A DNA stretch of 64,000 nt, taken from Spizellomyces punctatus DAOM BR117. Its lineage: Eukaryota. Numbering within the stretch: the stretch's first letter is position 1; each line of letters begins with the position of its first letter. The notes below the pieces were generated by a model. That model was given only the letters and a program-made list of their open reading frames with translations. It did not search any database and was not told the origin of the DNA. This document shows, in pieces, positions 1-64,000 of this stretch. The stretch is from NCBI GenBank assembly GCA_000182565.2, contig KQ257469.1; one strand, 5' to 3'. Position numbers and translations under genes: made by a program.

Positions 1-369
1 TTGTAACACTTTTGGAAGGACTTGCCGGGCCAATTTGAACTGGGAAGAGTATGATAGATTTTGTATATATACGTGGGGAACAGACCGGCAACTACAGACG
101 GTCCGCGTGGAGGGCAGACGCGACGGAAGGTTCCTCTGTGCGAAAGCTCGGTTGCACCTGTATTGTAAACTTAAAAATGCCTCCACAATAAATATGTTTA
201 TATCAGAACTAGGTTGCAAAATGTGCTCCAATAACAGATGTCCGGGGGATGTTGTACCCTGGCAGGTGTACAATAGGCAATCTACTCCTGCTTCCTGATG
301 GGTATGACGCTCCTTTAAATAAGATACTGGTATGATTATCAATGTGAAAAGAAGTCCTATATTGTAGCC

Positions 370-2789
370 CTATTCGGCCAGAAAACGGTGTATCAACTGT
401 ACAGAACACGATCCCTCCCCAACTGCACTAGCAACACGCTTGACGTTTCCGGACCTCAAATCGCCAACGGCGAAGACACCTGGAAGCGTAGTTTCATATA
501 GCATTGGCTGCCGTTTCCGCTTCCAACCTGCTGCGTGCAGCTTTTCGGGGGTAATGTCCGATCCCGTCTTCAAACGATTGCAAAATTGGGTTAGTAATGT
601 GATCGAAAGTCTATAGTGAAGCGACAATGTTCACCTGAACGAAGCCTTTCTCGTCGATTGCTATCGAACAGCCGCGAAGCCAATCTGTATTGGGTTCAGC
701 TCCAGCCATGCAGAAGATGATTGAAATGGGGTGCGTTTCTCGCTGCTTTGTCTCGTTATTCTCCCAAGTGATAGCTTCCAGTTGAATACCGTTTTTTTTC
801 GACAAATGGAGCTCAACAAGTTCGGTATGAGTATGCACGACAATCTTTGGCGTTGCTAGTACGTTTATGGACGTGTTCAAGCTCATTCCTGTGAATGAGA
901 AAAAACTGCACGACTTACCCTCGATACGCTGGACCAGATACTTCGACATGGTAGCGGACTAGGGGTAAGAAAAGATCAGGACTGCAAAGACATCTATGTT
1001 TGCGGCATCAATAACTGACCAGCCCAGAACCACGAACAAGCATATGGACCTACAAATAATGTGTCAAGTTTCGCTGTCTTCCAGTGGCGATAAATGATGA
1101 ACATACCTTTGCTACCGATTTGCTTAAAAATACCGCGGCTTGCCCGGCACTGTTAGCACCACCAATTATGGCGACCTCCTTGCCCTCACACAGCCTCGCC
1201 TCCAGTCCAGTTGCAGAATAAAATATTGCGATACCCTCAAGCTCCTCCCAATGTGGTATATGGGTTAATCGACGATACTTGGCCCCGGACGCGATGATAA
1301 TGGTTCGCGCTTTTAATGACTGTTTGTCGTGGAGATGAACCCTGTAAAGAGTACCAGGACCAGCTTCCAACTGTTGAGCTTTGGCTGGAATAATGAACTT
1401 GGCGCCGAACTTCATGGCTTGCAGAGTGCCTGCCTGAGCCAAGTCTTGGCCAGATATGCCAAGGGGGAACCCTATGGAAGGAAATATTCAATTGCACCTT
1501 GCAGACAGGAACATGTATCGATCGGTATTTACCGAGATAGTTTTCAATCTGAATTTGGCTAGTTCAGTTCAAGGGAGTGAGCATACAATAAATTACGACT
1601 AGACTATACCTTTGACGATGACCCTGCCTGTCCGCCTGGCGCTTCCTGCTCGACCATGGCCGTGCTCAACCCTTCGCTTGCAGCATAAACTCCAGCAGCC
1701 AGTCCTGCTGGGCCTTTGGAAAAAGAATTACTATTTCGAGCTTGGGCAGTTGCCGCATCCACTAAGCGTGGTAATGCAACGTACCTGCTCCAACAATAAT
1801 TGTCTCATGCACGGTTTCCTCATCGACGTCGGATGTAATTCTCAGGTATTGAGCCAGCTCACAAACTGACGGGCACCTGAGGACATCTTTACCATGTCCA
1901 ATGACAAGCGGCAGATCCTCTTCAGATACACCGAAATGGTTGAGCTGTGGGCAAGAAATGTTGGTAAGACGGGTTTCCATTCTTATAACATGCACGGCCA
2001 ATCCGCCTTACGATGTTATAAGTTTCTGGATCCTGTTCGAGATCCACATACAAGTACGGGTATCCATTACGAGAAAGAAAACTTTTTAGACGCATGCAGT
2101 CGGAAGAATAGCGAGAGCCAAGTAAGATGATGTCGCCTTTGTGTCCTTGTACCTGATGACAAGGTTACGTCTTCTGAAGGGCAACCGTATGGAGAACTCT
2201 TTACTCACCAGAAAAACTCTGCGGGCAATGAAGGTCCTCATTAACTTATCGGACAGGTCAACATCCGTCTGAATAATTGTTTGTACGTTGCTACGGGATA
2301 TCTCCAGAACCTTATGTGGCCAACATTAGACAGGCAATGGCTACGGTTTTAAGAGTCATTGCTTACCTCTGAGTCTACAGCTGCTTTCACACGCACAACC
2401 GATCTCCCATTCAAAATATCTGTATCTCCGGTGAACATACCATCTTCAATATCCGCAATGTGCTCTTCAGTCCCATCGCCATAGGGCAGTACAATGGCCA
2501 GTTTTCCATGTAATACGACATGAAAGTAGTTACTTTCTCCTTCATGAACCAGGATGGTATCTTTAGGCACATGCACAATCGAGCCGAATTTCTTAAGCCG
2601 CTCAAGCTCGTCCTGATCGAGGACTGGAAAGAGCTCATTACGTTGACTCTCAGTCAATCCACGTGTAGAAGGTGTGGAAGCTCGTACAATCCTTGGGATT
2701 GCCGTTCTGCAAACATCCGACGCCAGTTCATTGGTAAAGTTTGCGGGAGCGGGTTTAACAGTCGGACCGTTCTTTGTAGTTGCGGGCAT
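370..2789 (-). CDS. cNMP-binding-domain thioredoxin reductase-like FAD-dependent oxidoreductase (bacterial-type architecture), 11 exons
   Basis: Spliced translation gives an N-terminal cNMP domain ([16 protein letters not shown]...[10 protein letters not shown]), [12 protein letters not shown], the FAD motif [42 protein letters not shown], the NADPH motif [10 protein letters not shown], and C-terminal [28 protein letters not shown]. Ten GT-AG introns (approx. 2311-2366, 2153-2208, 1946-2011, 1714-1783, 1549-1609, 1471-1532, 1050-1106, 960-1019, 856-918, 569-633). Confidence 0.9.
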
Positions 2790-4047
2790 GGTAAAGAATC
2801 GGAGATGAACGTTAACTAAAAGTGATCGGAAGAAGCAAGATCTTCTCGCAAGTTTTGGCACGATGAAATTCCGATGGATTATAAAACGGGTTGCCATATA
2901 TAAGGCGGCCCACTAATAGGCGAGATCTTATAACTTTCCATGTGCTATTTTCATGACACAACCTTTTCTCAAGGACAAGACCACCAGCCTTGTCAGACCC
3001 TGGGAGAGCGCCCGCAGGCTCTTCTTCTTACCCAGCGTGAATATGTCACTTATGGTTGCTGTCTGTGCTGCGTTCTTTGACCAATGATCTCACACTGCTA
3101 GAGAAACCTATGGTACGTAAAAAAAATTACAGTAAGTTAAACGTACTTTTAAAGGTACCATTGCCACGTGCAAGACGAGCATTCCACGGCAAAAGTAAAT
3201 ATGTGTTACCAACCTTGCTAGTAGATATCTTCCAGGGACTGCTTGATGAGCCGAACCAACAATGCATAACCGCCAGCCAGACCCAATAGAATGTTATTCA
3301 GAAGAGGAACTCACCATATTTGCGCTTCAAATCACATTTGTGTGAAAGCAGTTATCGAGATGTTCGGGATGGGCACACTAGGATCCAGAAACATTCAAAG
3401 AGCATCATAATTCAAAAGATTCTCTGATTTGAAAAGCCCAAAGTCTGGCTAGTGGAATCAAAAACCCAATGTCGACGGGTGCTGGCATCTCTTACTGTGC
3501 ACATATATAGTCTAGCCATATCAGTGTGGATTCACAAAAGGCCACTTTTCAGCATCTGCAATCGCCTTGTGAGTACCAAACGAAATATATCTTCGTTGTT
3601 GCCTGTCTGTACTGTTGCTCCTCTGCGGCTTGAGCTGCTTGGAGTACCTTACTGAGACCCAGTGCGTCATCAGCGTTACCCTCGACATCGCAGATCGAGA
3701 TCTATGAGCTTAATGAGGTATCTGCTTCAGCCTTCTTTATAACATGACGAGGTGGATATGCACATGGACGCACTGGCAGGTTTTGCGGCAAGGACTGTCC
3801 GGGACTTGAGACGGTCGTGGACCCATAGGACGATTGCACTATTTGGTCTTTTTCATTTAAATGCTTGGAATGAGTACCCAGCGTGTGAATCCACATCATT
3901 AGGCACGACGAGAACTAATTGATTTGAAAACTCATACAAGAGGATATCATAACTACATTATATTCTAACCAATACACACATACCTGCTGCACTTTATAAT
4001 TATGTACGAACAACACATACTCCCACTTTGCTTCCTCCGCTAGTAAA

Positions 4048-4542
4048 CTACTTCTTCAACGGAGGCCCATTTTTATCATACAGAAAACACTGATACTGTG
4101 TCGCACTAGCCTGCAGGCCAGCGGCAACGACCGCCTGGTAATAGGTCCAAGCAGTGGCCTTGCAAGTCGAACTACTTCCACAAACCCTCTTCATATCTTC
4201 ATAAAAGGCCTTATCGATCCTGGCTTTGTTCTCGGGGGTGAACTGGCCAATGGCTTTATAGTTCCTATAGTTGAAATCATGGCGCCAGCAAGCCATGCGA
4301 AAGTCATAGCCAAACGGCTGATCTGGGGATTTGGAGCAATAGTCTGTTTGCCAGTTGAACTCGGGGGCCGAGGATTGGTTGTCGTGGGCCTTTGCCCATG
4401 AATTGTAGCTTTCCGTTGTGGGCTGGCTCCAAGCGGCGAGCTGAGAGGCCTTGTCGCGGCGTTCAAGGATGGGCGAGGCCAGAGTGTTGACCCAGAGGAC
4501 AGACACCGTTAAAAAGAGAGCTATGAGGAAGCGATGAATCAT
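4048..4542 (-). CDS. Secreted phospholipase A2, fungal/actinobacterial group XIV
   Basis: Signal peptide MIHRFLIALFLTVSVLWVNTLA; motif WQTDYCSKSPDQPFGYDFRMACWRHDFNYRNYK (His-Asp dyad), then RIDKAFYEDMKRVC and AWTYYQAV. Intronless. Confidence 0.9.
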   Translation of the reverse strand: MIHRFLIALFLTVSVLWVNTLASPILERRDKASQLAAWSQPTTESYNSWAKAHDNQSSAPEFNWQTDYCSKSPDQPFGYDFRMACWRHDFNYRNYKAIGQFTPENKARIDKAFYEDMKRVCGSSSTCKATAWTYYQAVVAAGLQASATQYQCFLYDKNGPPLKK

Positions 4543-5017
4543 GATGGGTATAGATGAGGTCCAGTTCAAGGCCCTGTCCCGCAGACAAACGATACGCAGG
4601 GGAAGTCGCTGGGACATGGCCCTTTATATGCCTGCAATACGACAGCGGACTTGTACTCCCGCGAACATCGAAAGATTGTCACTCATCCAATCCCTTCTTT
4701 GTCAGTGCAGGGTCGGCACACAATCTTGTGGTCGTTTTTAAGCAAAAACCTGCTGTGGTCAGCAGAGTCGTGGAACGCGAAGGTCAACAATTTCGAATAT
4801 CAGGAATGAAATCTCTGATCCCATTGTTTGTGGAATAATACTTTGTGTTGCAGGTTAACTCGTTCGATAGATGCAACATTTACATCGTACCAGTGTTATG
4901 CGACTTGCAAAGAGTTACGAGACAGCAGCATGGCAATCGCTAGACATGCCCACGATATAAGAAAAGTGTTATTCGAGCCACGGTAAGATGACCAGGCCAC
5001 TTTGAATATCCAAGTCC

Positions 5018-5144
5018 ATTTGTTCTAAAGACTTATTAAAATAATAAGACTGCGATAGCAGGATAGTTCCAATATAAGATCATTTGTTTTAAAGACTTTC
5101 CAAAACAATAAGACTGCGAAAGCAGGATAGTTGCAATATAAGAA
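5018..5144. repeat. Two-copy ~63-bp imperfect tandem repeat
   Basis: catttgtt..taaagact...aataagactgcga(t/a)agcaggatagtt(c/g)caatataaga occurs at 5018 and 5081. Confidence 0.8.
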
Positions 5145-5407
5145 TGGTACTCACATCTTCTGCTCACTGGAAGGGAATTGTAAATGCAAATGCTAAGAGG
5201 GCTTCCTGGCAGTGGTTGGGACGCTACCCTCTACAGCCCAGTACCTCCATTGTAGGACTCCATACACTGGTTTTCCGTGGTCCCGTGCGGGATATCCGAA
5301 CCATTGAAGAAACCAAAGAGAAAAGATGAAATGAACGGGAAGATAATCAGTGCCAGTTTATGATATTAGAAAGGAACAGCTATACAAGTGTGTTTGCAAG
5401 CCGACTA

Positions 5408-7063
5408 GATTACACCCCGCAACAAAATGAGAACACCAGAACATCACCCAAGCCCACATCCAATCACACAACTATGACCCCCGCAACAAAACGGGACTCT
5501 TGCAGGACGAAGACGTCAGGTGCCGAAGTGATTCTCAAACTTCTTCGACGCATCTCTGCAGTTGCAAACGGCGCAGGTGTGTTCAACGATTTCGTTCTTC
5601 CGGGACTTGTATAACAGGTCACTTGAGGAAATACGCCGCAGCTTCTAGCTCGGTAGTCGACACCGAATCAGCGTCCTCTGATTTTGTATTGGAGATCCGC
5701 CGCCGATGCTACCCGCGTCATCGTCACCGATAGGAAGATTCTTGATTTTGCATTGGAGCGACCCGATGGAACATTTCGTACAGTAATTCCATTGAGCGTT
5801 CTATACGACTTTGTTCAGAAGATGACGATGATAGCGAAGATCCCTCCAAGCACCGGAGAGCGTCTACCGGTTTTGGACAAGGACACCGACGCTTCACAGT
5901 TCACCCAAATCGCACTAATACTGGGTTTGGCTAGACAAGAAGACTGGCGAGAATTGACTGACACTCCGTCATCGATGCAAATTCTGGCCAACCGTGGAGC
6001 ACTCCTCTTTTCCGCCGCTGCCACTCTGAAGTCACGCTATCTGGAGCTCAAGAGCGGATGTCAAGCAGGAAGAACAGCCCATCTTGCCGCGAATTCAAAG
6101 AACCACTACATCGTCTACCACAACGTGAAGGAGGCGATCAAGTGCATTCTCGCGCACGAACCTGTTCTTGTGGAGCGACGATGGCTTGATCCGACCGGTG
6201 CTCTCATGGCCCGCTATGAGATGATCAATGTCCCGTACTGAGAGATGGCTAATCCACCGGTATCCAAGAGGCTGCAAAGCCTCTTGAAACTGGAAGATCA
6301 CTTGGGAGGGTTCTTCTGGGCCGCCTTCGCCGAAGATCATCGTCCATATTACAGCTTTTGGTATAAGGAAAGGGCGATTGAAGACATCCAGCCATCGGTG
6401 TCGGCATCGACTCGCTACCTCAGATGGGTCGGCCCAACAGGAGTCCCCAACCTCGGACAGACCTGCTACATGGGGGCTCCAATTCAGTGCATGTTGGCAG
6501 TTGATTCGATCACGAGGATTTTGGGTGAACAAAGTACGTCGAAGAACGTGATCGACACGGCGCCGAAAAAGCTGAACATGGAGCGGCGCATGGCGAAGAA
6601 CCTGAATGTGGAGGACTTGCGCAGGGCTTTGCTGCAGCAACAAGGAGTAGGGGAAAGACCAAGACCATGATTCGCATGACCTCATGCAGGACCTGGTCGT
6701 GCAGTCCGAGACGTTGAAGACCTTGATATGCAGCAAACACCGAGCATATATCCAAGTGCAAGAGCTGCAAGACGACAACAACTGCAGAGAATGCATTCAC
6801 CTCCCTGCAAGTTCCAATAAACCTGCCCCAGCCATCCGTGCTTGGTTTGACGCCCAAACTGAGTAACCTCCAGGAAGGAAATTGTCGAACACACATGCGC
6901 CGTTTGCAACGTGGCGATGAGTCAAAGAAGGTAAGAATCACTTCGGCACCTGACGTCTTCGAAGGTTCCTGGTTTTCCGTTTTGTTGCGGGGGTCATAGT
7001 TGTGTGATAGGATGTGGGCTTGGGTGATGTTCTGGTGTTCTCATTTTGTTGCGGGGTGTAATC
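5408..7063. mobile_element. ~1.65-kb segment bounded by ~190-bp inverted repeats (foldback/TIR-like element or inverted gene-start duplication)
   Basis: 5408-~5600 (gattacaccccgcaacaaaatgagaacaccagaacatcacccaagccc...) is the reverse complement of ~6872-7063 and is nearly identical over the outer ~75 bp. No clear TSD and no transposase. Confidence 0.6.
5474..6870 (+). pseudogene. Disrupted ubiquitin-specific protease (USP/C19)-like gene with an unknown N-terminal region
   Basis: ORFs 5684-6241 and 6245-6670 are in frame, separated by one TGA. Cys box GPTGVPNLGQTCYMGAPIQCML; after frameshifts, DHDSHDLM (QDAHE-like) and KCKSCKTTTTAENAFTSLQVP (USP CxxC...F.SL.VP). No His box seen within this segment. 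Confidence 0.7.
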
Positions 7064-7519
7064 GGATGATCGCCAAAGCCCACTGAGACATCCACACGCT
7101 TGTCAAAAACAAACAGCTGAACCAGGTTTTTGGATGTGAGACATAGGAGCGCAGAGGTACTCCTTTAGGGTTAGGACGGTTTCGACGGTCCAGGCGACAT
7201 TTCTGAGAGATATCGCAAAGTATGCATCTGAACGAATCCAATTAGTACACGCATTGACAAGGATATCATCGACAAAAGCACGCACCCAAGAAAAATGCAC
7301 AGCGTGGTATCACCAGCTAATCCCTTTTGCGTCGGAAGGACCCCATCGTTTGATCCTGATCAGGTTGTGCAGATTATTGTACTTCCGTGTATAAAAGCTG
7401 ATCTTGGGACGTTGTCGAGAGGAATAGCTTGCCGTGGCTCGTGGCTCGAGACCGTGCAGGCCTCTGACTGGGCAGATAAAGATGGGGAGATATCAGCCAG
7501 AGATGAGTGACGTTAGCAG

Positions 7520-7619
7520 NNNNNNNNNNNNNNNNNNNNNNNNNNNNNNNNNNNNNNNNNNNNNNNNNNNNNNNNNNNNNNNNNNNNNNNNNNNNNNNNN
7601 NNNNNNNNNNNNNNNNNNN
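7520..7619. other. Assembly gap (100 N)
   Basis: Run of n. Confidence 1.
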
Positions 7620-8084
7620 CCATATGCGTTTCATGCGGCTTGAATGAACCTAAACACATTGTCATCTGTTTTCCTCGATGGACGGTCGAAACTGTGGCCT
7701 GATCCCGCGTCAATCCATAAATCAAGTAGAACGACAATGTCTCACAGCTTTGACCCATTTCTTTCATCACACTAAAATAGCAAATATTCCCGTGTATGTT
7801 GCAGAATACTTTTATATAGAAAATGCATAATCCAATGCATAAAAAATAATGCAACCTGTTTCAATATTTGTAAAAGCATGTAAAAACCAGTCTAAAATGT
7901 CAAAGGAAAAACAGCTGGTTGATGTGATGGATGATGCCAATGCGTTTGGTCACGTGGACCGTCGCGTTTTCCCCCATCACAGTCCATCGACGCTACGCGA
8001 ATGGGAATCTTTCAGGCCCGAACACCGCCTATCACAGAAAGGTAATTAACACTATCCTTTCTCATTAAGAGTATTCTCAGTTTG

Positions 8085-8460
8085 GGTATGGGATAATTGG
8101 CCATTGCTACTGTTTGGCTGCCTTTCTGCACAAACCCTGGCTCTTCTGGGGTCGCGGTCGCTCCCGTGTACCCGTGTTGTGGGAGAAGCCGTGCAGCAAT
8201 ACCTGCCAACACTGTAATGGCTAGCCGTGTTTCTCCGTGACCCTGCCACACGTATTTCTGGTTTGAACGGTGCAGTCCAACTTACGGTCAGGCGCTGGCG
8301 GGGAATGAGAACGTTGACATAGTGTGAAGAACACTAGGGGTTGACACCAAGATGGAGACACGAATCCTTCGTGAAGGCTGCATCGCCTAGGATTCCGCCA
8401 TCTCGTGTTTCGATTCAACGATTGTATAATGTAATTCTCATCACAAATGGAGGACCGGCA
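8085..8460 (-). repeat. Copy A of a ~370-bp dispersed inverted repeat (coding-derived relic)
   Basis: Reverse complement of ~11705-12085. Confidence 0.85.
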
Positions 8461-9889
8461 CATCTGCTGTTGGTTGCCAGTAAATTAATAGTTACCTTAC
8501 TGACCGTTATCTTTCCGTTTCTATTCTCTCTACTTCCGCGATTCCGAGAGGTGCATTTTAAGCATGGCTAGGTATCTGCAAACACCTGAACCAAAGATTG
8601 CTCCTCGGTTGAATGAGGAGATCAAGTCTTTGTTTCGAAGGGGGGCATCATGAGCCAAAGTACACACACAATACTCAAGATCTTGATGTATCCTCTGGTT
8701 GATGATGATGAGGCGGGCGGGGACGAGACTTGCATCCCGAAGCGATTCAAAACTAACCGACAATTTGGGCCTTGTGTGGATACGCCCAACCGTTGAAGGA
8801 AAAAGAGGTGATAACGGGATGGTATTTTGGAGCTAACGTTGCGAAACTAGAGGGGGAGTTTGTAAAGTATGCTCAATAGATATACTCGAAGGACACTTGG
8901 TAGGACCAAATTGTGTTCCGTGCACTGTTTGTATTTTCTTTCAAAATGAGCACAGATGATTTTGAGTTCTTCGCAAACGCAAGTTTTATGATATTCACAA
9001 AAGACAGAAACACAGATATGCAAGATATAACCTCTCCGACACAATGGGAAACTAACCTATCGTCCCATATGAATGCCGTACTTTTGTCTTTTTTTCCTTG
9101 GCTGTCGTTTCCTATTCAGCCCGCTTTTGCTGAGAAAGATAGGAAATATATTCCCCCACATTATTGCCCCATGAGGTCTGGGGCTTCCCCAAATCTCTTT
9201 GATGGCCGGTGCGGACGAGGCTTGATGAACACCCCACAACATAATTTCCTGACGTGCGTGAAAGACATTTGCAACCGCTCTATATGCGTGCATCTTTATT
9301 GAAATCGCTGTGTGCTCCCGGAAAACATTTGCAGCTACTACAAGTACTGACTGAATGCATTACTACAACTCGTATCGATATATTCACCGGGACATGTGGT
9401 TAGGTTTGATTGCAACTCGACTCGAAGTGTCCATTCAATCACCTGTGCTTGTCCGATGAAGACGTGATGTTGGACAGCATGACGTCTTCATGCCTTTTCC
9501 TGCGTTTTGAGACCTGACATCATCAAGACTTACAAACAAGCGTGCAGAATGGTATAATCAACAAAAGTCAAGGACAAAAGTGTTGAATGTATGTTCACCT
9601 GTGCCTTCTTACACACGGGCGGTCATATGTGGCAGTTTCCCCTGTTAGATCTCATAGTGGTTCGAAGACATTTTGTTATTTATATCTATGGAAGCAGTTC
9701 TCTATGTTCTGTATTATGCATTTATCCTGTATAAAGTCTTTAATTGCGCCATATCTTTTACACTTATTCCAGTCCTTCACACATTCCATGTATATAGCTG
9801 CATTGCATCACTGTGCCTCAACTGCTTGTCGTAGCACATCTCCTATACATATGAAAATGAAAGAGTTTTACCGGGTGTGCAGTGTACGT

Positions 9890-10005
9890 ACAGGTTCATC
9901 GGTACTTGCAGGGACGTGAACTCATTCTGTGCGGTTATTGTGGTCTTGCAGCTTTTGCACCTGATAAACGCTCTTTCTTTGCCACATATCAAGTGCTTCA
10001 TCATC
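9890..10005 (-). pseudogene. Inverted fragment of the USP-like family (zinc-ribbon part)
   Basis: Minus strand reads MKHLICGKERAFIRCKSCKTTITAQNEFTSLQVPMNL, homologous to ~6715-6825. Confidence 0.75.
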
Positions 10006-10154
10006 TTGACGCGATCTTCTCCCGCAAGCAGATCTCAGATGGCCGAAGAAGGTTATTCTCGCCCTCGAAGAACCTCCCAAATCGTGGCCGGCATATCTTT
10101 GCGTGAAGGATGAGGGAGGCAAGCGCCAGTTTGAAAAAGAGCTCGAGAAAAGGC

Positions 10155-10700
10155 GATATACCAATTTGTTCAGCAAATGAGTGCGATGTTCCCTCAAAGC
10201 AGCGGAGAGCGCCTACCGGTTTTGAGCAAGCCCACGTTCGCTTTACTTTTGACCCAAACTTCACTGATATTGGTTGACTGGACCACAGGACTGGCAAGAA
10301 TTGAATAACATTCTGACGATGCAAATTCTAGCCGACCGTGGAACACTCCTCTTTTCCGTCGCTGCCGGTCTAAAATCACTCTATAAGGTTGCGGATCTTA
10401 AGCAGGAAGAACAGCCCATATTCCGGCGAATCGGAAAACTTGGGAGGGTACTTCTGGGCCGCATTTGCCGAAGACCATCGTCCGTATTCTAGCGGGAGAG
10501 TTCTTCTGAGCCGCCTTTTCCCAAGATCATCGTCCATATTACAGCTTTTGATATAAGGCAAGGGAGATTGACGGCATCAAGTCGCCACCTCAGATGGGTC
10601 GGCCCAACAGGAGGACCCAACCTCGGACAGACCTGCTACATGGGGGCTCCAATTCAATGCATCTTGGCAGTTGATTCGATCACGAGGAGTTTCGGTGAAT
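10155..10700 (+). pseudogene. Second, internally deleted copy of the USP-like gene, including the Cys box
   Basis: Aligns to ~5800-6095 and ~6290-6530; GPTGGPNLGQTCYMGAPIQCILAVDSITR; internal ~53-bp tandem duplication near 10441-10548. Confidence 0.8.
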
Positions 10701-10709
10701 CACGAGGAG

Positions 10710-11490
10710 TTTGGCATTTTCTATATTTTTGGGGGTTCACACTAGTTATACAAATTTTGACGGTCCTTGGTCTACCCACCCACTGCACCTGTATTTCCAT
10801 TCGAACTAGACACACCCACACAACACCATCACCCTTAAAGTAGTGTAGCAGCCCGGCGGTACCCGTTGACAACGCGATCTGTGCAAGGTTGGCGATGCTG
10901 GTCTCATTACGAAGGTGGTCCATAACATAGGTTACTGTCGAGGTGCAGTCACAGACACTACTACTAAATAGAATCTCATTCAATTTTGCGTTGATTGTCT
11001 TGACTTGATCCTCAGGGAGAAGCTGGAGTATTTGGTCGTCGGCGGTGTCCACAATTCCCCAGAAGAGCAGTTGGAACCTCGCTGAAGTGTTATCGGACGA
11101 ATGCAACGTCTTGATCTCCCGTACCAATGGGGCCAGGCTCGGCGGGTAACCTTCAAAGCCGTAATCTTCTTGTAGCGGATTATCACTGAGGACCCCCTCT
11201 CCGTCGGAGAGCCCGGATGGGTCTCCTTCGAAGGGGGAGGTCGGCTCAGGGAACTCATCCTCGGACAGAAAGTCGTCGTGGATGGGAAGGAACCGTTTCC
11301 GTGGTGCATCCGGAGACGGCGATCTAGCTCGCTTTCTCTCGCTAAGCCAAATTGCCGTGTGGTGACTTTGATCTCCGACAGTCAGAGTTCCGTCATTACT
11401 GCGAAGTTTGACAGGCGCACGAACACTGTGGTCATTGACGTATTTAGCTCCTCGAACGCTGTGGTCCCGTATAATTACATTCCTGGAAAG
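10710..11490 (-). pseudogene. Degenerate coding-like relic of unknown family
   Basis: Overlapping ORFs 10654-11127 and 10980-11309 in different frames with protein-like composition; no recognisable motif. Confidence 0.3.
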
Positions 11491-11704
11491 TAGCTATGTA
11501 AGATGGTAAGCATCGGCGGATCTCTAGCCATTGATGCACTCCTCGTATTCGACTTACCGCTTTCCAAAAGTCAGCCACATCCTTGACAACCGATGCACAT
11601 GTGAAAATGAAATGGAAATATAATGGTTAGTAAATTGCTGCTTCTTGATTTGCGGTCGACTAATGCCAGAAGGGTCACTTCTCCTGTGCCCTTCTGGTAT
11701 TAGC

Positions 11705-12085
11705 TGCCGGTCCTCCATTTTGTGACGAGAATTACATTATACAATCGTTGAATTGATACACGAGATGGCGGAATCCTAGGCGATACAGCCTTCACAAAGG
11801 ATTCGTGTCCCCAACCTGGTGTCAACCCCTAGTGTTCTTGACACTACGACAACGTTCTCATTCCCCGCCAGCGCCTGACGGTCAAGTGTGGGCTGCATCG
11901 TTCAAAACCGAAATACGTGTGGCAGGGTCACGGAGAAACACGGCTAGCCATTACAGCGTCGGCAGGTATTGCTACACGGCTTCCACCACAACAAGGGTAC
12001 ACGGTAAGGACCGCGCACCGGAGGAGAGCCAGGGTATGTGCAGCGTAATGCAACCGGCGGTAGTCATGGCCAAGTATCCCAAGGA
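11705..12085 (+). repeat. Copy B of the ~370-bp dispersed inverted repeat
   Basis: Matches the reverse complement of 8085-8460; shared peptide AGSRRNTASHYSVGRYC. Confidence 0.85.
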
Positions 12086-13204
12086 AGGTTTGAGGTACTT
12101 ACCTTTTTATTGTAACCCACATCTTGGCCGATAATGTCTCTAAATGCTTGCAAAAGACGACCATTCGCGTACCGGTAATTAAACTGGTCGAGCCCACGGA
12201 ACGCGTAGAGAGAGTGTCCCAGGAACCCTCGGAAAGAGGGATTCTTGGGACCTCTCTTGAGATAAGATTGTACAAGCTTTTGAGCTTTCGTGAGGTCGAT
12301 TTCTCAGTTTTCTTCATCGTAGGTGAGTGCTGAGAAAACGATTTGGGGGGGGGGGGGGGGGGTGGTGAGCCGAAGGAGAGGGTTTATATACGCGGTTACG
12401 CAGTTTTAATGCATTAAATTCAATTAAAGGCGCACAGTCACTACACGCATCTTTCCAGTCACGCTAAGCCTGTGGTTCCATCTCAGTTGCAGTGTGCTTT
12501 AAATGGGTGACTGCTGGTTAATGGTGGTGGTATTCAACCAAGGAATTGTTAGAATAGAAAGATGGCAGCGTTACGGGAAGATGGTCCAAACTTTCCAACG
12601 AAAATCAAAGGTTATCTACTACCACACTGGATGTAACCCTGTAGAAGAAAGGTTGATTCCTTAAAGGTCCAATCCATTCATTGCCGTCCTTTGGTCCGAT
12701 AGAGCAACTTACGGTCCCCATTGGATTTTCGTCCAATTATCCTTACTCAGATTCGATCCAATACATCGGCTGTTACATTTAAAGAGATGTCGTCTGCTTG
12801 GGCCTCAACATCACAAGATACTAGTTCCGCATCATGATAACGGCATAGAAAGCAAGCTCATAAAAGCAGAGTGAGACAGATGAGCCAGCAAGACAGTATC
12901 CTTCATCTCAAGAAGCGTCGTATTGCAATGCAGATATACTGGTGGTTTCATGGAATAAGGTTAATCGGAGATGCATGCCAAGAAGGCAAATACTTGATGG
13001 ATTAAACTCTGGATAATAACTAATTTCATGCTGATCGACAAATAGGATGATTGTATTCATGTTCACATAACCAATGTCTTTGAACAGCCGCAAATCCGGT
13101 TAAACAAATTCAAGATAGCCTTGCATCTACCAACTGATAACTATCAAAGGGCAGTACCGGCACCTTCCTTCGTACGGCGTCACTCAGGAATAAAAAGAAC
13201 TTTA

Positions 13205-13365
13205 CCTCATCGGACAGGATTTCTTCACCAAATCGCGAGTAATTGGGAAATTGTCCGGATTCCAGAATGATGTGGCTGTTCCCAAGTTGCCCAGTCCAGT
13301 ACGGCCAATTCGGTGAACATCGTCGTCAATCTGGTTTGGGTCGTGCATGACAGACGTGCATGGCA
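13205..13365 (-). pseudogene. Fragment of a Ded1/DDX3-type DEAD-box helicase C-terminal domain
   Basis: HDPNQIDDDVHRIGRTGLGNLGTATSFWN...ITRDLVK matches motif VI (YVHRIGRTGRAGN.G.ATSF) with substitutions and a deletion. No other helicase parts nearby. Confidence 0.75.
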
Positions 13366-14875
13366 TGCCATGAATTGTACCAGCCCGAAAGCCCTCTCCT
13401 GGACCGTCCGCCTCATCGGATCTCACGTCCGTGAGGCCACCGACCCAAGCCTGGTTGGTCTGGGGGTGGACCACCCCAATCTTCCGGGAGAAGTTGTTTG
13501 ACCTGACGTGGTGGGCGAGATGCGTCCGGCGTTTCCCGAGGACTCAAGTACCCATAAGGTAAAACCGTGAGGTAGACCGGTCCGCGAGAAAGAAGAGGTT
13601 TTGAGGAGTCTGGAGTTGGTGATGGTTTACGGCCAACGCAGTACAGACGGTCAAAGCTAAGCGGACTCCTGACAAATACCACCATCAGTTCAAGCTAGTG
13701 AGACTAGCAAGAAGCTATGAAAGCCATGACAGACGGATACATATATCCCCCATACTTGCGACCAAGAACGATGCGTGACATTCACAAGGATAATGACCGG
13801 GTGAGTATGTAACTAGACATGCAACTGTAGAGAAAGACAAGTAGGACTGCCTGTATCCAGTATGGAATACAATTTCAGTAGATGCAAAGGATGTAGGCAT
13901 GGAAAGACATTGGTGGTCCCTGAGATGGATACAAGCGGGCGTAACATATAACATTGTTGACAGTGTCGAAAACAACAGCTAGGACGATGGAAAAGTATGG
14001 AATGCCGGATATCTAAAATTGCAATAACATTCATCAGAATCCCTTACTCATCAAAGAGAGATTTCAGAGTCTAGCAACAATACAATATCCAAACATACTC
14101 AAAACATCCACCATCAAATCCAAATGCCAAAAAACACACAGAGTGGTAGTGTCTTTGGGTACATTGGATCAAACTCTAAATCATAGGCGGGAATCTTAAC
14201 AAGTAGCGCGCGGGTTTTTTTGGAACACTTGAGACGGCAGAGTAAACGTGTCTCATCGATGGCGGGTAACAAGTGTGAAATGGTAAGATCAACATTAGGG
14301 TTTATGACTTTTTTCTTTTAGTGTGCTTTTCATATCACTGTTCAATGTGTGTTGGATTGGGGTTCTGTATGGACCTACTGAAATTCAAGAGATTGTCGTT
14401 CACGAATGGAGAGGTGTGGAAATGCAAATCACGGTACACGCCATTCAGGGCTTTCAGGCATACGCTTCGAGAGAACGTCCCAAATGTTGCATCACAGACT
14501 TGGTTCATCCTATACCGCAGAAAACATTTTGATATTCACCAAGCGAAATAATTAATAAGACGGGATCAAAGTCAGAGACCCAACGTCATTCACATTTCTT
14601 CAGAATACGAATGCATTCGTTACAAAAGGGTTACAAGAAGAAAGACAATTAAATAAAAAAGAGCCGATCACTTCACCGCCCTCACCCTCCCCGCCCAAAA
14701 AAAAAGGGATTGAAGAACATGAAAGAAAAAGAAACAAGGTGTGTGTAGGATACTCCACGACGTTTAGTTTCCCGCCCCAGTTTTAGACGCTAGTATCAGT
14801 TTTTTTCATTTGCCTGAACGTATCATTGCACTTTATCCGGTAACGATTCAGATTAAAAAATCACCATCGCAATCG

Positions 14876-17800
14876 CTACTCGTCGCTATATACAATCCCA
14901 GCTTCCTCCGTGGTCTTCATCTGTCCCAGTTGGTTTCCACTTTCTAGTATGCCAGGTTGCCCATCTGTAGAAACACCCTCTCCTTGATCTTCCGGGACGG
15001 CCTCTAATTGACAAACATCATCGTCCACATCTCGCCACTCGTCGTCATGCATAGCCTGTTCATCGCCAGCAGAATCAGCCATCTCTATGGGATGCCAACC
15101 ATCGTCTTCCTCGCCAGGTTCTCGATCCCAGCTCGTACCAGTAAATTCGAGCGCTTCATGCTGACTCGTCCCGCGCATCGAACTGTTGCGTTTTACTAGC
15201 GTGCCAGTGTTTAGTGGGCTCTTGTGAGTGACACTGATTGTTCGAGTGGGGATTCGGGCCCGGATCAGGGTACGAGATGCACTGACGGGATCATGAACTA
15301 TAGGTCGAACGGGAAGCGGTGGATCTTGGGTTGGTGGGATATCCCCGTACGGGCTGGACAAGATCTCGGACGGTGGTTTGTCTTCAGATGATACGCTCTT
15401 TTCTGGGATTGGTTTGGGGAACATGGTGGGATCTACGGCAGCAGACGTGGTTCGCGGCGGAATACCAATGGATGGGAATGTTATTGTGGGATCATATCGA
15501 ACGATTCCGCCCCCGTTCGACATTCTTTTGAAAATGATGCGCGGGTGGGCTGATCGTAGCGGGATAAGAATACGTCGACTGGATGATCGTCGCAGGGGAG
15601 GAACCGCCGAGGTCGTGGCTGGGTCCGAGGATGGTGTCAACGGTTGTCCATGCCCTTTGCCAGGTTGAACATCGTCCAATCCCGAGCTTGGTTGCCGTCT
15701 ATGCCCTGGGATACCCTGACCCCTCCCTGCGCTGGTCTTTCGTCGATGCCCTAGGATTGGGTTCCGACCAACGCTCGGGTTCCGCCTGTGACCTAGTCCA
15801 GACTCGCTACTCGTTCGATCCGATGCACACACGCCCTCCGCCAAATGATCATTCAGCTGCTCGCGTCGTCCCTCCCACCCACATCCAGCCGCCTTGCAGC
15901 GCACCACCAAATTCTTGACCATATCTTGCACATCCTGCGCTGGAGCCACATGTCCCGGCCCAATTCGCGATCGACAGAACGGACAGCTCTTGCTGTGCGC
16001 TAACCATCGCCAAATACAGGAAGAGCAAGCCACATTTGCGCAACAGCTCAGCCGAACAGCGCGCTCACAGACATCTACACAAAGAGGGCATGTAGCGAAT
16101 TCCCGCGGATCAGGCGGAATAGCGTTGGCGAACTCGGGGGTTAGACCAAGTCCATTGTCGATGTGGTGGCTGGCCGAGGTGCCAGGATTCATGACATCGG
16201 CGCTACCAAGATACGTAAACCTTCGTCGCGAAATCTCCTGCCTCTTTGTGTTCCCAAAAAGTGACGAGATGCGCGGAGATATAACAACGGTCGAGGGGAG
16301 CCCGCTACGTGCTTTTAACGATGGCTGACGACGATGGCGACCACTGGGTTGACGGTGTAATCGTCCACTCGCTGGCATGGTAGTGCTCTCCGCTACTGGC
16401 GGTGGTTGAATTGGTATGTCGCTTGCCGGGAGCGGTAGTGTGAGACTGTTGCGAGATGGTACGATGGGAGGTTCTGGTTCTGGTACGATCTGGGCGTGCG
16501 GTGCAAAGATGTGTGCATGGAGCGATCGTGATGCAGTCGACGCATTCGCGCTACCAGGAAGAGGAGGTCGAGCAGCTGCTGGCATCGCTTCTATGCCAGA
16601 CGGCTTGATAACCCAGTAAGCTAACGGCGTCAGATCATCGTCTTCCGTGGTTTCCGCGACTTCAGGGCCGTCTTTCTGTTGGTCCTGCAGGGCCACTGAT
16701 TCAACCAGCAGTCCAGCACCTTCACTAGGGATAGAACTTGCGTCAGTACCCGCGACAGACTGGTTTTGCCAATCGTTGGTCGACACGTTCTCTTCTATCA
16801 GCATTTTCGGACGCTTTTTAAATAGCGATCGCACACTACCGGTCGTACTACGCAAGTTACCAGCGCCAACAGGCAGGTCCTCGTGATGTACTGGTTCGTG
16901 AGCATCCGCTACCGCATGCTTTTGCCCAAGGTCCTCCGCCGACGCTCTGGTTTTGACCTCTACAGGCCGGGCTGTTTGGTCTATCGCATGTGGTGGCAAA
17001 GCTGCATTCTCCGAGATATCACTCCAACTTTCCTCATCAGGCCGTGTTTGCTTATCTGCAGAAGCGTCGTGTCCGTGTTCGTTTGGAATGGGCCCTTGGG
17101 GTATTCCAGTAGACTGACTTGTTTTGATCCCAGAGCGATCCTTCTTTTTAAATAACGAAGGACGTGCCTGCAATTTAGGCTCCGAAGGAGGGGGTTGTGA
17201 AGCGAATGCGACTAGCCCCGGTATTGGCATTTTACTAGCCAATCGTACGGGAATCGGAACTGGAGATCTTGCCGCAGTTGCTTGAACATTAGTGGGTACC
17301 GTTGTCGGTAGGTCAGTGGGCAATTGCGGCAAGGCCTTCTCGGGTGGCGGGCGTCCCATCTCACCGGTTGATGGTGCAGGAACCACAATTTCGGGAAGAG
17401 TACGCATTATTGGAGGCAACTCTTTGTTTACATACACCAAACCGATCGAGCTCGCTCGCGGTATATCAGTGGGTTGGTGTGCTAGAGCAGGTTCTAATGC
17501 GTTCTGCGGCTGCTCCTGACTAGGCGCAGGCTGTGATGATCCTAGTACGTCCGTAGGAATGACAGGGACTGTTGAGATACTTGGCATGATATCATTCCTC
17601 GTCACTACCGGGTTTGTTCCAGCCGCAGGTTGTTCTATTGTGTCTGAATCACCCGTCCGCCCAGCGTTGACAGGTAATTCTGATGGCAGTGCCACATTTG
17701 GAGGACATTCCACAGTCGCCGTTGCTGGTGGTGTTTGTGGGGCCGATTCTGCTTGGACAACGGTAATTGTCGGGTCATTGTGATTCACCCTTCCAGGACT

Positions 17801-18700
17801 TGATATCTCTGTTATTCCCTTGTCCGTTGGAATAGTTACGGCACCGTCCACACATTCTACGTAATAGAAGAGTTCAAACTCAATACAGGCGAAGTTTTAC
17901 AGGATCATGAAATCATAAACAAACCTCCTTCGTCAGAACCATCAACGGCATTCACATTTTTGGCATTCAAACATTGGTCTCCATCTTCCACGGCAGTAAC
18001 ATAACTACAAACACTACTATCTTCCGCATATCCAGCTTCCGTGTTCTCATCACTCTGTTCAGCCGCCAGCCTTCCAAGGGACGCACTTCGTCGCTTCAAA
18101 GGTGTGGACCGTCGCCACCTCCTTGGTGTAGGTTGAGCAAAATATCCTTCAATAATCTCCCGTTCATCAACCTGATCAGGCGATCCACCCGATTCCGATC
18201 CACTCATCGACAAATGATCTCCCATCGTATTCTTTCCTTCCTGCGTAGATCCTTCCTGTGTCGCCTGGTCATCCTCTGCAACCAATGTCATATGGGTCGC
18301 AACTGGCGGTGTTGCAGGTAAGATCGATACCAAGGGCGGCGTGATGGGATTGAGGGGAAGGGGTAACGGGAACACTGCAAATTCTACACCAGTTGCAGGC
18401 ATTTTGGGATGCATACCGTGGTGTGGGATGACGGGAAAAGGGGATATCGCGTTTGCGCGGCTATTTTCAACGGCGGTAATCCCTCGTTCGGTAGTTGCAG
18501 AGAGTGAATCGCATGCGGCATTCCACTTTGGAAGTCAAATGTAGATGTTCAAACTCCACCAGCAGCCCCCTCCAACCCAAACAGTAACGCAATAGTTTGT
18601 CACTAAAGACAACTGAGACGCTATCTATACTCGTCACAGTCTCCAAAGTGTCGTCAGTTGGCAACGGTCCAGCGATTCTAGTTGGTATGATACAAACGCT
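14876..18700 (-). CDS. Large low-complexity protein with a RING finger plus TRAF/Sina-type zinc finger (putative E3 ligase); 5' end uncertain
   Basis: CPLCVDVCERAVRLSCCANVACSSCIWRWLAHSKSCPFCR followed by VRCKAAGCGWEGRREQLNDHLAEGVC; intron 17857-17924 joins ORF 17905-18414. Confidence 0.8.
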
Positions 18701-19434
18701 AAATAGTCCCGCAAGTCTCTGTTGAGCTTGTCCTTGACCACACACCAAAGTTCTTCAACCAACTCAACGGAATGACCAACACAAACAACGCAACAAACGT
18801 GTTGAAAATGAGCCCGCCCCCGTCAGCTTGCCTTTCCCAGCAAGTGTTCGTTCTCAAAGCCGCTGTAAACTCGATCAAGACAACGGATATAGCAATCACG
18901 TGATGATATTACTACTATATCGGGACAAATGGCTCCTTTTTCGTAAGCCATGTCCGATGGGTTGCGCCCTTGGGTTTGCGATTAAAAGCTCTCCAAGTCT
19001 CTCCATCGGTCAAACAGCATAACAAAGGATTTAAGCCATCGTCACATCAGACAATATTTACAATAGTACAAGGACAGACAAGGTTACGAACAAACACAAG
19101 CAAAACATCGTCAGAACGTTTAGACATAAAACCTCCTACATACCCATCTAGTCTACCACAACAATGTGGACAGAACGTGAGGGAAAAAAGGTATTCTATT
19201 TTACAACGCAAAGAAGGGAAAAAGTTCGCTTGATTTGAAGTGAATACACGAGAAAGTGATGATTGTGATGCGAAAAGGGCCGAGAAATGCAAGAGTATAT
19301 ACAAATGATTGCGGTCGTGCGTTTGGGTGCCAGGTTTTTTTATGTTTTTCATGTTTTGATGTTGTCAGGTGCGCTGGATATTTTGGAATCGAGTGGATGG
19401 AGAGTATAATGTGTTGTTGGATGAGAGGAGAGTT

Positions 19435-20856
19435 TCATAGACAGCGTTTCGCTTTTAAATGTCGATGTAAAGCGTCGCTTCGCGTGAATGTCGTCCCACA
19501 GTGTGTGCATTCATATGGTTTGAAATCGGTATTGTGAGTTGCTTTGTGGCGCTTTAGATCTTGACGACGTACAAACGCTCGCTATAGAAGTAGATCAGAC
19601 AAAAATCCTACAAGACTCACAACCAAAAACAAAATGAAACCAACCTGACAAACATCGCACACATGGTTCCTCTCCGCTTTATGCAACCGCGCATGGGTTT
19701 TCAAGCTTCCCAATTTTTCAAACAATTTTCCACAGACGCACTTGAATTTTGCACCAAAACCAAGAGCTTGCTGTAAATCCGTATCCTCCAAATGCTCTAA
19801 ATCGTATAAAGATATAATATTTTCATCAATCTTTGCGTCACCCGACTGGGGGTCAATGAACGCTGGTATTTCGAGAGGCTCGACGGAAGGATCCTCGTTG
19901 ACAAAGACATACTGCTTTGGTTGGGCCGGTTCCGGCGTTGAGGGAATGGGCGGCGAGGGCGGTGCCAGTGCCGAGGTCGGATGATACGGTAGTGTTTGGA
20001 ACGGTGAGTGGACACTCGGACTTGCGCTGGGGATGGTGGGGCTGTACATGCTTGGTGCGCCATAATAGGGTGTATTCATGGCGTAGCTGGACACATTGGA
20101 CATGTTGGGCACAAACGGGACGGAAAAGCGTCGGCCAAGAGCAGAAGGCGGGACAGGAGATCGCACCTGATGAAGCACGCCAGGGGAAAGGGACGCCGCG
20201 CGTTCAACGGGTATCGTGGCGGGCGAAGAAGGTGAGGGAAGAGCAGGGAGATTTCCACTGGAGGACGAGAGTGGTGAGTTGGTGTTGGCGATCGAGGCTC
20301 TCCGCACCACAAAAGGAGCGACGGGGGAAGAGCCGACGGTAGGCACGTGAGGGAGGCTTCGTCGTTGGCGGGTAGGAACGATGATGGGTTGGAGGCCCGA
20401 CACTCGACGGGGCATGTATGGCATGGCATTGGATGGTACCACAGGAACTGAAGTGAAATCGCGGTTGCTTTCCGTCCCATTCACGCCAAAGCCATGGAGG
20501 CTCTGCGGTCCCTGAAAGCCTTGCGAAGGCGACTGCCCATACTGCTCCAACGAAGACGTGTCATACAATGTTAGGTCTTCCATGGCACTCGAAGCCGATA
20601 GCGGAGAAGAAAGGCCCAGAGATTCCATCCCGAGTTCACAGTCTACATCAATGGGCGATGACATGTCCAGCGACGTTGATGCACCAGAGCTATACCCTTC
20701 GTCCATAATAGAGCTCGCCACGCTAGGGCGGCGGCAGTGCGCCATCCCATTCGCAAAGACCGACATGGTCGGGAGGTGCTGAAGCGGTGGCGACGAGGGT
20801 TCGTTATAACTTAGGGACAGCGGAAACATGTCATTTGGAATCGGTGAGGATAACAT
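19435..20856 (-). CDS. C2H2 zinc-finger transcription factor (3 fingers)
   Basis: FKCVCGKLFEKLGSLKTHARLH, HVCDVCQ|RAFVRRQDLKRHKATH, YECTHCGTTFTRSDALHRHLKAKRCL*; intron 19582-19644. Confidence 0.9.
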
Positions 20857-21739
20857 GGTTACGTGTGTTGCCCGTCCGTCAAAAATCGATAATCAAAAAA
20901 GGTTTTGCCAAAATGTCCGTGGTTGTCGGCGTTCGGTGGCCGAATGCGAATCGTTGTCGTTTGTTCTTCTTGTCGTAGCGTTCAACGTCCCCCACGATAG
21001 AAAAAAAATCCTTGCAAAAAGCAGAGAGGAGGACCGTTGAAAACCAAGGGAATAAAATAAAAAAGTTTGAAGGAATTGCCAAGACCCCAACGACTGTAAA
21101 TATACTTTCTAATCTCCTAAATCCAAACGCTGTGACCTCTGCTTCCACAAGCAAAAAAGTCTAAAATGAAATTCAGAATGCAAGTTCCCCCTCCCTCTGG
21201 AGAACCAAAAAGCAATATTGAGTAATACGCAAAAATGGAGAGGTCTTGCTTTCTCTAAGTTTTAATAATAAAGTGGTAAACTAACTAGGTGGAATTTATG
21301 GAGCAAGTTTCGTCTTTAGCCAAAAGGAATTTCAACGTTAGAAAGAAAAAGAAAGAAAGAACACGATCCCAATGTCGTATCCTCTGTGTGAACAAGTGTG
21401 AAAGTGTGAAATCCAAACACTAGATTGACTGGTTACTCTGTTCCTTTGAATCTTGCGTTTGAATCGGGACCCAAGTTTCAATCAAGTAAAAGATCAGCAA
21501 AGGCCACTCTGTAAAATCCCAAAAGGAGGAGGAAGGAATAAACGTTCAAAACCAACATGGAAACGAGAGCGATGGAGTAACAAAAAAGCTACTTTCTACT
21601 TCGAACTTTGCAACCAACTGACAACATTAAACACTGTGTTGAAACGAAACACACGGACAGGGGCATCGGACCTTGCGTTACACGACCGTTTAATAGGGCG
21701 TTATAACAAGTTGCGGCCGTGTTTCAAGGTTTTTCATGG

Positions 21740-21815
21740 ATGTTGCGAGTTTTGAATTCATGGGATACTTTCCCTTTGGGTTGAGGAGAACCGAGTTCGA
21801 TTCCCGGTGGTGGTA
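21740..21815 (+). pseudogene. Possible decayed tRNA (Pro-TGG-like) relic
   Basis: T-arm-like ccgag-ttcgatt-cccgg and a tttgggt loop, followed by a T-run; acceptor and D stems pair poorly. Confidence 0.2.
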
Positions 21816-22095
21816 ATTGGCAAACTTTACTTTTTGTATTTTTTGCGATTTGGTGTTGAATTCATTCCCCCGTGATGTTGCAGGTTTTTTTTTTTTTATT
21901 TATTGCGAGTTCGATTCTTGGCGGGTACACTTTTGTTGTTTTTGTTCAACCAGTTGAGGGTTCGAACCGCGCTGTCGTCCAAGTCGGTTCGCGCTTTGGG
22001 GAATGAGCCCGTTTTTCCGACACTTCCGCATATCGCCCGTCTTGGCAAGATTCCTTTCATTCCATGTCGCTTCATTCACCCTGCCCATTCGCAAA

Positions 22096-22726
22096 ATGTC
22101 TCTCCTCCTGAACACTCTCCTGGCCTTGACGGCCTTGATTACTCTAACCCATCTTCCCCCGTCCAAGCTCTTTGCTCTCCATCCAATAGCAATGACCGCG
22201 GCACTGGTCCTTGGAATCCAAGGAACACTCAACCTCAACCGCCGACGCAAAAACAAGAAACAACAACTCAAACCTCAGACAAGGGAGGAAGCGGTGGATG
22301 GGCATTTTAATTTCATGATGATGGCTGTCATGTTGATGGGATTGGGACTCTTGGGTAACGTATGGTTTTGTTTACAATGTTTGTTTATAATTGGTTTTTT
22401 AATCATGTGCCATATTTCCAATGAATATAGCGATATACCAACATAAGAATCACACCAACGATCCCCATTTCGAGTCTCTTCATAGTCTCCTCGCAAGCAC
22501 GCTCCTGCTCTTGATTATCATTATGGTGCTTTCAGGCATTAGTTTCAAATCCCAGATCCGGCCCATTATTCCATGGCGGCTGCACCGTTTAGCAGGGTAC
22601 GCACTGCTGGTTGGACTGACGGGGGTGTATTATACGGGATTGGACTATATGGTGGAGGGAGCGAGTGTATGGTACGCAAGAGGGGTTTTGGGATGTACGA
22701 GTGCTGTTCTGGTCACTTTGCTATAG
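22096..22726 (+). CDS. Cytochrome b561-domain membrane protein
   Basis: Four heme-ligand His contexts: LHPIAM, GHFNF, HFESLHSLL, LHRLAG; hydrophobic helices; intron 22355-22430. Confidence 0.85.
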
Positions 22727-23141
22727 TGGCGATGGGGTGTATAGACTCCACCTCCCATTGACATGTGGATTAAACCCTACCTAGATTCGAATAATTCCTA
22801 TAGCTATTATAGATTAATAAACATATCAAATAAAATGGAGAGAAAATCCAAATGCGTTATGAGCGAAAAAAACGGTTTTCATTCATTCATACACACGCAC
22901 ACACACACACACACATAGAACAAAAAAAAAAAAAGAATCGCTACATTCCTCCTACCGAAAAACGTGGCAGGAAACAAAAAAGGACTTGAGAGCGAACAAC
23001 CCTCCACCCTACAAGAAACAACCCAAAAAAAGAAAAAAGGAAAAACACCAAGAGCCCTCCTTACACCTTTAAGCAACCCAACCCTTTCAATCCCACCCAC
23101 TTGTGTGCTCCGTCTCTCTCCTCCCACTTCGCCAACCCCCA

Positions 23142-25980
23142 TCACATTACAACACCCACTACATCATCCGACCCAGGAGGCGACGGTAAAGCCCCCAAAC
23201 TGCCCAAATCCTCTTTTGGCACACACCCAACCCGCCCACTCAACCCCTTAACAACCCTAAAAGCAATCCTCGCCAAAACCTCCAACCGCCGCTCCAGTTC
23301 CTCAATTCTCGGATCCACCACTTGAATCCCCACACCACAAGGTCCCGTAATCCCATCCACAATATCGTCAAGAATACTAGCGCACATGGCGTGAATGGAG
23401 GTTTTGTCTCTGGTTTCGCAGGTGGGGCATACGTAGGCTGGACAGAATGCACCAGTCGAAGGGGGGTCGAGTGATGGTGCATCAGAAGAGGGTGAAGAGG
23501 GTGGTGATGAGGATATGTAAATGGTTTCGGCGACAAGGACGTCATGGATGGTTTGAATTGATTGGTCGCGGGTTTGTGGACAGGTTTTTGTGGTGTATGG
23601 GGAAGGCGAGGGGGGAGGGGACGGTGGGGTAGGTGGAGAGGTGAGGATAACCGGTTCAGCAGCATCATTTTCCACCAAAGACGATTCATTCTCGGTTGGA
23701 ATGGATTCGGGGGTTTCAGCGGCTTGTTTAGCGAGGACAGCAGCCGCAGCAGTGACTTCAGGAATCCACCCCATATCAATCAACTCTTCAAAAGCCGGAT
23801 CCAAAAGCACCAAGCCTTTTAGCACGTCTTCAAGCGTCGCATCTTCACGTAATCCAACTGCTTCCTCCAAATCCTCAATCTCTGTCATAGTTCCGACTTG
23901 ACATGACTCCTCCTTGTCCGTCTCAACCGCTCGATCAACCATGACGGTTTGTTTCTTTTGGACAGACCGGGCCCGGTTCATACTGAGAGAGGAGGGCGAA
24001 CGCGGTGTATCCGCGGCGTATTTGGCGGGGACTTTGGGAACAGGGGGAACATCCTCGTCTACATCCTGTCTAAACGTGTCTTGAGGGATTGACCCAGCAG
24101 AGCCTTCCCATACGCCAGGGTGACTCGTGGCGCGACGGAAGGGGGGTATGCCTTCATCGTCTGTGCTTGTGCTGGTCACGACAGAGGACGAGGTAGGCAT
24201 TCTAGGTCGTCCGCCGGTGGTTGCTACAGATCCACGACCAGTGGCTGTCAATGAGGACTGAGAGGATGTGGCTAGGGGAGGCTGAGATGCGAGTGTCGGA
24301 TGAGATCCTGTAGCTTCATATGGGATTTGGATCATGGTGTATTTAGGTGTTTTGGGTGTGACAGGTGCAGATGTTATGTTGGCAGCATTGGGAGAGGGGA
24401 CCGTCAACGAGGTTGAACCAGTTGCAGATGGCAACGCAGCAACAGAGTTTGAAATCCGACGACCGAGAATAGTTGTAGATGCTGGGGACGTGGTCGGAGA
24501 TGATGCTGTAGCGGTAATCTGGGGGTTACTCGCACTCTTATTTTTCCCTCCAAGAGAAAACAAGCGCAGTGCAGACGTTTTTCGTTTCTTCTTGTCCTTT
24601 TTCTCGGGTAGGGGGAGTGTAGCCGTTCGGAGGGGTTGGGGTGGAGGTTCATTGTCTCTCAAAAACTCTGCAAGGGATTGTCCCGTTTCCACCTTCTTTT
24701 TCGGCGCATACAACATCTCCAACTCATCATCTTCTGAATCCGTTAAATCCAATGCAGGTGCGGGTAAACGAGGTGTCGCCAATGTCGAGAGCGTTTCCTC
24801 TCTCCGCATGCGCAAAGGAGTTGACTCCTCTTTCTCAACCAGGGCATCTTTATCCAAGTCAAGATTCATTTCAGAGAGTGGGGCACGAGGATCGGTAATA
24901 AAAGAATCAAAGTCGATTCCAAAAGATTCTTTGGAAATTTGGCTTGTTGACCGGGATTTGACGAAATGGTTGGATGCATTGGGACTAGATGGGACACTCG
25001 GGATCGACAGGGCTCGTGCTCGGATAGGTGAGGTGCCCAATGCGCCTTCTGTGATGGTGTTTAGACCCACGTCGCGCATGCGGAGGTCAGAGAAACTGCC
25101 GCGGGGGTAGGTATCATTAGAGGAACGTGTCGACCGTGGTGGACTGGGTGGGAAGCGGATAGATGTTGGATCGAGGTGGGATTGGGTTGCTTTGGCGGTT
25201 TGTCCTGGTTGTGATGAGAGTTTTGCTTGTTGCTGTTGTTGTTGGGGTAAACCAGGGCGGGATTTGGCTTGTTTCTGTCGTATGGTGGTAAATGCATCAT
25301 CTGGACCAGTATACTTTAAAAACTCGACCCAATGGGATTCCTTGACACTACTAGAGGTACTCGGAGCCGCGGTCGCTCCATCAGTAGATTTCTCAAGCGC
25401 TTCCTCAACTTCCTTGCGGAAAAACTTTAACAGTGCAGCATCGCTTTCCGCAACGGCGGACTTTGCTTCGAGTTTGGGCTGTTGTCCTTTGCGGACTTCA
25501 ATGTTTTTCATCTGATCCGGTGTGGATGTCATTTTCTTTGTTTCGTTCGATAGCAAGAGTTTTTCAAAGTCAAAGGCGATGAGTGGGTCCCGCACCGTTC
25601 GCTACATGCCACAACAGAGACATTGAATACGTTACAGCCTTGCGATATAGAGAAGACCCTTTTGACAAACAACCCACCTGAGGAGGCGGACTCGCCAACG
25701 ACTCTTTGGAATCATACTGGGCACCGCGAAACCGATCCAAACTCTGCTTTGACGATCCCGCCTTGCGTCTCCACACATTGAGTGTCCCCCTATCCAAACT
25801 ATCCTTGGGCGTTGGCGTTGAATCACTCTTTTGCCGCCGATGTTCCAAAGGATCCGGTGGGAGGTCCTTGTTAACCAGATAGTCTACATTCTCATCCTCC
25901 GAGTCATTAAAGGACGCTTGTTGTGTTTGCTGTGCATGTGAAGCGTCCATGGCCATGTCAACACCGCCGGCGGTTCGCAT
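23142..25980 (-). CDS. Hypothetical Ser/Pro-rich disordered protein, 2 exons
   Basis: 817-aa ORF joined to the upstream ORF by intron 25602-25677; recurring short motifs LLKFFRK, VEFLKYTGP, SLAEFLRDNEPPP. Confidence 0.75.
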
Positions 25981-28491
25981 CCTTTATTCTCCGTCAACAG
26001 ACACACACAACACACAACACACACACACACACAAAAGTTGAAGAGAAAACCGATAAAGACGATATGTTGTCTCTTGTTGTTTTGGGTTTTCCCGATGGTG
26101 ATCCGTTTCTTCCAAAAAATGGTGTCTACCTAGAGTGTGTTTTTTTTTGTGTGTCGTAGCGAGTAAAAAATCAATACACAACACACATACGACAACGGGG
26201 CAGAAAGCGGAATAACAACCCTACTCACAAACCGCAAAACGGGGAAACCCAACGTTCGTAATAATAAAAAAAAAAAATAACAAAAAGCTAGAGACTAAAA
26301 ACAAGACCAAAACAACTTGCAAAATAACAATCAACAAGTGCTTGCAAAAGTGTTTTGCTTGAATAACAAGATTGGGCCGTAAGACTCTAAACCCAAAAAA
26401 GGTTTTGGGAGCGGTCTTTTGGAACGACAACAAAAATAAAAATACTAAAAAAAAGACCAACCCCCAGAACAACACTTTTGATCAACACTTGTTGTAAATC
26501 CATCAAGTGTGCTAAGAATAGCACTTGGACAAACACACAAAATAAACAATTCCCGACCAGAGAACAACAAAAGCCGCAGATCCTCACTTTACATGACTGT
26601 GCCATCACACAGTGTGACTGAAGTGTTCCAAAATCCTTTTTGGCTTTTTTGTTGCGGCTCAACGAGTGTTTAGTTTAGATCGCAGCCGTTTTCTTTTTTT
26701 TTTTTTGTTCACTCTTCCCAAGGACCTTGGATCTTTGCTCAATCATTGGTTTGAAGGGTATGGACGGGGGGATCGTGAAAAGACCAAGTACGAACGCTTT
26801 TCAAAGGTGTTCCCTTTTTTTTTTGGTGTTTAACCCAAAACATGATGGGCTTCTTTGGGGTGCGGGTTCCGACAGGGTACATTTGTGCTCGTATCCCCTC
26901 GTAGCAGCTATTTCATTCGTTCACTTTGAATAGCCTCCGGTTGAATTTGTTCACGGTTTGCTGTTCAACGGTCAAGAAGCGCATTTGTCCATTACAAGTG
27001 TTTCGGGGCCTTAAGCGCGCATATGGTGAGCTCACGCATTCGTTAATGAAAAGCTCGTTCAAAATGTGTCGCATGTCCCTATTCACAAGCCAACACACCA
27101 TACTCGCACGCCCAGAGTCGTAGCACCCTAGTGAGTAATTGACACTTGATTCTCTGATTATGTAACCAGTGTATCACCATAGATCCCTCACACACCGCAT
27201 GCACTGTTGCAACAAGTCTTCAAACAAGTCATGCTGGACAATGATATTATACGATATCTCATTAAAATACAGTAAGAGATCTTTCCTGTCATCGTAACTG
27301 CGTTTATATGTTACGCGAGTGTGAATACATGCTTGATCTTGAACGATTGTTGTTATCATACAGTCTCCCTCGTCGCAACTAGACAGTCCAAATAGCACAT
27401 GAAAACTCGAGTTACATTCGGCAAGTGCCATACGAGTTAAATAATATAGATAACTCATGGTATTCATGAGGAACAACAATGCAACATGTCACAAAACTCT
27501 GAATATACAGTCAAAATGACTATCTCTTTTATGATTGACAAAGTGAGTGTACATACTAGAACGAACAAATAGGACCGACTTGTGAAAGTGAACTTCATTC
27601 CATTTACACTAACCATTCAGACATATTATTTTCGATGGAAGCCCACTGATACTGAGTCATTCATATACAAAGAACCCCTCGTCAACAGCAAACAGTATGT
27701 TTAAAGAGTCAGATTTGAGTAATATACATTCCATGATAAGGAGAGCATTCAAGAAGTTACGGAACGCAATTGCATGTGATAAAATGGTACTTATCAATGA
27801 AAACCAAAAAAAAAAAAAACACATGTGCTCATACCGGCGATACTGAACAAGAAACTCAAAAAGAATCAGCCCAATTCAAAAAATGCTGAATCCATCGTGT
27901 CATGCAAGATTCGAACATGCCAAAACAAACTTGCCTGTAATCAACAAGATTTTTCTCTGCAGCTCTTGGTTCCGTAAAACTGTTTATAAATGATACCCAA
28001 AATATGATGATGAATGACGGGATTCCTGATGGATATTCAGAGGGATAACCCACAACTTGCAAATCGGATGAGATTGAAAAAGTGGTTTTTGAGTAGGAGC
28101 AGTGCATATAAACCCAACCGATGCATCTCTTAACTGATTTGCACTCCACCGACATGAATTTCCAATAAAAACGCTCCAATTCACAATGATATTTCAACAC
28201 ACAGAAAGTGACATCCACAGTCGAGAACCTCAAAAGTGCAATCCCCATTTTTTGAACACCTTTCACAAACAGGGCTCATCAGTACGTAATCCAGCATGAA
28301 ACGAAAAGGAGTGACTCGCACATGTGGCGAGTTTCAGATCTTGCTGACTAAGCGTCTTACGACAGTTGCTGTTCGTTTTCTTTGACTTGCAAGACGACAA
28401 GTTACGGTTTATGGTTTTTTGTTTTTACGCAGTATTGGTATTTGTTTTTTTTTTGTTGGGGGGTTTGCATATTATTTTTGTTGATTCTCCC

Positions 28492-30358
28492 ATGGGGATA
28501 TACATTACGTTCCTTATCGGATGGATAACATTGTGGAGTGTCCGTGCACAGCAGAATTTGTCTGTGGAGGTTCCGTTTCGATGGGGACATGTCGGTATTG
28601 GGGTTCAAGGGCGGGTTATGGTCGTTGGGGGTGTCGAGACGGTTGTTGAAGATGTGAATGGTAAATGTTCATGATTGAATGTATCTAGTATGGGTTTATT
28701 GAAAGGTTTTTTCGCGTGTAGAAGTCTTTCCAGTATCGACGGTTCCAACCCTGTTTTACACTCCGAGTACGAGTACGTTGACGGTACTATCCACATCGGG
28801 GACCTTTCCACCATCCATAGGGCACGCATGTACATTTATCGAAACGGATGGCGGGGTGTACTGTATGGGCGGGTATGAAGGGACAGCACCAGCATTGGCA
28901 CCACGGAGTCGACGAGGCGTCTGGAGGTTCAGTTTACAAAAAGGGGATTGGAGTGTTGTTGCTGTTAATGGATTTTTCAATACGTTTGGAGGTGTGGAAG
29001 ATGATACGGGTGTAGCGGATGGACAAGTAGTGTTTATCAACAGGTCATTGGTATTAGTGGGTGGACGAGGGTCCTGTTGGAGTTGTGGGGCAGTTGGAAC
29101 AGGGGAAACGGCCGTACAAGGTACGATATCCCTATTAGATGGGACACAAGTCCGAGTTGTGCATGAACCTGCTGGCGGGTTATATGGACATTGTACGGTC
29201 CAAGTCAACAACAATGTTTATACATTGTTTGGAAATACGACAACGAACGGAGGGAATAATCAGACGTGGGTGTTAGGTCTCGGAACGACACCACCGGTGA
29301 TTTCTTCACTGTTGTTGCTTCCAATAGGGTTTTCACCTCCGGTACGCTTATTCCCGACATGCACCGTGAACGGGAACACTATTATCGTAACAGGAGGCAT
29401 ATCACCTAATGGAACGTACCTAACCGATACATGGGTCCTCAACCTCTCGACACTTGTCTGGACATCCATGCCCGTAACGGGTCTCATCCCACCCCCACGC
29501 ATCCGTCCAGCCCTTTTTCAACTCGGGAATGGTGTCATTGGTTTACAAGGGGGATTACGACGGGATCGAGTAGTCGATACAGGACTCTACGCATTGGATA
29601 CAAGGACAAGACGATGGGAACAAGTTGTGATTAGTCGTCTCGAGACACCCTTACCCACTCCTCCTATACGTGAACCAGAGGGGACGAGTAAATGGTTAAC
29701 GATTGGGTTACCCATTGTGGTAGCCATCACAGCCATAAGCGTGTTGATCCTCGCGATCGGATTATGGAGATTCTGGATCCGATATCGAAATGATCATACA
29801 ATTGAACCTCGTCAAGATGATCATACAAGTAAACCTCCACCGTCTCCATCAAGAGACTCGGTAATAACCGTCCAACCCACCATCCCCCCTTTTCCCGATC
29901 GACATCTATCACCTGTACCACAACCTTTATACACACTCCCAAATGACCCCCTCCAATCCCTCCCCCAACCACGGCATCCAATCAATTTGACAAAACCCTA
30001 TACAGCCGCCCACGAACACACACCAACGCGTCCAGACGAAACACTCGTAACACCATCAGATACACTTACCATCCGAAAAGTATATAAAGATGGATGGTGT
30101 GTTGGGATGAATGTGACGACGAGGACGGGGGGGTACTTTCCAGTAGGTGTTGTAAACAGTCGGGAATGGGAAACCTCTTCCATGCATTCTCGACAAAGTG
30201 ATGAAACCAGTAATTCGACGTCAACGTTATGTTCACCCCCAGATGGTGTACTAAAAGTTTTGGAAGAGTTGGATTGGGCACTGGAAACTGGGGTACTGGA
30301 TTTGGAAACGTATTTTGGGAGGAGAAAACGGGTTTTTTTTTCTATTGGGTGGGGATGA
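28492..30358 (+). CDS. Single-pass membrane protein: signal peptide, kelch beta-propeller, TM helix, cytoplasmic SH3
   Basis: Signal MGIYITFLIGWITLWSVRA; kelch repeats (RWGH..VMVVGG, GHACT..YCMGG, YGHCT..LFG, IIVTGG..DTWVLNL); TM WLTIGLPIVVAITAISVLILAIGLW; SH3 HEHTPTRPDE...DGWCVG...GYFP; intron 28661-28721. Confidence 0.85.
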
Positions 30359-30980
30359 TTTTATCAACATTTTATTTTTGCATGATATTTTTTCTGTTTC
30401 TTTTTTTTTTTGTATGTTTTGTTTATTATGGCGATTAGATCAAGATGGGTGTAGCAATACGTTCATGTTCATGTAATTTTTAATGTATTTTGTAAATACA
30501 CAATGTAAAGGGCCTTGATCAACTGATTATTAACACGGTTTAGAACTCGTTTGCAAGTACAACCCTCTCTGCAAGACGATATTAGCAATGTCCGACTGAT
30601 AGGTAACATATCAGAAATGGAGAAGGGGAGCAAGCAACTGTATGTCCCATCTACCAACAAGACATTTATTTCGCTCACAACCACTAAACAAACATTCTTT
30701 CTCATGCATTACATTCATCTCTCCTTTTGTGCAAAAAGCATCACTACGCAAATCATGATGCAGTACAATCCAATAATGCACTCAAAAAAAAAAAAGCCGC
30801 ATGGCAAAATACCACAAATTCATATGTACCCAAAACACACGTGCACTAAAAAACCATATACTGCAGCATCAATAATGAAAGCATTATCTTGACCAAAACA
30901 AACCCTTCTAAACAAACAAAAAAAAAATACACGATGACAACCCCAAAGACAAAACCCACTTGTATTGATTACTCCCCCCT

Positions 30981-33571
30981 TTAAACCCCATCCCCAAGTT
31001 GCTCAAATTCATCCGTATCAGGATTATACCAATCTGAAAAAAACCATTCCCAAAAAATTAAAAACAAAAAACATTAAAACAGAAATCCAATACTTTCGCT
31101 TACATTTAACGAGATCAGCACCGTACGGTTTTGGTTTTAGACAGTAGAGGGTGTGGAGGGGGACGGAGAGGGTGGGCATGTCGTCGAGTGGGATACCAAT
31201 AAAGTAGGATAAAAGGGTACGTAGGACCTTTTTTTAAAAAAAAAAAAAAACAAATCAGTAGATGGCGCATTACCAAACAACAGTCAAAAAGAGCGGAAAC
31301 ATCCGGTTTTACATACAACTTGATGCGTCACAATCAAAACATTACTCTGCATCCGCTCCAATTCAATAATAATGGGTCGCAACCTCTCAATGACATCCAC
31401 ATAGGATTCACCCCCGGGTCCAGGATACCGGTACACCAATTTCGCTTTTTGGCGTGCATAAAATTCGTCAGGGTAGCGTTGTTCAATTTCTTGGTAAGTA
31501 AGGTCTTCGCATACACCCGCGTAAATTTCGTTTAGGAATTTAATGCGCTTGATGTCGTAGGTTGTGTCGTCAAAGGTTTCGACGGTTTCAAACGTGCGGC
31601 GGAGGGTCGAGGTCCAGATGCTTAGAGGGGCGTGGCGGTCTGTGCCGAAATTGTCGTCGAGGGGGGTGGTGTGGGTTGGGGGGTGGAATTGGTTGAGGAA
31701 GCGGGCCAGGGCGGAGGAGTAGCGGCGGCCGAGGGGGGTTAACGGGGGGTCGCCGCCTATACGACCCGTGACATTGTATTCTAGAGTTGTCGTAATATTT
31801 TAGCTTTTTTGCACGTTAGGTGGGGGAAAGGCGAGTGGAGTGGGGGAATTGCAAAAGAGAAAAACCACACACACACAAACGCACGCACGTACACACACGA
31901 CACCACACACAATACTTGCCTGACTCCCCATGCCGCGTCAACCAAATCGTGCGAGGCTTGATATGCATTTGCATCAAATAAAAGACACACTGACTTTCAA
32001 GGTACCCATGCACATTATTTGCAATAACCTTTTTCCCCACATTGACTAGTTTAATAAACCTATAGCGTACGCGTTAGTCCAAACCTAGAAAGTAACATTA
32101 AAAAAAATAAAATGAAAAACAACCGACTCTAAATCATCTTGTCGTTCTTCGTCTTCGCAAATTGTTTCATAGGCCCGTTCGTAGTTTGCTGTACGGGCCA
32201 AAAAGTCGCGCATGGCTTCTTCCGGTGGCATGTTTTTGTAGTCGGGGCCCTGCAGTTTCATGCGAATGTTTTCGTCTAGGACGCGCTTGTCGGTGCATAT
32301 ACTCTCTGAAAGCCAAAGTTGTTAAGACAAAATCCTCAAGAGACGGGTTGTGTTTGAACACACTACTTACGCACCGATAAACATGGCCTTGACACCCTTT
32401 TCTCGCTTAACGCGATCCAACAACGCACGACGTCGCTGCACAGTTGAATTGGTCGCATCATGAATCGCCACTTTACCACCCCCATGCAACCACTCAAAAA
32501 TCTCTTCAAGGGTATCCATAGCCAATTTCTCGCGCACGGCTTTGGCTTCGGGGTTATCTGGGTCAAAGAATTTTGCATCGTGGGTTGTGCCGGGTGCGGC
32601 ATTGACGACCGGTGAGGGACAGGGTTCTGGGACGGGGCCGTGGTATCCATTGTTGAATTTTGAAAGGAGGAGGTGAGCGAGGCTGAGGGGTTTGTAGGAT
32701 ACTTTGGGGATGGGCGCCAAGAGTTCCGGGGTATCGGCACGGTCAGATGGGAGCGTGCGGGGGGGTGTGACCGAGATGTGAGGCGGTTCCAGATGGGATT
32801 CCGTCGCCGCATGCACACTGTTGACATGATCATCATGAACCTGATGAGTTGCCTCATGAGGACCTTCGTGTGGTGGTGGGGGTGAGGAGGAAGTGCTGGT
32901 AGCCATCACCCGACGCCGATTGCCAACATTAAACACACGCGTATTGAATCCACTCCAAGATAAATCTACAGAAACAAAGCAACATATTATCGTTGTGCAT
33001 TACAAGAGTTGTCGCCATCTTGACAAGCACAACAATGGTACGAAAAAAAGGTCACGTACATCGCACGAGTTTTTTGCAAATATCTAAAATGACCAATAAA
33101 CAAGTGTCATGAACAAGCTCAAAACACAAGAGACATTCCAAAATGACATAATCAACATACATGACTTTCCTCTTGCAGGCAATCCAACCTACAACAGAAA
33201 GAGATGCCATGCATCACATTGAACAAAACATGTCATGTAGATCATCACAAGTACAAATACCAACAAAAACATACCATAAAAATAATCAACTTTGGTCCCA
33301 ACTCTTTCTGCTCCAAAATATCTACAACCCAGACACGGATGACGCGTCACACTAACCGATCGGCAATCTCGACCATTATCCACTCACCTCTAGGCGCCTT
33401 GGAGGATCCCGTAGATGAGGACAATCTTCTATCTATGGGGGGACACGCTACGCTCTGGATGGGACGACGGTGCTGCTGGAGCACGGACACCCGCATTTGT
33501 TCCTCATCTTGTTTCTCGTCTTTGGCGTCCACTTGTCCGTCTACGACCCGCTGGCATTGCGGGGATGCCAT
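30981..33571 (-). CDS. 6-phosphofructo-2-kinase/fructose-2,6-bisphosphatase, multi-exon
   Basis: MVGLPARGKSYICKKL (P-loop), VFNVGNRRR, HDATNSTVQRR, LTRHGES, LNEIYAG, GESYVDVIERL, VTHQ, KPYG. Confidence 0.92.
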
Positions 33572-35400
33572 TGGAATGCGTCACGAGAGAGAACGTTTTG
33601 GGGGAGGTATCCGATATAAAGTTTGTAATCGGAGTGACCTCGAAAAACCAGCAATGCACCATGTGCCACTACAAAGAAACACGGGCTGCTGAGAACCTTT
33701 TGGCAGCGCTTGAATGTTGATGACCAAACAACTTTAGTTGGTTCGATCCTCACACACGTGCAGTCATGTGATATCATGAGATCATATTACGTAACTGATA
33801 TGCCATTTTGGGGCAGTTGTTGCTGAGCCGCCAAGTTCTTCCAGTGCCAAGAAAGTTGAGAGCAAAGCCAGAATCTAATCAGTAAAAAGATTTCCTACTT
33901 GAGCACCGGAGCTTTTTTTTGTTTCGTGGAAGAGTGTGCAAAAGATGGGGGAGCATCGGTTGAAGGTTACCCGCCATGGAAGAAGGACAAGGTTGAAGCG
34001 TGTGTGGGTTCCCCCCTTAATGGCTTTAATGGGTCTTTTGATGGGATGTTGATCACGATGAAAGTGTGTGTGTGTCCAACTGATCAGCCAGTGTGTGTGT
34101 GTATGGATGGAGTGGGTTTCAGCGTGGAAAATGCCAATATAGCAATGGGCCCCGAGGAACAGTCCCCCAATCAAAGTGAAAAACGAGCAAGCGGCCAAGA
34201 AACAGCCAAGTGCCCGCAAAGCAAAAAAACCAGAATGGTACACACACAAACCCATACTTCCCTCTCCCATTCACGAGTTCAGCCTCCCCAACAAAATAAT
34301 TGTGTTATAGATAAAACCATATGGAAAGGTTTCGTCATCTCATCTGCTGCGCAACAGAAACAAGTGCGCAGCTGATAGGGAATGTGGGACACAGTCACCC
34401 AGCTCACACACGTACTAGTTACTAGTTTCCAAGTGAGAAAACAACACACATGATGTGTTGTGAATGCGCAGTTGAGAAAGAGTGTGAGAGTGTGAAATAA
34501 TCATAAAATAATGATCCCCCATTGGTCACGTCACTTTGTTGCAATTGATTGGTTGTTGAACGGAAAGAATCGGAACAAAAAGTGATTTGTAAAACGAGTG
34601 GCAAAGTGAGAGAACAAGTGTTTGATTATCTCTTTCTCTTTTTTCCTTTTTCATGATCATGATCAACCACACACAGGCAAGGGGACTTACTCTGTAGGCA
34701 CTGCGCATCATACACTCGTATTCAACCATACAGTATGATTTCCATCAAGTAAAATAACTCTGTTATGACTACTCGTATTAGCACTCGAACACAATCCCAT
34801 GCATTTCACACACACATACATTCTTGTCATGCACATAATTCTTTATATCCGTATGAACTCTAAGTCCATGAGTGACAAGTAATAAAAGAGATCTGATAAA
34901 AAGAGAAAGATGCGATAAGAAAAAAAGAGAGAGATCAGATGTGACACAAGCGGCATCACATGGTTTCCCTTTTTTCCCACGCTCATGACAAGGTGATTTG
35001 GGGAGGCGCAGATTTCCAACTTTTTGAACAAGGACGAGCGAGGAAGGGAACTTGGCTAAAGACAGCACACGCAGGAACCCAAAGCAGGAAACAAAAGCAA
35101 CCGACGACACAGGCAGAGACTGACTTTATTATTGGAATTGGAAGAGAGAGAGCGAAAAGCTACTTTTTACCTTTGGTCTCTTCCCCACCCACACTCTTCA
35201 TCGGCCTTCTTTTTTACTTCCCGTTCACTCCCGTTCACACTCGCTCAACTCACGGCGAGAGCGAGAGAGCCTTTCTCTCCTCATTTGTCAAGTTTGTTTC
35301 CCCACTCTTGCTCTCTCTTACGGACAATACACGTTGTCTGCTCTTTCACCACTTGTCGTCGTCGTCGTCACGTCACTTCTTTCTCTTCTCACCTTGCACC

Positions 35401-36311
35401 ATGCGGATTCGGATAGAGGATCTTGTCAATTCGTCGTCTTCTTCTTCTTCTTCTCCACCTCCTCCTGTTCCTCTTCCTTTAGTGTCTCCTCGCTCTCTTC
35501 CTCTTGATCCTGTCTCAACGCTCACTCGCCCATGCTTAAGGGACTCGTTTCAACGTCACTCTTCAGACTATTACCTTCCTCCCTCTCCTCTCCCATCTCC
35601 TTCTCTTGACGTATTGGATCGTCATCATTGGGTGGATTTTGACTTTGACTTTAGAGGAAGACGTCATGGGGATCCACGGGATTTGGGCTCTTGATTCTGC
35701 CCATTCGCAATGTTCGTCACTCCCAGCATTGGATGGAAAAGAGCGTTTCATTAGCGGAACAAGAACAGGAACGGGAACTAGAGGGCGCATTTGCTTATCC
35801 ATTAGGGACAGAATTGGCTCTCCCTTCTCCCACCTCTTCCACTTCTTCCTTTGACATTCGCTCACAACCCGCTCCTCCCGCTTCTCCCTCTGCGTCGCCC
35901 AACATGTCCCTCTCCTTTCATGGAACACATCGGCGATATCCTCCCGGTCTCAACCATTCCCCTAAATCCGCGTCGCCTCCTCCTCCTGTCGCGACAATGT
36001 CGACAACGACAGCAACAACGAGTGCCCCATCTGCATCCGCCCCGACAACAGGGACAACCCCGTCTCAAGCAACGGCGCGTCCGCGTCCGTTTAGTTGTCC
36101 CGTTCCCGGCTGCAATGCCCGCTTTACGCGCCGTGCGAATCTCCGCAGTCATGCGTCTTGCCATTCTTCGTATCGTGCCTATGGATGCAGCATGTGTCAA
36201 GCGAGATTTAGGCGTCCTCAAGAGTTGCGGCGTCATGAACGCTGTGTGCATAGGAGTGGAGTTGCTGTGACAACAGCAAAAACAACAATGACGACAGCCA
36301 AATCATTGTAA
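35401..36311 (+). CDS. C2H2 zinc-finger transcription factor (2 fingers)
   Basis: FSCPVPGCNARFTRRANLRSHASCH and YGCSMCQARFRRPQELRRHERCVH; a 44-nt GT-AG intron (35611-35654) joins the MRIRIEDLVN exon in frame. Confidence 0.8.
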
Positions 36312-37209
36312 CGTGTCTTTCTATATCCTGGGGAACAGTGGTACCGGTGGTACCCGTGAGAGAGAGTGTCTGTTTTGTATTTCAGTGTGTTGGTGGATGG
36401 AGGGGTGGACAATGTAGCCTTTTTCTCTGTGTATAGAGTTTTGTATGATCTTTTGTTTTCTTTTTTTTTTTTTTTTTCTCTAGTCTTGAGACATTTGAAG
36501 GAAGGGAGAGGGATGCTTTTGTATTTTTTCTTACAACTGTACAGTAAAAAAAAGCGAGTTTTATAAATTGCTATGACAAATGCAAATCTCTGTTGTGGTG
36601 TGTGTGTGTGTGTGTGTCTGTTGGTGATGATGGAGAGCCGTGAACAAAGAGTGTGAACAGGATAGAACCAGTCACATTTTATGTTCATACTCGTGGCATT
36701 GCGTCGGATGGTCTACGTTGCTGGTCACAGTCACAATGGGTTGCAGGGCGTCAAGGAAAAGCGTTGAAAGTTGCTTCTTGTTGCGCGCGGGAGGGAGGCA
36801 ATGGGTCATTTGCACAGCAGCACAGACAACAGCGAGAAAAGTGCGCGGCGGCCATTTCCAAAAAGAGTAAAAACCCATCATCACGTGTGCGCAGAGAGTG
36901 TGATAAGCATCACGCGACAAGCCCAGTTGATGAACAAGTGTGCCCGTGGCCTTACAGGTGGTGTGCTACAGTGTGCTTGTTGTTGTTCTGGTGTTGTTCA
37001 ACTCTTGTTTTTTTCTTCTTTCTTACACTTGGTATCTGTACTGTACACACTTGCATACAGTTTACAAGCGGGCAGACTGAGAACGAGAGAGAGGCTTCCT
37101 TGTTTTCAACAAAACATCTTCACACTTGCACATTCTGTCAATTTTCGTTTTCTTCCCAACGACAAACGGACAAACCAACATGTTTTCAATGCTCTACATT
37201 TCCTCACGC

Positions 37210-39872
37210 ATGACCATGACGGGACGGGTGGTGTCGAGTAGGTGGAGAATGAGTTATCGAGCAGGTACGTGTATTGGTGCAATGGTGTTGTCCGCCTTCC
37301 TCACGGACAATGGTTGCTCATCCCTCTGTACACTTTTTCTCTCTTTAAATTTCGCAATTGACAGCCTCGACAACACCCACCCACCCCCACTTTAACAAAA
37401 TCCTCATTGCAAACCGCGGTGAAATCGCCTGCAGAATCATGCGCACCGCCAAACGCCTCGGCGTCAAAACCGTCGCAGTCTACAGTTCCGCCGACGCGTC
37501 CGCCATGCACGTCCAAATGGCCGACGAAGCCTACCACATTGGCCCTGCACCTTCTTCTGAAAGTTACTTGAACGCGAACCGGATTCTGGATGTAGCCCAC
37601 AAGAGCGGCGCGCAGGCCATTCATCCCGGGTACGGCTTCCTATCCGAAAACGCGGCCTTTGCGACTCAAGTCACCGAATCTGGTCTAGTGTTTATTGGAC
37701 CCCCTGCTCAAGCGATTCTATCCATGGGGTCCAAAAGTGAGAGTAAAAAGATTATGCAGGATGCAAGTGTGCCTGTTGTGCCAGGGTACCATGGTGAGGA
37801 ACAGAGTGTGGAGAGATTACAAGCCGAGGCGGAGAGGATTGGGTATCCGGTTTTGATCAAGGCGGTCAAAGGGGGTGGTGGCAAGGTGGGAAATAAAAAC
37901 GTTTTTTCGAAATGTGTCATCGTTATTATAAAACGGGCCCGTCAACTCACTTTTTGATGTATAGGGCATGCGGATTGTGGAAACACCCCAAGATTTCAAA
38001 GACATGCTCGAGTCTGCCAAACGGGAAGCCACCAAATCGTTTGGAGACGATACAGTCCTTGTCGAAAAATACCTTACTCGACCCCGGTACCCATCTCCCT
38101 TTGTTCCTCGAACGTTTTACGACATACGCTAACTTCCCACTTTCCGACATTTTTTAGCCACGTCGAAGTACAAGTCTTTGCCGACACCCACGGAAACGCC
38201 GTCTACCTCTTTGAACGTGACTGCAGCGTACAAAGACGACACCAAAAAGTCCTTGAAGAAGCACCTGCTCCGGGTTTGTCCCCGGAATTACGGGCATCGT
38301 TGGGTGCCAAGGCGGTTGCGGCTGCAAAAGCGGTGAATTATGTTGGAGCTGGGACGGTGGAATTTATTTTGGATACGCTTGATGATCGGTTTTATTTTAT
38401 GGAGATGAATACTCGGTAGGTTTTTGTTTACGCCTCTATTCCGACTGTCACAACACACAGAGATAGTTTTCCGCATATGCGCGCTTTGCGTACGCACGCG
38501 CACACGCACATGCACAGTTCATTAAGACAGTGCATACAATCCCATATGTACTCTCCACACACCACTAACATTGCCACTCCCCCCTAGACTCCAAGTAGAA
38601 CACCCCGTAACAGAAATGATAACAAACACCGACCTCGTCGAATGGCAACTCCTCGTCGCATCCGGGAACCCCCTCCCAAAAACCCAATCCTCACTAGAAA
38701 TATCCGGACACGCCTTTGAAGCTCGTATTTATGCCGAGAACCCTGCCAAAGGGTTTTTACCCGATACGGGCAAGCTTTTTTATATGAAGATGCCTGATGC
38801 TGCGCCGAATGTGCGGGTTGAGACGGGTGTGAGGCAGGGGGATGATGTGAGTGTTTATTATGGTATGTTTTATTGTTTCTTTTTTTATGGGTTTTGGAGG
38901 GGGAGGGTTTTTGTTGATACGAGTTTTTTTTTTTTTTTCTTTTAGATCCCATGATTTCGAAACTGGTTGTGTCGGGTCCGAACCGTACTGAAGCGCTACG
39001 CACGCTACGTAACGCATTAAATGATTTCCACGTAGGTTTTATTCAATATCCTTGTTTCCCATTGCCCTCTTTGCCAAACATTAAGGAATCCCCAAATCTC
39101 ATTGCATTTTTGTGATTACGGTATTTAGGTCGCAGGTCCAACAACCAATATCCCCTTCCTAACCTCCCTGGCTACCCACCCCTCCTTTATCTCTGGAGAC
39201 ATTTCGACGTCATTTATAGCCGACCACGCTGACACGCTTTCGTTATCTGCACCCATCACCCACGAAACCCTCGCTCAAGCCGCCATGGGTCTCGTCTCAA
39301 CTTGTTCCAAAACACCAACAGAAACAACACCGTGGACAACTCTCCCTTCATTCCGCCTCAACCACCCCCAGACCCGAACTCTAACCCTCCACGACCAAAA
39401 CTCGACTCCCCACAAAGTCACAGTCACCACAGACCCCCAAACCCAAACCCACACTCTCACCACCAAAACCCCCACATCAACACGTACATTCTCGTCCGTA
39501 ACAGCTCATTACAACCCCACCACCCAAATCCTAACCACAACCCTCGACTCAACCCGTCTTACAACCCCCTTTATCCAAACAGACCAAACCCTCCACCTCC
39601 CACCCATAACGCTATCCATCCCAACCATAACCCACACCCACGCAGAAACGAGTGCAAACACAATAAAGACTCCCATGCCGTGCAAGATTTCCGCTATACA
39701 TGTCGTAAAAGGCGATACGGTTAAAAAAGGTCAAGTGGTCCTCGTGTTGGAAGCAATGAAAATGGAGCATGTTGTTAGAGCTCCTGGGGATGGAATTGTT
39801 AAGAGGGTTTTTGGAGTGGTTGGGGATGTTGTTCCTGAGGGACGGGTTTTGGTTGAGTTTGGTCAGGTTTAG
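37210..39872 (+). CDS. MCCC1: Methylcrotonoyl-CoA carboxylase alpha subunit (biotin carboxylase + BCCP), mitochondrial
   Basis: [64 protein letters not shown] biotin site; several GT-AG introns; Arg-rich presequence. Propionyl-CoA carboxylase alpha is a less likely alternative. Confidence 0.85.
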
Positions 39873-40944
39873 ATTTTGGTTTTCTGTTTGTGTGTGTTTG
39901 GTTGGTCTGTTTTGTTTGTTTGTTATCTTGCTATACATGTCGTTCATCAAAAACCCAAGTGGTGTCCTTTTTTTTTTTGGACGCAAATTGGTAGAGTTGC
40001 CTGTGTGATGATGGAATGGCTGTGAGGGATTGATACGGTAGGAGCATATTGCATGAACCTAAAATGCATACTCACAAAAATTTAAAGTAAATGATGCTAC
40101 TTTTTTTGTTTTTTATCGCCATAACTATTCTGTGTTTTCTTTGACGACATTCAAAATAAATAGCATATTGCCAAAAAGAAAAAAAAAATAAAAACAATTA
40201 TTTGCAACTCTGTTTAAAAGATTATATAACAAAGCTATAATGTTGAGTGTTACAATTACTTGCATAAAACAAAAACACCTCAAAACATTGAGTTACGAAC
40301 CTCTCTTTCCTCGCCTTGTCAATTATCATTGCATATACCCTATTACATACCATTCAATAGAGTAAGCATTTTAAAAAGAAGGTTGGTATAATGTCATGAA
40401 CAATGTTGCGAATCTTTTTTTTTTTTGTCCGTTGAAACATTCACTATTGGGTTGATAGCTATGACTTTAAACATTCAAGCTAAATCAACATTTTAAGAAA
40501 CTAAAAACTTGCATTAAACAAACGTACATAAAAACCAAATGCAGTTACGTATCTCCTTTTGGCATGTACATTTAACGTATGCGTTATGTTTAAATTCAAA
40601 CATATCGACAAAACAAAACCTAGACATCAACATCATGTTCTTGGTTACGAATTCTCTTTTCCTTGCTTCTACCATTTGTCGTATACGCCATTGCGTAACA
40701 TTCACGAGAGCGTAAAACACTTTTAAACAACAAAATACTTTACAATGCCATGAACTGTGTTACGAAAAAAAAACCTCATTAAGCTGGTGAGGTATGTTAA
40801 AACTCGTAAAAAAAACCCCCATAAGCCGTATAAAAATAAAAAAAAAACATACAATATAGAAAAGTGTCTCGTTACTGTATGTTCAAAAGCATGTTGGAAC
40901 ACACAACCTTATGCAAATATGTTGTTTCGAGGTAGTATCATAAA

Positions 40945-41790
40945 GTATTTCTATATTCGGTTCGGTGTGTACGTCGCATCTGATATATGTTTTCACAAAA
41001 CCTCTTTACAACCCATAAACAAATGCTTGACGATTCGGAACGAAAAGTCATTAAAAAGACATGGCAAGATATGAACTGAATTGTTTCCACTTGGATGGAC
41101 CCTAAAATTGTAAGTTCGAAAACCAGGTATTTCTATATTTGGTTCGCTGTACACATTCCATCTTATTACGCTTTCATAAATCCTTTTGTTTATTCAATCA
41201 ATTTGTACCGTAAACAAAACGTCTGAATGTGCAAGAAGACAACAGCAATGACAAGCATGGAAGGCTACGCACAAAAAATGTTTTATGTAATAAAGACTGA
41301 CATGTTCTTGTGTCTGGGTGTGAGGTGTGAATGGACATTTTCCCGGTTCAAGGATATAGTAGAATTAAATTCAGATTTCGATTCGGGACGTGGACGCTTG
41401 CATCCGCTATACATTCGTAACCCGTTTTGTTTATGATATCCAATTGTACTGTACACAATCATTTAAAATGTTGGACAAGATAACTGAAATAAATGGAAGC
41501 TACACACCGGAAGGGTTTGTAACGGAGACTGACATGTTCATGTAGGCTGAATAGACATTTTCGATTCAAGCATAGAGCAGATCAAATTCAGAGGTTGTTA
41601 AAATGGTTCGGCGTGCATCTAATGTATATTCATTAACCGTTCTGTTTATGATATCCAATTGTACCGTTTCGAGGATATAGCAGATCAAACTCAGACCTTG
41701 TTAAAATGGTTTCGGTTAAGGCCGATAAATGCATCTGAGTGATACCCATTCACGTTTTTATTTATGATATTCAATTGTACCGTACACACT
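40945..41790. repeat. Degenerate ~100-220-bp direct repeats in AT-rich intergenic DNA
   Basis: ttc(a/g)ag(g/c)ata(t/g)ag(t/c)aga..aa(t/c)tcaga...tttatgatat(c/t)caattgtac recurs at ~41347, 41566 and 41668; gactgacatgttc twice; gtatttctatatt twice. Confidence 0.65.
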
Positions 41791-42261
41791 TTATCTGAAT
41801 GTCCGAGAGGAGAAAACGTAATGTTTGTAATGTTCGATATAGGATATGGAAAATTTTTCTTTCCAACCTAGTTTCTCGTCCAATCCCATGCCCATTACAA
41901 ACTGAAAAACCAAAGACAGTCCACATCGACATATTCAGAAATCCAAAAACAAAAGAAACAACCATAACTCCACGTTTTTAAAATACATTTTTTTTATACA
42001 AACGACCAAACATGCTTTTCGTCAGTCATGTTATATACAAAGAAAAACAATCAAAACATCAGATACACAATTTTTCATCTACAGAATCATACAAGGGGGG
42101 CTTTTGTTTACAATCAAGAATGGGGGATCATCTTTACAAAGGAAAAAAGAACAGATATAAACTGCCAGAATTAAAAGCAACCTGTTGCTTTTATTTTGTC
42201 CGTTTTTTTTTTGTTTTTTCGCATTCGCTTTTCTTTTTCTCGGGGGGGCTATTGTTTTTTC

Positions 42262-43379
42262 TTACAATAGGGCCATGGCGGCTGCAGCTGCAGCAGCCAA
42301 GACGGCAGTAGCAGCTTTAATGGGAGCTACATTGTCCGATCCAGAGACGGGGGGATTGGGAGCTATAACAAAAAATGGAGATCAGCAAAATCGCATCAAA
42401 GAAAACAGTCAAAAGTGAGAAACGTTATGCAAAGACAAAAAACTTACATTTAGTCGCCGCGGCAGTCTTGTTCGCCCCATGTGTCTTTGTCTTTGTCGTA
42501 GTCTTTGACGCTGGAGGCTCCGCCTTTGGCCCAGGCCCAGGCGTAGGCGCCTGAGTCTGTTTCGGCGCCTGAGGAGGAGGCAACGGAATGGGACCCCCCT
42601 GTGTCGGAAGCGGTCCGGGCGGTCCGGGCGGTCCGGGCGTAGCGGGCGGTGGAAGGGGGGCTCGAGTCGGTGGAGGAGGGACTGCAGTTTTCCCTGGACC
42701 AGGCGCCCCAGGACCAGGCGCCCCAGGACCAGGCGCCCCGGGACCGTCTTGGAGGGCTTTGACGGCTACATCTGAGCATTCGAGGTAGAATCCTCCGTCT
42801 TCTTGTGAGGCCCACATCCATTGCAGAACGGCGGCGTTGGACGTTTTGCCGGCAGGAAGGGCAACACTCGAACCTAAAACGAAAAATACAAAAAAAAGTG
42901 TCAGGCACACTTACACACATAAAAACCCACAGCTTACAACAAGAACATACCATTCTTTGAAACATCAAGCCCATTCGCCAAAACCTGGAACGCCTGTCCA
43001 GGAGCCCACTGAATCGCCAACCGGACACCCGGAGCAGAAACATGCGGAATCGTCACGGCCCATTTAACATCAATGTTCTGACCAGCCGTTAACGTCTTTG
43101 AAATCGGGCCAGCAGTCGAATTCGCACATCCAGCGAGTTGCTCAGCTGTAGGCGGAAAGTTTCCAAATTTTGGACCGGGGGCAAGTCCTTGTCCAGCTAA
43201 TAATAAAAAGCATACACAAAAAGTGTTTAAGCAAAAAAACCATTTACGCCCCATCTCCAAAAACTAAAATTCAAAAAACTTTTGTTACCTCTAGGCTTTG
43301 GATCTACCAAGATGGCATGTCCATCCACCAAACATGCAGCCGCAGTAGCCACAAGCGCATAGAAACCAAGATGAACCAT
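42262..43379 (-). CDS. Secreted, probably GPI-anchored LPMO-like (histidine-brace) protein, 4 exons
   Basis: Signal peptide followed by H-AILVDPKPR, second His in TIPH, VLQWMW, GFYLECSDV; Pro/Gly-rich stalk (GPGAP x3); hydrophobic C-terminus SGSDNVAPIKAATAVLAAAAAAAMALL*. Confidence 0.75.
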
Positions 43380-44471
43380 AATGCACCAAAAACTGTACGT
43401 GTGTGTGTGTGTGTGTGTGTGTGTGCAAATTACAATATAACAAAAAAAAGAGAGAAACCAAAAAGCCAACACAAGCTCTTTGTTCAAAAACAACCAAAAC
43501 GTTATTTTTTTTTACAAAGAGAACGAGAGAAATCCTCATAAACCACTCAACCTTAAATACCACACAAAAAAAGACAAACGCTGTATGCTTTTACTTGCAA
43601 TCCTACATATACTACATACCCGTATGCAAAGCAGTACAGGGTACCTCCATTACAACAAGTCCCGAACCTTTTCAACCCAACTAGATGTATATATCCAACA
43701 CATGAAACCCCATACCAATGTCAACTACCCATGCAAAGCTTTGCTCGGAACATAACAAACAAGGAAGCATTAAGAAAACCTCAACGATAGAAATAGAATG
43801 GCTGGTGTTGATACTCGTTTGATGTTTTTACCTTTTCCCCATATAACCTCAACATTAGAACACAGAACACACTCAATTCTAAAACAAACACTGAACGCAA
43901 ATGCCCTTCCTCCCCCCAACCTCGTATCAGTTCCCCCCCACCATCTACACACTCCGGATCCACATATCCAAATTCCCCCCAAAAAAAAATCCACAGAAAC
44001 CCAAAGCACCGTATAAAAGTTTAAAAAAAAACGCCCCAATCGTATGATTCCCGGATATTCGTGTTTCCACTCAGTTTTAAAAAGTAACGACAATTGTAAG
44101 TAATCACGTGGATAGGGTGAGACACGCACTCTGTTAACGTTCAGTAAAAACTAGCCAACTTGGATGTGCCCCGACTTTGACTTGACACAACACACATTCC
44201 CAAAACTGTCCGTTCTCGAGTTTTAACATATCAGTAGGGTGGATGCGGCGTTTAATGGGCATGCATGTCTTGCCCACTTTAAAACACTGTGAGTAGATGG
44301 CCGTTAGACATATCAAAGAAAAAAACAAACGTATAGACACCTCCCGGGATCCTTCAAGAAAAAAATGCTAATTACAACACAATACCATTCTACCAAAATA
44401 TATACAATATACCAAAAAAAAAAAAACGTAGCCCATAACCCAAAACTCATCCACCACTACTCCATCCCTCT

Positions 44472-47400
44472 TCAGCGCATAAAACAGGTCACCTCACTCC
44501 AAAGCCAAAACGAAATAGTATTAACAACGTCATTGATATGCTGATACTCCACTTCATCCGCCACTCCCTCTCTAGAGACCGCAGAGACTTCACACACCAT
44601 GTCCCGAGAATCAAGTGGATTGCGATTCAGAGCCTCTGACATATTCGCGCCCATCGATGCTTCAGTGCTCGACCCTGATAGTGGTGTTTGAGGTTCATCG
44701 GTGCCAACAACGCTTCCACCCGCTAGGGATAAAGGTATGGGTGCCGCCAGTGGCAAAAGATTCAATGCGCCTACATGACGGGAAGTCACATCGGCTTCAG
44801 ATGTAGGAGAAACGGGGCTAACGTCGGATCGCACAGGTGACAGCACGAAATGGAGCAGATAGTCCCCGTTATGCGGATTAAAGAGCACCAAATGACGCCG
44901 CCCAGTCGCGCTGTCATCTACAAGATCGCGGGCCGTGTAGGAATAGTATGATTTTAGGTAATCGAGCAGCCTGAGCCAGGGAACTGCCTGGCTGTTGAAC
45001 AGATCTGCGAGATCTGGATCGATATCAAGTAGAGACCGGGAATTCGGCGCAATCTTTTCCAAAAACAGTTTTGTCCATTCACACATCCCGTCATCGATAG
45101 GAGCGCTGTCAGGAGATTCCGGGTTGGCGGCTGCCAAGGAAACAGGATCTTGGGCTTTTAGTAATTGCCGCCACAAATTATCACGCCCATAGTATCGCAG
45201 AGCCTTTTCAAACAGAGGACATGTTGTCAGAGTCAAACCATGATGTAAATACAGCAGTAGTGCCCCTTACCTGCTCAACCAACCGCTCCACTTTTCGCTC
45301 CGCGTGCCGCACAATATCCTTCAAGTAATACCCCCCAGCCAAATACTCATGCAGTGGATCAAACATCATCGCCGTTCCCATAACAGATGACCGACTATTA
45401 TCCAAATCACGATGCGGGAAGACGTTCTTCATATTGACAACCAATAGGAAATAACGCAAGTTGAGTTTAGCGGACGTTGATGACGCTCCGGCACTTCCTT
45501 TACGTTGATGGACACGTTGTTCTTCACGGAGCGTGGCAGTATCCGTAGCACTGTCTTCAACAGTCGAATACACCACGATAGTGTATACAGTCTCTGGACC
45601 CTCGACGGCATCGTCAAAGGTGCCACTTCCAGGTCGGCTGAAATCTGGCGTAGTGGATGTAAGAGAGCACGCGATAGGCTGGCCCTGGTAAACAATAGGG
45701 AAAAACCCGTAGCGCAATGGGTTCTTGAGAATATACTGGAACAGCGAACTCGATACTTGGCCATCATCAATGGCGCAAGACCCATGATGAATCCGGGAAC
45801 ATGCAAAATTGGCTTTACGCGGGTTGAAGAGCATAAAAGCCTTCATCACCAAGAGAAGATCCACCGGAGTTGGCTGTCGTACGCGACGTTCCAAGATATT
45901 TTGAAAATATCTCAAATGGAAATCGTACGAATCTACCATGAAACCAAAAAATCAGTTCAGAGCAGGGAAAGATCCAAATAAACACCAACACTGCGCAAAA
46001 ACACACACAACTCACATGAATTAACATGAACAAGGGCCTTTAGATTTGCACACGCACTCATAAAATCGTCCGATGCGTCCTTTTGATCCTTCTCTCGCGC
46101 CTCGACTGCAGCATCCACATGCCCACCAATGCCCTCTGAATAGCTCAGAGTGTACAGGTTAACGCAACCAAAAATCCCGTCCACGCCAACCTGCGCAATC
46201 AAAACCCCAGTGCTAAACCAGCGCACGAGATACGTTACATCTGCATCAACACAGAGACGATTTGAAATCCAGAATTTCGGCGTGACGCTCGAAGAAGCCG
46301 CAAACAAAGTGCCGCCAGTTCCACTAGTCACAGTATCAAGCCCTAAATGCCGTAGATATGCAACGTAATCCCGTAAATAAGTATCGATCAATTCGCGATA
46401 CCACCGCATCGTCGTCTCATCGTCAACTGAATTTGAGTTTATCCATCCCGACGAAGTGGCCTGACTGGCATTGGAGAGCAGAGGGGTTGGTGCAGTAGCA
46501 GATGACAGCTCCTTTCCTACGGGCGTATCCAAACTTCCTGGTATTCCGCTTGAAGGCAGATTGAGAGATTGACCCAAAAGCTGGTCACGAATTTCCGTAA
46601 ACAACAGAGGGTATTTTACAAAGTGCAACAACCGAACGGAGCGCAATATCTCCGCCATGTCAGACGCACTAATAAAGACTGGACCCGTGGTACCCTTACC
46701 ACCTGCACTGTCAGGCCGGTCACCTTCCCCCTGACCAGTAAACACGGATGGGACCGAAGGAGTCAAGTGCCCGGCAGAAAGACCACCATCGCGCCGGTTC
46801 ATACGTATGTGCCGCACAAACCAGTCCAGAAATTCTACAGCATGTTTTTGCAAAGTATCCACGTCCATGCCGTATCCAACCCGAATTCCCGCATCGGTTG
46901 TCGTGACCACAGCGCCCGACGTGCCCTTTTCCACCATGGGTGTTCCAGGTGTCGTCACAGTCCTTTGAGCAAAATGCGTCGCCATGGCCATAGCCACAGA
47001 ATCTCCTCCGTAGCTTGCAGGCACGGGCTGCTCTGGATCTGACCTTTGCTTGGGTACTCTGAAATTAAGCTGACGCGTTGTTCCCAATTGTTGCAACGAA
47101 GCAAACTCCTTTTCCAAAAATTGAATACGCAGGTTGTTCCAGCTCAATATCCGCAGAATCTGGCTGAATACTAGATCGCAATACGCACGATTCCAGTTAT
47201 ATGTAAAAACGCCGAGTTGCTCGTTTTCCATGGATAGCACTAGAAAACTGCTCCTGCTCCCCAACTCCAATACGGCGGGATGCAGGTTACCAGAAAATAA
47301 CACGACTTCATCCATCGGAGATTTGGGTCCGGAAGATGTCGCTAGAGTTGCAGCTTGGAAACCCCTAGATGGGCGTCGGTGATGCGGCGGAAATGAAACT

Positions 47401-50400
47401 GTCGTTGCACTTTCCGATGCCGAGTCCTCTTGCGGGCCACGAGCTGCGTTTACTCCAGTTGACACGCTAGGATTAACCGTTCCAAAGGTCATCATTGCTG
47501 CGGTGCTCGAGCTATACGGCCCTGATGAATCCGAGTCGAACGACTGCTTTCTGTCTACCACAGACGGGAACCGTGGGCGCCACGGCCCATATCGCGCATG
47601 GAGATCCTTCAAGCCAACGATCGCTACATACAAGTCCTTTCCTTCAACGCCGTCATTGTCAAAAGTCGCGCCATAGGTGCGTTTGGTAGGCCGGTGAACC
47701 TCAAACTCGTTTTGGCCTTCAATGGTTGACTTGAGTACCCTTCTTAGCATGACGGGAGTCAGCATAGCACCATTGCCCGTCAAAAGATCATTGACCTCTG
47801 CAGCAAACTCTTCAATAATCCAAGAAGGAAGGTTAACAGGTGATGTCAAGTGTTGAACTGTGGGCGTCCCAGCATCTGCGGCCCGTTGAAGAACCTGGCA
47901 AAGTGTCCCGTAAAACTCTGAAAAGTCATCCACAGGGACCGTATCGGCCTCTGGAGTTTTCTCCTCACACTGATCATTCTTCAGTTGGGATTCCGAATCC
48001 GTGGCAGAAAATGGGGAGACCAGGGATCCCGTGGGGCTTTGCACAGTGTCCACATACAACTCTGGGGCAGACTGTAGAGGAGAATCCTTCGCGCCGGCAT
48101 TCAATCTTCCAACTGTTGCTTCAACCATGTAATCCATCAGCGTGTTGCGGACGGCGGTGTCCAACCGCCCAGCAAGCCCATCCAAGTTGATGCTGCCCTG
48201 GCACCAAATGTCTGCAATAAGCTTATACCCTTTCCACTCAGTTGCATCCTCCTGGCCGCTGTGATGAGCGGGCATCCATTCTACATGTTCTAGTAGCTCA
48301 CCAGTGGTCACTGTCCCCTCCACTCCTCCTTCGGCACCGACGCCAGGTGCTTCCACCATGACGCGTCCCTCATGGTCCAGTAGTGCCAAGCATATAGAAG
48401 CGATTCCTTGGCCCACCGTCGCCTCTGTGGCAGTCGGATTTCGGGTGGGAATACAATTATACAAAAATGAAAAGTCGGATAGCTGCACTTCATATGTACG
48501 TTTCCTAGCGGGGTAAATAGCGATCAGCACCATATGACGCTGAACTTTGCCTTCAAAAAACGTACCCTTGAGGATTGTCAACGGCCCTGTCCGCCCATCC
48601 AAACGTGGCACCATAATGTTTTCTCAGACTGGACACCACATCCGCACCGCCAAGAACGTGCAACCACGACAATAAATTTTGTCGAAGGAGCAGCAGAAAC
48701 ACGTACGGGCTTCTCACCAGTGTAGGCAATTTGAACCATTCACGCCGAATGGGGCCACAGCCACGGCCCGCGGGTAGAATAAAGTCCAAATCCGCTCGAG
48801 TCAACTTTAACGTAACATTTCTGGCTAAAAAGGTCCCAAGAACATGTTGGGTAAGAGCATTGATCTTCACTTCCACCATATTTACAAACTCATTTGTGAT
48901 TTGTGGGCCAGGTCTATCCACTCCGAACACCTCCAGTACGAGCGCCCAATCTGGGGACCGAGACGTTCCGGTCGAGGGAGCTCCAGATACGACAGACGGC
49001 GGCGCCAAACTGGATATGGTTGAGCGTCTCATTAGAGGCGAGTTTTGTCCTTTTGGGGAATCCGATAGTCCCGGTCGAACTGTGGTTCCAAGCCCTTCGC
49101 TCAGGCTTGCCGACAATGGCGCAGCCTCGGACTTTTGATCCCTCTCCTTCTCCAGATCCAGTTCCTCAACAGACATCTTCATGTAAAAGACAGATCCTTT
49201 GGCAGCAAACACCAGCATGTTCTTCCTATTGACTATTCCGAATGCTTCTAGGGCAACAACGATGCTGCTCAACGCTTGGTGGGGACGAAGCCGCCAATGG
49301 AGTGGAAAGCTATGGCGGAAGACTAGAGGACAGGCAAAGCGGCCAACTGGGAAGCGATTGCCAGGTCCATGTTCCGGAGGAGAAGGGCTCGATGAGAGGT
49401 CGTCATCGTCCCTTGGTCGGATACGCAACTGTCCGGGTGCAGACTCATCCTCCTGATTTGTCGGAGCGATAAGGTACTTACTGATGAAGAAATACGCTTC
49501 GCTTAATACTTGTCCTGTGGGGCAACAAATACGTGATTTCCTTACCTGGCAGTATGCGTCTCACTCAGGCGCTTTAAGAGATAAAGCCGGTTAACCCGCT
49601 CACAGCAGTCCGTCACACCTTGGCGTACCGTGCGAACAATAGCCAATCTGTCATATCCAGTTACACGCTTCGAGAAGAAATGCACCTGCGCGGACTGTCC
49701 AGCCACTGTGACAATGAGCCAGAATTTGCGCCGCTTAGACGACCCCTGGCCCTTGAGGGTTCTGTCATCCTCTCTGACCGGTGACATTGTTCCTTCCTTG
49801 TCCACCTTGTCCAGAGGTTTGCTTGACTCGCTCTTCAATCCGTCCAGCGAGATTCCGAGTCCGTGCACGTTGGAGGCCGCTCTATCCTCATCCTCCAAAC
49901 TCAACTCATTTCTCTCAGCTTCATGGCTGTCCACAAATAATTCGTCAACCACACAGAACAAGTCCCCAAGTCTTTGCATTCCGCCAACGCCTAGATTCTT
50001 TTGTTCAAGTTCATCTTGGAACATGTGGACCCCTACAGTTGGGCTGATAAAAACTAAAGGAAAGTTCAATGCCAAGCTAGGACCAGATTCTGTAGCAGCA
50101 AAAACAGGGCTGGACCCTTCATCCTCAACGGCCGCATTGATACCATGTCTCTTTCGTAAAATGCCTTCGATAAGTCGAACTGTCGAGGCCTGTACCGGGT
50201 GAAACTCCAGAAGCGCGTGCATAATTTCATCTTCCAGTAACGCCTCGATTTTACGAGCCGTTTCTTGTAAGACTACCTCTTTATCTGTTGTCAACGAAGG
50301 AGGGGATTGCTCATTCAATGCCGCGTGCGATCCTAACGCTTCGTGAATGTCGCTTCCGGTTCCACTTTCCCGGCTTGGGCTGAGCAGGATACTATCCTGG

Positions 50401-53400
50401 TCGGATCCCTGACGAAGGCCACCACTTTTTATCGGCGAGTCCACCCGCAAACTTTGCGGGATAGTTAAGCACACCAAATGTAACACCGCTCTCGTCCCAT
50501 CGCCACTTTCTATCGGGCTCACAGACGTTCCAATATCCTCTGGAGTGAAATCCAACACCTCTGTGGTCTCTGTAGTCATTGAATTCTCATTTCCCAATCG
50601 GTACGATCCGGGAAGATCTGTAACAGGAATTTGAGAATGTTCGGCATCCGACACAGTCCGCTTTCGGAAAGAACACTCGGTGCGAATAAACAGCGGTGTT
50701 TCCGCACACTCAAGGTTCTTGAACAGTGTATTAAACTGCAAAGGACCCAAAGGCATGGTCGAGGATGACTGTTCCGGCGTCAGGCGTCTTCGACCTGTAG
50801 CAGGGCCAAAAGATTGACTACTGACTGGCACAGGTTGATGCGGTGGGGCGCTCGTACTGGTAGCGAACAGATTGAGGGTGGATCCTGTATTAGACCTTGA
50901 TGGAGGAGCCTCAGGTTGAGAAACACTTTTCACCAGCGGACGATAAAAGTAAACGTTTCCCTGAGTAACAGTTGATGACGGGACTGGACTGAAGTACTCT
51001 GCCAGCACTTCACGAAAGAGCTCCTGAACATCCTTCTCACTGCCCTCTCTAGAAGAATTTAAAGATGTAAAGGTTACGGCACAAGGACAGACGTAGTTGC
51101 AGTTTACTCACTCTTTCCCAGTTCCTCCCCTGTTGTCGCTATTGTCGATGCTGCTCAATCTTCTTCTTTCGCTCAAGATCCGCACATTCAAATAGCCTGT
51201 AATATCGATATCGATGCTTGTCTCGACGCAAGCCACCACTGCTCTTTGCAAGTCTTTAGTCTCCACATCATAACCCTGTAATAGTGCGGCATACACCGAT
51301 TTCGTAAACGCAGAAGCGAATGCATTATTTAGTTGTGATAGGAACTGTTGAGCGTATTCAGAAAGGGTATCATTTCCGGTTTCGCTCGCCGAAGCGTCCG
51401 CAATAGACGACTCATGGGAAGAGTTACGACTGCTTGAACAATAAAAGCCGCGGGTCGAGCCTTCCGCCAAGACACATCCGTCAACTAGTGCCTTATCCTG
51501 AGTTGACGGTGTCCATGTGCGGATCCTATAATCCTGCAACCCTCCTTTCTTAGGAGCGACGGGCTGAAAGGGAGGATCATCTGTAATAGGGATGCCGCTG
51601 CTTGGCAACCCCGCTCTAACGCACTCCACGACAGTCAGCGCTAGATACTGGGGAGACGTCTCGTCCTCTGTAGCCTCCGATTCTTGCCCCTCCATGTTAA
51701 CCTCTGTATTCAGCATCTTTAGCACTCCAGATCCTTGTCTTTTATTTTTCGACCATGGTTCAAGCGGATAATGGGGCAGGAACACAAGCACAAAGCTGTG
51801 CGGATCCCGGATTTTAACAAAACATTTGGAATCTGTAATGGGTCGCAGGAGGATGTCGGGAAAGTTTTCCTTGCTGTCATCAGAGATTTTCTCTATCGTT
51901 TCTTTAACCCGTTCCAGCAAATCCTTGGAGTGTTCTACCCCTCCGCTAGTTGAGGTCGTTCCCACTTGCCCATCACCCAGCAGAATCTCTCCATCAGCAA
52001 TCAAACCAATCATCCGCTCTAGATATCTGCAAAGGGCCAGATTGATCCTGCTCCTTCTGGTTGTCGCTAAAAACACCGCTTCGAGACTCAGCCAATAGCC
52101 AGGATTGGGCACCGCCGTGCTTTCCTGCACCTCTGGTTTACGCGATGGTATGTTCACGGTTAAGCTAAGGTCGCCACCTCGGGCCCGCAAAAGACCGGCA
52201 TGGCTAGGGGCACGGCTCAAATTCGCAGGTGTGGTAATTTCTAGCAAATTATTTGAAGATGGCGTGCCGGATCGATCTCCACGCAAAGACATTATATCTG
52301 CGATCATGTCGCTGCTAGATGTAAAAGGCCCTGGTGTTGGGGACGGTGACATGGCCCCATTTGCAGGGGACGCCAATACGCCACTGATCGCAGGAGACAA
52401 CGCTCCCTTGGGTAGCTCTTCACACTCGCCTTCACACACCGCAGGAAAATGATACGCCATTGTAGCAAACTCTGCGTCTTCTAGCACGTATCCAAGGGCA
52501 AACTTGGTCGTAACGGCGGTAAAGCCGCGAGCAGACGCAAACCGTTTAGAGCGTCCAACAGGTTTGTTGTCATTTTCCGGGCTTCCACCACCCGCGCGGC
52601 CCAATGCATGAATTTTATCAAACGTGAATAGCTTGTTAAACAGGTCGTGATCTTCCTCGAGCATTGTATCCGCTAACTTGTCATAATGCTCCTTGAATAA
52701 CGCCGCTACCGGCATATTACCCAGGGTATCACTTATCGCCACCTCCGACCCAGCCGGACCATCGACGATCGGTTCTACCCACAGCTCAGTTATGACGTTC
52801 ATATTTTTGTCATCTTTCATGAGAACAAACTGCACAGCACAGATTGTGTTGGGCTCCTGTTCCAGCTGCTGCGGATCGGCTTCGGCTCGAATTGCCTTCC
52901 GTTTCCGAATCTCAACTTCACGATACATTGTGAAGGATTCCGGTGTCTCGCTGATGGTAACGAATCCCTCTTCAACCCTCTTGCGATACATCAGGAGAAA
53001 GGCTAATTGATGTACAGGCATCCGATCGTCGCCAATATTCAGATCAAGTTTATCAACTTCCACATCTGTAAGCCACACCCACCGCTGATTGCGAAGATAG
53101 GCCTTTAAACCCGGATCGGACAAGTATCGCGCTTCGACTGCTTCGATGGCGCTGGCTAGTCGCGAAGCAGGAGATGGAGGTTCAGAATCGGGAGGTGTTC
53201 GAACAACTTTAATCGGCTCCTCCAGTATTCGCTCAGTACGGGACTCTTCAAGTTCGCCCTCCTCTCCAGGCTGGTACACTATCAGAAGCTGTCGTACCGG
53301 TTTTTGGCAGACGATGAGGGGTTGGAAGGTAGCCCCGGACGTCCTCATGGTGTGACTGATATTCCGGACGCCTTGAATCAACTCCGTTATCATGCCCAAC

Positions 53401-56182
53401 CTTTCCGCCGGTTCCATCCCAAAGAATGCCAACTGAAGTGTGGTAAGGCATTCATTTTCTGACGCCAGCGATAAAATACAAAAGCCAGAGGGGATTTCCT
53501 TTACGGTTTTGCCACCTTCAGTATCGATTTCGTGAGCAGGACTGTCCCCGTCTCTTTGTACGAACTTTAAAAACCGCCCTTTCCCAACCGCAAAAGTACA
53601 CCATTCCGATGTCAAGTGATCATTGAGGTAAATCGTGGCAACCTGTCGCTTGGTGCTTCTCAGACTTTCCCCTCCCGTAGATGTCGATCTCAGGATTACA
53701 TCACAAGTCCACTCATAAAAGGATTCCCATTTGCTTGTCATTATCTGTGCGAGCACTTGCCAGTAATTGTTCGGAGTGTTTGTTCCGTGACTACCGTTTC
53801 CCGGTGAGCCAGTTGCCGGTCTCCCACCAAATGAGGTCATAAGACCAAGGGCATTATCGGTGGTTAAAGGAAACATTCGCTGCTCAGTCTGCGGAATCAC
53901 TGAGAGGGCATATTTGGTGTTGTAAGATGCCAGCACCTGGATGTGTAATGAGGGCTTCATTGATGACACTCATTTTAATGGGCAAGAATGCAAAGACTAA
54001 CCTTGAAAGAATCATCTGTTTCATAGATTCTCCTTAGGAAGGCATGCAGTTTGACCAGCTTCTCCTCGATTGCATGATTAAAAGTGTTCTTTTGCTCCAA
54101 ATTCTGGGCATTGATGAATAAAATCGCAAATGCATGCTGTGCAAGAATATTCAATTCGATCCTTGGGAGTTTCTGCGATCTACCCGTCAATAGCGGTCGG
54201 TCTGTCGCTGTCCAGGTGGTCTTGATTGTATACATGACGGTAACGTTTGTGAACCAAGGCATTGTAAGGATGACTTCGACTTTGTCGGGCCGATTTGATC
54301 GTGGCGTCACATGCACGCTACTTAAAACAAAGCCCTCATGTAGGCGGGCAGAGATTATATACTCCAGATTGATATTTAGAGTGTAATCACGATAGCCGCA
54401 TAATATCTCGGCAACGAGGGGAGGTTTACTGGTGGGATCCCACGGGAATGACAGCTCCTCCAGTGATATGTTTTGGGTAGTATCAACACTGGCGTTCAAG
54501 AGTCGACCTCGCGGGCAGTCAACTGACCGTTCCCGCCGACTTCCATTCACTACCCGATACCGGTATTCTGTGCCCGATTTCGTCAGGGAACCATCGCGAA
54601 AAAGGAGGTGGCGGTGATAGAAATTCGGAGGTGGAGGAGAATCGGCTGGACTACTATCACCATCCAAATAGTTACAGTCCGCTCCGTATAGAAACGTTCC
54701 GGCAGCCGCAATACCTAGAAATCGTAAAAATTCGTTATCGGCGACATGACCGAAATTGGTCCCTGGCGTATATCCATCTCCTGCCCCGACTTGGATGATA
54801 GTGAATACTGCATTTTCGCGTGATAGCTTTCTACAGCAGTCTCGCGCAATTTGCTCCCCAGCTCCCGCTGGGCTAACAACACCGTCCGTAATGACTACCA
54901 ATGCCGACATGCAGTCCTCTGGCAGGAGGTTTAATGCAAATAATCCTCTGTTTACTGCCTTGAAAACGCTATCCGACGGAGTAGTATCCAGATTGGCTCC
55001 AATCGGCCTCGACGGAAGGCTCGCGTACTCTGCCGTGTCGGCCATTAGAAAACCTGCCTCATCAAGTGGCCCAATGTTGTCCTGAGTCTCCCAATCAGCA
55101 GAGGCGGCCGCTTGTGATCGAGTGTCTCTTTGTCGCTGCTGTACGAGATCGTGTTCATAAGCATTGAGCGCATCGTAAAGTCTCTCAGCAACCGCTTCCA
55201 TGTTGTTCCGGGTCACCACAACTTCCTGCAGCAGTACGCGAGTCGGGTACGTCCGACTGAAGTCTGCTGCTAACGGGCTTTGCTCACTGCGAAAATAGGA
55301 AGTTCCGCATTCAGCCAGTACCGTCACATATATAACCGGCTCGACCTATGAACATCAAGTAAGATTCACGCCTCAAACGGACCAGCTGGACTACAACCAC
55401 ACAACTCGGGTTTCATACATCATAGGTCCCATCGCGCATTGTGCTCTTCATCGAAAACGGTCTACATATTCCGTCTAGGCACTTGCAGAGCCTGCTCAGG
55501 ATTACCCGAAATCGGTGAGCAGCTTCAGACCAATTACCGTCGATATCACTTACGTTTCAAAAGCTACAGATATCAGCGCCTTGGCTTTCCCACTGCTATC
55601 GTCAATGACCGACATGGAAGGTGTAATGTCCACCACAAACACCATTCGATAGCGAGCCGCGAATGAGTAGATTCGAGTTTCTGGCGTAATGCGAAAGCGT
55701 CGATCTTGGGGAGATGACCGCCGCGCAGGCGTACGCAAGGGAGATGGGACAATGGGATCGTAAGAGATCGATCGCAAAGGTGGCGATAGAGAGTGGTCGG
55801 GGGATAGTGGGCTGTCCGGGTTTTCCGAAAGGGAATGCCGTGTCCATGGCAAATGGTGAGAATCGGTCGTAACCTCCACAACTTCCACATTATCATCCTA
55901 TTATAGTGCAATAGGAAAAATAACGTTTAGCCCAATTTGTCGCTTCTCAAAGCCCATAAAGAGAATGAAGCAGAAGCAACCATACGTCTAACTCTGCAGG
56001 CGCAAGTGGACGCAGGATGTGTCGCAGTATCCAGGTATCATAGTCGGCACGAGTGAAGATTGACGGTCGTTTCAGGAGCAATACGATGGCTGCAGCATCT
56101 TCAATGGTGGGGCCCTGCTTTCAAGAGGCGAGATATCAGCATGGGCCAGATCGTGACGAGATAGTAGATGCCTCACCGTCAT
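44472..56182 (-). CDS. SZT2: KICSTOR complex scaffold SZT2 homolog, multi-exon, >3500 aa
   Basis: N-terminal FRITPETRIYSFAARYRMVFVVDITPSMSV, LVVITDGV, IISARLHEGF, PVGRFACPLVF...LHWRL, GRDNLWRQL; consecutive long ORFs separated by short GT-AG introns. Confidence 0.85.
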
Positions 56183-56408
56183 CGCGAAGCACAACCCCAC
56201 GTTCCAAAGAGGTTTTAAGACTCCAGATCGACAGGCGCTGTATCAGAGACAAATGGGAGAGCCGAAATAGGTAGATTGGCTGCCATTGGTTCTCGCAGAT
56301 GGCACCAAAGCCAAAGAAAGTGTTCGCAATGACACTTGCTCACTTCATGTATGGGTGGCGCAGTTCAGTGTTGATCTCAGCGTCCCAAGCAATTTCCAAG
56401 TAGAACGA

Positions 56409-56632
56409 GATCATGAAGACTAAAGACTCGTTCAGAGCTCAAAAAAACTAGAGTATCGTTCAGAGATGAAGAAGACTAAGGACTCGCTCAAAGATCAAGA
56501 AAACTAAAGACTACCTCAGAGCTCAAGAAAACCAGAGTATCGCCCAAGGATCAAGAAGACCAAAGGCTCTTTGAGATATCAGGAAAACTAGAGTATCGCT
56601 CAAAGATCAAGAAGACTAGAGGATCGTCCTCA
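56409..56632. repeat. 28-nt minisatellite, ~8 units, two unit types
   Basis: Units such as gatcaagaagactaaagactcgctcaaa and gctcaagaaaactagagtatcgttcaga in exact 28-nt register. Confidence 0.85.
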
Positions 56633-56776
56633 TTGCCCTCCAAATAAGAGCAAGTAGAAACAAAAGGAAAAAGACTAGACAACGATATAATGTAATTTTT
56701 TATTATATTTTATATTTTACAATGTTACATTCCTATTATCATCGTCCCATCCCCCTCCCCCGGCGTATTGTTTGTT

Positions 56777-57103
56777 GGGGGCCATCCCGTCGTTTGATAG
56801 TCCCCCCCTTCCCGTCCGTCGTGGGGGGTCTTGATGGCCCGCTGTCGGTGTTGGTGATTTGGGGGGGCATCTCGTTCTGATGACCCCCCCCCCCCCCCCG
56901 TCGTGTCGTGTCGGGCGGAGGTGGGGGGACCATCCCGGTTTGATGGCCCCCCGTCGTGCCGGGGTGAGGGGGTGGGGTGTGGGGCCATCTGGTTGATGGC
57001 TCCCGTCGTCGTGTCGGGGTGGGCGGGGGACCATCCGTTTTGATGGTCCCCCGGGGGGGTGTCCGGGCGGATCGGTTCGGGGGACTTCTCGTTTCATTTG
57101 CCC
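56777..57103. repeat. Array of ~6-7 GC-rich hairpin repeats
   Basis: GGGG(A)CCATC-N5-9-GATGG(T)CCCC units at ~56777, 56860, 56924, 56981 and 57025 (partial at 56824, 57079), mostly followed by cgtcgtg(t/c)cggg. Confidence 0.8.
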
Positions 57104-57624
57104 CACGGCGAGTCGTAATCCGCTCGACCTTGGCCGATGGACGATATCGGTGGTCTTCCAAGTAGTGAGATGTGCGAATAGTAATACTCGATGCGGAATA
57201 TCTGATACATGGAGATACTAGCTTGCATATAACGTCGGGGTTCAGACATGGGGCGGATGTTATTGAATTTTGGATAGGGTGTTGTGTATGTGCTATGTTC
57301 CAGTTGCCAGCAGATCTGTATTGCGCAGTTGAATTTGTCGACACTAATGCACTAAATAGACCTAATGTACATTTCAAATTAAAGATAGCGAGGTTGCTCT
57401 ATTGGTGCATGTACTGTCAATCCTTTAGGAAGAGACAAGCAAAAAGAACAAAAAAAAAGAACAGATGCATCCCATAATAGCGTACGACATGAGTAGGCTA
57501 CACTGCATCCAGTACAATAATTTCTGCATGTATTGCTATGCTTTCGTATTGTAAAGAGATCCCAGACCATACAGAGCCTGTGTTGAGGAATTGCAGGACA
57601 TGCCTTGCTAATTCAAAAGTCGAG

Positions 57625-57711
57625 ATGGCCATATACTTGTAGTGTAGAGGTGACAGAAACTGGCACTAGCTACACCAGGGAAGATACCGGCGACAACCGG
57701 TTCGGAAAAGC
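57625..57711 (-). ncRNA. Fanzor omegaRNA (scaffold ~57711-57640 plus ~15-nt guide 57639-57625)
   Basis: Minus strand GCUUUUCCGAACCGGUUGUCGCCGGUAUCUUCCCUGGUGUAGCUAGUGCCAGUUUCUGUCACCUCUACACUA|CAAGUAUAUGGCCAU is collinear with the SpuFz1 omegaRNA scaffold as I recall it (GUUUUCCGAGCCGGUUGUCGC...UCCCUGGUG...GCUAGUGCCA...CACUA) and ends exactly at the TIR end. Confidence 0.85.
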
Positions 57712-58209
57712 CAAGTAATTCCCTCCTTACAACCAACTACTACTAGGCCCAATGGCACATGCAATACATTACGGTTGTTCTAACCGGGTAACTAAGCCCA
57801 CCACACGAGAGAAATCCTACTAAGCCCTTGATTCCGATATTCTTTAGTCGGAGGATGTTCAGATACTAATTAAACCAGAATTAGACTCGGAATACGGGCG
57901 TGGGAACATACAAAGATAATGCATACCTGCGATCGTTGCCAGAGCGGCATTCTCATGCTGGTCTTGAGAGTTGCTTGAGCGTGGGCAGATGCTTGCGAGT
58001 CGAAGATGGGTAAAGAGGAAAGGGAAAGAGACAGAAGGTCCCCCTTTTATAGACCTTCCGCATGCACCTCACCGCAGTTTAAAAAAAAACATTACAATAC
58101 ATGCCACACCAATCTGAGCGATAGAGGGGTGCTGATTATGCGATATGACTAACCGGATTAATCCGGATAATAATGAATTCTAGTGCCATTTTCAATCACC
58201 TCCACACTA
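57640..58209 (-). mobile_element. Non-autonomous Fanzor1-associated TIR transposon ('ghost' locus)
   Basis: 30-bp TIRs at 57640-57669 and 58180-58209 (26/30 identical), TA at both ends, 5'-CATA at 58211-58208 on the minus strand, no nuclease ORF inside. Confidence 0.88.
58045..58051 (-). promoter_or_regulatory. TATA box (TATAAAA) inside the ghost element, oriented toward the omegaRNA
   Basis: ctataaaagggg followed by a pyrimidine-rich tract, ATG at 57956 and GTATGC donor at 57926. Confidence 0.5.
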
Positions 58210-58329
58210 TGCAATATCTGCGCATGAGGCACAGTTGTCAAGGCTTCCAAAACGGTGCCACTGGTCGTTGGCAGCAGAAGCAGGCCACACAACAGTTTGG
58301 GTGAAATCTAAGCAACGCTCTCCGTCATC

Positions 58330-58923
58330 ATGTCCAACGCACCAGCAACATGGGAGCTGTACAATCTGGCACCTGGGGAAAAAAAGTAAGCTCATCCCGA
58401 CAATGTGCCTTATCTAAAGCCACGTTCTAACATACCGCACTATAGGGTCAGAGAGATAAAGGACACAAAGATCCCAAACGCCGCAACCTTTGAGGTCCAG
58501 AAAGAGGATCACACCCTTGGAAACCTCCTACGCACGTAAGATTTACCAACACATCCTGCTTCCCGCCTTGCGCAGAGTTCCTAACCCAGTTGGCTTGTAG
58601 ACAATTGTTGAAAAACTCTAAAGTCCTGTTTGCCGGATACAAAATGCCCCACCCACTGCACCATTCTTTTGTTCTCAAAGTTCAGACAACTCCAGAGACC
58701 TCACCTCTTGAGGTTCTGCAAAATGACGTGAATAGCTTGATTCGCGAAATCAGTTCTATCAAGCTCAAGTTTGAGGTAAACCATCTGAGAGAGTTCTTGC
58801 GTCAAGAGTATTTTTGGTGCTGAACGGCTCACACTTTTGTAGAATGAACTCACTCTACATGGTCTGACTCAGTCGGAGCCAATGGGCGGATCAATGTACA
58901 ACTCTGTCGATACAGCGTATTAG
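58330..58923 (+). CDS. RPB11: RNA polymerase II subunit RPB11, 4 exons
   Basis: [41 protein letters not shown]. Confidence 0.95.
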
Positions 58924-59111
58924 AAAAAAGTCGATTGACCGGTGGTGCGCCAAAATGCTCCAACTCGTCTTGGAGGGCTCTGAAATGCCGATCCAATGCG
59001 CCAGCAACCTGTATATAAAAAGTACCAAAGCTATTGTAAATGCTATTAATTATTACCGAGTCGCTTATGATACATAAAATGCACATTGAGTATTATGCGT
59101 AACAGCTGTAC

Positions 59112-59199
59112 TATTAAGCCGAAGTGGATGGTTCCCCCGTCGCTACGTAAGTAATTATTAAGCCGAAGTGGATGGTTCCCCCGTCGCTACGTAAGTAAT
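59112..59199. repeat. Perfect 44-bp tandem duplication spanning a stop codon
   Basis: tattaagccgaagtggatggttcccccgtcgctacgtaagtaat x2. Confidence 0.95.
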
Positions 59200-60801
59200 T
59201 CGCCTGTCAGACGCCACGATCTCTCCAATCGGCACGTCATCCTCTCCATTCAATTCTGCTTCCAACCCTCGTCGCATGCAACACACCAGACATGGAAGAC
59301 AGCAGCAAAAGCAGCAAAAGAGCAGACTGCTGATAATGAACACCGGAATTAGAATCACCGCGGTTGACGGTGTACCCATACCGTCCTCCAACCGTTTGAC
59401 CAAGAGTCCAACTCCTAGATAGAGGAAAAACGCCATAATAATCAAAAAGATAATTCGGCCAACAAGCAAAACTCGAAGTTCGGCAGGCTTTCCAGCGGCA
59501 GCGGTAGCACGTCGAACAGCCACATGCTCCATTATGATGACAAGTATCTGAATGAATGCCCAGAGCCATGTGGGAAGGAACACTAATCCCCAAGATGCGC
59601 TTATATCGCCATTAAATTTTGCGATCAGCAAAGCTGCTTGAATAATTCGGAGCGGAAATGTCGAATAGGAATCGAAGAAAAGTGCCAGTTTCTCCATTGA
59701 CGAGAAAGGTCGGGTTCCCGGGGTTTGTGATTCAGGGTCTTCATCGTACGGCAAGGGAATCGCTCCTTGCCGAATTGTCCTCACATAAGCGACAGTAATG
59801 TCAATAACGTTGAGAATTTCCATTAAAAACCATGGAATAAACACGATTGCCCAGTTCCAATCGACAGTATCGTCCAAACGGAGCACGAGGAAAATTTGGA
59901 AAAGAAGGAACAGCCCAAAATAGCACCAACGGACTAAAGAGTTAGACGACGCCTTCAGCTTCTTCTTCTTCTCTCTCTGCTCCCGGCGCTCAAAATTTGC
60001 TGTTCGATCTTCCGTAAACCCATCTTCCTCCTCGTCTTCTGGAGTTTGCTTTGTTGAGCGAGTCGATAAAAGAGCGAAAAGGAGGAACAAATCGACAATA
60101 AATAGCGGGATAAACACCACACCCCACGACCAGAAAACTTTGTTGTCCGCGCGCACAGAAATAAATGCGGGAAACATGATCAACAAAGCCGCAATAAGTG
60201 TGCCGACGAAAAAGAGGGTGTTCATTGCGAGTAGAATATCCGGGTCAATAAAAGGGGCAACGTCTCCCATCGATTCCATTAGGACCACGCCCCGCTCGCC
60301 CTATGACAGCCACAAAGTGTCATTAGAAATCAATACATCTCTTCAGTATCCAAACAGAAAAAACTATACATATTGATCGTATATCCTTCGCTTCTTTTCA
60401 TCGCCTAAAGCCCCGTCAGCACTTTGCTTGAGATCAAAGATGTAATATATCACGACGACTCACTCAAAACTTCATACGCTCTTTGCACGAGTTGAAAAAG
60501 CTCTATATTCGCAGGGTCTTGCCCAGTTTTGTCAGGGTGACAACGGAGTGCCTATATTATTCAGTCACAAGAGTTGAGATCACGTCAAGTGCCAACAGAA
60601 GGACCAATGTGCTCAAAGTACCTTGCGTCGATATGCCTATATTTGAATTGTTAATAAACGTTATGACTTTGCTAGGGATCAAGGTGCAAGGCATACCTTT
60701 CTGATAGCTTCGGCATCTGCCGTCCGAGGAACACTCAGGACCTCGTAAAAGTCCCTATTTGGCATGGACGCCAGGTCCGGTAATCCTCCACGGCCTGCCA
60801 T
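59158..60801 (-). CDS. DnaJ (J-domain) protein fused to a TMEM185/TMEM60-like multi-pass membrane domain
   Basis: DFYEVLSVPRTADAEAIRK, ALRCHPDKTG, AYEVL..DEKRRRIYDQY..ERGV; repeated LRLD..V.W.W..VFIP.W helices; C-terminal Cys cluster CCFCCCLPCLVCC. Confidence 0.85.
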
Positions 60802-61363
60802 GGAGAAGGAGAAAACGAAAGAGTTTGGGCCGCTTAGCGGGAGGGTTTCGTAAAGAGCTTTCTGACTTTATAAGCGCTGAACAGTAATCACACCCTTCTC
60901 CGATGTGAATTTGGAACGGGCAACCCAGCTTGTCACGTGTTTGTAAGGCACAGTTTTGGGAATGGCAAGCCTCGGGCGGTTGTCTCCGCGCGCACGTTGC
61001 GTCTACAAAACGACGGAGGGCCATGCTACAATGACACTATGAAGGAGAAACGGACGGATGGAAGCGAAAAGGGGAATTCTTGATGCGCAATATTCAGCCT
61101 TTGACAAGACTGTTGATGGATTTGCGACCTGGCATAACATCTGTTCAACAATTTCAACGCACCAGAGTTCTTTTATAGCTACCCTGCTAGATTTTCACTC
61201 TTTTGTGTGAATTCTGTGGTTAATCGCAGCATCTATTCGCGCTACATGCCTTGAACCATCTAACATAACCAGCTACCCTAACCGGGATTGCGATGCTAGA
61301 GAACCATCGCTACCAACACGCAGACTTCCAAAGCACCCCCAACTTCGTGCTCTCCTACATACA

Positions 61364-61714
61364 CTAAATGGCCTCAACGGGCTTTCCCGACTTTTTGATA
61401 GCCTCAAAGACTTCATTCTGGCTAAGCGTCGACTTGACGACGACTGTTTGGTTTTCCAGTGATATGTCGTAAGAGGATACGCCTTGGGTCTGTTCAACGA
61501 GAAGCAATAAGTTGGCAATTTTGCAATGCTCTGAATATAGCGCTCAGCTATGTACTCTTACCTTTTTGAGGATTCTGTCTACAGCCCCACTGCATCCGCT
61601 GCAGCTCATGCCAACCTTGAACTTGTAAGTTTGCTGTTAAAGAACACAAAACCGTGAGCGGCCTTTCCAGCTTCGTTTGCAAACAAGAGCCTAAGAATGG
61701 CATACCTCAGTCAT
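61364..61714 (-). CDS. ATX1: Copper chaperone Atx1 (HMA domain), 3 exons; absent from the ORF track
   Basis: MTE|QTYKFKVGMSCSGCSGAVDRILKK|TQGVSSYDISLENQTVVVKSTLSQNEVFEAIKKSGKPVEAI*. Confidence 0.93.
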
Positions 61715-61933
61715 TGTGTGGGTTTTGGCTGATGGAAAAGAAGGATAAACGCTTGAAGATGTGTGTTGAAACTCGAACGACAGCAACCCAGTTTTATAAG
61801 CCATGAGAGGCGCCATTTAATGAGGCGATGGAGCGGCGCGCTCTATTTGCTATTGGCTGGCAGTGACACAGTTCAGCTCACGTGAGAGTAGGACTAAGGT
61901 TGAGGAGATCAGAAGTGTCATGTCGCTTACAAA

Positions 61934-63089
61934 ATGCCTTCTCCAACCCACTCACCGAAGCGTTCCAAGAACGACCGCCGCTCGTTCAGAGACGAGGTGT
62001 CACGATCACCACCTCGAAGAAGACGACGCTCACCATCAGAGGATCGCGCTCCCCGGCGAAACAGGAGCCGAAGCCGGAGCCCGGACGATGGGAGAAGGAG
62101 ACGTGGTACTCTATAGATCTGAAGCTTCTTTTTGTCGACCTTGTATTAACGCTCCTCCACACCTGCTTTAGATGATGGGAATCGTCGTGACCGGAGAAAT
62201 GAAGGGCGTTTCGAAGGCGTGCCAGAATCGCAACGATATGGGTAAGAGGAGATCACATTGCACTGTCCCAAAGTGCCCTGTTTAAATGATTGCTACAACA
62301 GAAAACAGGAACAAACAGAAAACAAGGAGGCCGTACCTACTATTCCAAAAGAGCAACCTAATTTTGAAGTTTCCGGCGCTTTAGCGGCCGAGCAGAATAC
62401 GTATAAAGGTGTCGTACTGAAATACAGGTAAGATATGGACGTTTGATAGCTCGCTGTCTGTATACACAGCGTTAATCTTTGTACGGTATCCTCTCTTCAG
62501 TGAACCTCCCGAGGCGCGGAAACCAAAGGGACGATATAGGCTGTATGTTTTCAAAGGAAAAGACCAAATAGGTTGGTGTATTTCTATTTCTTCAACTCGG
62601 ATTCGATCGTGTCTCCTCATATCGATATAACCTTTTGTACAGATATGCTGCACATCCATCGTCAAAGCGCGTTTCTCATAGGGCGCGACCGACTGGTAAG
62701 CCTGCAAGCTGGTTCTCTGAAGCCCATTGATAGTAACAGTGCGATGTCTCCAGGTTGCAGATATTCCCATAGATCACCCGTCCTGCTCCAAACAGCATGC
62801 AGTGTTACAGTACCGTCAAATTGTTGACACAGATGCAATAGGACAAGGCACGCGGACAGTAAAGTGAGTCTAATTACGCCATTTCACCCCGACCAGTGTA
62901 TTTACTTACAATAACCGTAGGCCTTACATCATTGATCTGGATGCGACAAACGGTACCTATATCAATGGTGATCGGATACCTGCATCACGATACGTGGAGC
63001 TCAAATTGGGAGATACATTAAAGTTTGGATTTAGCACTAGGGAATATGTGTTGATGAGCGAGGACCTAGTTGACGAGAAGGGAGCATAG
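61934..63089 (+). CDS. SNIP1: FHA-domain splicing factor SNIP1/Pml1 (RES complex), multi-exon
   Basis: RS-rich N-terminus, PNFEVSGALAAE, LKYSEPPEARKP, LIGRDR, DHPSCSKQHAVLQYR, PYIIDLDATNGT, FGFSTREYVL. Confidence 0.93.
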
Positions 63090-63333
63090 TCCGCGCGATC
63101 TACATTTATTTTGGGCGTTCCTGTAAATATGAGCTCGTTCGACGTGGTTCCACGGGCGCCATCATGTTCGCTTATCTTTCTCGGTACAGCGGGAAAGATC
63201 ATGTCAGTGTCATTGTCAGGTTAAAAACTGATCGACAAGGTATATTAGTTTATTAAATCAAAGTCCCAAATTACTACGATCGTTACAGCCGCACGCTCTC
63301 TTCGTCTTGTTGAGCGGTAAATTCCCGTCACAG

Positions 63334-64000
63334 TCATAGCTCCACTCCTGTGGGCGAGAACCTTCTCGCCACTCTCTTCATCGGTCGTTGCTCTTGCCGT
63401 CCCTGCCCCGTCCCCACTCCAGATCCAGCCGCACCTTCAACTAATCCATTCTTTGTTATGAACGCATTGGCCATGGCAGTAACCAACTCTACTCCACACT
63501 CTGATGCTTTACGTCGCATTTCCCAAACAGTTGATTCATTCAGTCGACCCACCATATCTTTCGCCACAAGATTCTTCAGTTCTTCTACATCAAATTCTTG
63601 TGCCAACCGATAAAGCTCCACCAGTAAACTTGGTGAAGTTGGTGGTATCTTTGGTCTTGTTACAGAATAGAGCAGTGTTTCCTCTCTAGGAGGGTCCTTT
63701 GGAAGGTCCGGTGGTGTTCCTGGTGGTAATGGTGGGACGTATTTATTGGTATAAAGATAGCCGAGGAAGGCTTCGAAAGAAGGGGGTGTGATAAAGGGCG
63801 GGAGGGACAGAGTTATGGGTCTAGGTGGTGGTGGTTCGGATACTGACAAGTGTGCGAATTGCCGTAACTGTCCGGCCAGGACCTGGCTGTGAAGAGAATT
63901 GTTACTTCCACGCTGACATGATGCAAAAAAGTGGAAGTTGAATTTCGCTCTCCACCATTCCCGCACACATGTTTTCTAGAAGCCAGCAGTGCAAAACACA
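63334..64000 (-). CDS. BTB/POZ-domain protein, 3' part (5' end outside the window)
   Basis: ITPPSFEAFLGYLYTNKY...LVELYRLAQEFDVEELKNLV...LNESTVWE. Confidence 0.75.

Follow-up and report, generated by a model that had tools for sequence, protein, structure and literature searches.

A ghost Spu-1-type element of Spizellomyces punctatus with a predicted omegaRNA scaffold and a predicted flank-derived guide

A 570-bp element in the DNA examined here, a 64-kb stretch of the genome of Spizellomyces punctatus DAOM BR117 (the whole stretch is called the window), is almost certainly a ghost Spu-1 element of that strain. Ghost Spu-1 elements are non-autonomous, have no nuclease gene, and share their ends with the ~2.1-kb Spu-1 elements that encode Fanzor1. 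Taken as a whole, the evidence is very probably best explained by a copy of this published family that supplies a guide to the SpuFz1 nuclease in trans; for the narrower proposition that a working guide RNA comes from this very copy, we put the chances at even. The copy presumably belongs to the 134 ghost loci already listed. The kind of element is already known, ghost loci having been published for this same genome in 2023.

Among RNA-guided DNA nucleases of eukaryotes, Fanzor1 of S. punctatus was the first for which programmability was shown. The text of Saito et al. (2023, PMC10432273) counts 42 loci in the S. punctatus genome at which a Fanzor1 gene is present in full or in part, and catalogues 134 “ghost Spu-1” elements, described as a conserved region of ~550 nt between 30-nt inverted repeats (IRs), with CA conserved ahead of the 5' IR and, at the 3' IR, 75 nt similar to the omegaRNA of the Fz loci. 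The IRs of ghost and Fz loci are said there to differ at seven positions, and stem 2 of the ghost omegaRNA to have a 3-nt bulge in place of an 8-nt loop. The same text gives native omegaRNAs as 88-90 nt long, made up of a 75-nt scaffold and a 14- to 15-nt variable extension, and the target-adjacent motif (TAM) of SpuFz1 as CATA, with cutting lost on any single change; it also states that no transposase was found within the Spu-1 ends and that four ghost scaffolds supported SpuFz1 editing equal to that of improved canonical scaffolds. An earlier description of the autonomous element (SPu-1; Bao and Jurka 2013, PMC3627910) gives ~2,100 bp, 33-bp inverted ends, and putative TA duplications. According to the text of a 2026 paper (PMC13434818), 126 unique ghost scaffolds of 74-76 nt (gst1-126) were extracted from the S. 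punctatus genome and representatives were tested with SpuFz1 variants for genome editing. Our literature search on Fanzor ghost loci returned nothing beyond PMC10432273 and PMC13434818.

The element lies on the minus strand, with its 5' (left) end at 58209 and its 3' (right, omegaRNA) end at 57640, and is made up as follows:
57640 to 58209, minus strand: whole ghost Spu-1-type element, 570 bp, bounded by inverted ends and by steps in DNA read depth
58210 to 58211, minus strand: CA dinucleotide beyond the 5' inverted end, from the sequence and from DNA reads of sister copies
58180 to 58209, minus strand: 5' (left-end) 30-nt inverted repeat, matching the other arm at 26/30 positions
57670 to 58179, no strand assigned: non-coding interior, 510 bp, from the lack of an ORF and from read depth
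57640 to 57714, minus strand: predicted omegaRNA scaffold, 75 nt, from the fold, 14/18 named SpuFz1 nucleotides, and variants in stem-loop 1
57640 to 57669, minus strand: 3' (right-end) 30-nt inverted repeat, which forms the 3' half of predicted omegaRNA stem 2
57625 to 57639, minus strand: predicted 15-nt guide CAAGUAUAUGGCCAU, in flanking DNA, placed by the published 14- to 15-nt rule

The inverted-repeat search placed two arms at 57640-57669 and 58180-58209, each of 30 nt, 87% complementary (26/30), and 510 nt apart; they are one of three inverted pairs reported between 57000 and 58800. At up to 3 mismatches, the 30-mer of the inverted end occurs once in the window, as itself (shuffle mean, 0.00), the other arm being 4 mismatches away. 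When 2 mismatches are allowed, the terminal 14-mer is found in the two arms only, against a shuffle mean of 0.29, with at least two matches in 4 of 100 shuffles. In minus-strand letters, the 5' junction is ...TTGCA followed directly by TAGTGTGG, and CATA stands at this junction because the CA outside the element adds to its terminal TA (58208-58209); the 3' junction runs from ...CTACACTA into CAAGTATATGGCCAT. Both element ends start with TA, as would be expected of the target-site duplication of a Tc1/mariner-type miniature transposon, but this TA is not separable from the inverted repeat itself. An earlier note on this DNA had described a 570-bp element with 30-bp terminal inverted repeats matched at 26/30, TA at both ends, and CATA on the minus strand, and the inverted-repeat search and junction sequence confirm each of these features; the 15-nt guide that it quoted is exact and has a single occurrence in the window.

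The longest ATG-initiated ORF overlapping the element has 62 codons' worth of protein (62 aa). Three of its 21 stop-to-stop frames, compared with PDB sequences in a search that had no positive control, showed no Fz coding remnant and gave chance matches at E values of 0.47-1.2. A blastn self-search of the 64-kb window revealed no further copies, returning the element, its two ends, and 4 chance matches of 13-17 nt. Metagenome contigs scanned with a pattern for the inverted end and another for stem-loop 1 gave 0 matches each, and among the matches listed for a 13-nt piece of the inverted end sought in the literature, there were papers on tick-borne bacteria only.

The neighbors of the element in the window are eukaryotic genes, with Kelch, RING, and Tmemb_185A families recognized by Pfam among 10 ORFs. 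The Kelch ORF (28703-30358) matches SPPG_08229 of S. punctatus DAOM BR117 at 100% identity; of the three proteins matched at E values up to 1e-10, the next are at 84% in Spizellomyces sp. “palustris” and at 44% in Phlyctochytrium arcticum. No TnpB-type Pfam family was recognized among the 10 window ORFs, and all four ORFs of at least 600 aa (at 14876, 23142, 45957, and 51108) were without a Fanzor match in a comparison with PDB chains that likewise had no positive control. For ORF 19582, zinc fingers were the sole match among PDB chains. The nuclease gene would lie elsewhere in the genome, a placement that we take from the text of PMC10432273; since 42 Fz loci are reported in the same genome, the cognate nuclease is therefore taken to be the known SpuFz1.

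Reads mapped to 57450-58400 at 85% likeness show that the element is one member of a family. The DNA run used here (X19) carries the same species label and is a ChIP library of 38-nt reads, in which depth is not equivalent to copy number. Its depth, summed over both directions, is ~46-87 in the flanks and 218-2,090 between 57642 and 58217, i.e., 3- to 30-fold over the flanks, with steps at the ends of the inverted repeats (up at 57640, down after 58210). Among the best-supported loose read ends, listed ahead of 427 others, 29 reads break off before 57640 with a consensus agreement of 0.43, and 21 behind 58211 with an agreement of 0.48. The CA is therefore common to the copies and both outer flanks vary. 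The family is thus multicopy, its edges coincide with the inverted ends, and its flank on the guide side is variable, an asymmetry that agrees with the published one; sister copies with a constant 5' CA, a variable guide-side flank, and a sharp stop at 57640, as the earlier note had expected, are found in these reads. Most sister copies diverge from the window copy at 57867, where there are 11,344 loose ends of RNA reads, and the stretch 57670-57865 is common to many of them and heavily transcribed. A further run (X3, organism B) yielded three contig pieces, none extending into the flanks, one of which is identical to the window copy over 57644-57867 and then diverges.

The last 75 nt of the minus-strand element are predicted to fold, at -22.4 kcal/mol (z = -2.61; 2 of 200 shuffles as good), into two stems joined by a linker; stem 2 contains three unpaired nucleotides (CUA), and the whole has the architecture of the ghost type. 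The predicted parts are as follows:
57686 to 57701, minus strand: predicted stem-loop 1 (ACCGGU, loop UGUC, GCCGGU)
57678 to 57685, minus strand: predicted unpaired linker, from the fold
57640 to 57677, minus strand: predicted stem 2, in which the inverted end pairs with the stretch upstream through 8 outer pairs, the unpaired CUA lying inside

The complementary strand of the 75 nt has a fold z of -2.32, with 3 of 200 shuffles as good. Folding by itself leaves the strand undecided, the two folds being of nearly equal quality; two G-U pairs do form on the minus strand where the plus strand has mismatches. Variation within the family bears on stem-loop 1. The changes 57698 C>T (218/1216 DNA reads and 20,939/32,127 RNA reads) and 57689 G>A (158/996 DNA reads and 14,669/24,674 RNA reads) fall on the two sides of one pair of this stem-loop and are about equally frequent, and together they would replace G-C by A-U, read linkage between them not being visible. 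Between 57640 and 57682, there is no variant at 10% or more of the DNA reads among the positions listed.

Because the main texts of the SpuFz1 papers (PMC10432273 and PMC13434818) print no scaffold sequence, we compared the 75 nt with the 18 SpuFz1 scaffold nucleotides that are numbered in the text of PMC10432273, leaving two blocks free to slide. At three offsets, 14 of the 18 were matched: U5, C6, C7, U16, G17, U18, C19, and G20; C32, C34, U35, and G37; and A72 and A75, anchored at the end. A count of at least 14 was reached at just 60 of 127,810 window positions. The misses are C40 and G70 (a predicted U-A pair here), G22, and the equivalent of A29 at 57683, where 93-98% of family reads do have A and the window copy departs. 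The test is a loose one, and the match may be taken as support for, not proof of, a scaffold of SpuFz1 type. An unrelated site at 3624 (minus strand) reached 16/18 with offsets allowed and was taken as chance, there being no inverted end at that place. The opposite end of the element, with 9/18 named nucleotides and a fold of -8.2 kcal/mol, was rejected as a second omegaRNA, and the scaffold is therefore on one side only, as published. With a 75-nt predicted two-stem fold and 14/18 named nucleotides, the proposal that an omegaRNA-like scaffold occupies the minus-strand end of the element up to the terminal repeat is supported.

RNA from the family is abundant. The RNA run (X18) carries the same species label and consists of raw reads no longer than 60 nt, nearly all of them first mates, from a library of undocumented type. 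In all, 175,406 of 26,394,413 records (0.66%) fit the stretch, and they fall on the omegaRNA-side 225 nt of the family. The depth of first-mate-minus reads is 5,386 over 57642-57673, 26,920-51,893 over 57674-57833, and 24,778 over 57834-57865; in the opposite direction it is at most 209 across 57642-57865, and in the flanks it is 0-5.5. As many as 167,013 of the 175,406 reads fit only partly, and just 16,570 are at least 99% like the window copy, so the RNA is therefore mostly from sister copies. At 57683, ~353 of 19,743 reads show the letter of the window copy itself. Depth is 76 at 57639, the first letter of the guide, and falls outward to 5.5 (57578-57609), 4.1, 2.2, 0.5, and 0. This decay is in keeping with transcripts that run through the scaffold and end shortly past the guide, their ends being placed at the resolution of read depth only. 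For the plus-strand neighboring gene, depth is 1.4, 3.1, and 1.1 in the first-mate-plus direction versus 1, 0, and 0 in the minus direction. Judging from this pattern, which comprises few reads, and from the outward decay, the abundant family RNA is probably on the minus strand.

The element agrees in kind with the ghost Spu-1 elements as the text of PMC10432273 describes them. It comes from the same genome and shares with them 30-nt inverted ends, a size near ~550 nt, the CA before the 5' end, a predicted two-stem scaffold at the 3' end with a 3-nt unpaired stretch in stem 2, a predicted flank-derived guide, an empty site compatible with CATA, and the lack of a nuclease gene. There is no difference in kind; what sets the window copy apart is that two linker letters are private to it and that its interior differs in part. 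The reading of this locus as a Fanzor1 ghost accordingly stands, as its inverted ends, CATA, predicted 3' scaffold, flank guide, and lack of a nuclease gene all match the account in PMC10432273. Its 75-nt predicted scaffold is of the same kind as the 74- to 76-nt gst1-126 scaffolds taken from the ghosts of this genome (PMC13434818). With SPu-1 (PMC3627910 and PMC10432273) it has in common inverted ends, a putative TA target-site duplication, and a predicted omegaRNA region adjoining the 3' end. That element is ~2,100 bp long with one ORF of 633-638 aa, whereas the window element is 570 bp long without an ORF, and the inverted ends of SPu-1 are given as 33 bp in PMC3627910 and as unlike ghost ends at seven positions in PMC10432273.

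The explanation that comes nearest to rivaling a guide-supplying copy accepts the descent from ghost Spu-1 and holds that the copy is an inert relic, left by a past insertion into the promoter region that separates two divergently placed genes. We consider this a serious possibility, somewhat short of an even chance. At two linker positions, 57683 and 57685, the window copy has substitutions of its own, and 93-98% of the DNA and RNA reads of the family differ from it there; at these positions it accounts for at most ~2% of family RNA, compared to ~7% of DNA (54/791). Its two inverted ends are unlike at 4 of 30 positions, its interior parts from most sister copies at 57867, and no RNA end is listed at the expected guide end, in a run for which no places of read beginning or end are listed at all. 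Set against decay of function, the inverted end and stem 2 are without departure from the family among the positions listed, both predicted stems fold, and the contacts that the text of PMC10432273 names for the linker in the SpuFz1 structure are at C32 and C34, not at the substituted positions. Moreover, ~350 RNA reads have the window copy's own letter, and depth reaches 76 going into the guide versus 0-5.5 in the flanks.

Two other explanations would detach the element from SpuFz1 altogether. In one, it is an ordinary TA-flanked miniature transposon, and the RNA is a plus-strand product from the 57640 end with no relation to omegaRNA function. That both strands of the 75 nt fold about equally is in keeping with this, as is the convention of most stranded libraries, in which the first mate is antisense and the RNA would then be plus strand. 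The plus strand near 57640 and 57697 also has a weak likeness to what we take to be internal promoter boxes of the tRNA type, which we counted for the miniature transposon. However, ARAGORN found 0 tRNA genes over 57400-58400, and the 4 weak matches that Rfam gave over 56500-59500 at E values up to 1 all lie outside the element. The plus-strand neighboring gene is mostly first-mate-plus, flank reads fade outward from 57640, the two extra G-U pairs belong to the minus-strand fold, and published ghost scaffolds function as omegaRNAs (PMC10432273, in its text), all of which leaves a plain miniature transposon improbable. Less credible still, to the point of being very improbable, is the proposal in the earlier note that the scaffold marks an uncharacterized Fanzor subfamily, or a different species, with an unknown nuclease of its own. 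Four of the 18 named canonical SpuFz1 nucleotides are unmatched and three offsets are needed, which is what this proposal has in its favor. The differences would nonetheless be those published between ghost and canonical scaffolds: the IRs of ghosts and Fz loci were already described as unlike at seven positions, and stem 2 as unlike too, and four ghost scaffolds edit with SpuFz1 as well as canonical ones do (PMC10432273, in its text). Representatives of the 126 ghost scaffolds have also been tested with SpuFz1 variants (PMC13434818, likewise). A different species is contradicted by the match of a window protein to SPPG_08229 at 100% identity, which places the element in S. punctatus DAOM BR117.

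If the favored explanation of a ghost Spu-1 copy supplying SpuFz1 holds, the element would act as follows. Transcription, which is seen for the family and would run on the minus strand, would proceed towards the 3' end of the element. The RNA from 57714 to 57640 would fold as the two-stem scaffold, and the transcript would run ~15 nt into the flank (57639 to 57625) to take up the guide. For this step, the fold and a partial agreement with the published scaffold are in hand, and the RNA ends are predicted. SpuFz1 from an Fz locus elsewhere would then bind this RNA in trans, as published for other ghosts. By the TAM rule, the complex would be expected to cut CATA followed by the guide sequence, which is the element-free site (CA, one TA, and the flank). 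The occupied site would be spared because the guide match there is preceded by ACTA, not CATA. Repair from the occupied copy could then restore or spread the element, as has been proposed for TnpB, whose RNA-guided cutting has a homing role.

The likeness to TnpB extends to the arrangement of the parts. As compared in the text of PMC10432273, the omegaRNA of TnpB in IS200/IS605 elements (ISDra2) is also a guide RNA at the right end with a guide from the flank, and its TAM is at the left-end flank, hence the empty site is the target. The SpuFz1 omegaRNA, as that text has it, is without a pseudoknot, unlike the omegaRNA of TnpB. In contrast to IS200/IS605, the window element carries no HUH transposase and shows inverted ends with a putative TA duplication, features typical of cut-and-paste transposons.

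The window element adds no new kind and re-finds a ghost locus in the genome where ghosts were defined. What is gained is modest, namely independent support, at the level of reads, for the published anatomy: the edges at the inverted ends, the common CA, the variable guides, and the compensated stem pair. That nucleases of this sort take guides from many protein-less elements is suggested mainly by the ghost loci. In this connection, it is possible, though we think it unlikely, that one or two “master” ghost copies are expressed very highly as long guide-RNA precursors and that ghosts are dedicated guide-RNA genes of Fanzor. If true in a library of known type, a few highly transcribed ghosts would bear on how guides are natively produced and used. 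Under this suggestion the masters would have the loop changed from UGUC to UAUC together with the compensated stem pair, and the window copy would be a weakly expressed member. The suggestion is made because most of the X18 RNA has letters found in just 2-11% of DNA reads: T at 57722 makes up 78% of RNA versus 4% of DNA, A at 57747 makes up 59% versus 2%, and T at 57694 makes up 62% versus 11%.

RNA of the ghost-element family is very abundant in the RNA run X18, in which 175,406 of 26,394,413 records were family reads matched to 57642-57865. The letters of this RNA are not those that prevail in the DNA reads of run X19, a ChIP library under the same species label. Among family reads placed on the element copy, T at 57722 is carried by 4% of DNA reads compared to 78% of RNA reads, A at 57747 by 2% compared to 59%, T at 57785 by 8% compared to 53%, and T at 57694, within the predicted omegaRNA scaffold, by 11% compared to 62%. 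At all four positions the letter predominant in RNA is thus the one that is rare in DNA, which suggests that the bulk of the family RNA in X18 arises from one or two strongly expressed sister copies.

Most sister copies begin to diverge from the window copy at 57867, as seen in the reads, and a contig from organism B (X3) is identical to the window copy across 57644-57867 and then departs from it at the same position. The X19 DNA depth drops to 218-375 over 57866-57993, compared to 900-1,200 in the adjoining stretches. Given the departure of the sister copies and this dip in depth, the interior segment of the window copy at 57866-57993 is one of the less common kind in the family.

An AACCGG...CCGG hairpin is present at each end of the element, about 16-17 nt inward of the inverted repeat:

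57686-57701, hairpin at the omegaRNA end
58145-58174, hairpin at the other end

The omegaRNA-end copy is stem-loop 1 of the predicted scaffold, and the one at the other end is a 17-nt palindrome with no adjoining stem 2. The element's transposase may bind this hairpin as a subterminal site.

Directly to the right of the element lies a gene (58331-58540, plus strand) that, judged by eye and from its ...EDHTLGN... motif, resembles an intron-containing gene for a small RNA polymerase subunit of the Rpb11/AC19 type. On that reading, the element would sit in a spacer of about 930 bp between this gene and the minus-strand ORF at 56739-57398. The stretch 56407-56649, left of the element, is a tandem repeat with a 28-nt unit in six overlapping copies, and an exact tandem duplication of 44 nt is found at 59112-59199, at the end of a Tmemb_185A-like ORF.

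Two further elements in the window have long inverted ends:

5408-7063, element with long inverted ends
8153-12015, element with long inverted ends

The arms in this pair measure 87 nt at 99%, and 127 plus 164 nt at 90-93%, and the two elements have interior sequence in common (5973-6529 and 10317-10699, 87-92%); they probably represent another transposon family. A run of N at about 7440-7570, seen as X in translated frames, is an assembly gap.

Five long open frames of 888, 335, 521, 953, and 456 aa follow in series on the minus strand at 45957-55345. Pfam returned no family for the four frames other than the 335-aa one, and the two compared with PDB gave no match. Together, the frames may form a single very large gene.
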